Assembly: GCA_048061555.1 (NCBI GenBank)
Contig: JBGMRO010000002.1
Coordinates: 1-27,426 of the forward strand
Direction of reading: 5' to 3'
Length of the DNA: 27,426 nucleotides
Source of the DNA: Thiohalomonadales bacterium
GTDB lineage: Bacteria > Pseudomonadota > Gammaproteobacteria > SZUA-152
Under the pieces are notes generated by a model, which saw only the letters and a list, made by a program, of their open reading frames with translations, was not told the DNA's origin and ran no database searches. Positions 1 through 27,426 of this stretch are shown here, in pieces (within the stretch, counting starts at the first letter, position 1; each line of letters starts with the position of its first letter). The position numbers and the translations under genes were made by a program.

Positions 1-486
1 GATCGCTATTTATGGCGGAGCTTGGAGCAAACACGTGCATGGCAAGAATGGAACCTGTTGGCAAAAATGCGTGAACTACAGCTACCGGTACCTCACCCCG
101 TAGCGGCGCAAGTGAAACGACAAGGGATGTTTTATCGTGCCGACCTGATTACTCAAAAATTAGACAATAGTAAATCTGTGGCCGATATTTTACGTAAAAA
201 AGAACTGACTCGAGAGAACTGGAAGCAGATCGGTGAGACGATTTGCCAATTTCATGATCACGGTATTTATCATTCCGATTTGAATGCCCACAATATAATG
301 ATTATTAATGAAAAGGATGTCTATTTGATAGATTTTGACAAATGTGGTGAACGTGAGCAGGCCGAGACATGGCGTCAGGAAAACCTGGCCCGATTGAATA
401 GGTCCCTATTGAAGCTGAAGGCGATGCACCAGGAGTTCTTTTTTAGTGAGAACGACTGGGCCTTATTACTAACGGGTTATGGCTAA
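1..486 (+). CDS. kdkA: 3-deoxy-D-manno-octulosonic acid (Kdo) kinase, 5' partial
   Basis: Frame is open from base 1 (DRYLWRSLEQTRAWQEW...). Kdo-kinase motifs LPVPHPVAA, YRADLIT, HSDLNAHNI, YLIDFDK and NLARLNRSL are present. Adjacent to waaA. Confidence 0.92.
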   Translation, partial: DRYLWRSLEQTRAWQEWNLLAKMRELQLPVPHPVAAQVKRQGMFYRADLITQKLDNSKSVADILRKKELTRENWKQIGETICQFHDHGIYHSDLNAHNIMIINEKDVYLIDFDKCGEREQAETWRQENLARLNRSLLKLKAMHQEFFFSENDWALLLTGYG

Positions 487-649
487 CTAGTGCTCGTTCA
501 TAAACGAGGATATTTTCCCAAGATCGACTGCTCTAATGCATCCATGCATTCGCAGCATAAGGCCATCCATGGCCAAAAGGCGTACCGATTTTTTAAAGCA
601 CAACGCAGATATTGGGGAAATAGACCGTTTGTGGATGGGCACTAACGGG

Positions 650-1921
650 TTATGGTGCGGGGACTAAGTAGGGTTGGATAATCTCAATATATTGTTCCAC
701 GACTGCGCTGAACTGCGACATGGTTTGCTTAGCATTATTACCGAGCACTGCGGCGCGGTGAGGGTCTTGTAGTAGTTGTTGGAGATGCGTATGCAGCTGG
801 GATACGTCTTCACATTGAATCAATCCATCTGCCTGTAGCAGTAGTTCGCACTCGTCAGAAAAATTTTCCATTGACGGACCGCAAATGATTGCCTTTCCTA
901 GCTGAGCGGGTTCTAGTATATTATGGCCGCCGTGTTTTACAAAACTTCCCCCGACAATAACCAAGTTAGCGAAGGCCAGAAAATTAGTCAGTTCGCCAAA
1001 GGTATCGGCGAGATAAACCCTTGTATCGGGTTGAATAGCATCTCCCAGGCTTCGAATAGCCACATTCGCGGTATATTTAGTGATAATTTTGGTGATTTTT
1101 TTACGTCGACGAGGATGGCGTGGGACGATGACTAATAGATAATTATCGTACCCCGGGTGCTGCCACATACGGGCAAACTGCTCTTCCTCATTATGATGAG
1201 TCGAAAATGCGACGATATAGGCTTGTGTTAAAATGGGTTTCATTTTTTCAATATCACAAAGCGATGGGCTGAATTTTAAATTTCCGACTACTTTTACGCG
1301 TTCGTTGCTAACACCCAGGCTTATGAATCTATCACCGTCGAGGCGAGAGCGCGCTAATACCGTGTCGATTTTTTTAATGCAATCACGATATAAATCCAAA
1401 ATCCAATGGGGCGCGTCCAGTGTGCGGTGGGAGATACGCCCATTGACAGTGATTAACGGTATGTCTTGGGCGTTTATCGCATTATATAAATTTGGCCAAA
1501 TTTCTGTTTCGATGATAAGCGCCGCTAAGGGTCTTGTGCTCGATAAAAAACGGTTGACAGCGTAAGTCCAATCTATCGGCAGATAGCAGGCACCACATAA
1601 GCCGCTTAAACGTGTTTTAATCGTCTGAAATCCCGTGGGAGTGGTCGTGGACATTAAGATTTGTTGATTGGGAAATTCTTGCCGCAGAGCCTTGACTAAG
1701 GGTATGGTAGCGATCACTTCACCGACAGATGCTGCATGAATCCAGATGGGTTTGTCAGATCTGTACCATTTTCCTATGCCGAGTCGTTGTAGCAGGAAGC
1801 GCAAATCGAGGTGGCGTACCGCAATCCACAGTACATATAAAGTCAGGGGTAGATATAATACGATTAAAATGACTTGATAACGCAGCTTGGCGGTCTTGAT
1901 ATCATCCCGACTATCGCTCAT
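650..1921 (-). CDS. waaA: Kdo transferase (GT30)
   Basis: Motifs IWIHAASVGEV, IETEIWPN, NGRIS, VPRHPRR, DTFGEL and GGHNILEPA. Start placed at ATG 1921 (GAGGA RBS 8 nt upstream) rather than the ORF-track 1936. Confidence 0.95.
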   Translation of the reverse strand: MSDSRDDIKTAKLRYQVILIVLYLPLTLYVLWIAVRHLDLRFLLQRLGIGKWYRSDKPIWIHAASVGEVIATIPLVKALRQEFPNQQILMSTTTPTGFQTIKTRLSGLCGACYLPIDWTYAVNRFLSSTRPLAALIIETEIWPNLYNAINAQDIPLITVNGRISHRTLDAPHWILDLYRDCIKKIDTVLARSRLDGDRFISLGVSNERVKVVGNLKFSPSLCDIEKMKPILTQAYIVAFSTHHNEEEQFARMWQHPGYDNYLLVIVPRHPRRRKKITKIITKYTANVAIRSLGDAIQPDTRVYLADTFGELTNFLAFANLVIVGGSFVKHGGHNILEPAQLGKAIICGPSMENFSDECELLLQADGLIQCEDVSQLHTHLQQLLQDPHRAAVLGNNAKQTMSQFSAVVEQYIEIIQPYLVPAP

Positions 1922-2822
1922 ACAGGCTTTCCTCACCGGGTGGGCGTGTCTTAAAGCGACGGTGTTGCCACAGGTATTGACCCGGTGATTCCCTTATCTG
2001 ATTTTCTATAATTTTATTTACGAGGGTAGCATCTGCGACAGGGTCGTTTGAAGGGAAGTTTTTCAATGCGGGTAGTATTTTTAAATCATAACCTTTATTG
2101 TCTCTGCGGCGACTAACAGAATACGGTACCACTAAGGCGTTGGCTATTTTTGCAAATCGTGAGGGTGCCGTAATGGTAGCGGCGGGTATGCCAAAAAAGG
2201 GTGCAAATACACCGCGACTGATACCTAAATCTTGGTCAGGTGCATACCAGCAGGTTAACTTATTCTTTAAGGCGCGAATAAAACCACGCAAGTCGTCTTG
2301 CGAAATAGCGCTTCCATAGCGGTTTTCTCGAGCGTTGGTTATTACCGTATTCAATACTCGATTGCGATTAGGTTTATACATGAACGCAAGCTGTGTGTAA
2401 CTTGATAATAGACGCCCACTGATTTCAGTGCTGGTAAAATGCCCGCTCAGCAATAGTATGCCGCGTTGTTGTCTTTCCGCATCGCGTAAATTTTCAAGCC
2501 CTTCAATGTGACACAACGCGGCTAATTTCTCATCACTAGCCCACCATGACATGGCTGTCTCAAATAGGGATATACCGACAGAGTGGAACGACTCACGCAC
2601 CAGGTCAGATCGCTGTCGCTGCGACAACTCTGGAAAACAAAGTTTGATATTGGTGCTAGCGATCTCGCATCGTCTGTGCATAAACCAATAACTCAGCTGG
2701 CCCAAGGCGCGGCCTATGCTGATCAATAGCGGATAGGGCAGCCGCACCAGTAGACGTAGACAAATGAGACCAAATTTTGTCCCCAATTGACCTGGCGGTA
2801 GTGATTTTTCCTGGGTGGACAC
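1911..2822 (-). CDS. lpxL: Lipid A biosynthesis lauroyl/late acyltransferase (LpxL/HtrB family)
   Basis: Catalytic region GHFTSTE, YAPDQDLG, FAPFFG and the C-terminal PGQYLWQHRRFKTRP signature. Overlaps waaA. Confidence 0.92.
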   Translation of the reverse strand: MSTQEKSLPPGQLGTKFGLICLRLLVRLPYPLLISIGRALGQLSYWFMHRRCEIASTNIKLCFPELSQRQRSDLVRESFHSVGISLFETAMSWWASDEKLAALCHIEGLENLRDAERQQRGILLLSGHFTSTEISGRLLSSYTQLAFMYKPNRNRVLNTVITNARENRYGSAISQDDLRGFIRALKNKLTCWYAPDQDLGISRGVFAPFFGIPAATITAPSRFAKIANALVVPYSVSRRRDNKGYDLKILPALKNFPSNDPVADATLVNKIIENQIRESPGQYLWQHRRFKTRPPGEESLYER

Positions 2823-2854
2823 TCACTGCTTCCTGAATGACAAGCAAAAAAAAA

Positions 2855-4213
2855 TCACTTCAGCCAATTTGTTATCTGCTCGAGATCTTGCGCCGAGACA
2901 TCGCCAGCGGCTTGTCTAAGTTTTAAGTTATCAATGACCAAGGTATAGCGGGCCTGGGCGTGAGAATTTTGCGAGAAAAACAATTCTCGACGAGAGATCA
3001 ATACATCAACCGTAGTCTTGGTGCCCACCTCAAAGCCCGCTTCGGTGGCACTTTGCGCACTCTCTCGAGAAATGACTGCCTGTTTCAGCGCCTTGACACG
3101 GCTGATGCCCGCAATCACATTCATATATGACTCACGTGCCGTTCGTTGTACGGAACGCCGCGCCTGCTCCAGGTTTTGTTTTGCTTGAGATAGTTGAAAA
3201 CCGGCTTGGCGAACTCTCGATCGTGTTGCACCACCTTCGTATAATGAATAACTCAAATTCAAATTAGCGGAGGTTCCGGTTGAATCAGATTTTTTAATAA
3301 AAATCGAATCTGATTCGTTTACATTGGCGTCGTAATTTACGGTTAAATTTAAGCGAGGATAGTAACCCGCTCGTGCGAAATTGATATTTTCTTTGGCGAT
3401 AGTTATACCTTGGGCAACTGACCGGATAATAAAACTTTGCTTAATGGCTAGATCAGTCCATTTATCTATATTGGCTGGTTTCGGTTCCAGTAACGGCGTA
3501 TCTTCCAATAGATGGGCGAGATTGTCGTGATAACGGCCCGTGACCTCGCGTAGAGACTCTCGCGCATTGGCCAAGTCATTTTCGGCCTGTATACCCGTTG
3601 CCAGGGAAAGGTCATAGCGTGCTTGCGCCTCGTGTACGTCGGTGATGGCCACGAGGCCGACATCAAATCGTTGTTTTGTTTGGTCGAGTTGGCGGGCGAT
3701 CGATTCGAGCTCTGCCTTCGCAAAACCGACCCCATCTTCGCCTGCCAAGACAGTAAAATATCGTACGGCGACCTTGATGATCAGTTTATGTCGTGCGGTG
3801 ACAAGATTGGCCTGCGCCTGCAATACGCTGGCATCGGCTATATCACTGAGGACAAAGTTTGTATAATTATAAAGTGGTAGGGACAGTTGCGCGCCGTAGC
3901 CGGTGGATTTGGGTTTAGTGGATCGTGTTACCGTAGTTTCCGTGAGCCTTGGTGGATCTGCCGATGGGGCTGGGGGTAGAGTGGTATCGGATGTGCTATC
4001 TGATTGGCTACCATTTGCGCTAAGCGTTACTGTTGGCAAATAATTCGCCAATGCAATCGACAGTTCTTCTTCGGTGGCATTTTCTATCTCTATCGCGGCC
4101 AGGTACTCCGGGTCATTCACCAAGGCAAGATTATAGATATCGAGCACGGTCTCTGCAAAGCTTGGACTACTAAAAAGGAGCAGGGCGAGTACAAAAAAAG
4201 AATGAATTTTCAT
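2855..4213 (-). CDS. tolC: TolC family outer membrane channel
   Basis: Signal peptide; RFDVGLVAITDVHEAQARYD, AGYYPRLNL and GFEVGTKTTVDVL motifs; classical pcm-tolC-waaA context. Confidence 0.93.
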   Translation of the reverse strand: MKIHSFFVLALLLFSSPSFAETVLDIYNLALVNDPEYLAAIEIENATEEELSIALANYLPTVTLSANGSQSDSTSDTTLPPAPSADPPRLTETTVTRSTKPKSTGYGAQLSLPLYNYTNFVLSDIADASVLQAQANLVTARHKLIIKVAVRYFTVLAGEDGVGFAKAELESIARQLDQTKQRFDVGLVAITDVHEAQARYDLSLATGIQAENDLANARESLREVTGRYHDNLAHLLEDTPLLEPKPANIDKWTDLAIKQSFIIRSVAQGITIAKENINFARAGYYPRLNLTVNYDANVNESDSIFIKKSDSTGTSANLNLSYSLYEGGATRSRVRQAGFQLSQAKQNLEQARRSVQRTARESYMNVIAGISRVKALKQAVISRESAQSATEAGFEVGTKTTVDVLISRRELFFSQNSHAQARYTLVIDNLKLRQAAGDVSAQDLEQITNWLK

Positions 4214-4287
4214 AAGTCGTCTAATGGTTAGTTGTGTGATAAATAGTTAAGAAATAGGCGTAGATAGCGGCTTGTCGTCCGGGTTAC

Positions 4288-4950
4288 TCAAAATACAAAT
4301 TTTTGCGGCATTTCCACGTTTTCGAGTGCAGGCAATACCGTTTCGAATAAACACTCGCGTTGAAACTCCGTAGCGGCGATGCGTTTGATCAGGTTGACTG
4401 ACATATTAGGTTGCTCGCCTTCTACGACAAAGAGTCTGCCATTGATGGCCAATTGGTTCTCTAGGACATCTGTGTGTAAGGGCAGGGACCCGGTCACCGC
4501 GATGACATCATAGGGGGCCTCGTCAGGCCAACCTTGGACGCCGTCTTGATTTAATATGGTCACATTATCGACGTTTTGTTCAGCGAGTCTTTTTTCCGCG
4601 CTATTTTTTAAAGACTCATAAATCTCTAGACTCCACACATGGCGGCCCAATTTCGCTAACAAGGCAGTGAGAAAACCGCTGCCGGTACCAATCTCTAATA
4701 TTTTATCTGTCGAGGTGATCGAAAGCGCCTGTAGTAGTCGTGCCTCCATGATAGGGCTCATCATAGTTTGCTGGTGTTCGATAGGAATGCTTATGTCGGC
4801 AAAGGCGAGTTGCTTGTATTCCTTAGGCACGTAGAGCTCTCTCGGCACGCTGGAGATGACGTCCAGGACGTGCGGGTCTAGTACCTCGGCAGGTCGAATC
4901 TGTTGCTCGATCATATTGAAGCGTGCTTGTTCTGTACTTACTTTATCCAT
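4288..4950 (-). CDS. pcm: Protein-L-isoaspartate O-methyltransferase (pcm-like paralog upstream of tolC)
   Basis: ARFNMIEQQIRP, VPRE, AFADI, SAM motif LEIGTGSGF and APYDVIAVTGS. Confidence 0.9.
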   Translation of the reverse strand: MDKVSTEQARFNMIEQQIRPAEVLDPHVLDVISSVPRELYVPKEYKQLAFADISIPIEHQQTMMSPIMEARLLQALSITSTDKILEIGTGSGFLTALLAKLGRHVWSLEIYESLKNSAEKRLAEQNVDNVTILNQDGVQGWPDEAPYDVIAVTGSLPLHTDVLENQLAINGRLFVVEGEQPNMSVNLIKRIAATEFQRECLFETVLPALENVEMPQKFVF

Positions 4951-5080
4951 GGTTTACCCTGTTCAATGCCCGATTATTATGTTCATGCAGTGTACTAAAC
5001 CTATTCGAAAGTTTCTATCGAGCGTGTTAGAATTCCCGCCCGGTACCATTCATTTAGAAATAAAAAATTAGGTTGAATAG

Positions 5081-7138
5081 TTGATATTTTTACCGCGCAG
5101 CATACGCTATTTAGGCATCATTGTCTTGATCCACGTAACGGTTTTTTCATTGCTGCGTGTGTTACTTTGGCGCTATTTTGATAGTCCCAGTGACCCTTTG
5201 TCCGGCATGGATAGCGCACAGGCACTCTATATAGGTTTTAAGTATGACCTTCGCGTAATACTGTTAGTCTTATTACCCCCGTTACTGTTGGGGCTGCGTG
5301 GGCCACTACGGCTGTTTAGTCCCTGGGGGAAGCGGGTCTGGCTGAGTTATTTTGTGATTGTGTTTTATATGATCATTACGCTCTCCGCGCTCAACTTTGG
5401 TTACTACGCCTATCTACAGCAGCCTTTGAACGCAACCATATTGCGTTTTTTTGGCAACCCTATGATATCTCTGACAATGTTGTGGCAAAGCTATCACATT
5501 GTTTTGATTATGTTGGGATTAATAACCGTTACTGCTGCGTATTTTTGGATTATACGTATTGCCTACGAGCGATTACAGGATGCACCCCAAAAGGACTATC
5601 GCCGACGCGGTAATATCGTACTCGGCAGCGTGATCTTCGTGCTCGTGGTAGGCGGATTGTACGGAAAATGGTCATATTATCCGCTGCGCTGGAGCGATGC
5701 CTATTTTTCTCCGCACCCCTTTGTCGCGGCTGTCAGTGTCAATCCGGTCTTACATCTCTATACGACTCTGAAAAATAGGCAAGTGACCTATAGTAAAAAA
5801 GAGGCGCAACGTTATTACCCACTAATGACAGATTATTTAGCGATAGACCAGCCTGATTCTGAAGCCCTATCCTATGTACGCCACCGAGAGGGGGGGGCGC
5901 TTGCACACAAACGTCCGAATGTCATCTTGGTCTTATTGGAGTCTTTTGCCAGTTACAAGACGAATTTGAGTGGCAACCCGTTAAATGCGACGCCCGTTAT
6001 TGCAGACGTGGCGGCGAATGCAATCTATTTTCGTAATTTCTTTGTACCACATACGGGCACCGCTCGTTCAGTATTCACCACGATTACCGGGTTACCCGAT
6101 GTCGAGGTTACCAAGACCTCGTCAAGAAACCCGCTGGTCGTCAATCAGCACAGTATCATGAATGATTTTGTGGACTATCAGCGTTTGTATTTTATTGGTG
6201 GTAGCGCGAGTTGGGGCAATATCCGTGGGCTACTCGCCCACAATATTGATGGACTGCAATTATATGAGGAGAATAATTACGAGTCACCGCGCAACGACGT
6301 ATGGGGGATATCGGATCTGGATCTATTTATAGAAGCGAATAAGGTCTTGGATAGGCTTTCTAGCTCACAAAAACAACCTTTTTTTGCCATAATTCAGACA
6401 TCGGGCAACCACCGGCCTTACACTATCCCAGACGATAAACACGGTTTCGTCTCTAGTCATCTCGATAAGGCCCAGCTCATCAAGCATGGTTTTGCTTCTC
6501 TGGCGGAATATAACTCGTTTCGGTTTATGGACTATAGTGTGGGTTATTTTCTCCAGCAGGCCAAACAAGCGGGTTATTTTGATAATACCCTGTTTGTATT
6601 TTATGGTGATCATGGTATCCATGCCGATACCGGGGCCCATATCCCGAAATGGGAGCAACAGTTAAGTATCCAGGGGCTGCGGGTGCCGCTATTGTTTTAT
6701 GGGCCAAAACTTATTCCAAGGGCACAAATTATTGATACGATTGCCAGTGAAATGGATGTGCTGCCAAGCATCGCGGGATTAGTTGCAAAACAATATATGA
6801 ATACTACACTGGGTAGAAACCTGTTTGATGACCGCTATGCACAGAGCCGTTATGCGTTTACGGTGACCCACGGAAATGGCCTAACACTGGGTTTGCTCAA
6901 TCAGGAATTTTATTATCAAATGCATGAAACAGGTAGCAACAGGAACTTATTTCAAATTCGTGCTGGCGATAAGTTTGTCGAGGATGCAAGAAAAAACGTT
7001 ATAAAAGATTTCCCAGAGCAGGCCCAAAAATTCGCGACCATGACCGAGGCCTTGTTTGAAACCGCCAAATACATGCGATATAACAATAAAGCTTATAAGA
7101 TGACCCCTGTACGAAATAAAGTGGATGCCACGAAGTGA
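5081..7138 (+). CDS. LTA synthase family / sulfatase-like phosphoglycerol-type transferase
   Basis: About five N-terminal TM segments, then an alkaline-phosphatase-superfamily domain: PNVILVLLESF, nucleophile region HTGTARS, TSGNHRPY, YGDHG, DVLPSI and GRNLF. Confidence 0.85.
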   Translation: MIFLPRSIRYLGIIVLIHVTVFSLLRVLLWRYFDSPSDPLSGMDSAQALYIGFKYDLRVILLVLLPPLLLGLRGPLRLFSPWGKRVWLSYFVIVFYMIITLSALNFGYYAYLQQPLNATILRFFGNPMISLTMLWQSYHIVLIMLGLITVTAAYFWIIRIAYERLQDAPQKDYRRRGNIVLGSVIFVLVVGGLYGKWSYYPLRWSDAYFSPHPFVAAVSVNPVLHLYTTLKNRQVTYSKKEAQRYYPLMTDYLAIDQPDSEALSYVRHREGGALAHKRPNVILVLLESFASYKTNLSGNPLNATPVIADVAANAIYFRNFFVPHTGTARSVFTTITGLPDVEVTKTSSRNPLVVNQHSIMNDFVDYQRLYFIGGSASWGNIRGLLAHNIDGLQLYEENNYESPRNDVWGISDLDLFIEANKVLDRLSSSQKQPFFAIIQTSGNHRPYTIPDDKHGFVSSHLDKAQLIKHGFASLAEYNSFRFMDYSVGYFLQQAKQAGYFDNTLFVFYGDHGIHADTGAHIPKWEQQLSIQGLRVPLLFYGPKLIPRAQIIDTIASEMDVLPSIAGLVAKQYMNTTLGRNLFDDRYAQSRYAFTVTHGNGLTLGLLNQEFYYQMHETGSNRNLFQIRAGDKFVEDARKNVIKDFPEQAQKFATMTEALFETAKYMRYNNKAYKMTPVRNKVDATK

Positions 7139-8532
7139 AACCTCTCGGCAAGAAAATTAAAATAGTTCTATCCGGTCTTTTTGTGATTGCTGCGTTGAGT
7201 ATCGCTATTTTTCCAGCACAGCAACAGATCGTTAGTCCACGTTTGACCCTGCCAGTGATAAAACTCGCCGGGCAATCGTTTGAAATTGAAGTGCGTCACT
7301 CGGTAGGTTTTAGTTTCTCTGACTGGCAGGTGGGCTTGATCGATTATAAAGGTGATGCCGTTGCATTGCCGGTATTGGACACGTCGATCGGTTTTGGGGT
7401 TTCCAGGCTAATCGTCAGTTTGCCGCAGTCGATGGTGACGGGACAATACACACTGGTGCTCGGTGATTCTCTACCCAGCAATACGCTGTTTAGTAAGAAC
7501 GCAGTCTATGTGCGTGACCACATGCCTGAAGATATTTCGATTATTCAATTGGCAGATTTACCAACCCTAGGTGGAGATGAAAGTGGGGATAAGGCATTAG
7601 AAGGTATAATTGAAGAGATCAATATCATCAATCCTGACGTCGTCTTGTTTAGTGGAGATCTGGCCTATGGCGGTAGCTGGGATCAGTACCGGCGTTTGCT
7701 AGCATTGCTCGAACAACTTGAAGTACCACTCATCACCGTGCCGGGCAACCATGCCTATTATGGATGGGCGGGTTATCTTAGTTTACTCGGTAGACCCTAC
7801 CACCAGGTCGAGTTGGGTGATTATCAATTTATTGGTCTGAATAGTGGTCACGGGCGTGACCAGATGACCATGAGTCAGCTACGCTGGCTGGAGACTACCG
7901 TGAGTCAATCTCCGGCCAAGCATCGTATCTTACAATTACATCACCCAATACATCATCCGGAAGATTTAGGCGGCTATTTGCGCGCGAATCGACACAGATT
8001 ATTGCGGATTATCGAACAGAGTGAGGTCGCCATTGTATTATCGGGACACTGGCATGGCGATTCGGTTTATGACGATACCGGTACACTGCGTACCGACAGC
8101 TGGGATTTTACAGGCACTCCATTCGTAGTAACGACCACGGCGGGTGCGGACCTTCGCCCGAACTATTCGAACTCACCGTTGCACTTTGGGTATCGGTTGA
8201 TACGTTTCGTCAATGGTGTATTGGAAAATTACACCTATGATTACGATGGCGATGGAAGCAGGGATGCGACAAGTTCCATTCCTGTCGGCAAGTTAAAGGT
8301 CGTGCCACGTGGGCGTTATGGCGTCGGTGTACATAACGAGCTTAACGAAGGTTTTCTAAATGCCCGCGTAAAGATACATATACCCGATGCGGACAACAAT
8401 TATCTACCAAACCGAGGCAAGGTCGAAAACGTGATAAGAAAAGACGGCGAATCCATTTATTCGATCTTGGTCGATATACCCGCTAATCGCAAGACTGCCA
8501 TATCTATGGTGCAAGAAGGTTACAATGATTAA
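7135..8532 (+). CDS. Exported calcineurin-like metallophosphoesterase with atypical motif I
   Basis: N-terminal hydrophobic segment; motifs ADLP (normally DxH), GDL, GNH, HHP and GHWH. GTGA overlap with the upstream stop. Confidence 0.8.
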   Translation: MKPLGKKIKIVLSGLFVIAALSIAIFPAQQQIVSPRLTLPVIKLAGQSFEIEVRHSVGFSFSDWQVGLIDYKGDAVALPVLDTSIGFGVSRLIVSLPQSMVTGQYTLVLGDSLPSNTLFSKNAVYVRDHMPEDISIIQLADLPTLGGDESGDKALEGIIEEINIINPDVVLFSGDLAYGGSWDQYRRLLALLEQLEVPLITVPGNHAYYGWAGYLSLLGRPYHQVELGDYQFIGLNSGHGRDQMTMSQLRWLETTVSQSPAKHRILQLHHPIHHPEDLGGYLRANRHRLLRIIEQSEVAIVLSGHWHGDSVYDDTGTLRTDSWDFTGTPFVVTTTAGADLRPNYSNSPLHFGYRLIRFVNGVLENYTYDYDGDGSRDATSSIPVGKLKVVPRGRYGVGVHNELNEGFLNARVKIHIPDADNNYLPNRGKVENVIRKDGESIYSILVDIPANRKTAISMVQEGYND

Positions 8533-9607
8533 GACGTTATTAGCTTACCAGTTTGTATTTTTATTGGCTCCTGCGCTGATCATTTCCATGGCCGTATTTG
8601 GCTCTGATTTCAAGGGGCCGACGGGCTGGGTGCATGTCGTCGCCTGGTCGATTATTTCAATATTGCATATATTACGTCGCTGGTGGGCGGCCAAAGTATC
8701 GGCTGGCATAATGCGGATATTATTGATCATTGCTATCCCCATAGGCGTGCTCGCCTATCGGCAGATCCATCTCGATATCTGGGACGAACATAATCTATCA
8801 CAAGCAATATTGATCAGCTTGCTGGCCGTATTGGCGTATCTCGGCAGTGTGTTCGCCACGCTTGCGGACGATGGCAGCGAGAGTGGCCACTTTAGCGATA
8901 AATATCAGCTTGAGATGGTCCTGATTATATTTTCCGTGTGTTGGCTGGTTGCGCTGATGTATCCGCAGATTGCCTTTTTTGCGGTTGTGTTGATATTGGG
9001 CTTGGCGGCAATTTGGCTTTCCTGGTCACGCCGAGTGCAGGCACGGGCAAGTTCGATAGACGATAAATTCACAATCTTAGATAAAACCCAGGATACAAAA
9101 TACTGGGGGATCAGGTACCTGGTGTTCGTGCTGTATCTCGATGCCGGTTTGGTGGTCTGGGACTATAAGGTGAATCTGGTCTGGGCTGGGCATCTGGCGG
9201 TGGTATTGTTGGCCGCGGCCTTGGGCGTATTGTTTAGCCGATTTTTGAGTGGCCGGCAACTAGCCGATCACAAACGTCAACTCTTTTGGGTCTACATGTT
9301 GGTGGGCATCAATATGGCCGTGGCGATGAGCATACCGACCTATGTTATTAGTACCGTGCATACGTTTCTGCTCGGCCTAGGTCTGGGGGTCGTAATTGCT
9401 CACTTGAGTGCGAGCAAGCAAGGGCAGCCGGCGCTGCTACACATTACAGCCTTGTGGCCTTTTGTCGTTTTAGGCCTAGTCGTCGGTTATGCCTTTTATG
9501 CACAGCTGAGTCTGGCGGCTTGGCGTATTCTCTTTGTGATACCGCTACTCATTATCGCCGTGAAGATAATCTTAAAGACACGCGCCGCAGTACAATCTCC
9601 GTCTTAG
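8525..9607 (+). CDS. Multi-pass integral membrane protein of unknown function
   Basis: 360 aa ORF with roughly 10-12 hydrophobic segments; overlaps the preceding gene by 8 nt. Confidence 0.75.
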   Translation: MIKTLLAYQFVFLLAPALIISMAVFGSDFKGPTGWVHVVAWSIISILHILRRWWAAKVSAGIMRILLIIAIPIGVLAYRQIHLDIWDEHNLSQAILISLLAVLAYLGSVFATLADDGSESGHFSDKYQLEMVLIIFSVCWLVALMYPQIAFFAVVLILGLAAIWLSWSRRVQARASSIDDKFTILDKTQDTKYWGIRYLVFVLYLDAGLVVWDYKVNLVWAGHLAVVLLAAALGVLFSRFLSGRQLADHKRQLFWVYMLVGINMAVAMSIPTYVISTVHTFLLGLGLGVVIAHLSASKQGQPALLHITALWPFVVLGLVVGYAFYAQLSLAAWRILFVIPLLIIAVKIILKTRAAVQSPS

Positions 9608-10167
9608 TATGGAGCGCTACACGACACTGGCATGCGTTGCCTGTGTAACACTCAACATACTTATATTCCCTGAAAATTGATGCGTCTATACAAAAAATTT
9701 TTCAGATTGGTAGGAACTATCGATCCATGAAAAGCGTTTATTATATAATTGAAATTGCTTTGTGCCTATTCATGTGGTTCTACTTTGCCTTAAAAAGGAC
9801 TTTAAAATCACTTTAAACCGTGTATAGTAATATTTATGGGTTGACTACGGCGCTTATTCTTCATTTTTACCGTCGAGCTTAACCTGCAAATTTAGTCGTG
9901 CCGACAAGGTAATTAAAGTTTGTATTTTGCTAGCAGTTATTGCCTTATAAGTAATACGTAAGATTATGACCGGTAATCACGTAAGTAGTAAGAAGGGCGC
10001 TGCGGCGTGCTAACGTCGACATGTCCATGCCGATAAGTCGGTCCTGGCATTTGAGCGCTATTAGCGTAATAGTTAGAAAGGAAGCACTAGGATTAGCTTG
10101 TAGTCAATTTTATCTAGTTCGGCACAGTTGCCGAGTAGATACTTAAGTAGTAATTAGGGAGAGTAAT

Positions 10168-10695
10168 ATGCAATTATCCAATGTTAACGGGTTTGCCAGG
10201 TTGAGCAATCGCAGCATAATATTGTTAGTGATATCCAGCGGCATGATGCTGGTATCCGGTGCAAGTTTTGCGAGTAGTGCAATAGCCAATCAAGTGGCGA
10301 CATTTTGTGCACCAGCGATGACCAGTCCAAATGTAGGGTCTTGTAATTCATGCCATATTACGAATATTACCCGGAGCGTCAACGATTTAACCCCGAAAGG
10401 TCTTGAGGCGCAAGCAGGTAATTTTTCTGCATTTTGTACTACAGCGACGACACCAACGCCTCCCACATCCCCCCCAGTAACGCCACCCGTTACACCACCA
10501 ACTACTCCACCAGTAGACCCAACATTACCGACACCACCGACCACAGGTATGGGCATGAGTGGCGTACCAGTTGTCCCTCCGGGTGTAGGTATGGGCACGG
10601 GCGGTATAGTATCGTCAAGCGACGATGACGACGACGATGATGATGATGATGATGACAGTGTAATGGCGCCACTGCTTAAGGCCTTGGGTTTTTAA
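10168..10695 (+). CDS. Secreted small CxxCH (putative c-type heme) protein with Pro/Thr linker and poly-Asp tail
   Basis: GGGAG RBS; signal peptide ending ASFA; CNSCH motif; PT-rich repeat; 12 Asp; followed by a strong terminator. Confidence 0.7.
   Translation: MQLSNVNGFARLSNRSIILLVISSGMMLVSGASFASSAIANQVATFCAPAMTSPNVGSCNSCHITNITRSVNDLTPKGLEAQAGNFSAFCTTATTPTPPTSPPVTPPVTPPTTPPVDPTLPTPPTTGMGMSGVPVVPPGVGMGTGGIVSSSDDDDDDDDDDDDSVMAPLLKALGF
10621..10656 (+). repeat. GAY trinucleotide run encoding 12 Asp
   Basis: gac gat gac gac gac gat gat gat gat gat gat gac; mixed codons. Confidence 0.9.
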
Positions 10696-10781
10696 GTGAC
10701 TATATGGCTAAAAATCGACCATGTTATTCTTTAGCTTGCGCTGTATCACATGATTTAGATAGCCAAAGCCAAACTTAGAAC

Positions 10782-10813
10782 AAAAAAAGGGACTCAATAG
10801 AGTCCCTTTTTTT
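10782..10813. terminator. Rho-independent terminator, symmetric A7/T7 tracts
   Basis: aaaaaaa-gggactc-aata-gagtccc-ttttttt; perfect 7-bp stem. Confidence 0.92.
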
Positions 10814-10864
10814 GTCGTGAAGAAAGTATCAATTGGCACGGAGCCACAAAACGATTATTATTCC

Positions 10865-10965
10865 AAGTTGCTGGGGGTGCTGATTGTCCTTTTAGAAATA
10901 AGGGTACAGAAGCTGAGATACACCCTTCGAACCTGATCCGGGCAGTGCCGGCGTAGGGAAGCCTT
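10865..10965 (+). promoter_or_regulatory. TPP (thiamine pyrophosphate) riboswitch
   Basis: GGGGTGC...GCTGAGA...ACCC..GAACCTGAT.C.GG...TGCCGGCGTAGGGAAG, directly upstream of thiC. Confidence 0.95.
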
Positions 10966-11032
10966 GTTGCCTACCTATATAAGCGCCAATTTCCGCCTTA
11001 GTCCTTAAATGTAAGAAAATGAGGGATGATGA

Positions 11033-12952
<1,920 letters not shown>

Positions 12953-13061
12953 AACCAAATAATCACTTTATTGCCTCCCGATGTAGCCCGGGTTTCGCAT
13001 CTTGGTCAAGAAGAAATTCGGGTTGGCCGCAATAAGGTTTTGTCAGAGATACGCAGGTAAA

Positions 13062-13406
13062 TTAGTAGATATAGACCGCACCTGCCTCAGGTCGGTTGCT
13101 TGTATCTCGTATACCGCTGATTGGATCGTTAAAACCGGTGGCAATGCTACCCTCTGAGGGAGCCGTAACCAGGAGTGTATGACCGTCATGATCTAATTCG
13201 ATCACGGTACCAAAAGAGTCCCGATACCCGGGGTCTGGCGCCTTCTACTAGGGTTGGTTTTTCTCCGGTACCAATGGGGCCATCTTCGTCACCACTGCTG
13301 CACACAGCATGAATACAAGGACACTGAACAAACCGCCGGTAACCACATTTGTAACGGCTTTCTTGGCGGTGCTGTAAATACGCCTACTCTTCCAGCTCTC
13401 CCTCAT
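13062..13406 (-). pseudogene. Internally deleted, frameshifted FG-GAP/integrin-like repeat lipoprotein gene
   Basis: ATG 13406 (AAGGA RBS) gives MRESWKSRRIYSTAKKAVTNVVTGGLFSVLVFML. A shift near 13303 gives CSSGDEDGPIGTGEKPTLV. A third frame (13244-13062) gives KAPDPGYRDSFGTVIELDHDGHTLLVTAPSEGSIATG...AGAVYIY*, a typical terminal bacterial FG-GAP repeat. Not in the ORF track. Confidence 0.72.
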
Positions 13407-14259
13407 CCACATCGTCCTTTTTAATGTCTTCTATATAATAAATTCCTATGCCTGTGCGGGTGCCTGGTTGGGTAAGCCCTAGCTCTTTTTCGATACGTTT
13501 TTTATTGGCCAACCACTGATTCAAATCAAGTATCAGTGCATTGCATTTGTCACGGCTAACGATCCTGAATTCATTGATGCCCGCCTTTGACAGTTGCCCA
13601 TAGACCACCTCTCTTTGGAAACGAGGCTCCTTGGAATTGTGCAGGTTGTGATCAATTGTAGTCAATAGGTCTGAAGCGCTGGTCCCCATGATAGTGAGTT
13701 TGTCTAATTCATCGGAAACGGGGACGTAACCTTGAGAGATGAGCGTGACCTTGTTCTCGCCCACCAATTTTACTGCCTCAATGCGCAGCAGCTCGTCCAA
13801 TATAGCGCCGTGCGTTACGTCCCCACTATACTGCTTAACCAATTGTTTAAAGTCAAATTTATCGCCACGTATGATCAATGTGCGTGGCTTGTTTTTCTTG
13901 CCTTGATAGTTTTTATCTTGTAACCAGCCACCCAATACACGAGAGGCACGATTTAACGGGCGACTAACATTGGAACTAGTCAGATTATTCTCAAGTAAGT
14001 TGGTGATCTTGACCACCTCTTTACGGCTCAGGCCCGACAAAACCGATACGCGCGATATCGACGTCTTCCGCCCTTGAATTCCAAAATGGTCATAGCCCAC
14101 TTTTACGAACAGTTTTTTCGCCAACTCATTAAATTCCACATGCGATACACCGCAACTCATTAGGATACGAATAAGCGGCTCCATAAGTTTCGCGGTGGCC
14201 GCGAGTACACTATTTTTTTTACTGTCCATTGCTGGGAATAATAACCCACTTCTTAGCAT
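13384..14259 (-). CDS. DUF6502 family protein (putative HTH-like regulator)
   Basis: PLIRILMSCGVSHVEFNELAKKLFV, SISRVSVLSGLSRKEV, NRASRVLGGW and FKQLVKQYSGDVTHGAILDELLR recognised as DUF6502-like. The start could instead be 14229. Confidence 0.75.
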   Translation of the reverse strand: MLRSGLLFPAMDSKKNSVLAATAKLMEPLIRILMSCGVSHVEFNELAKKLFVKVGYDHFGIQGRKTSISRVSVLSGLSRKEVVKITNLLENNLTSSNVSRPLNRASRVLGGWLQDKNYQGKKNKPRTLIIRGDKFDFKQLVKQYSGDVTHGAILDELLRIEAVKLVGENKVTLISQGYVPVSDELDKLTIMGTSASDLLTTIDHNLHNSKEPRFQREVVYGQLSKAGINEFRIVSRDKCNALILDLNQWLANKKRIEKELGLTQPGTRTGIGIYYIEDIKKDDVDEGELEE

Positions 14260-14298
14260 TGTGTAAATAATAAACAGGAATTACATCACAAAAATAGT

Positions 14299-14327
14299 TT
14301 GACAGATTATAAAAATGGGAATAAAGT
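14299..14327 (+). promoter_or_regulatory. Candidate sigma70 promoter for the five-gene operon
   Basis: TTGACA (14299-14304), 17-nt spacer, TAAAGT (14322-14327). Confidence 0.55.
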
Positions 14328-14678
14328 CCCTATTTATGGTCTGGGGAGGCTGTTATTGGTCGTAAAGTGAGCATATGGAGGCCGGTCAGTTTGCGCTAGT
14401 GATATCGGCGACGTGGGCATTCAAAACCGCGCAATCACTAAGTCTTATCTATACAAGGCTGGCAAAAAGAAATTGCTTGGGGGGATTTCTTTTAGTCGCG
14501 CAGCGGGGGGCTCGGGATGCGTTAAAGAAAACGGAAACGAGATAGTGTGAGAAATTGTTCTATGACGATTGATTAGACAGAGCGGTAGCGTCTTCAGTCT
14601 TCGATAATAATCTGCGTGTAGTGGGTTTACAAAAATAAATGTCTGTTAGCAGACGAAAATGAATAAAGGAGTTTGTCT

Positions 14679-16736
14679 ATGTCATCACCAATACGGAAAT
14701 ACAAAATAGTCTGTGGTGTTTCGCTAATACTACTGAGCCAAGGCGCGCTAGCCATTGGGACATTGCCTGGCATCAATTTTACCGAAAGGAAAACGGAGCA
14801 GGTGTCGCGTAATATCCTGGAAAAATGTGTGTTTGGGCCTGTTTGTGATTTACCGTCGAGGAATATTATCGACACAGAATCGTTTACGGGGGTACCTGGT
14901 ACAGGTGATATCGCCCCCTATTATTCTACCGCCTATTTTTCACGCGCTATCGATAGCAAAAAACTGGCGCTAGCAGATGAACTTGAGATACAGGTTAACG
15001 TTCAGTCGCATAGTGGCATTCTTCCAGATTGTGGCATTCTCGTGCGCGAATTCTTTTTTCTATACCCTGATACTTCGACGTCAAATAACATTGTTTACTG
15101 TCAAGGTCGATCAGGGGATCTTGGGAGTCCAGGTTTTAGTTTTGAATGGGGACAGAATGATACCTCACCAAAACCTGGTAGCGATTTAAGCTATCCGATA
15201 ATTAATGGTGTAAAAATGGAGAGATGGACCACTCGTCGAAATATATCCTTTAAAAATCCGCGCTTATTGTACGAGTCGGAACCGGAAAAAATGTACCAGT
15301 CCGCCAAAAGGATTGTGCCGTATACGATGATTGAATACGACCTCAGTATGACTGAAGATTTTCGTGAAAGACCAGCTAATAGTTACGGGGCGACTAAAAC
15401 TACTACAGGTCTTGTTACTAATCTTCCTCCGATACGGGCGATACTGTTAAACAAAGACACGATACGTTTAGGTTGCAAATTAGGTCGCGATGTGCAGCGT
15501 ACTATTTTAAACCAATCCATAGAGCCAGTCTCTTTACTCCAATATCCTGAAATGTCGACATTTGTTGCCGGTTTCAATCTATCAAAACAATATGACGGGA
15601 CTACTTACAAACCAAATGTACAGCTTGAAAAATTGAAGTCTGCATGTGCCGGAGTTGGTGATGGTTTGGAGGTGTTTGGATTGGGGGCAGCTGAGAACAG
15701 AAAAGTCAATCTATACATAAGATACGGAACTCTAGTCGACGAGACCAATTTATGGGATGACTACGCCACCTCAATACGAGACGATCTTAATTACCGTTTT
15801 GACATTTGGAATTCTCTGAATAACGTCAATAATACGTTTGCGAGCTCCAATACGGAGTTGTTGGCCTATCTGCAGCGGGCTGCTAACGATATGAGATTAG
15901 TATTAACGGCGTATGCGCTAGACCCCGTTAATCTTCCTGCTTTTACCCTCGCCGAAGTCGATCAGTTTTTTTATGGCCCAAGTATGGGAGATCTGGCCGG
16001 GTTATATATACCCACCATTGATGTATCGGCGGCACCGGTAAGCTGGGCTACGTTTGATAGATTTGCAAAAGATGAGGCATTAAAGGGCGACCCACTATCA
16101 CCCTATATAAATTATTCAAGTGAAGTTAAATTACTGACAGCCCTGAATGACGTGCGAATATCTGGTAGCGCGGCGGTACTGGTTAATATAGTCAACGACG
16201 CGTTGGCAGATCTAGAGAACGAAATGTCCCGAGCGAATTACTTTTTGTTGCTCGTGGCAGCAGCGAACACCAAAGTCCAGACGGCGTTGAGTATTGTTCA
16301 AAGCGAAATAACCTTGGCATTGGGCCAGGCCTCTGCGCAACCATTGACACCGCTCACGATAATTACGGCGGCTACGGCACCGACAAATCCAGCACCCGGT
16401 ACAACAACTTCCTCAAATAGTTTTTTACCGATCACGTCGAGCAATGGGCCCAATGCGCCGATAACTGCTGCATCGTACATTGATGTTTATTGGACCGGTG
16501 CTGCACCGCCAGCGGGTTATAACATCGCCATTTTTGAAGAAGCGTCCGGTCTTCTACGTATTCAAAAAAGTGTGAGTGCGATGACCTTCGATGCTACTAC
16601 GCAAGAATGGTATATCGCACTTTCTGTTACGAATACCACACGCGTGGGGAATTACATCGTTGGATTTACATCCGCAAACATAGATACGTTATTTGGTGCG
16701 CCACGCAGTGATGTCTTTAGTGTAGTACGGCCATAA
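14679..16736 (+). CDS. Secreted uncharacterised protein A1 (paralog of 22409-24433)
   Basis: AAGGAG RBS 7 nt before ATG 14679; signal peptide ending GALA; six Cys in the mature part; helical middle; Pro/Thr linker; about 100 aa beta-rich C-terminal domain. Confidence 0.85.
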   Translation: MSSPIRKYKIVCGVSLILLSQGALAIGTLPGINFTERKTEQVSRNILEKCVFGPVCDLPSRNIIDTESFTGVPGTGDIAPYYSTAYFSRAIDSKKLALADELEIQVNVQSHSGILPDCGILVREFFFLYPDTSTSNNIVYCQGRSGDLGSPGFSFEWGQNDTSPKPGSDLSYPIINGVKMERWTTRRNISFKNPRLLYESEPEKMYQSAKRIVPYTMIEYDLSMTEDFRERPANSYGATKTTTGLVTNLPPIRAILLNKDTIRLGCKLGRDVQRTILNQSIEPVSLLQYPEMSTFVAGFNLSKQYDGTTYKPNVQLEKLKSACAGVGDGLEVFGLGAAENRKVNLYIRYGTLVDETNLWDDYATSIRDDLNYRFDIWNSLNNVNNTFASSNTELLAYLQRAANDMRLVLTAYALDPVNLPAFTLAEVDQFFYGPSMGDLAGLYIPTIDVSAAPVSWATFDRFAKDEALKGDPLSPYINYSSEVKLLTALNDVRISGSAAVLVNIVNDALADLENEMSRANYFLLLVAAANTKVQTALSIVQSEITLALGQASAQPLTPLTIITAATAPTNPAPGTTTSSNSFLPITSSNGPNAPITAASYIDVYWTGAAPPAGYNIAIFEEASGLLRIQKSVSAMTFDATTQEWYIALSVTNTTRVGNYIVGFTSANIDTLFGAPRSDVFSVVRP
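16422..16730 (+). repeat. Direct repeat copy 1 (C-terminal domain of A1)
   Basis: Aligns without gaps to 24122-24430 (offset 7700). 96/103 aa identical; 25 nt differences over the 280 nt counted. Confidence 0.95.
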
Positions 16737-16790
16737 CAAGAATTGACTGGTCGCCTTTCCGATTGCTCGTTCTTAACTGCGTAATATGAG

Positions 16791-16823
16791 TGGGGACCCT
16801 CTATGGGTCATAGCAGGTCCCCA
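16791..16823. other. Intergenic GC-rich hairpin between A1 and B
   Basis: tggggacc-ct-ctatg / ggt / catag-ca-ggtcccca, followed by atttt. Confidence 0.6.
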
Positions 16824-16877
16824 ATTTTCTATGCGACATTTTTTACGCAACTATATCTATGCAACAATGGAGGTAAC

Positions 16878-18053
16878 ATGAATTTACAAACAAGATATCT
16901 GTTTGGGTTATTAATAATAATTCTGCAGTTCCCGGTATATGCGTTCGAGATCTATTCTCCTACCGGTGAACCTGTGCCCGCACAAATGGATCAAGAGGAG
17001 GCGCGCCTTAATATATTGAATAGTCGTACGAATGAAGTCGTCTTTGCACATGGTAACTATGCAATTACGAGGGATAACTTGTTTCTGGGTAATGATGGCA
17101 TATTAATGCAAAGCAAGGCCTGGTATAGCGATGCATCAGTTTGGTTGGCGTTACTTGACAGTATTGTCACCTCATTTCAGACCAATAATATTAGCCAACT
17201 TGCTCAATTTAGTGTTCGAAATAAACTTCGAACACAGATAAATAGTGCCCATACAGAATTTTTGCGATTATCGAGCAGTGCGGCATCAATTCGATCTAAA
17301 AGCCAATCTGCACTGAATACGCTCGCTGATGTGAGACGTTTTCCAGCACAGTTTGTAACAGATTTTGACGCACCGATTGTGGGTTTAGTCGCTAGAGCAA
17401 ATCAGTTGGAAGATGCGGTCATCGCGATTAATAATACACTCAATATCAGCTTTATCTCGGCAACAAAATTGGCGCTGTCCAGAACACATCAAATCTCAGA
17501 GCTCTTGTTGAAATCTGCAGTGCTAAATACACAGTATGCAGCGATACAAGGGGATCTAAAGATGATGGAGTCCGTTCTGCTAGCAGAGAATATCGTGGCG
17601 CCACTCTATGCGGAACTATTAGAAATAAAAATTAAAATCAATACGCTCGTTAACGACAGCATGCCATTCAATGCAAATTCACAATTAGCGATAATGCAAA
17701 CGAAGAGCACGCAAGCGATTGCTACAATCAATAGTGCGGGTATCGGTGCTACGGAGGCACAAAGTGGCATAGACAGAATTAATGCTTTACTATTTAAAGC
17801 ACAAAACAGCGTTTCCTTGATTATGAATGCACCAGAGGCGGCCATTGTTTCACTTTACAGGAAATTGGCGGGTATCCCAGTGCTGTATTGTCGTTATCCC
17901 ATCGGTCAGAAAAAATTTAATTGTCCATTAATGAAGTCACTGGGTGGTTTAACCAATGCTGATATTTACGCGATGACGCCGGCAGATCTAAGATATTTTG
18001 AGGACTCGATAAAAAGAGTATATGACGGACCGATAACCATCGGAGGGATTTAA
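16878..18053 (+). CDS. Secreted, largely alpha-helical uncharacterised protein B
   Basis: GGAGG RBS before ATG 16878 (ORF-track start 16803 is less likely); signal peptide ending PVYA; long amphipathic helices; C-terminal Cys pair. Confidence 0.85.
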   Translation: MNLQTRYLFGLLIIILQFPVYAFEIYSPTGEPVPAQMDQEEARLNILNSRTNEVVFAHGNYAITRDNLFLGNDGILMQSKAWYSDASVWLALLDSIVTSFQTNNISQLAQFSVRNKLRTQINSAHTEFLRLSSSAASIRSKSQSALNTLADVRRFPAQFVTDFDAPIVGLVARANQLEDAVIAINNTLNISFISATKLALSRTHQISELLLKSAVLNTQYAAIQGDLKMMESVLLAENIVAPLYAELLEIKIKINTLVNDSMPFNANSQLAIMQTKSTQAIATINSAGIGATEAQSGIDRINALLFKAQNSVSLIMNAPEAAIVSLYRKLAGIPVLYCRYPIGQKKFNCPLMKSLGGLTNADIYAMTPADLRYFEDSIKRVYDGPITIGGI

Positions 18054-18054
18054 C

Positions 18055-20379
18055 ATGAAACCTAACATGAAAAGAATGTTTATTTCTATTTTACTGCTTG
18101 CATCAAGCATCATGATGGCTCCGGGCGTGAATGCCGCAGTACAATGTAACGCGATGTTGGCGATCGATAATATGGCGGACGGTGCCAAGATTGACCCGGC
18201 ATTATTGGCTAAAATGTTGGGTCGTACGCCTCTGACTTTTATCCCCTTTGTCGCTCAAGATATCGTAGCCTGGATTGATTATTTCAATATTAATTCAAAT
18301 CCCCAACCCCAAGCCCCAAAGATTGGTGATAGAACTGTGGCTATGACTACCACCAATACCATTGAATTAAGGGAATACAAATATACGGACTTCGGCTCAC
18401 CTGGATGGGTTATGTATTCTGATGTGGGTACGGTAACGGAACTGCTGCAGGATTTAAACAAATTTGAGCAAGAAATGAATGCGCTAGGTTATTCAATACG
18501 TACCACGGATAACGACTCAATATTTTCTGACGTAGAAGCACTGTATACGGACCAGAAAAAATTGAAGGCGCAAATGCTGCATGATTTAAAGGTCGCGGCT
18601 ACCACGCAATTACTGGAGTGCGCAGCGACTATACCCGTTGCGAATTGCCCCCAGTTTGACTTGCAGTATGCACAGACGCATTTGGTTGATACCGTTGAGA
18701 GAATCGAGGTGCTTCCTGATGGTACACAGAAAAAAATAGTAGAATCAGTAACACAAATCGATCCAAATAAAAAAGTTGACATTAACGGAAATGAAGTAAC
18801 CTTATCTACACTTATAAATGCAGCGAATAGCTCAGCCAAGGTTGCCTGTTTATTAAATATAAAATTGTTCGATCTTATTCCCGGATTCCAAGCAGTCTCA
18901 ATGCCAGGAATAGATCATCCGGTGATAAGCTGGAATTTACCGACGTTAAGCTTGCCGAATTTTGGTAAAATGACCTTTGCCGGCATGAGTTCGAAACTAC
19001 AAGCGCTTGGTTGCCCGAAATTTCTATGTGGCGCATTAGCCAAAGTCGGGTTCGGTGGTAGTGGTCCATCGAAATGGTGGGAGAATTATATAGACTTCGA
19101 TTTTGCTGATTTTAACTCACCCGAAGCGCTTAAATTAAAGGCTATTCAAAATACTTTGAGTGGCTTGAGCACTAACTTTGATATTCCCAATTTATCAAAA
19201 ATGCCGGTATTGGACCCACCTACGTATCCCAAACTACAACTCAAGAAAAAGAAGGAGTGGTCAGGAATAAACCGCGGTAGCCATGACCGAGTCGGAATTG
19301 AATCTCTGGCCTATTATGAGATCTATGGTAGCGAATTAGCGCAAGCTGGTGTGGCCTATGGAAAATTCAGCGCATGGATACTTGGATTAGAGATAAATAT
19401 TGTTAGTGCAAGTGGAGATTTTTTTACCGGTGTGGCATCCGAATCTAATAATATCGGCTTAGGGCTAACGAGTGTTGATCCTAGCGATATACTAGGATAT
19501 ATGGCTATTAAGCTTCGTTATTTTGGCGATACCTGGGAGAGTATACAGAATCAAAGTGGTGGATTAGGTATCTCGGTAAATAGAGACGAACCTCCCATTT
19601 CTTTTAAATTCATTATGGGTAACAGCTATCAGTTTACGGTGGGTCCAGTACCTGTGGTCGTCACTATTGGTGGTTACTTTGAGGCGGGCCTAGACTGGTC
19701 AGCCGGTCTTGGTCCATTTAAGATGTACGCGATGCTTGAACCTTTTGCTAAGGGTGGAGGTTTCGTTCAAGGGGGTGCCGGGATTGGCAAGTTTTCTGCT
19801 GGTGTAGGTGGCGAACTGACAATAATAGATGCCCGGGTTCCCCTAGAAGCCGCCGTGCGCTTGGCGTTTTCCGAAAATGGGGAGCCCTATTTAGATCTCG
19901 GTATATCATCTAAGCCCTATTACATCACCTTGGGCGGGCGTATTTACGCCTACGTTACATACCCATGGCCTAAATTTAGTTGGAGGCCCGGCTGGAAAAC
20001 AAAACAAAAAACAAAGACACTTTTTGAAACTCCGGGAGAATTACACGACTATCCTATTTTTGATTGGGGCATGGAAGTCGGGTATCGCGGGCTGACCATG
20101 CGCGGAGATTTAATCGATCAACAAGATTTAGCCATGGCGGCAATGTTGCAAGGTTCCATAGATATTTTCAATCGCGCCGACGCCTTGTCTTCTTATCTTA
20201 GTAAAACAAATCTTAGGTTAGTCAACTTCTATACGAAACTAGGGCAAGATCTCGCGGCAGAAACGACGAATGTCCCCGTGGTTACGAGTACAGTTGTTGC
20301 CGCATCTGACGCCTTTCTATTAGAGTTAGATACCTATAATTGTCATCTTTCAACAATTGCTGGTACGCCGTGTTTGTAA
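18055..20379 (+). CDS. Secreted protein C: helical N-half, amphipathic beta-sheet C-half resembling the LLTP open beta-sheet
   Basis: GGAGG RBS; signal peptide ending GVNA; starts 1 nt after the stop of B; Gly/aromatic alternating strands from about 19243 to 20090. Confidence 0.8.
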   Translation: MKPNMKRMFISILLLASSIMMAPGVNAAVQCNAMLAIDNMADGAKIDPALLAKMLGRTPLTFIPFVAQDIVAWIDYFNINSNPQPQAPKIGDRTVAMTTTNTIELREYKYTDFGSPGWVMYSDVGTVTELLQDLNKFEQEMNALGYSIRTTDNDSIFSDVEALYTDQKKLKAQMLHDLKVAATTQLLECAATIPVANCPQFDLQYAQTHLVDTVERIEVLPDGTQKKIVESVTQIDPNKKVDINGNEVTLSTLINAANSSAKVACLLNIKLFDLIPGFQAVSMPGIDHPVISWNLPTLSLPNFGKMTFAGMSSKLQALGCPKFLCGALAKVGFGGSGPSKWWENYIDFDFADFNSPEALKLKAIQNTLSGLSTNFDIPNLSKMPVLDPPTYPKLQLKKKKEWSGINRGSHDRVGIESLAYYEIYGSELAQAGVAYGKFSAWILGLEINIVSASGDFFTGVASESNNIGLGLTSVDPSDILGYMAIKLRYFGDTWESIQNQSGGLGISVNRDEPPISFKFIMGNSYQFTVGPVPVVVTIGGYFEAGLDWSAGLGPFKMYAMLEPFAKGGGFVQGGAGIGKFSAGVGGELTIIDARVPLEAAVRLAFSENGEPYLDLGISSKPYYITLGGRIYAYVTYPWPKFSWRPGWKTKQKTKTLFETPGELHDYPIFDWGMEVGYRGLTMRGDLIDQQDLAMAAMLQGSIDIFNRADALSSYLSKTNLRLVNFYTKLGQDLAAETTNVPVVTSTVVAASDAFLLELDTYNCHLSTIAGTPCL

Positions 20380-20401
20380 GGCGGTAGTTACCGATCGATA
20401 A

Positions 20402-20455
20402 AACAAGCCGTCAACTTAAATGCGTAACCTCGTATTCTTGAGTTGACGGCTTGTT
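20402..20455. other. Long intergenic inverted repeat between C and D
   Basis: Perfect 15-bp arms aacaagccgtcaact (20402-20416) and agttgacggcttgtt (20441-20455), with further internal pairing (aatgcg/cgtatt). Confidence 0.85.
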
Positions 20456-20484
20456 ATCCACATTAATAGAGAGCTTGGATTAAT

Positions 20485-22338
20485 ATGAAACAAAAGAAAC
20501 TGGTTTTATTCTTACCCTTTGTTTTGCTGGTTATTGGTGCGTTAATATTTTTAAATGACATCAACAAGCAGACAAGCAAATCCGACGAATATTCAGGCAA
20601 GATGTCATTGCTTCAATATCATTTCCAGCCCGGTAGCGTGATTGAATACAAAATTGATTATCAATCGGAAGGGCAAGGAACCGTTAATATTAGTTCAAAA
20701 GTGAAGGCAAAAAAAAGCAGCGTCAATCATAAAGCACAGGTCGCGATGAAAGGGGGGCTGATACTAAAGCAAATTGCCAGAGATGACCAAGAGAATTATG
20801 TTGTCGAATACGAATTTACACCAGACACGATGAACATACAATACAACAACAAAGTTATACCAAAACCAGAACGAATCCAGACATCTGTGGTGATATTCCC
20901 CAATGGGACACTAAAATCATTTTATATGAAGGAAAACGTATTTTCGAACTATGGTCATATGATCAGAGAAATATTGTCCCTGCTTGAGTTTCCGCTACCG
21001 GCAGAGGCAGTGACTCATTGGTCGCATATGGAACGCAATATTAGTAAAGATCTAATGGCAAACTACATTGTAAATAACGTCAGTGATGATAAGTTGTTTT
21101 CTGTTGTTAAAACCTATGCAAAGGCTAGCAACAGCGAGTCGGTTAAAGGGCAGTTTGATTACACGTTTAATAACTCGAAAGGATATCTAAAATCCGTCCA
21201 CGGAGAACGAACCATAGAGTACAAGCTTGCTCAACAGGCAATGAGTGTTTCCACTGCTCGATTGAATGTAGAGTTTGTATCTTACTCAAAAGGAATGCAA
21301 GCACCTAGTTATGATAATACCATTTTAGGCAGCAATACGGGTATCATTGAGGAAACACTAAACGGAAAATATACGTCTACCAGAATAGAAAAAGAAGCCA
21401 ATACAAGCGCTTTAGGTAATGATGATTTAGTGACTCTCACCACTAAATTTGCAGCAGCCGATGAGTCCGATCATGCGGTATTAACAAAATTGGTCCAAAA
21501 ACTTTCCGCGTTACTTTATTTGCATCCAGACGTGTCGGGCGACGTAGCCGCGATGTTAGCAGATTATGAATATACCGACGGACGCTGGGGTGCGATCGCT
21601 GCCTCACTGGCGTACGTCGGACACCGAGAGGCACAACTAGCCATAATTGATGCGCTTAATGACACCAGCAGCGACAGCAAAACACAAATCGCCTTAATGC
21701 CGCATTTAGCGTTTGTCGGTAAACCCATCGTTGAAGCCGAAGAATACTTTCGCCAAGTGAAGCTCACGACTCGATCCGAGGAGGCGGCCTATAAATCTAA
21801 TAACGGGCTGGGCATAATCGCACAAAATCTACGTTACAGCGATAGCGATCGAGCCAAACAAATATACACAGAAGTCTCTGCAGAACTAGATAACGAGTCT
21901 GACCCGGTAAAACAAGTGCGTTTAATAGAAGCGATTGGTAATATGGGGATGGAGGAACAAACCCAATTATTGGAAGAATATTTAGACAGTCCCATCAAAT
22001 CCGTCAAATTGGCTTCGATTTATTCCTTACGCCACATCAATACCACCGATTCCAGAAGCCAACTCTTGGCCTATCTGAGCGACGATGATGAGAAGGTAAG
22101 AGAATCAGCCGCCATGGCCCTAGAATATACTACGGGCAACATGGACGCCCTACAAAAATATGAGCAGCGACTCAAACAAGAGACTAATGTCACGATCCTT
22201 AAAGTCATATTACGCAATCTCATCAAAATGTCCGATGATTTCCCGCAAAGTCTAGCGATATATGATCGATTTCTCACTACGTGTGCGCATAGGGATCTTT
22301 GTGGTTTTGCGAAGAGTTTGCGCTCGATGAGATCGTAG
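20485..22338 (+). CDS. Membrane-anchored protein D: beta domain plus HEAT-like helical domain, Vitellogenin_N/LLT-like
   Basis: N-terminal signal anchor; beta-rich residues about 40-270; helical repeats RLIEAIGNMG, VKLASIYSLRHI and VRESAAMALEY. Confidence 0.8.
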   Translation: MKQKKLVLFLPFVLLVIGALIFLNDINKQTSKSDEYSGKMSLLQYHFQPGSVIEYKIDYQSEGQGTVNISSKVKAKKSSVNHKAQVAMKGGLILKQIARDDQENYVVEYEFTPDTMNIQYNNKVIPKPERIQTSVVIFPNGTLKSFYMKENVFSNYGHMIREILSLLEFPLPAEAVTHWSHMERNISKDLMANYIVNNVSDDKLFSVVKTYAKASNSESVKGQFDYTFNNSKGYLKSVHGERTIEYKLAQQAMSVSTARLNVEFVSYSKGMQAPSYDNTILGSNTGIIEETLNGKYTSTRIEKEANTSALGNDDLVTLTTKFAAADESDHAVLTKLVQKLSALLYLHPDVSGDVAAMLADYEYTDGRWGAIAASLAYVGHREAQLAIIDALNDTSSDSKTQIALMPHLAFVGKPIVEAEEYFRQVKLTTRSEEAAYKSNNGLGIIAQNLRYSDSDRAKQIYTEVSAELDNESDPVKQVRLIEAIGNMGMEEQTQLLEEYLDSPIKSVKLASIYSLRHINTTDSRSQLLAYLSDDDEKVRESAAMALEYTTGNMDALQKYEQRLKQETNVTILKVILRNLIKMSDDFPQSLAIYDRFLTTCAHRDLCGFAKSLRSMRS

Positions 22339-22408
22339 ATAAAATTTGTAATTCAATTGTAACATATAACGAAATAATAGTGCTTTCGTAAAAATTGGGA
22401 GAAAATGT

Positions 22409-24433
22409 ATGTCATTAGATTCAAGGACGATTAAGGTTATTGCGTTAACCGCATTAGCCATATTAAGTCAAAGTGTTTGGGCGATAGGGCCATTGCCTGC
22501 CGTTAATTTTGAAGAGCGTAAGTCCGATCAAGCGTCTCGGGATGTTTTGGAGAAGTGTGTGTTTGGACCGGTTTGTGATTTGCCGGTGGTAAATATTGTA
22601 GAGTCTGTGCAGTTGCTGGCCCATTCCAATCCACAGACCGGTAACCGTAATCTCAGCGATCTATCTAATTTTGAGTATATAATCGATAGCAAAAAACTGG
22701 CAGCAGTGGATGAGCTGGATATACAAATCAGTGTCACTGAAGTCGACCAGGCACAAGCTCTTCAAGATTGTGACGTTGTGTTTGAACAATTTCGATACCT
22801 TCATCCAGAAATTAATTACATTACCGGACATTATTGCGAAGGTGGGACTAGTGGCGAGGGATATATTGCGCCCGGTGCAAGTAGAATCTACGACTCGCCC
22901 GGGGGCGGGGGTATAACAGTGAGACAAATCTCGTATCGCGATGTAATATTTTCCAATCCACGCTATACAAAAGCAGCAGACCATTTAGTTTTAGCCGGTG
23001 GTCATTTTGAAATGGTTGAATACGACGTGTCGATGAAGGAAAAATATTTTGTAGGGACATACTACCATATGGACTTAATGCAAACTGAAATTACCAATTT
23101 TCCTCCAATTAAGTCGCTGGTAAGAAGCGCGTCCGCAATTTACCTGGGATGCAGCATCAATGGTACTCCAGATGGTACTATGCGCCCGCGTTCAGGTATA
23201 CTGCGCCGTCCTCTTACATTACAAGGGCCAGTCACGGGCGCCATTACTAGAGTTACTGCTAGTATTAGTTTAGCAAAACAGTTTGACGGAGCCGCTTTTA
23301 AACTACATCCACAATTAGAGCGTATAAGAAGTGCTTGCCCTGAAATAGGAAACAATCTGATATTATTTGGGTATGTTGATCCATACACTAGCATACAGAC
23401 TACTTCACCAGTCAACATACACTTTCGATACGGAAGCATAACCGACGAAACCAACCTATGGGACAACTACGCCACCACCATAAGAGACGATCTCAACTAC
23501 AGCTTCGACACGTGGAATAATCTCAATACAATACATTCAAGCTTCACCACTTCAAATGCCGAGCTATTAAAATTCCTAGTGCAATACTCAAACAAGATCA
23601 AGGATCTATTGGGGGTATATTCATTGGATCCTGCGACACCCCTCATTGATGTGGAGCAATTTTTTTATGGACCCGGTACAGGGGATTTAGCAGGTGTTTT
23701 CATACCAATCGTTTCCATTCCAGACGCGCCCGCCGATTGGCTCGCATTTGACAGAGACGCAAAGGATAAAGCAACGGGAAAGACGCCGGTAGATGCAAGC
23801 CTAAAAAGTAGTTATGTACAATATCTGGCTGACATACAAATGTTAGACAATCTCAATGCTGTAAGAATATCCAAGAGTACGGCGATACTAGTCAATCTAG
23901 TCAACACCGCGGTACAAACATTGGATAATGAAATGTTGAGGTCGCAATACTTTTTGGCGTTGGCAGATCACGCCAAAGCGAATATAAAAACCTCCCTGGC
24001 TGCGCTTACCGGCGAAATCACGGGTGCTTTGGCACTGGCAACAAGCTCGCCAACCGTATCGCTCCAGGTAGATCCTCAACCGACTGTGTCGCCAATAAGC
24101 ACCGCACCGACTACGTTTGGGTTTTTGCCCATTACATCGAGCAATGGGCCCAACGCGCCGATCACGGCTTCATCGTTTATTGATATTATTTGGACCGGTG
24201 CCGCACCGCCAGCGGGTTATTACATCGCCATTTTTGAAGAAGCGACCGGTCTTCTACGTATTCAAAAAAGCGTGAGTGCGATGACCTTCGATGCCACCAC
24301 ACAAGAATGGTATATCGCGCTCTCTGTTACGAATACGACACGCGTGGGGAATTACTTAGTTGGATTTACCTCCGCAAACATCGATACGCTATTTGGTGCG
24401 CCACGAAGTGATGTCTTTAGTGTGGTTCGCTAG
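22409..24433 (+). CDS. Secreted uncharacterised protein A2 (paralog of 14679-16736)
   Basis: GGGAG RBS; signal peptide ending SVWA; shares EKCVFGPVCDLP, IDSKKLA, DETNLWDxYATxIRDDLNY and the C-terminal domain with A1. Confidence 0.87.
   Translation: MSLDSRTIKVIALTALAILSQSVWAIGPLPAVNFEERKSDQASRDVLEKCVFGPVCDLPVVNIVESVQLLAHSNPQTGNRNLSDLSNFEYIIDSKKLAAVDELDIQISVTEVDQAQALQDCDVVFEQFRYLHPEINYITGHYCEGGTSGEGYIAPGASRIYDSPGGGGITVRQISYRDVIFSNPRYTKAADHLVLAGGHFEMVEYDVSMKEKYFVGTYYHMDLMQTEITNFPPIKSLVRSASAIYLGCSINGTPDGTMRPRSGILRRPLTLQGPVTGAITRVTASISLAKQFDGAAFKLHPQLERIRSACPEIGNNLILFGYVDPYTSIQTTSPVNIHFRYGSITDETNLWDNYATTIRDDLNYSFDTWNNLNTIHSSFTTSNAELLKFLVQYSNKIKDLLGVYSLDPATPLIDVEQFFYGPGTGDLAGVFIPIVSIPDAPADWLAFDRDAKDKATGKTPVDASLKSSYVQYLADIQMLDNLNAVRISKSTAILVNLVNTAVQTLDNEMLRSQYFLALADHAKANIKTSLAALTGEITGALALATSSPTVSLQVDPQPTVSPISTAPTTFGFLPITSSNGPNAPITASSFIDIIWTGAAPPAGYYIAIFEEATGLLRIQKSVSAMTFDATTQEWYIALSVTNTTRVGNYLVGFTSANIDTLFGAPRSDVFSVVR
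24122..24430 (+). repeat. Direct repeat copy 2 (C-terminal domain of A2)
   Basis: About 91% nt identity to 16422-16730 over the counted 280 nt. Confidence 0.95.
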
Positions 24434-24540
24434 CAGCAAAAAATTGAAAAAGTAGCTATTTGGGAAATAGGGGACGTTGTTGGCCAAGAGGAAAAACAAA
24501 CTTATGCTAATCTTGCATGGAAATAGGCGAGAAGACTTAG

Positions 24541-24663
24541 ATGCCAAAATTAGCGAGGCTTGATACGCTAGGAACACTACATTATGTCATTTTTCGGGGA
24601 ATATAACGCTACAAGATCATCAGTGATAATGTTTATCGAGATAGTTTTGTTTCTCGAAAGTAA
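24541..24663 (+). pseudogene. N-terminal fragment of a REP-associated tyrosine (RAYT / Y1 HUH) transposase
   Basis: MPKLARLDTLGTLHYVIFRGI*RYKIISDNVYRDSFVSRK* matches the recalled RAYT start MPRxARLDxPGxLHHVxxRGIERRxIFxDDxDRxxFLxRL. In-frame TAA at 24604 where GAA would be expected. Confidence 0.75.
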
Positions 24664-24677
24664 CAAAGTAGAACTAG

Positions 24678-25001
24678 TTATAGGTTTTTATTTTCAAACT
24701 CCATTAATTCTATTGGGGCACCATTGACCTCTATAAATGCAACCACCAAACCTTCACTAGGTGAGGTTGGCTGTATGATTACCTTTTTACCTTCTATTTC
24801 TCGCAATAGATTTTTTACGACAAAGGCAACATGAGGAACAGTTTTTACCAATTCAGGGTATGGTGCGTCATCCCAATAACGTTGCCATTGAATACCATAA
24901 GGATTATTTTCATGATCTGACACCGTCATTCTTAAATGAGGGAGATCGATTTCTCCCTCAAATTTATCTTTAGTGGGTATTCCAATATGGTTAAATTTCA
25001 T
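24678..25001 (-). CDS. Small VOC/glyoxalase-like protein
   Basis: AGGA RBS before MKFNHIGIP (ATG 25001); VPHVAFVV and GAPIELME are VOC-like metal-site motifs. The ORF-track extension to 25130 is not supported. Confidence 0.7.
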   Translation of the reverse strand: MKFNHIGIPTKDKFEGEIDLPHLRMTVSDHENNPYGIQWQRYWDDAPYPELVKTVPHVAFVVKNLLREIEGKKVIIQPTSPSEGLVVAFIEVNGAPIELMEFENKNL

Positions 25002-25139
25002 TTGCTTCCTTGAATTCTGATTGCATGTAACTTCCGGTCCAGTTGCAGACAAAAGTGACTGCCTGTGTTTTTTTACAGGCAGGTGCTTATGGCTGTCAAC
25101 TGCAACGGAAACTACCCCAGTTCTGCGCACACATTTTTG

Positions 25140-25724
25140 TTAGCTCTTTTCACTTGCCCGTTGTATTGAAATTTTCGCTATTCTTTCTCCAAATTGTTTT
25201 GCTGTTGCAATATCTCCTGGTAAAGGTCCTTCATCTACACTTGCGTCAGATGGGGATTGTGCCATCAAGCCAGCAAACGAGGCAATGTAATTTATATCAT
25301 TACGTTGTGCCGCTTTACTACTCGCCGGCATAATACCCGTGCCTACCCATACCATTGAATGTTGCATGGACAGAGTAAACATATAATGAAGGGTCGATAG
25401 CTTATCCCCATTCATTCCAGAAGAGTTGGTAAATCCCGCTGCAAGTTTATCCTTCCAGTCTTGCGAAAACCATTGTTTACTCGATGCATCTGCAAATTTT
25501 TTAAATTGCCAGGAAACCATTCCCATGTAGGTCGGAGATCCAAATATAATTGTATCTGCCATCGCTAATGATCCCCATCCGTCATCGGGTATGTCTCCTT
25601 CTGGACTAATGGGTAGTAGTTTAGCTTTCACACCAGAACTACCAACCAAACCAGAAAGTACAGCCTCTGCCTGTTTTAGGGTATGGCCATACCCACTATG
25701 ATAAACAACAAGAATATTAATCAT
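25140..25724 (-). CDS. WrbA-like flavodoxin / NAD(P)H:quinone oxidoreductase
   Basis: VVYHSGYGHT, FGSPTYMG, FKKFADAS, KLAAGFTNS and GDKLSTL. Confidence 0.9.
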   Translation of the reverse strand: MINILVVYHSGYGHTLKQAEAVLSGLVGSSGVKAKLLPISPEGDIPDDGWGSLAMADTIIFGSPTYMGMVSWQFKKFADASSKQWFSQDWKDKLAAGFTNSSGMNGDKLSTLHYMFTLSMQHSMVWVGTGIMPASSKAAQRNDINYIASFAGLMAQSPSDASVDEGPLPGDIATAKQFGERIAKISIQRASEKS

Positions 25725-25766
25725 TTAAACACCTTATACATTAAAAAAATAGAGTATAAAATGTAT

Positions 25767-25820
25767 AGTTACAATATGTAAGTAGGCACTCTGTTGTGCT
25801 ATACTGACATATTTGTAACT
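25767..25820. promoter_or_regulatory. Candidate HxlR-family operator pair
   Basis: agttacaatatgtaagt (25767-25783) and actgacatatttgtaact (25803-25820) are each semi-palindromic and inverted relative to each other, between divergent genes. Confidence 0.6.
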
Positions 25821-25834
25821 AAGAGGTGATTTTT

Positions 25835-26158
25835 ATGAGTCATACAGAATGCTCACTACATTTGATTATGGAAAAAATTGCAGGAAAATGGAAACTTGTA
25901 ATTATGTATTACCTCAATAAAGCGGATGTGATTAGGTTTAGTGATCTCCATCGGTTGATCGGTGGCGTTTCCCAAAAAGTACTAACATCTCAATTGAGAG
26001 ATCTTGAGCGTGATGGTTTTGTTAATAGAAAGGTCTATCCAGAAGTCCCACCTAGAGTTGAATACAGTTTAACTAGTAAAGGTTTATCTCTTTCTCATGT
26101 TTTAGATTCTTTGGCTGATTGGGCTACTAGTAATATGTTGCCTGAATTAGAGCGCTAA
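25835..26158 (+). CDS. HxlR family winged-helix transcriptional regulator
   Basis: GAGGTG RBS before ATG 25835; IAGKWKLVIM, RFSDL, SQKVLTSQLRDLERDG and VPPRVEYSLT. Confidence 0.93.
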   Translation: MSHTECSLHLIMEKIAGKWKLVIMYYLNKADVIRFSDLHRLIGGVSQKVLTSQLRDLERDGFVNRKVYPEVPPRVEYSLTSKGLSLSHVLDSLADWATSNMLPELER

Positions 26159-26271
26159 CGTCGTGAATCAGTGGTTACTAAATGGGGTGGTTTTGCGTTA
26201 GCAAAATATGTGTTGCTTTAGAGCGATAATCCAGTTCTATTTTTCCCTCTCGACATTATTTACACCGCCCT

Positions 26272-26451
26272 CTACACTAATCTAACTGACTTGCTTTTGA
26301 ATTCTTTACTAAGTTTATTGCTTATCACTCACCCCTCGATATCTGAGTGTAGCTTTACGGCTTGGAACGATGGTTTTTAAGAAAATTTCGTTTTCATTCT
26401 CATTCTCAACTTCGATAGTATATCTTCAACATCAGGCGTAACCCAGATATA
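26272..26451 (-). pseudogene. Degraded BrnT-like toxin 3' end plus antitoxin 5' start
   Basis: Minus strand encodes YIWVTPDVED and, in another frame, ENENEIFLKTIVPSRKATLRY (stop at 26315). An overlapping GTG at 26328 gives MISNKLSKE and then degenerates. Confidence 0.55.
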
Positions 26452-26503
26452 GTATCATTATTAACTCAACTTTCGGAGTTCAAGAGTTTTACACTGCTGA
26501 TAC

Positions 26504-26532
26504 TTGGTGGATAAGCGAAGCGCATCCACCAA
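26504..26532. repeat. REP-like palindrome
   Basis: ttggtggat-aa-gcgaagc-gc-atccaccaa: 9-bp perfect arms with a GCGAAGC mini-hairpin core. Single copy in this window. Confidence 0.55.
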
Positions 26533-26669
26533 ATGGCAGCGTAGTACGTCGTTAACGAGCCACTGAACTGCGAATATTGAGTTATTAGTATAATAATCGA
26601 AAGTTAGTTTTACCAATCGCGGTCTGGAGGCTCGCCACGGTTTTTAAATATTTAAAGAAGGAGTCAGTA

Positions 26670-27104
26670 GTGAGCGAACCTTTACACGTCGTATGTCCAG
26701 ATTGTGATGCGGTCAATCGGATACCAGCAATGCGCATCGATGAGGCCCCAAAATGTGGTAAGTGTCACAAGCCCTTGTTTAACGGCCTGCCCATTGTTTT
26801 ATCCGCGGGTAACTTTCAGACACATGTTTCCCGTAGTGATGTGCCCGTGATAGTCGATTTTTGGGCGCCATGGTGCGGCCCCTGTAAAATGATGGCACCT
26901 CAGTTCGTGCAGGCTGCGAAAGAACTTGAACCGGCGGTACACTTGGCCAAGGTCAATACCGAGGCGGAGCAAAACTTAGGCGCGCAGTACAATATCCGCA
27001 GTATTCCCACGCTGGTTTTATTTAGGCGCGGACAAGAAGTGGCGCGACAAGCGGGCGCCATGGGTGCCGCCGATATCGTGCGCTGGGTGCGGGCACAGCT
27101 TTAA
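26670..27104 (+). CDS. trxC: Thioredoxin 2
   Basis: N-terminal Zn motifs CPDC and CGKC plus active site WCGPC; AGGAG RBS before GTG. Confidence 0.96.
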   Translation: MSEPLHVVCPDCDAVNRIPAMRIDEAPKCGKCHKPLFNGLPIVLSAGNFQTHVSRSDVPVIVDFWAPWCGPCKMMAPQFVQAAKELEPAVHLAKVNTEAEQNLGAQYNIRSIPTLVLFRRGQEVARQAGAMGAADIVRWVRAQL

Positions 27105-27426
27105 AACCTTATTTAAAATGCGTGTACTGTCGATTTACTTAGGTAAAACCTATCTGCGTAAGTACTGAGTCTTCTTTTCCAAGACACCGTGCAACCAATA
27201 ACTTCCACTGGGTGTTACTTAGGCATTTCGCCATGACAGGCTACGCGGTGGCGATTTAACGATCTCGTCCCGCTAATATGGAAACCTCCTTGTAGATGGC
27301 TTATGATACGCCAACCACGTGACATCTATCGGCGGCGCCCAACGGCTTTTGTGGCGTAGAATACGCGGGGAGATAACTACAATAAGAAACTTTGGGGGGA
27401 CTGAAGATGATAATTGTTGGAGAATA

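Follow-up and report, generated by a model that had tools for sequence, protein, structure and literature searches.

A predicted membrane-anchored Vitellogenin_N homologue and its conserved partner gene in an operon for exported proteins of a Thiohalomonadales bacterium

We analysed 27,426 nucleotides of a Thiohalomonadales genome (contig JBGMRO010000002.1, positions 1 to 27,426; the window hereafter) and located an operon of five genes, A1-B-C-D-A2. Protein D is, on the evidence of profile matches and its predicted fold, a membrane-anchored homologue of the N-terminal large-lipid-transfer (LLT, Vitellogenin_N) module, and it is encoded next to its partner C in many other bacteria. We propose that the operon gives rise to an extracytoplasmic multi-subunit assembly built on this conserved bacterial two-gene module, in which C and D may form a heterodimer for a lipid or another hydrophobic ligand. 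We tentatively give this reading a probability of about 0.45; the lipid role of the operon products is only inferred.

Gene layout and export signals

All five open reading frames were confirmed as real on the plus strand of the window, between positions 14679 and 24433 (Table 1). The B stop and the C start are 1 nt apart, with a GGAGGG ribosome site inside B, and the remaining gaps are 141 nt (A1-B), 105 nt (C-D), and 70 nt (D-A2). As read by eye, A1, A2, B, and C each start with a basic n-region that leads into a hydrophobic core and a cleavage motif (ALA / VWA / VYA / VNA), whereas D begins with a 20-residue hydrophobic helix that lacks a cleavage motif. The numbers of cysteines in the mature products are all even (6, 2, 8, 2, and 6 in gene order), and the orthologues of locus L002, from a groundwater genome, have kept the Cys pairs. 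Judged from sequence, the five products are thus probably exported, disulfide-type proteins. Searches against Pfam, NCBIfam, PADLOC, and PHROGs assigned none of them to an enzyme family, the sole match being HEAT repeats in D, and hhalign comparison did not link any of the A, B, C, and D families to another. The original prediction of five co-oriented, close-set genes with four cleavable-type and one anchor-type export signals, no recognisable enzyme motif, and two paralogues flanking the block was borne out in each of these respects, A1 and A2 being 46% identical over their full length.

Table 1. Positions of the genes and sequence elements of the operon and its surroundings in the window
Feature	Positions	Strand	Basis or remark
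DUF6502 gene, divergent from operon	13384-14259		215 bits
Promoter-like site TTGACA-17-TAAAGT, 5' of A1	14299..14327	+	consensus match only
A1, exported, 685 aa	14679..16736	+	ATG after aaggag; longest ORF starts at TTG 14673
Direct repeat copy 1, 300 nt, encoding the C-terminal domain common to A1 and A2	16422..16721	+
Hairpin GGGGACC...GGTCCCC followed by AATTTTCT, A1-B gap	16792..16830	+	-23.4 kcal/mol for 16780-16840
B, exported, 391 aa	16878..18053	+	start is Met26 of the ORF beginning at 16803
C, exported, 774 aa	18055..20379	+	founder of a family without a name
Perfect 15-bp inverted repeat without T-run, C-D gap	20402..20455	+	-33 kcal/mol for 20395-20465
D, signal-anchored, Vitellogenin_N-like, 617 aa	20485..22338	+	Pfam and fold match
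A2, exported paralogue of A1, 674 aa	22409..24433	+	ORF and A1 alignment
Direct repeat copy 2, 300 nt, 90% identical to copy 1	24122..24421	+

The operon is an accessory locus that was found in none of the other 31 genomes of the order, and no secretion genes dedicated to it were found within the window. The promoter-like site upstream of A1 is weak evidence, since such sites are as frequent as expected from shuffled sequence. The 420-nt leader contains no recognisable riboswitch; the sole Rfam match was a TPP element before thiC. The hairpin in the A1-B gap looks like a terminator or attenuator. A DUF6502 gene divergent from the block was present as predicted, but its link to the operon was rejected: a lipoprotein gene follows each of its paralogues in the host genome, and DUF6502 is missing from L002.

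In A1, the signal peptide is followed by a conserved N-terminal Cys-pair motif, then by a variable head, a helical half that is conserved (approximately residues 306–545), a Pro/Thr linker, and a C-terminal domain of about 100 aa. The last ~100 residues are nearly identical in A2, and the 100 codons of the two repeat copies differ synonymously at 19 and non-synonymously at seven codons. B has a conserved C-terminal Cys pair and is 34% identical to its L002 orthologue (E 7e-76). Neither A1 nor B matched a family in Pfam, NCBIfam, or the PDB sequences, and a search of genome and metagenome contigs with an alignment of A1 and A2 was without result. B was also considered as an alpha pore-forming toxin of the ClyA or Hbl type, which its sequence did not support: Pfam and NCBIfam gave no match at E<=1, nor did a search of PDB sequences give one.

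D, the C family, and their pairing

The model of D consists of a transmembrane helix (residues 10–29), strands at 52–268 with internal helices at 150–184, and 18 helices at 288–616, and the protein ends in a C-terminal CxxxxxC. Foldseek comparison of this model with the PDB ranked MTP first (6i7s, E 3e-11) and bee vitellogenin next (9enr, 1e-7), followed by apoB100 (9bd1, 9ea7, 9e9r) and a further MTP structure (8eoj). These alignments span ~620–735 columns each and stand above or level with the top alphaRep and importin matches in the ranking, at TM-scores of only ~0.3 and sequence identities of only 12–14%. A barrel followed by a two-layer domain of ~17 helices within ~600 residues, as is typical of LLT proteins, is present in the D model with a barrel geometry of low confidence (pLDDT 45–65); the pocket sheets are missing, as the chain ends after the helices. 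D scores 26.9 bits against Pfam Vitellogenin_N (PF01347, gathering threshold 24 bits), in profile positions 461–584 only and thus in the helices only. Its L002 orthologue reaches 34.0 bits and further D-like partners reach 53.2, 55.5, 48.8 (profile 76–526), 51.7 (profile 79–567), 39.6, and 29.4 bits. Profile scores and predicted fold together show D to be homologous to the barrel-plus-helical-horseshoe module that opens MTP, vitellogenin, and apoB, in agreement with its original description as an LLT N-terminal module.

C founds a family of 222 cluster representatives without a Pfam domain. The core common to the family (approximately residues 352–690, nt 19108–20124) starts with a Pro-rich segment and a KKKKEW motif and continues into a Gly-rich strand domain of ~300 residues, after which come a conserved helical tail of ~80 residues and a terminal Cys pair. 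The suggestion that C is the matching lipid-cavity sheet of LLT proteins was not sustained: Pfam Vit_open_b-sht (PF09172) and MTP_lip_bd (PF19444) had zero matches genome-wide even at E<=10, and 37 C relatives had no Pfam family in common. The AlphaFold model of C, built on a two-sequence alignment, has a pLDDT of 28.9. The identity of C as an outer-membrane beta-barrel found no support, as the strand region is followed by the helical tail and there is no C-terminal aromatic beta-signal; giant relatives that carry the domain internally also count against this identity.

Searches of PDB sequences with C and with the C-family profile returned nothing, the C alignment had no match in metagenome contigs, viral contigs, or plasmids, and word-based searches with C, with A2, and with the D strand region retrieved only the query itself or nothing from among 5.8 billion proteins. 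Homologues of C were found in Photobacterium, Logan, and JGI data, the Photobacterium carriers including Photobacterium salinisoli (WP_120513654.1) and Photobacterium sp. SP02. Close relatives occur in cultured Photobacterium species, and a large gammaproteobacterial family has them in complete genomes that may come from cultured strains. A large number of C-domain proteins are short lipoproteins (~600–700 aa) that contain little else. Others are mosaics, 2,900–4,100 residues long, into which adhesin-type modules are built (cadherin-like, Ig, LamG, PA14, and TSP3), family members with lectin, Ig, or TSP3 tails occur, and one relative joins the C domain to VOMI and ricin lectins.

C and D form a conserved two-gene module, because 24 of the 26 loci, from 22 genomes and about 12 genera or lineages, have a D-like gene directly after the C-domain gene and in the same orientation. 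The 26 loci comprise the window, L002, L008, L014, L037, and L015–L018, all of which are paired, and 17 further loci, of which 15 are paired. The pairing spans at least two classes of Pseudomonadota, and in a 400-genome sample of the phylum full-length D-like genes occurred, apart from the present genome, only in five genomes that also carry a C domain. At least one partner has a membrane tether, either as a C lipoprotein or as a D transmembrane helix, in all 22 paired loci with both N-termini readable. There were no other recurring neighbour genes around the C-D loci, and no recurrent lipid-metabolism gene nearby.

The original prediction of one conserved system was supported by gene order in L002 and by the C-D pairing, with a shift of emphasis: the conserved unit is the C-D pair and not the five genes. 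The A-B-C-D order recurs in L002, where the stop-start coupling of B and C is kept, B, C, and D are 34–35% identical to those of the window, and A is recognisable at E 2e-5. The survey of homologue neighbourhoods thus placed A and B beside C-D, but at only this one further locus, the loci examined not including those of the Photobacterium, Logan, and JGI members of the C family. One metagenomic protein (P0026) carries a full C fused to an A-like domain (E 2.5e-8), a fusion that supports a putative physical link between A and C. The novelty of the window is a variant of the C-D module with A and B subunits.

Proposed assembly and alternative readings

In the proposed assembly, C would dock onto D via its strand domain, and the resulting membrane-proximal heterodimer, tethered by the N-terminal membrane helix of D, would hold a lipid or other hydrophobic ligand, as LLT proteins do. 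B, presumably a helical partner, would be synthesised in step with C by translational coupling, the helical half of A1 and A2 would bind C, and their variable heads together with the common C-terminal domain may serve in targeting. A further-reaching version, which we regard as unlikely, is a widespread bacterial two-gene counterpart of the animal lipoprotein-building machinery, in which D would contribute the barrel and the helical scaffold, and the lipid-holding sheets would come from the C domain; joined by B and by two A subunits that are interchangeable, the pair would form, outside the cytoplasm, either a particle loaded with lipid or a complex that extracts lipid. If this were true, the LLT fold would be older than animals.

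The adhesin-type modules of the giant C-domain proteins are compatible with anchoring or export as much as with a lipid role. D might accordingly be a dedicated chaperone, docking, or retention partner of C-domain proteins without a lipid-carrier function, and the C domain a handle for the folding, export, or envelope tethering of a range of secreted or surface proteins, which in this operon would be C together with A1, A2, and B. MTP, by analogy, chaperones apoB. That each of the adhesin-type mosaics is followed by a D-like gene, the lectin, Ig, or TSP3 tails, and the tether on at least one partner of every readable pair all speak for this explanation. We nevertheless consider it possible but rather improbable, since D keeps the whole LLT-type scaffold, for which we know of no role outside lipid carriers, and the many small C-domain lipoproteins offer little cargo to chaperone. 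Less probable still is a membrane-damaging or adhesive assembly directed against other cells, in which C would insert its Gly-rich strands into a target or outer membrane, B would act as a helical pore or scaffold subunit, and receptor binding would fall to A1 and A2 as alternative subunits. The strand region of C is amphipathic with a conserved polybasic motif, one relative carries VOMI and ricin lectins, the two diverged A paralogues have one constant domain in common, and the operon is accessory within its order. This explanation is weakened by the lack of any toxin, pore-former, or secretion family match in Pfam, NCBIfam, and PDB sequences and of dedicated secretion genes in the window, and it leaves the near-constant pairing with an LLT-type protein unexplained.

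It is very improbable that D is an ordinary HEAT-repeat protein whose LLT likeness is a by-product of its helical repeats, with the operon as an unrelated set of exported proteins. Vitellogenin_N does match HEAT proteins of control genomes (Synechococcus, Methanosarcina), D's own Pfam match is confined to the helical part of the profile, and alphaRep designs were the only matches of D in a PDB sequence search. Against this, the best fold matches of D are LLT proteins aligned along its whole length, partner homologues match profile positions 76–567, barrel included, and seven aligned D-like proteins are collinear over their full length, with the strand-helix-strand region ahead of the repeats conserved in all seven. 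The ligand-holding C-D heterodimer with A and B subunits is the reading that we prefer.

Comparison with known systems

LLT proteins (MTP, apoB, vitellogenin, and apolipophorins) have, to our knowledge, been treated as an animal invention. A full-text literature search found no paper on bacterial LLT members or the C-D module. The LLT front module is clearly present in bacteria and almost always coupled to one C partner domain, and the origin of the LLT fold becomes accessible to study through bacterial D-like genes. The C-D module is possibly a new kind of envelope or extracellular lipid handling. With four protein families and a duplicated subunit, the version in the window is the richest of those found, which makes the assembly as a whole attractive for structural study.

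Known lipid carriers of the bacterial envelope include AsmA/TamB-like bridges and TULIP proteins (PMC6791001, PMC10345924). Like the products of the operon, these are exported or anchored bacterial relatives of eukaryotic lipid-transfer folds (PMC6791001, PMC10345924), but their folds differ from those of the operon, whose proteins had no sequence match to these families; the word vitellogenin does not occur in PMC6791001. Vitellogenin or lipovitellin and apoB100 (PDB 9ENR, 9BD1, 9EA7) resemble D in its above-threshold Vitellogenin_N match and its fold matches, whereas D lacks the open beta-sheet, DUF1944, or vWD domains of this group. The large subunit of MTP (PDB 6I7S, 8EOJ), the smallest LLT protein and the best fold match, has like D a barrel followed by ~17–18 helices within ~600 residues, but runs on into two lipid-pocket beta-sheets where D ends. 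The partner of MTP is PDI, whereas no thioredoxin-type family, as expected of a PDI-like partner, was found in A1, B, C, or A2. Further differences from MTP are the bacterial origin of D, its membrane anchor, and its pairing with the unrelated C family.

Operon layout and genomic setting

The A1, B, C, D and A2 genes are five co-oriented ORFs of the window (n = 5). A1 starts at an ATG preceded by aaggag and a six-base spacer, the start of B is most likely Met26 of a longer ORF, and 1 nt separates the B stop from the start of C, with GGAGGG lying within B. Judged by eye, the signal peptides of A1, A2, B and C are of the classical cleavable type, and D has a hydrophobic helix of 20 residues without a cleavage motif (helix 10–29 in its model). 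Cysteine counts are even in all five mature proteins, and the Cys pairs recur in the orthologues of L002, a groundwater locus with A-B-C-D genes, a pattern that fits export to an oxidising compartment. Searches of the five proteins against Pfam, NCBIfam, PADLOC and PHROGs gave no match except HEAT repeats in D.

Positions of the operon genes, hairpins and neighbouring features in the window
Feature	Positions	Strand	Remarks
175-aa ORF	10168-10695		exported; before thiC
TPP riboswitch	10863-10976		59.9 bits; upstream of thiC
DUF6502 gene	13384-14259		divergent from operon
A1	14679-16736	+	ORF
Hairpin	16792-16830		after A1, within operon; strong, intergenic, then T-run
B	16878-18053	+	ORF
C	18055-20379	+	ORF
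Hairpin	20402-20455		after C, within operon; strong, intergenic, perfect 15-bp inverted repeat without T-run
D	20485-22338	+	ORF
A2	22409-24433	+	ORF

Upstream lie kdtA, lpxL, tolC, pcm, a sulfatase-family gene, a phosphoesterase gene and thiC with its riboswitch, in an order (kdtA to thiC) that is conserved in same-family relatives; downstream, beyond thiC, no gene is common to the window and these relatives. C was found in none of the other 31 genomes of the order and, at E ≤ 1e-5, in one genome of a 400-genome sample of the class, and G+C over the operon is slightly lower (~0.43 vs 0.46). Given this patchy distribution, the non-shared DNA and the lower G+C, the operon looks like an accessory locus. 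The riboswitch is ordinary. The 175-aa ORF recurs at the same position in two same-family relatives (40–42% identity) and is thus a real gene, not an orphan.

The DUF6502 gene, which the original prediction had described as divergent from the operon, has about six paralogues in the same genome (contigs C758, C224, C630, C521, C27 and C729). A lipoprotein-like gene directly follows the paralogue on the same strand in four of the five examinable contigs, its product showing a signal peptide followed by Cys and frequently a Gly/Asp-rich stretch; this arrangement suggests an uncharacterised DUF6502-lipoprotein gene pair. Because the paralogues pair with lipoprotein-like genes and L002 has the operon without DUF6502, we dropped this gene as an operon component.

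Protein D and the large lipid transfer fold

The D model, computed from only two sequences (D and its L002 orthologue), has a mean pLDDT of 63.5. It comprises a TM helix, a low-confidence strand region (52–268) broken by helices (150–184), and 18 high-confidence helices (288–616). The best PDB matches were MTP (6i7s, E 3e-11; 8eoj), honey-bee vitellogenin (9enr) and apoB100 (9bd1, 9ea7, 9e9r), all large lipid transfer (LLT) proteins; these matches span ~620–735 columns each and rank ahead of or level with the best alphaRep and importin matches. TM-scores to LLT proteins are low (~0.3), as expected with uncertain domain packing. Pfam Vitellogenin_N (PF01347), the N-terminal module of these proteins, matched D with 26.9 bits over the helices only and also matches HEAT proteins of two control genomes, so that this score alone is weak evidence. 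The L002 orthologue reached 34 bits and more distant D-like proteins, encoded beside C-domain genes, 49–55 bits, with two matches covering profile positions 76–567, barrel included. All D-like proteins aligned (7/7) are collinear with D over the full length. The fold matches, the scores of the relatives and this collinearity support the proposal that D is an N-terminal LLT module, and we consider D very probably (about 85%) a member of a bacterial branch of this module.

The C family and its pairing with D

A word-based search with C found no match besides C. In an exhaustive HMMER scan, 222 of 1.84 billion representatives proved to be relatives at E ≤ 0.001, 32 of them at E ≤ 1e-30. Relatives of full length occur, for example, among the hypothetical proteins of Photobacterium salinisoli, Photobacterium sp. 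SP02 and a gammaproteobacterial MAG from groundwater. The common core (C residues ~352–690), covered by no Pfam family, opens with a Pro-rich stretch and an invariant K-x-K-x-W...G motif, followed by a Gly-rich strand region and then a conserved GDLxDQxD segment running into a helical tail. The domain is found in small lipoproteins (600–700 residues) and also in giant mosaic proteins (2,900–4,100 residues) with cadherin-like, Ig, LamG, PA14 and TSP3 modules; bacterial TSP3 repeats occur in 7 of 37 C relatives, and Ig, VOMI or ricin lectin domains in others. The metagenomic relatives P0117 and P0157 combine a C-type domain (residues 313–500) with VOMI beta-prism and ricin-type lectin domains, a hint that some family members may be targeted to carbohydrates. 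C had been proposed as the matching lipid-cavity beta-sheet. Both Pfam LLTP pocket-sheet models matched nothing in the source genome even at E ≤ 10 and the two-sequence C model was unusable (pLDDT 28.9), leaving this idea possible as regards the fold but without direct support.

We examined 26 C-domain loci from 22 genomes, representing ~12 genera or lineages and at least two classes. The next downstream gene on the same strand was D-like in 24 loci and an EAL gene or a DDE transposase gene in the other two, whose genomes each hold another intact pair. No third gene was seen to recur beside the C-D pair, and in 22/22 paired loci with both N-termini readable a membrane tether is carried by C (lipoprotein), by D (TM helix) or by both. 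A sample of 400 genomes from the phylum yielded D-like genes of full length only in five C-domain genomes (plus the source genome); since the D profile was derived from those same genomes, the informative part is the absence of any unpaired D-like gene. At locus L073 (8550–10193, genome G859), a DDE transposase gene occupies the expected D-like position after an orphan C-domain lipoprotein gene; an insertion sequence may have eliminated the partner. The complete-quality genome G536 has two C-D modules (L014 and L037), one with a 606-aa lipoprotein and the other with a 2865-aa cadherin/Ig/TSP3 protein carrying the C domain near its C-terminus.

Partner proteins and putative mechanism

The A, B, C and D families are mutually unrelated. 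A1 and A2 share 46% identity, and their final ~100 residues, encoded by a 300-nt repeat with 90% DNA identity, are nearly identical. Of the 100 repeat codons, 19 differ synonymously and seven non-synonymously, so this domain is held by selection rather than by very recent gene conversion. L002 has A-B-C-D in the same order, with B, C and D 34–35% identical to those of the window, A weakly but significantly similar (E 2e-5) and the C start overlapped by the B stop; a PilZ-domain gene and a P-loop protein gene (7312–8595) adjoin this cluster and have no counterpart in the window. A profile of the three A proteins matched residues 1200–1398 (E 2.5e-8) of the metagenomic protein P0026 (1434 residues), the first 896 residues of which are a complete C, a fusion that argues for A and C physically acting together. 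The five-gene set is conserved in part: its A-B-C-D order recurs in L002 and C-D nearly throughout, but no second A was found in L002 and no A or B relatives in the remaining C-domain loci.

D, as shown above, supplies an LLT-type scaffold at the membrane, on which the strand domain of C would dock, as suggested by their near-constant adjacency. By analogy with the role of the LLT fold in animals, and on this ground only, the C-D pair could hold a lipid or other hydrophobic ligand. The main rival, a serious possibility favoured by the adhesin-like C-domain relatives, is that D acts as a chaperone or retention partner of C-domain surface proteins and has no carrier role. In the main model, B would be produced in step with C, given their coupling, and A1/A2 would bind C via their conserved helical half and display variable heads, as the fusion suggests. 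The hairpins, putative attenuators or processing sites, may tune subunit ratios.

Full-text searches brought up no paper that describes LLT-type proteins in bacteria. The LLT resemblance is latent in databases, as Pfam already matches some of these bacterial proteins; the novelty of the window lies in a version with four protein families, in which the A subunit is duplicated, and in the evidence from the A-C fusion.

Follow-up and report, generated by a model that had tools for sequence, protein, structure and literature searches.

Why should an operon be flanked by two paralogous genes whose products share several conserved modules and differ strongly in one? The question is raised by a locus in the 27,426-nt stretch of DNA that we analysed (the window), in which the genes follow the order A1-B-C-D-A2, with A1 and A2 flanking the operon. 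The host of the locus is an uncultured sediment bacterium. A sequence-only reading had described A1 and A2 as a disulfide-braced scaffold with a diversified central head and had proposed that they are interchangeable specificity subunits plugged into a shared B-C-D core.

Module organization of A1 and A2

The best start of A1 is the ATG at 14679, with AAGGAG 8 nt upstream, and the A2 start is the ATG at 22409, downstream of GGGAG. Residue numbers of A1 follow P0001, whose TTG start at 14673 is two codons upstream of the A1 ATG. B has an alternative start at 16803, and a single nucleotide separates its stop from the start of C. A DUF6502 gene beside A1 in divergent orientation was rejected as a dedicated regulator of the operon, since the genome holds seven copies. 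Four further copies have a readable downstream gene, which in three of the four is a large same-strand lipoprotein gene that directly follows; because of the multiple copies and their frequent place ahead of lipoprotein genes, the position beside A1 may be incidental.

Table 1. Coordinates of the genes and modules of the locus in the window.
Feature	Position	Strand	Description	Basis
A1 gene	14679..16736	+	685 aa from ATG; 46% identical to A2	ORF and RBS
A1 signal peptide	14679..14753	+	Sec type, predicted cleavage after ALA	read from sequence
A1 N-terminal motif	14754..14858	+	residues 28-62, conserved, mature N-terminus with Cx5C loop	alignment
A1 block IDSKKLA..DEL.IQ...DC	14952..15032	+	residues 94-120, conserved	56% identical A1/A2
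A1 head	15033..15710	+	residues 121-346, variable, beta-rich, with C143, C268, C325	family alignment
A1 helical region	15711..16331	+	residues 347-553, conserved, mostly helical	helices in low-confidence AF2 model
A1 linker	16332..16418	+	residues 554-582, Pro/Thr/Ala-rich	low identity (20-50%), low-complexity composition
A1 C-terminal domain	16419..16733	+	residues 583-687, predicted Ig-like beta-sandwich	AF2 model, fold matches
B gene	16878..18053	+	exported, predominantly helical orphan protein	ORF
C gene	18055..20379	+	exported 774-aa protein; partner gene upstream of D	
Stem-loop	20402..20455	+	C-D spacer, 18-nt arms	inverted repeat I3, 94% complementary
D gene	20485..22338	+	signal-anchored; beta region and HEAT-repeat region, vitellogenin-N/MTP-like	
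A2 gene	22409..24433	+	674 aa; module order as in A1	ORF and RBS
A2 signal peptide	22409..22483	+		
A2 N-terminal motif	22484..22588	+		
A2 head	22772..23416	+		
A2 helical region	23417..24040	+		
A2 linker	24041..24118	+		
A2 Ig-like domain	24119..24430	+		

BLASTP aligned A1 with A2 at 326 of 709 positions identical (46%, E = 0). The shared elements named in the sequence-only reading, namely the mature N-terminal motif, IDSKKLA..DEL.IQ and YG...DETNLWD.YAT.IRDDLNY.FD.WN, are all present in both translations, and its two examples of variable segments were read as well, one in each protein. An AxA-type cleavage site lies 2-3 residues ahead of a conserved LP..NF.E motif in all five members of the family. 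The N-terminal motif (residues 28-62) is 71% identical between A1 and A2 and 38-57% identical across loci. Within block 94-120, which at the DNA level forms the 44-nt direct repeat D2, residues D102, E103, L104, Q107, D119 and C120 are invariant in 5/5 members. Each mature protein has exactly six cysteines, aligned at C52, C58, C120, C143, C268 and C325. Their claimed alignment held when three homologs from two additional metagenomes were included, with all six invariant in the five family members from three sources. The cysteines are probably disulfide-bonded, with C120, C143, C268 and C325 placed around the head. The full-length model of A1 was of low confidence in both AF2 (3-sequence alignment, pLDDT 34.6) and the ESM Atlas (pLDDT 0.36).

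The proteins extend past the scaffold that had been described, through a Pro/Thr linker to a C-terminal domain. AF2 modelling of this domain from a 6-sequence alignment gave a pLDDT of 80.2 and a pTM of 0.71, and the predicted fold is an Ig-like beta-sandwich of seven to eight strands that matches Ig V-type and MG2-type sandwiches (TM 0.5-0.69 in AFDB and Atlas; Foldseek against PDB, E down to 3.6e-4). This likeness is one of generic predicted fold, with no sequence-family match and no function implied. In this genome only A1 and A2 carry the domain, and the A proteins of a second locus (L005) lack it entirely. It also ends two other proteins, P0011, which is Zn-phospholipase-C-like (N-terminal Zn_dep_PLPC domain, E 1.6e-8), and P0012, which combines a beta-helix with PKD. 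Clostridial alpha-toxin is a Zn-phospholipase C with a C-terminal beta-sandwich domain that binds membranes. The analogy applies to P0011 alone, with its PLC domain and terminal A-type domain; the A-type domain has no PLAT/C2 classification, and the comparison is a lead on the role of the domain rather than on its class. A T9SS sorting domain (Por_Secre_tail) would fit the terminal position and the Ig-like fold, but was rejected as the Pfam match is absent and no protein of this genome other than A1 and A2 has the domain.

Judged from sequence comparison, A1 and A2 belong to an unnamed family that is very rare and lacks catalogued relatives. Among 1.84 billion representative proteins it has five members, from three sources; a word-indexed search of 5.8 billion proteins returned three members and an exhaustive HMM search four full-length representatives. 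The A profile matched only A-family proteins and carriers of the C-terminal domain among the 1.84 billion representatives, and a JGI metagenome scan with A found the L005 contig again and nothing further. No further members of the A family were detected in species-representative genomes, viral contigs, plasmids or 60 relatives. None of the five members matched a family in Pfam-A, NCBIfam, PADLOC or PHROGs at E <= 0.1-1. PADLOC and PHROGs lent no support to reading A as a toxin, defence or phage protein. The sole PDB sequence match of A, ThiI (E 0.025, 16 bits), was read as chance. Profile search found no similarity between A and LLTP modules, the ESM Atlas offered no usable match, and internal homology of A to B or C was not significant (hhalign E 0.14-0.19).

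Divergence of the head and homogenization of the flanks

The segments between the conserved blocks had been said to differ in sequence and length, and this proved correct. Between A1 and A2, identity is 29% in the head (residues 121-346), which holds 39 gap columns, and 50% in the other scaffold regions (28-120 and 347-553), which hold 14 (Fisher p = 2e-6). An equal or greater contrast is seen for A1 and P0007, a family member from the third source that sits on a 2.6-kb contig (29% vs 63%, p = 3.5e-14), and for the L005 paralog pair (32% vs 75%, p = 2.8e-21). Uniform divergence along the protein is thus ruled out, with p between 2e-6 and 2.8e-21. The variable region of the earlier description is real, but it is not a central insert: it makes up the N-terminal half, at about residues 63-346, and is interrupted by the conserved block 94-120.

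Head identity is 18-32% in all ten pairs, with 39-157 gap columns, and most indels fall there. Helical-region identity, by comparison, ranges from 31 to 88% (A1/P0007 75%, A1/A2 50%, L005 pair 88%), with A1 at 31-34% and A2 at 38-41% to the L005 paralogs. Since head distances are about the same in every pair, whereas helical-region identity follows relatedness, the head evolves on its own schedule. The A1 and A2 heads are still homologous (E 4.9e-14). Across the family, heads span 215-268 residues, are 39-44% Gly/Ser/Thr/Asn/Asp/Pro, and keep their cysteines and invariant Gly, Pro and aromatic positions in 5/5 members with frames intact. Head dN is 0.8-1.05. By Nei-Gojobori, pS is 0.6-1.0 in every region except the C-terminal domain, and dN/dS is uninformative on positive selection because synonymous sites outside that domain are saturated.

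The flanks behave in the opposite way. The last ~105 residues of A1 and A2 are 92% identical in amino acids and 89% in nucleotides, with a dS of 0.41, whereas the same domain is 69% identical between A1 and P0007, although in the rest of the protein A1 resembles P0007 more than it does A2. Within the helical region, the L005 paralogs share a tract of 97-99% nucleotide identity. These tracts, compared at the nucleotide level, indicate that the conserved modules of the paralogs are homogenized by gene conversion, which spares the heads in both loci.

No programmed source of head variation was detected. Diversification by a DGR (reverse transcriptase with template repeat), a shufflon or cassette-based antigenic variation found no support: the only direct repeats are the C-terminal domain and the 44-nt conserved block, no inverted repeats flank the A1 and A2 heads, and head-only searches of the 87%-complete genome returned A1 and A2 alone, with no silent head cassettes. 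A single DNA run held same-strain contigs only, at about 6-8x, with zero head variants, and a look for expression data turned up no RNA run.

The C-D module and its linkage to A

D matches HEAT_2 (E 7e-13) and has no PF01347 match at E <= 0.1. Its ESM Atlas model (pLDDT 0.75) superimposes with a TM of 0.61 on a bacterial HEAT_2+Vitellogenin_N cluster (Atlas feature score 0.97; 220 of 256 features shared) and with TMs of 0.46-0.48 on animal MTP clusters. A remote homolog of D in another locus (L010) scores 23.1 bits, against the Vitellogenin_N (PF01347) cut-off of 24; P0017, its counterpart at the same locus position in G360, aligns with D over 496 columns (hhalign probability 94.8%, E 5e-8). 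In its predicted structure, a beta region at the N-terminus of D leads into a helical-repeat region, with the fold of large lipid transfer proteins (LLTPs) and the architecture of the animal MTP large subunit, vitellogenin and apoB. These models make D a bacterial relative of the N-terminal module of animal LLTPs (vitellogenin-N/MTP). The likeness belongs to D, and perhaps to C, rather than to A; D lies below the Pfam threshold, and the comparison is one of predicted models. Another point of comparison with animal LLTPs is that the D-like gene always has beside it a gene for a separate large exported protein.

In seven of seven further loci, a gene for a large secreted partner lies immediately upstream of the D-like gene. 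C, which occupies this position here, combines a Gly-rich beta region with a helical tail that has a pair of Cys at its end, and its weak structural look-alikes include MTP/vitellogenin. It matches the lipoproteins upstream of D-like genes weakly (hhalign E 6e-4, probability 28%), and HMMER with the C profile left the partner proteins of other D-like loci unmatched. The vitellogenin-N/MTP-like two-gene module has no described function and no match in the literature searched. B gave no family match, was not found in 60 relatives, and is an orphan found nowhere else in the searches made.

The L005 contig begins inside C and has the order C-D-A'-A''. Its partial C and its D are 49% and 45% identical to those of the window, and the conserved A blocks are 31-49% identical, a similar divergence, as expected for co-inherited parts. 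D and the following A gene are on the same strand and separated by spacers of 70 and 29 bp in these two loci, which are only 45-49% identical. Counting A paralogs per locus, as the sequence-only reading had suggested, gave two for both loci that have context, one of each pair directly downstream of D. Around P0007, no neighbouring gene lies in the 150 bp upstream or the roughly 220 bp downstream. In seven other genomes, D-like genes and their upstream partners are unaccompanied by A or B, and a whole-genome search of two of these seven with the A profile found none. Since a module of C-D type exists elsewhere without A, A is a clade-specific add-on rather than a core part. The proposal of specificity subunits on a B-C-D core is thus supported in part, for the C-D linkage and for the head-focused divergence; the core is verified for C and D only, given that B is an orphan and that the L005 sequence begins within C.

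A tentative role for A1 and A2

We tentatively propose, at somewhat less than even confidence, that A1 and A2 are accessory subunits of a C-D envelope complex, with two heads for two ligands. They are paralogous, Sec-exported and probably disulfide-stabilized modular proteins in an operon built around C and D. In this proposal the conserved modules, kept alike by gene conversion, would attach both to the same partner, and each head would face a different ligand, be it a cargo, a lipid or a surface. That A docks to C-D, that its head binds a ligand and that the A proteins are interchangeable is inferred. Elsewhere, one region near saturation between conserved or homogenized modules marks recognition surfaces. 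Type IV pilins and two-domain fimbrial tip adhesins likewise join a conserved assembly part to a variable binding part, and they share with A a conserved terminal segment, a disulfide-braced variable region, paralogs, and conversion on the conserved parts. A differs from them in having no prepilin motif, no nearby usher or chaperone genes and no silent cassettes in the genome; it is also far larger (~680 aa, with a helical region of ~200 residues), and sequence and fold give no evidence of kinship.

The resemblance of D to MTP/vitellogenin-N could also mean that A1 and A2 are clients or cargo, exported scaffold proteins on which C-D would act or which it would load, with the helical region holding lipid and the head being a fast-evolving exposed part. 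Animal MTP acts on a separate large secreted protein, apoB, which provides a precedent, and the A-type domain on the Zn-phospholipase-C-like protein hints at a lipid or membrane theme. However, a docking interface would explain the strict conservation of the mature N-terminus and the conversion-maintained domains no less well, and we regard the client reading as unlikely. Exactly two copies in each locus with context, and homogenized shared domains, might instead reflect an obligate hetero-oligomer in which A1 and A2 have complementary, non-interchangeable roles and pair through their near-identical C-terminal domains. We find this distinctly improbable: one-to-one orthology is missing, as in the helical region both L005 paralogs are nearer to A2 than to A1, the heads of the two loci do not pair up (18-24%), and the L005 proteins have no Ig-like domain with which to pair.

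Similarly little credence is given to relaxed constraint, that is, neutral drift of a loop-rich domain after duplication with no role in specificity. The head composition and its many indels are what drift would produce, and saturated dS leaves positive selection beyond testing; yet the cysteines and other invariant positions persist, length is steady, and conversion homogenizes the flanking modules while the heads stay distinct in both loci. That A1 and A2 are free-standing secreted proteins of adhesin-like or toxin-like type, with no functional tie to B-C-D, seems very improbable. Their Ig-like domain is common to secreted enzymes and adhesin-like proteins (P0011, P0012), and P0007 appears alone on its short contig, but close same-strand adjacency of D to A recurs in two diverged loci, and neither toxin, defence or phage family matches nor plasmid or viral-contig relatives were found.

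A more specific version of the accessory-subunit proposal is that the operon encodes a two-piece bacterial equivalent of animal lipid-transfer machinery (D with C), for which A1 and A2 are exchangeable, head-diversified adaptors or acceptors. This is a speculative extension that we hold to be a long shot; if true, it would describe an envelope lipid-handling system whose choice of target or cargo depends on swappable paralogs whose compatibility gene conversion maintains. The A family has one region diverged almost to saturation between flanks that are conserved and homogenized between paralogs, and its genes sit in a rare elaboration of a bacterial vitellogenin-N/MTP-like two-gene module. If A does not dock on the C-D module, it would be an orphan but well-delimited group of proteins secreted by sediment bacteria; if it does, it would provide an experimental handle on what the module binds or moves.

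The A1-B-C-D-A2 operon and its genomic setting

The two A genes, which encode paralogous exported proteins, lie at the ends of a run of five co-directional genes bounded by a divergent DUF6502 gene and a convergent gene. Good ribosome-binding sites precede the ATG of both A1 and A2. The source is an incomplete metagenome-assembled genome (4.57 Mb in 858 contigs, 87% complete) of an uncultured gammaproteobacterium whose ThiC shares 77-81% identity with those of unclassified Gammaproteobacteria MAGs. Among the sequencing runs listed, only one, a sediment metagenome, holds the operon, and A1-B-C-D-A2 is the sole linear order that fits the pieces of its Logan contigs. These contigs, all from the same strain, end inside both copies of the repeat that encodes the A C-terminal domain. 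A search for expression data found none. Neither the operon nor any A gene was found in the 60 related genomes searched, which for A included 31 of the same family, and the G+C content of the operon (0.40-0.46, window 14001-25000) is slightly below the 0.45-0.50 of the housekeeping genes on its left side. Both the slightly lower G+C content and the absence from relatives are compatible with horizontal acquisition. Between C and D, a 105-bp spacer carries a stem-loop with 18-nt arms that are 94% complementary; it could be an RNA element inside the operon, or a site that affects processing or stability.

Features of the operon, of the A proteins (A1 residues counted from TTG 14673, P0001 numbering; secondary structure from a low-confidence full-length model) and of related loci
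Feature	Position	Strand	Remark
DUF6502 gene	13384-14259	-	divergent from A1
A1	14679-16736	+	
B	16878-18053	+	alternative start 16803
C	18055-20379	+	
C-D stem-loop	20402-20455		
D	20485-22338	+	
A2	22409-24433	+	
Logan contig ends, first repeat copy	16598-16725		
Logan contig ends, second repeat copy	24148-24374		
A signal peptide	N-terminal		AxA-type cleavage site
Conserved mature N-terminal motif	28-62		with Cx5C loop
Short variable stretch	63-93		
Conserved block	94-120		
Beta-rich head	121-346		low-confidence model
Mostly helical region	347-553		low-confidence model
Pro/Thr linker	554-582		
C-terminal domain	583-687		
Second A locus, L005	3502-7253		GCA_006240815.1, VAOX01056415.1
Locus of P0011, L014	6155-10136		JGI 3300022562
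Lipoprotein and D-like pair, L010	within 8042-13756		
Lipoprotein and D-like pair, L011	within 9637-15387		

Conserved modules and the divergent head of the A family

A1 and A2 are 46% identical across their whole length. When 5.8 billion proteins were searched by word index, only these two and the metagenomic protein P0007 (47% identical) were returned. An exhaustive HMM search, run over 1.84 billion representatives, added one further full-length member, P0009, which is encoded beside a second A paralog on the 8.1-kb contig L005. Comparisons within the family rest on these five sequences. The sequence-only reading had described shared motif blocks and aligned cysteines separated by segments that differ in sequence and length. 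All the motif strings it quoted were found in the A1 and A2 translations. Each mature protein has six cysteines, predicted to form three disulfides; all six align and are invariant in the five-protein alignment, which also shows several invariant Gly, Pro and aromatic positions. Each L005 protein has four extra cysteines, of which two fall in insertions of the head and one each in the helical region and the C-terminal tail.

Divergence along A proved to be non-uniform, as that reading had proposed (Fisher p 2e-6 to 2.8e-21 when the head is compared with the remaining scaffold). The head is 18-32% identical in all ten pairs, with the L005 paralogs at 32%; the helical region is 88% identical in the L005 pair, 75% in A1/P0007, 50% in A1/A2 and 31-41% between loci. 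The head contains 39-157 gap columns, versus 9-21 for the rest in the four within-group pairs tested. The non-synonymous distance is 0.8-1.05 in the head versus 0.14-0.44 in the conserved modules. Within the group formed by the window proteins and P0007, homology of the head can still be detected (E about 1e-13 to 5e-14). Between the two A groups, pairwise detection is limited to the ADEL.IQ...DC block; the cysteines nonetheless align.

The C-terminal domains of A1 and A2 share 92% protein identity and 89-90% DNA identity, with a dS of 0.41 and a 300-nt direct repeat. The same domain is just 69% identical between A1 and P0007, although the A1 helical region is closer to that of P0007 than to that of A2. 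Such a pattern is the signature of gene conversion between A1 and A2 followed by mostly synonymous drift. In the L005 pair, a tract of 97-99% DNA identity lies within the helical region and not in the C-terminal domain, which is missing from both proteins. The conversion tracts lie in conserved modules at both loci, and the heads remain distinct. As for programmed variation, no template repeat or head-flanking inverted repeats were found, nor any silent head cassettes in the assembled window genome (87% complete).

Modelled alone from six sequences, the C-terminal domain gave a confident fold (pLDDT 80.2), predicted to be an Ig/MG2-like beta sandwich, a generic fold that carries no functional assignment. 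The domain also ends three other metagenomic proteins: a secreted protein of 902 aa whose N-terminal part is a zinc phospholipase C domain (P0011), a 245-aa piece of a protein similar to it (P0010), and a beta-helix and PKD protein (P0012). In the window genome the domain is confined to A1 and A2, and it is therefore no general sorting tag there. The P0011 gene, like A1, is divergent from a DUF6502 gene, whose product is 46% identical to that of the window. DUF6502 occurs in seven copies in the window MAG (the window gene and contigs C27, C224, C521, C630, C729 and C758), and three of the four further copies with a readable downstream gene directly precede a large same-strand lipoprotein gene with a Gly/Asp-rich start, which looks like a recurrent two-gene unit. 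Given this wider occurrence of DUF6502, its link to A1 may be incidental. No work on DUF6502 was found in the literature searched.

The partner-plus-D module and the place of A

D contains HEAT repeats. Its Atlas model (pLDDT 0.75) matched bacterial HEAT_2 and Vitellogenin_N clusters with a feature score of 0.97 and a TM of 0.61, and animal MTP clusters with a TM of 0.46-0.48. Over 496 columns, D aligned with the D-like protein from one distant gammaproteobacterium (hhalign probability 94.8%), and the matching D-like protein of another (G042, locus L010) scored 23.1 bits for Vitellogenin_N, just under the Pfam threshold of 24. No work on bacterial vitellogenin-N proteins was found in the literature searched.

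In all seven further Pseudomonadota loci, the D-like gene directly follows a same-strand gene for a large exported protein. This partner is a lipoprotein of about 770 aa in two of them, from distant gammaproteobacteria (L010 and L011), and a giant of 2,800-3,000 aa in the remaining five (L118-L122, from G596, G581, G511, G536 and G460), where the D-like proteins are signal-anchored HEAT proteins of 611-675 aa. The L011 pair has a PlsC-type acyltransferase gene immediately upstream, and the L010 pair has a gene for a phospholipid methyltransferase (PEMT) two genes further downstream; the setting of both pairs is, by predicted gene content, one of lipid metabolism. C holds the partner position in the window, and by hhalign its Gly-rich beta segment has a weak match (E 6e-4, probability 28%) to the lipoproteins of 770 aa, which HMMER does not confirm. 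B is an orphan.

One rival reading is that A and B-C-D are merely neighbours. L005 has the gene order C-D-A'-A'', with two tandem A paralogs followed by an OMP_b-brl gene. No relatives of A or B occur in the seven further D-like loci, and no A was found in two nearly complete D-like genomes searched whole. P0007 cannot settle the linkage of A to C and D because its gene is flanked on both sides by non-coding DNA alone on a 2.6-kb contig. Both A loci with readable context, the window and L005, hold two A genes. A1 and A2 could form an obligate heteromer, but the lack of one-to-one A orthology between the window and L005 speaks against this. Alternatively, the head could have drifted neutrally in a tolerant domain; dN/dS is uninformative on positive selection in A because synonymous sites are saturated. 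A could also be a cargo or client of the MTP-like module.

The data show that in a narrow clade the partner-plus-D module has gained B and two A copies. The best reading, which we hold tentatively, is that A1 and A2 would be accessory subunits that bring different heads to a common machine, because the conserved N-terminus of the mature protein, together with the helical region and the homogenised Ig-like domain of one subgroup, resembles a shared docking surface, and the head resembles a diversified contact surface.

Follow-up and report, generated by a model that had tools for sequence, protein, structure and literature searches.

The LLTPs, which include MTP, apoB, vitellogenin and the apolipophorins, underlie lipoprotein assembly and yolk formation. 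To our knowledge, they are known only from eukaryotes, and they have been treated as a eukaryotic invention. The MTP alpha subunit (6I7S, 8EOJ; PF19444) resides in the ER with a PDI partner and is a single chain, in which a barrel and helical domains are continued on the C-terminal side by two antiparallel sheets. The first sheet has short strands, the strands of the second are about twice as long, and a helix follows. In vitellogenin/lipovitellin (PF09172; 1LSH, 9ENR/9ENS) and apoB-100 (9BD1, 9COO, 9BDE), amphipathic open sheets with long hairpins form a large funnel or lipoprotein shell, and these proteins carry vWD and other domains. Literature searches returned no account of bacterial LLTP-like proteins or of the family of protein C described here.

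We analysed a window, meaning the whole stretch of 27,426 nucleotides of bacterial DNA, for which a preliminary description had proposed an LLTP that is split over two genes and reordered. Reading of its open reading frames gives five co-oriented genes for exported proteins:

14673-16736, co-oriented with genes B to E: gene A
16803..18053, plus strand: gene B, an exported helical protein
18055..20379, plus strand: gene C, an exported protein of 774 aa
20485..22338, plus strand: gene D, a membrane-anchored protein similar to the front module of LLTPs, with a beta-barrel and a helical/HEAT domain
22409-24433, co-oriented: gene E, a paralogue of A

Genes B and C are translationally coupled, with the ATG of C lying 1 nt past the stop codon of B and GGAGGG at 18042-18047, 8 nt upstream. 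The host is Gram-negative, and the window encodes a Kdo transferase, a lipid A acyltransferase and a TolC-like gene.

Gene C encodes a protein with the following parts:

18055..18135, plus strand: Sec-type signal peptide, residues 1-27, probably cleaved after VNA as read from sequence
18136..19164, plus strand: N-terminal region of mixed helix/small-sheet structure, residues 28-370, with moderate conservation, from the AlphaFold2 model
19165..19236, plus strand: Pro-rich linker, about residues 371-394, modelled at lower confidence; the inter-domain junction in the model
19237..19578, plus strand: first sheet, residues 395-508, with strands about 8-16 residues long; candidate counterpart of the MTP C-sheet
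19243..19266, plus strand: KKKKEWSG, the local form of K-x-K-x-W-x-G, in the strand 395-402
19597..20106, plus strand: second sheet, residues 515-684, whose main strands are 15-22 residues long; candidate counterpart of the MTP A-sheet
19993..20019, plus strand: second basic/aromatic strip, W-K-x-K-x-K, with the family consensus PPWKxK
20119..20358, plus strand: C-terminal tail of three helices, residues 689-768, from the AlphaFold2 model
20341..20373, plus strand: terminal Cys pair C763/C773, with a C-x9-12-C-[LI] end conserved in the closest relatives

In the model, C shares with MTP two antiparallel sheets in the same order, short strands before long ones, and a helix after them. The two systems differ in their chain organisation. 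The sheets of C are a separate polypeptide, encoded upstream of the gene for the front module, whereas in MTP they are the C-terminal continuation of one chain. C also has an additional N-terminal region of 370 aa and a helical tail of 90 aa, and it belongs to the bacterial envelope and has no PDI partner. With vitellogenin and apoB it is predicted to share amphipathic open sheets and long hairpins; unlike C, those proteins build a funnel or shell and carry accessory domains such as vWD.

The stretch 19243-20090, which corresponds to C residues 397-679, had been described from its letters as a KKKK run followed by about 280 aa of Gly/aromatic strands. The strings quoted for it are present, and KKKK is residues 397-400. 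The segment contains 15% Gly and 15% Phe+Tyr+Trp, compared to 5% Gly and about 8% aromatics in residues 28-396. AlphaFold2 modelled full-length C (150 sequences) with a pLDDT of 85-98 at residues 395-684, all in long hairpins and followed by three helices. When residues 380-700 were modelled alone (137 sequences), the pLDDT was 90.4 and the pTM 0.72. Strand lengths in the model change from about 8-16 residues (395-508) to 15-22 residues (515-684), and partial structural matches divide the domain near residue 505. We take this division as a sign that the predicted domain consists of two sheets and not of a single barrel. In the ESM Atlas, C is modelled poorly, at a pLDDT of 0.41, and structure matches from that model were not used as evidence.

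The KKKK run had been put forward as a possible proteolytic maturation site between domains. In the AlphaFold2 model, KKKK instead lies within a conserved, confidently predicted first strand, and the flexible linker precedes it. The motif K-x-K-x-W-x-G opens this strand, and K398, K400, W402 and G404 do not vary among 15 relatives. Conservation at positions i, i+2 and i+4 of K-x-K-x-W fits one face of a strand. Trypsin-family genes occur inside two related clusters (L007 and L018), and these are the sole hint of cleavage. Cleavage at KKKK is not supported; as modelled, the run is not a loose junction, and the real junction is the Pro-rich linker at about residues 371-394.

We compared the predicted domain with known structures. 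In Foldseek searches of the PDB, the domain model matched MTP 6I7S (E = 6.4e-6, probability 1.0, TM by query 0.40), with honey-bee vitellogenin at rank 3 and the best non-LLTP match at E = 0.04. The model of whole C gave the same MTP entry at E = 2e-6, and non-LLTP matches followed at E = 0.02 and worse. Among Swiss-Prot models, ranks 1-10 were occupied entirely by MTP of nematode, fly, fish and mammals including human (E = 1.7e-6 to 3.3e-5). Vitellogenins stood at ranks 11, 12, 15 and 21, and non-LLTP proteins appeared from rank 13 (E = 2e-3 and worse). In the AFDB clusters, past the bacterial family itself, the domain matched a Naegleria "lipid transport family protein" (1e-8) and a sponge vitellogenin-domain protein (3.4e-8), together with several MTP_lip_bd, MTTP and vitellogenin entries. 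Shape comparison against the ESM Atlas gave a TM by query of 0.52 for an MTP cluster and 0.48 for a vitellogenin cluster. VIA-align again placed 6I7S on top (Z 8.9), aligning 248 of 321 residues at 6.0 Å and laying C 390-684 onto MTP 538-882. The lipid-binding domain of MTP has been assigned to residues 604-884 (PMC6717300), and the range aligned to C spans all of it.

MTP was therefore the top structural match in the PDB, Swiss-Prot, Atlas and VIA-align comparisons, and vitellogenin and apoB fitted less well. The overall fit of these predicted models to LLTPs is moderate, with TM values of 0.40-0.52 and rmsd of 5-6 Å. TM values of 0.4-0.5 at such rmsd mean that the architecture is similar but the fit is not tight. 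Identity in the structural alignments is 7-15%, and 7-10% to MTP. Beyond the family of C itself, the predicted model had significant Foldseek matches solely among LLTP lipid-binding domains, MTP being the best and vitellogenin weaker.

The domain was also weighed as an outer-membrane beta-barrel or another membrane-inserted beta anchor. Its strands are amphipathic and rich in Gly and aromatics, and a Gram-negative host would suit such an anchor. However, outer-membrane proteins matched only a single sheet, over about 90-150 residues, or gave an rmsd of 10-20 Å, and in VIA-align, too, they covered one sheet only or exceeded 10 Å. Their Foldseek probabilities were 0.03-0.44 (E of at least 0.05), TonB/OMP clusters of the ESM Atlas reached TM 0.39-0.45 over fewer aligned residues, and the top 30 AFDB clusters held no outer-membrane protein. 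The domain is also internal. As the preliminary description had noted, it is followed by a helical tail that bears a pair of Cys at its end: the model makes the final 90 residues helical, C763 and C773 are present, and the sequence terminates in ...PCL, without the aromatic beta-signal of outer-membrane proteins. In giant relatives, the domain is flanked by soluble extracellular-type domains. Compared to porins, TonB-dependent receptors and Omp85, C has no whole-domain match to a closed barrel. We consider a membrane barrel distinctly unlikely. The preliminary description had set a closed outer-membrane barrel or an aerolysin-type fold against its own proposal, and C models as two open sheets instead.

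Multi-component pore-forming toxins offer another way to read B and C together, with B as a ClyA/Hbl-like helical component and the hairpins of C as the beta pore. The translational coupling of the two genes agrees with this, a language-model comparison places B near HBL/NHE and HlyE clusters (scores 0.77-0.84), and MACPF and gasdermin pore forms are among the weak Foldseek and VIA matches of C. The scores of B are nevertheless under the 0.9 threshold for a lead. MAC matches had a probability of about 0.1 and an rmsd above 35 Å, MAC/perforin/gasdermin E-values were at least 0.02, and Pfam gave no MACPF, aerolysin or leukocidin family match. A toxin would also leave D unexplained, and we regard it as scarcely credible.

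A third possibility is that C is related to the open, lipid-carrying beta grooves of AsmA-like or TamB-type proteins and not to LLTPs. Among the AFDB clusters, one named "AsmA-like C-terminal domain-containing protein" matched at E = 2.2e-12 (TM by hit 0.70), and a DUF3971 protein matched at 8.9e-5. The named cluster, however, is a 223-aa protein with an automatic label and is probably a fragment of C's own family. AsmA, AsmA_2 and DUF3971 gave no Pfam match in C (E<=1) or in 64 relatives (E<=0.01), and no TamB or YhdP structure was among the PDB matches. This relationship, too, leaves the D partner unexplained, and we think it highly improbable.

Sequence searches with C reached its own family. 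C had no match in Pfam (0 families at E<=1), NCBIfam or the PDB sequences, and the C-domain profile retrieved no LLTP chain from the PDB sequences. PF09172 (Vit_open_b-sht) was searched against the whole source genome in six-frame translation, and PF19444 (MTP_lip_bd) against the source genome and five other C-domain genomes; neither had a match at E<=10. The proposed likeness of C to an LLTP open sheet therefore divides into two parts. The predicted fold supports it, with MTP as the best match, and the proposed sequence resemblance to PF09172 is not supported.

A word-indexed search of 5.8 billion proteins matched C to itself alone, and C was not found in 60 relatives by single-protein search. 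Exhaustive HMMER comparison with 1.84 billion representatives recovered a family of 222 cluster representatives at E<=1e-3, 32 of them at E<=1e-30. Homologues of C occur at 48% and 34% identity, and one relative is encoded in a complete genome (CP007142.1, NCBI, 6.48 Mb). The part common to the whole family in this search is C 355-740, with a core at 520-660. Conservation in the family peaks in the second sheet (FxxGPIPV, AGVGG and LxGxxYAYA), and G530, P533, G539, G583, L626, G628 and G661 are nearly invariant. Because residues 397-679 are the best-conserved part of a 222-member family and are modelled as long beta-hairpins at a pLDDT of 85-98, their Gly/aromatic pattern is not chance composition. 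All C relatives open with signal peptides. A Pfam scan of 65 family members found accessory domains only, for example bacterial TSP3 repeats and lectin domains.

We next consider the neighbouring protein D. It contains HEAT_2 repeats (Pfam), and PF01347 (Vitellogenin_N) matches its helical part at 26.9 bits, a match that is weak on its own because a HEAT-rich control genome was also matched. In precomputed tables PF01347 is annotated in D relatives, one of them at 53 bits, and some D-family proteins are already labelled in databases as having a vitellogenin N-terminal domain. A profile of seven D-family proteins matched lipovitellin 1LSH in sequence (E = 7.9e-7), with the best stretch laying D 132-204 onto lipovitellin 90-160, in the N-terminal barrel. 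The Atlas model of D aligned to eukaryotic MTP clusters over D residues 13-615 (TM 0.46-0.48), resembling the MTP barrel plus helical domains. Together, the lipovitellin-barrel and MTP-cluster matches suggest that D resembles approximately residues 1-600 of MTP and the C domain the remainder.

Both proteins are predicted to lie outside the cytoplasm, C by its signal peptide and D by its anchor. An N-terminal hydrophobic anchor is present in most D relatives. Conserved terminal Cys pairs occur in both C and D and would suit an oxidising compartment. C763 and C773 probably form a disulfide.

We examined the linkage of C and D in a sample of 401 genomes from across the phylum. Here the C-domain profile found seven loci in six genomes of four genera. 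Full-length D matches occurred at exactly those seven loci, on the same strand and downstream; the other 395 genomes yielded, at most, short HEAT fragments with the D profile. When distant relatives and giant proteins are counted as well, a D-family gene was present at 13 of 13 informative C-domain loci (the window, L002, L003, L004, L007, L010 and L016-L019, and those from genomes L011, L012 and L013), L009 being uninformative as it ends at a contig edge. The D-family gene adjoins C at 11 of these loci, the window among them; in L007 the distance is two genes, and in L010 the D-family gene lies upstream. In most related loci, a B-like gene is directly upstream of C. Because related genomes are not independent samples, the counts carry less statistical weight than they suggest, but the pattern has no exception. 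No D-C fusion protein was present among 157 proteins from the hits.

These data bear on the proposal of a split and reordered LLTP. The predicted fold of C, the relationship of D to the LLTP N-module and the strict linkage of D to C all speak for it; C sequence does not, matching no LLTP family. The support for a split LLTP thus comes from predicted fold and gene linkage. The C domain is probably a distant homologue of the LLTP lipid-binding domain, judging from the models.

An alternative is that the C sandwich is mainly a protein-docking or scaffold module, which binds D, carries no lipid and assembles or tethers surface proteins, its likeness to LLTPs being architectural only. Giant, adhesin-like proteins would be among those tethered. 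Two of them contain the beta domain, each followed by a D gene: one is a lipoprotein of 3987 aa that also has Laminin_G, PA14, PD40 and Ig-like domains, and the other exceeds 2800 aa. Some relatives have TSP3 repeats and a hydrophobic C-terminal tag, and the lack of a sequence match between C and the LLTP pocket families also agrees with docking. On the other hand, the likeness spans both sheets in the MTP order. D resembles the rest of the same protein, which is hard to explain without common descent of a module that has a known lipid-binding role. We judge a pure docking module to be unlikely.

On balance, we lean modestly towards the reading that C residues ~392-686 are a structural counterpart of the C-sheet/A-sheet lipid-binding domain of the LLT module, as in MTP, vitellogenin and apoB, and that they dock with D. 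On this counterpart reading, residues ~392-686 would fold as an amphipathic beta-sandwich in which the sheet with short strands precedes the sheet with long strands. C would be exported by Sec and would dock onto D outside the cytoplasm, where D would contribute its N-terminal beta-barrel and helical clamp. The pair would then rebuild a two-chain LLT-like module, and by analogy the cleft between the sheets may hold lipid or another hydrophobic ligand. The two conserved Lys/Trp strips, KxKxW of the opening strand and WKxK towards the end of the second sheet, could serve as a basic rim for head groups or the membrane surface. A lipid role for C and D, which is argued by analogy, ranks below the structural correspondence and the complex in our confidence.

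A broader idea is that bacteria hold an ancient two-chain LLT module, made of D and the C domain, which moves or binds envelope lipids, and that the eukaryotic LLTPs arose from it by fusion, first MTP and then vitellogenin and apoB. We put this forward tentatively and regard it as rather doubtful. If true, a widespread bacterial pair resembling the whole LLT module would give the LLTP superfamily a prokaryotic root. The pair would also be a natural split LLT, in which the cooperation of the pocket sheets with the barrel/helix clamp could be tested. It would further indicate that bacterial envelopes contain a system for handling lipids that has gone unrecognised.

The beta domain of C, an exported protein of 774 residues, also occurs inside giant proteins at related loci. 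At L011:2124-14087 (+ strand), a predicted lipoprotein of 3987 residues houses the C-type beta domain at residues ~2530-2830, alongside Big_9, TSP_3, aspartyl-protease-like, PD40, Laminin_G_3, PKD and PA14 domains. A second giant carrier, of more than 2800 residues, is encoded at L013:1-8487 (+ strand). Each of these giant genes is followed by a gene of the family of D, the membrane-anchored proposed partner of C.

Protein B (window 16803-18053, + strand) is exported and helical, and it is translationally coupled to C. Its closest language-model neighbors, which score only 0.77-0.84, are toxin clusters of the HBL/NHE and HlyE (ClyA) kinds. B-like genes lie upstream of C in L003, L004, L007, L010 and L016-L019. 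At L010:1292-5471 and L019:5259-8879, the loci of the more distant, 545-residue type of C relatives, 4-5 tandem genes encoding ~200-290 residues each, without family matches, precede the B-like gene.

The B-C-D core of the window is bracketed by paralogues A (14673-16736, + strand) and E (22409-24433, + strand), and L002 has a pair of A-like paralogues (3502-5208 and 5391-7253), both downstream of D. These A/E paralogues, including the L002 pair, have no family match. In a single occurrence, a gene for the phospholipid ABC transporter permease MlaE (L017:8164-8985) lies ~2.7 kb downstream of the B-C-D cluster at that locus.

Two related B-C-D clusters contain a protease gene:
L007:10055-12676, + strand, trypsin-family serine protease
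L018:7326-8543, + strand, trypsin-family serine protease
At L007, this gene and a DUF7957 gene separate C from D. These trypsin-family genes may be connected with processing at K-x-K-x-W-x-G, the basic motif that the C family conserves.

The motif C-x-x-x-D-x-C-G closes D (residues 600-607, window 22285-22305) and is invariant in four relatives; C has a separate terminal Cys pair. These cysteines suggest disulfides in the exported proteins. Several C-family members (P0009, P0014, P0015, P0021, P0026, P0030, P0035 and P0039) terminate in TSP3-type repeats, then the motif 'TPE(N/T)...' and finally a run of 12-15 hydrophobic residues (…LIPILxLLL-N/H/G). None of the NCBIfam sorting-signal models matched this ending, which looks like an undescribed C-terminal tag for sorting or anchoring.

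Follow-up and report, generated by a model that had tools for sequence, protein, structure and literature searches.

A bacterial protein family carrying the barrel-and-solenoid front module of large lipid transfer proteins

Background

Does a bacterial operon encode the front module of the large lipid transfer proteins (LLTPs)? The LLTPs (MTP, vitellogenin, apoB and apolipophorin) are treated as an animal superfamily, of which MTP is thought to be the oldest member (PMC6717300). Their N-terminal module consists of a barrel of about 11-13 strands with a long helix, followed by a two-layer right-handed solenoid of about 17 helices (PMC6717300). In MTP the barrel, which encloses the long helix, spans residues 21-297, the helical domain residues 298-603 and the lipid-binding domain at the C-terminus residues 604-884; the 17 helices clamp both the A-sheet and the C-sheet, and the barrel and helical domains bind proteins (PDI and apoB) while lipid is bound in the C-terminal domain (PMC6717300).

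The question is raised by a gene, here called D, in a stretch of 27,426 nucleotides from a Thiohalomonadales bacterium (assembly GCA_048061555.1, contig JBGMRO010000002.1), hereafter the window. A first-pass annotation had proposed that its product is a bacterial Vitellogenin_N or large lipid transfer module. We find that D is very probably a true homologue of the LLTP front module, and that it is the front half only, ending before the two lipid-binding pocket sheets of the animal proteins. The barrel and the helical part of the earlier reading therefore stand, but the notion of a whole large lipid transfer module does not, the C- and A-sheets of the lipid cavity being absent.

Results

Layout and fold of the D protein

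The reading frame of D is uninterrupted (Table 1), and the AlphaFold2 model of its product, built on an alignment of 90 sequences, is of high quality (mean pLDDT 93.8, pTM 0.87). It shows three parts: a continuous helix at residues 4-35, strands at 52-268 and helices at 295-616. The layout proposed earlier, of some 230 residues of beta structure and 330 of helices, was accurate (217 and 322 residues in the model). Twelve strands surround the single long helix of the beta domain; eighteen helices are called in the solenoid, two of them just 4 residues long, and the chain stops at residue 617 together with the last of them. D thus shows both structural hallmarks of the LLTP N-terminal module, a barrel around a helix and a solenoid directly after it.

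Table 1. Coordinates of the features of the operon and of gene D within the window
Feature	Position	Strand	Basis or remark
Gene A1, exported 687-aa protein, paralogue of A2	14673..16736	+	46% identical to A2
Gene B, exported helical protein	16878..18053	+	stop 1 nt before C start
Gene C (P0152), exported strand-rich 774-aa protein	18055..20379	+	conserved beta core 397-684 = 19243-20106
Perfect 15-bp inverted repeat with 24-nt loop, C-D spacer	20402..20455	+	read from sequence
Gene D, Vitellogenin_N-like protein (P0001)	20485..22338	+	open ORF, 617 aa
N-terminal hydrophobic segment of D, residues 6-23, probable uncleaved signal anchor	20500..20553	+	Kyte-Doolittle, relatives
Beta-barrel domain of D, residues 40-292, central helix 150-167	20602..21360	+	model; beta-only profile; MTP superposition
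Alpha-solenoid of D, residues 295-616	21367..22332	+	model; HEAT_2 match; PF01347 matches of homologues
Cys600 and Cys606, sole cysteines of D	22282..22302	+	column covariation, 90 relatives
Gene A2, exported 674-aa protein, paralogue of A1	22409..24433	+	sequence comparison

A Foldseek search with the model of D bore out the earlier proposal, the ten best matches all being LLTPs (MTP, lipovitellin, bee vitellogenin and apoB100), with alignments that span 590-735 columns (397 for the entry that holds the apoB barrel). The best of them is MTP (6I7S, E 9e-16, 631 columns, 13% identity), and the best whole-chain superposition is that on lipovitellin (1LSH, E 1.3e-13, TMq 0.51); apoB100 and the apoB barrel follow at E 4e-11 to 2e-8 with TM 0.27-0.29. 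Generic HEAT proteins enter the list at rank 11; in E-value all of them trail the LLTPs, and the gap exceeds two orders of magnitude (ten orders in the case of the best match). The whole-chain TM to solved LLTPs is modest (0.27-0.51, rmsd 9-20 A), which means that the relative placement of the domains is different or uncertain with respect to these structures. Scored separately, the barrel reaches TM 0.66-0.68 on eukaryotic MTP models. The stand-alone bacterial barrels of DUF6263 (PF19777) have a fold similar to that of the D barrel (TM 0.70), and PF19777 was found in 0 of the 90 beta-only fragments at E<=0.1.

Sequence relationship to the LLTPs

When the profile of the 90-sequence family is compared with the sequences of the PDB, it matches lamprey lipovitellin (1LSH) over a single colinear stretch (E 1.1e-20), positions 111-594 of the profile lying on residues 71-585, and it also finds residues 387-544 of MTP (E 1e-6) and residues 9-194 of bee vitellogenin (E 1e-3). 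A profile of the beta domain on its own has lipovitellin residues 79-162 as its sole PDB match (E 2.9e-8). In Pfam, 65 of 78 homologues of D match PF01347 (Vitellogenin_N), mostly at profile positions 276-590, the best at 1.3e-18 and many above 24 bits; the same family is matched by 9 of the 90 beta-only sequences, among which no other family recurs. D itself gives no match to PF01347 even at E<=10, and so falls short of the gathering score of 24 bits, and its closest relative, P0002, likewise has no PF01347 match in Pfam. The assignment of D to Vitellogenin_N consequently relies on the family profiles and on the fold.

Two of the vitellogenin motif pairs put forward in the first-pass annotation are reproduced by HMMER, where they align to lipovitellin 79-162. 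They correspond to the family blocks GRI...R.LLsllQ..LP and W...E.d..G.Y.A.Y (in D, NGTLKSFY...IREILSLLEFPL and MERNISKDLMANYIV), whose counterpart in lipovitellin reads GRIGDIY...NIVRGILNLFQLSL...ELQETGVEGICQTTYVV. The GN.G and LR motifs, which had been singled out as well, turn out to be invariant or nearly so (N486 in 90/90, G485 in 84/90, G488 in 85/90, L515 in 83/90 and R516 in 87/90). Near-invariance extends to W179, E183 and K209 in the barrel and to R516 and R539 in the solenoid; R539 is conserved in 85 of the 90 relatives and an acidic residue at 566 in 88. Lipovitellin and MTP share an internal Arg-Glu salt bridge, to which R539 and the acidic residue 566 of D may correspond.

A deep bacterial family

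Judging from its relatives, the D gene is real and under selection, since it has full-length homologues (at 45, 35, 32 and 30% identity) and its family counts 313 clusters at E<=1e-10; at E<=1e-3 the number of clusters rises to 1181. A word-index search with D returned one homologue only. The named members come from metagenome-assembled genomes of Gammaproteobacteria and Bdellovibrionota, and the Atlas clusters are mostly from Myxococcota, Bdellovibrionota, Pseudomonadota and Planctomycetota. The family is therefore deep, widespread and bacterial. Pfam already flags relatives of D automatically with PF01347; our literature searches for bacterial relatives of the LLTPs found no paper.

These flagged proteins, annotated as "HEAT repeat / lipoprotein amino-terminal region" proteins (PF13646 + PF01347, about 600-670 aa, uncharacterised), are among the closest known comparisons, and within this group D counts as a divergent member. 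Like them it has the same architecture, a hydrophobic segment at the N-terminus and a C-type gene upstream (see below), and its Atlas matches among them have feature scores of 0.96-0.97 and barrel TM of 0.76-0.81. D and P0002 differ from them in lying under Pfam detection for PF01347, and in the lineage of D the operon adds the paralogues A1 and A2.

What D shares with the animal proteins, and what it lacks

With MTP-alpha (6I7S, 8EOJ) D has in common the order of the domains and their near-equal sizes (40-292 and 295-616 in D), but it is without the C-terminal domain (604-884 in MTP) and the PDI partner. It also lacks the conserved disulfide of the LLTP barrel (C174-C194 in MTP, C156-C182 in lipovitellin, C186-C212 in apoB; PMC6717300), having no cysteine in the beta domain, as is the case for 61 of the 90 relatives. 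Unlike MTP-alpha, moreover, it is bacterial, periplasmic and anchored at its N-terminus by our reading, and encoded with the partner genes B and C. Lipovitellin and vitellogenin (1LSH; honey bee 9ENR and 9ENS) provide the strongest sequence link of the family, whereas D is without open beta-sheets and without a lipid cavity, contains neither vWD nor polyserine regions, is about one third as long, and is not a secreted lipoprotein. The beta-alpha-1 region of apoB100 (9BD1, 9BD8, 9EA7) has a barrel and helical front module that Foldseek recognises; here the TM to D is low, and apoB runs on for thousands of residues as a belt that wraps lipid.

Anchor and export

The helix at residues 4-35 contains the hydrophobic stretch LVLFLPFVLLVIGALIFL. 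The best 17-residue Kyte-Doolittle window of the N-terminus scores 3.09 and begins at residue 6. An uncleaved anchor is plausible from these sequence features because the hydrophobic core is 18 residues long, a clear small-x-small cleavage site is absent and a hydrophobic N-terminus like that of D occurs in 80 of the 90 relatives (a lipobox-like motif in 5 of the 90). Export signals are present on all five products of the operon (A1, B, C, D and A2), and we consider it likely that D is anchored and faces the periplasm. The columns of its two cysteines covary across the 90 relatives, with Cys-Cys in 41 and Asp-Arg/Lys in 36; this looks like a disulfide swapped for a salt bridge, an exchange that would be consistent with an oxidising, extracytoplasmic (periplasmic) location.

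A constant neighbour

In each of the 14 loci whose upstream DNA could be read, the gene immediately upstream of the D-family gene is of the C type (10 belong to the C family, 3 to a family that we call "C-prime", and one is a weak match), and this linkage persists down to 21% identity of D. The order B-C-D recurs in the window and in the loci L005, L006, L008, L022, L025 and L030; B directly precedes C in 11 distinct loci, the window included, often overlapping its start, and two loci (L020 and L026) have the B-C pair without an adjacent D. B has a conserved pair of cysteines, and searches against PDB, Pfam and NCBIfam revealed no relative of it, its profile giving only coiled-coil noise in the PDB. 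A-type genes are also present in L001 and L005; A1 matched no known family. A word-index search with the single sequence of C gave two marginal matches (E about 3e-4), and none was found with its profile.

Discussion

What D may do

Our best explanation, which we hold to be somewhat better than even and which is drawn by analogy, is that D, tethered to the membrane, would act as clamp or docking subunit in a periplasmic complex that also contains C, with its long antiparallel strands, and the helical B, and that would hold or move a hydrophobic ligand. D would be a single-pass protein of the inner membrane whose entire periplasmic part is a module of the Vitellogenin_N type, a barrel round a central helix and then a two-layer solenoid; ending where the LLTPs start their C- and A-sheets, it has no lipid cavity of its own. 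We favour the clamp or docking role because the front module of MTP clamps the pocket sheets and docks PDI and apoB. On balance D probably works in a complex with C, and it would then bind C and B physically. That the cargo is lipid is a more doubtful matter, to which we give rather less than an even chance.

A still bolder version would see B, C and D as a large lipid transfer machine split over several genes, in which D is the barrel-plus-solenoid clamp at the membrane and the long antiparallel sheets of C dock into it, so forming the lipid cavity that in animal LLTPs belongs to a single chain, and lipid is moved or stored in the periplasm. We regard this as rather unlikely; if it were true, the architecture of MTP, vitellogenin and apoB would originate in bacteria and not in animals.

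Equally tentative is the possibility that the homology of D to the LLTP front module holds while the system has no lipid role, D being a docking scaffold that holds, matures or presents C, itself perhaps a protein such as a pore-former, an adhesin or a structural component of the envelope, with B as a helical accessory and A1 and A2 as secreted clients. This accords with MTP, in which the barrel and helical domains are those that bind proteins and the lipid-binding C-terminal domain is the one missing in D (PMC6717300). It also accords with the lack of any match to the pocket-sheet families PF09172, PF19444 and PF06448 (Pfam) in the 13 C-type proteins, C and C-prime together, with the C profile finding no LLTP among PDB sequences, and with features of the model of C, a weak one (pLDDT 60.5, pTM 0.30), in which the protein terminates in a long helical hairpin and outer-membrane barrels and MACPF or gasdermin pores make up the lower-ranked fold matches. 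On the other hand, at E<=1e-3 this weak model has no fold matches besides MTP and vitellogenin, though at TM of 0.10-0.16 (the Atlas model of C, pLDDT 0.41, is too poor for meaningful structure matches); C does not have the C-terminal beta-signal typical of outer-membrane barrels; and a search of the operon proteins for toxin, adhesin and defence families (NCBIfam, PADLOC) returned only PADLOC HEAT-ARM, on the repeats of D, so that a known defence system is not supported.

It is very unlikely that D is a generic repeat protein of the HEAT/PBS-lyase type with an unrelated beta domain, its likeness to the LLTPs being due to chance or convergence. One would have been led to this by single-sequence searches, in which the Pfam matches of D are HEAT_2 (466-547), HEAT_PBS and HEAT only, the NCBIfam matches are NblB and CpcE, both far under their cut-offs, and phmmer against the PDB finds alphaRep proteins only; on such searches, which show nothing besides HEAT, the LLTP finding would have been wrongly dismissed. 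Similarly, when only the first half of the helical domain is made into a profile, it retrieves nothing but designed (alphaRep) or natural HEAT proteins, and the helical similarity taken by itself is thus generic, without an LLTP-specific signal. D does share HEAT_2-type repeats, at residues about 370-550, with CpcE, NblB and alphaRep, but these have no beta-barrel and rank under all LLTPs in the fold search, and no HEAT family takes in the 250-residue barrel of D, which is LLTP-specific. The first-pass annotation had named as its own undoing a result in which the HEAT part alone scored and the beta domain had another fold; we found the opposite, the beta domain alone retrieving lipovitellin specifically as well as PF01347, and the barrel superposing on MTP models. 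With the colinear lipovitellin match and the near full-length Foldseek alignments in which LLTPs take the top ranks, these results largely refute the generic reading.

That D was recently transferred from an animal, or is eukaryotic contamination of the assembly, is hardly credible: the LLTPs have been described as animal proteins (PMC6717300), the GC content of the operon (42-44%) is slightly under that of its flanks (46-49%) and D was not found in 24 genomes of the same family, but D lies on one contig amid bacterial genes (Kdo transferase, lipid A acyltransferase, thiC and thioredoxin 2), in an operon of bacterial type with 1-nt gene coupling, shows an identity of only 12-15% with animal LLTPs, and comes from a deep family of bacterial proteins that counts at least 313 clusters.

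Implications

With the D family, the two conserved front domains are present in bacteria as well, alike in order and size, and the LLTP superfamily thereby gains a prokaryotic relative, possibly an ancestor. D also offers the module that human lipoprotein assembly relies on in a small, bacterial and genetically tractable form, and the strict linkage of C and D makes the supply of a lipid pocket in trans a directly testable question.

A last observation concerns the spacer between these two genes, which holds an inverted repeat (Table 1). No U-tract follows the hairpin; the spacer has a folding energy of -39.2 kcal/mol (z -5.8), and both arms of the repeat are unique within the window.

The module carried by protein D

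The first-pass annotation had read D, the fourth of five operon products (see table), as an N-terminal segment followed by a beta region and a helical region, and this layout is borne out by an AlphaFold2 model built from a 90-sequence alignment (mean pLDDT 93.8, pTM 0.87). All five operon products begin with an export-type hydrophobic segment.

Features of the operon and its surroundings (window nucleotides) and of the AlphaFold2 model of D (residues)
Feature	Position	Strand	Description
DUF6502 gene	13384-14259	-	E 1e-63; divergent from operon
A1	14673-16736	+	first of five co-oriented, closely spaced genes
B	16878-18053	+	second of five
C	18055-20379	+	third of five
C-D spacer hairpin	20402-20455		perfect 15-bp inverted repeat, 24-nt loop; begins 23 nt past C stop
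D	20485-22338	+	fourth of five; one long ORF, 617 codons
A2	22409-24433	+	fifth of five
D, N-terminal helix	4-35		includes 18-residue hydrophobic run
D, beta region	52-268		twelve strands around one long helix (150-167)
D, helical region	295-616		eighteen called helices, two just 4 residues long

When the model of D is compared with the PDB by Foldseek, ranks 1-10 are all occupied by large lipid transfer proteins (LLTPs): MTP (6I7S, E 9e-16 and 1.7e-15; 8EOJ), lipovitellin (E 1.3e-13, TMq 0.51, 652 columns), honey bee vitellogenin (9ENS, 9ENR), apoB100 (9BD1, 9EA7, 9E9R) and the apoB barrel (9BD8). Generic HEAT/ARM proteins enter the list at rank 11 (E 3e-6). The whole-chain TM to these ten LLTPs is modest (0.27-0.51, rmsd 9-20 A), indicating that the arrangement of D's two domains with respect to each other differs or is uncertain. 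Scored apart, the barrel (40-292) retains the likeness, with TM 0.68 and 0.66 to eukaryotic MTP model clusters, 0.76-0.81 to bacterial HEAT+Vitellogenin_N clusters and 0.70 to stand-alone bacterial barrels, some labelled DUF6263.

In the Atlas clusters of structure models, such stand-alone barrels (about 275-320 aa, some DUF6263, TM 0.63-0.70 to D 40-275) are carried by Armatimonadota, Actinomycetota, Bacteroidota and Acidobacteriota, and in Planctomycetota an LLTP-type barrel is fused to a thioredoxin-like AhpC/TSA domain. There are hints here of an old bacterial domain.

Is D simply a HEAT protein?

Taken alone, the single sequence of D would favour the reading of a generic HEAT protein, since it matches HEAT-type families only: HEAT_2 at 466-547 (7e-13), HEAT_PBS and HEAT in Pfam, NblB and CpcE in NCBIfam, both far under cut-offs, and among PDB sequences designed alphaRep proteins exclusively. 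The Vitellogenin_N profile, PF01347, gives no match to D's own sequence up to E<=10. This reading is opposed by the LLTP-specific signal in profiles of the D family, both beta-only and full-length.

An exhaustive HMMER search over 1.84 billion cluster representatives recovered 1181 family clusters at E<=1e-3; 313 of them reach E<=1e-10, and dozens are about 600 aa long and aligned from about residue 42 to 612. In the alignment of 90 relatives, N486 never varies, W179, E183, K209, G485, G488, L515, R516 and R539 are kept in at least 90%, and an N-terminal hydrophobic segment is found in 80, with a lipobox-like motif in just five. In Pfam, 78/78 relatives match HEAT_2 and 65/78 match PF01347 (best 1.3e-18). 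One PF01347 match spans profile positions 89-582; most single matches, however, cover about 276-590, the helical half, so that the possibility of the HEAT part alone scoring called for a direct test, domain by domain.

The full-length family profile finds lamprey lipovitellin (1LSH) at E 1.1e-20, colinearly (profile 111-594 to residues 71-585), then MTP 387-544 (E 1e-6) and, weakly, bee vitellogenin 9-194 (E 1e-3). With a profile limited to the beta region (D 36-300 and the equivalent segments of 89 relatives), lipovitellin is the sole PDB match at E<=10 (E 2.9e-8); the family block GRI...R.LLsllQ..LP...W...E.d..G.Y.A.Y falls on lipovitellin 79-162, reproducing the vitellogenin motifs that the first-pass annotation had pointed out. 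PF01347 is also the only Pfam family recurring among the beta-only fragments (9/90, best 1.5e-5). The profile of the first half of the helical domain (292-452), in contrast, finds alphaRep and HEAT proteins in the PDB and no LLTP. The outcome is thus the reverse of the HEAT part scoring alone: the sequence signal specific to LLTPs comes from the barrel and from the colinearity of the full-length match, and the helices by themselves are generic.

D is a divergent member of its family, missed by Pfam, in a lineage-specific A-B-C-D-A operon. Relatives are already auto-labelled in Pfam/GenBank as [quoted passage not shown]; full-text searches of the literature turned up no publication on relatives of LLTPs in bacteria.

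Comparison with animal LLTPs

MTP consists of a barrel (residues 21-297, 13 strands that surround a long helix), a two-layered solenoid (298-603, 17 helices) which holds the A-sheet and C-sheet in a clamp, plus a lipid-binding domain (604-884) (PMC6717300). The barrel and the solenoid are matched, both in order and in size, by residues 40-292 and 295-616 of D, and to this extent the proposed LLT module stands; the third, lipid-binding domain has no counterpart in D. D differs from animal LLTPs, to which it is 12-15% identical, in lacking pocket sheets and in having a probable N-terminal membrane anchor. The barrel disulfide common to MTP, lipovitellin and apoB is also absent, the only cysteines of D being 600 and 606. 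These two positions (window 22282-22302) covary, Cys-Cys in 41/90 relatives and Asp-Arg/Lys in 36/90, as if a disulfide had been swapped for a salt bridge, which would fit an oxidising periplasmic location.

A pocket in trans?

D is a Vitellogenin_N-type module without a cavity of its own and has a hydrophobic segment at its N-terminus. Its gene is strictly linked to C, and usually also to B. A C-type gene lies immediately ahead of D in 14/14 loci with readable upstream DNA (C family 10, C-prime 3, one weak case). The order B-C-D recurs in the window and at L005 (a Gammaproteobacteria MAG from groundwater, on the contig that also holds L019, with an A-type gene ahead of B), L006, L008 (a 14.8-Mb genome), L022 (Silvanigrellaceae), L025 and L030. 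L001, whose contig begins within C, reads C-D-A-A; at L028 and L029, D relatives at 21% identity directly follow a C-family gene (E 6e-16 and 1e-27). The L021 locus (Oligoflexus) instead has D placed three genes upstream of B-C, and L020 and L026 have B-C without an adjacent D.

We suggest that D is probably anchored in the inner membrane, its module facing the periplasm, and that it most likely acts there as the subunit that clamps or docks C and B, by analogy with MTP, whose corresponding module holds the pocket sheets and binds PDI and apoB. Its cargo could be a lipid, a proposal that we hold only tentatively; the main rival, that the same architecture is a protein scaffold for a non-lipid function, we consider rather unlikely.

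Could C supply the missing pocket? Its model is weak (pLDDT 60.5, pTM 0.30, from 13 sequences); the better-modelled residues 397-684 (pLDDT about 65-86) form a meander of about 16 antiparallel strands of up to 22 residues and are followed by a long helical hairpin. The three Foldseek matches at E<=1e-3 are all LLTPs (MTP, 6.5e-6 and 1.4e-5; bee vitellogenin, 3.7e-4), followed at E>0.008 by outer-membrane barrels and MACPF or gasdermin pores. Against this, the TM to those LLTPs is just 0.10-0.16, C-type proteins do not match PF09172, PF19444 or PF06448, and the C profile retrieves no LLTP sequence, so that an LLTP split between C and D seems to us doubtful. B, which is exported and helical, has a conserved pair of cysteines; searches of the PDB, Pfam and NCBIfam gave no relative for it.

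At L006:5082-7775 a C homologue bears a C-terminal TSP3_bac extension (E 3e-24; bacterial thrombospondin type-3, calcium-binding repeats).

Distribution and surroundings

A search of 24 same-family genomes did not find D, which has relatives in 4/399 other genomes sampled in the class Gammaproteobacteria. In three of these four it is preceded by C-prime, a C-like protein of 760-840 aa in which hhalign shows a core homologous to C residues 483-661 (probability 96%, E 4.5e-9), and in the fourth (L015) by a 1204-aa protein with a weak C match (3.9e-6). Operon GC is 2-5 points under the flanks (0.42-0.45 in block 13500-24500, 0.46-0.49 in the upstream flank). Together, the absences, the low GC and the rarity within the class suggest that the operon is accessory, probably horizontally acquired DNA.

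The paralogues A1 and A2 share 46% identity overall. Inspected by eye, their last 100 or so residues look near-identical, a hint of gene conversion or of a functional tail common to both. Elsewhere, A-type genes occur twice after D in L001 and once before B in L005; in the Bdellovibrionota-type loci L020, L021, L022, L023 and L026 they are replaced ahead of B by interrelated proteins of about 330-385 aa (E down to 3e-60), also related to a 312-aa protein of L008.

Many envelope-lipid genes lie in the upstream part of the window (1-9607), encoding Kdo kinase, Kdo transferase, lipid A acyltransferase, a TolC-like outer-membrane factor, a membrane protein of the sulfatase family and a metallophosphoesterase; thiC lies between this part and the operon.

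The C-D spacer has a folding energy of -39.2 kcal/mol (z -5.8). Its hairpin, with no U-tract after it, may set the C:D ratio, either by terminating transcription in part or by affecting mRNA stability. At the closest homologous locus (L001:1510-1621) a 13-14-bp hairpin directly follows C, the spacer as a whole being not significant (z -1.3).
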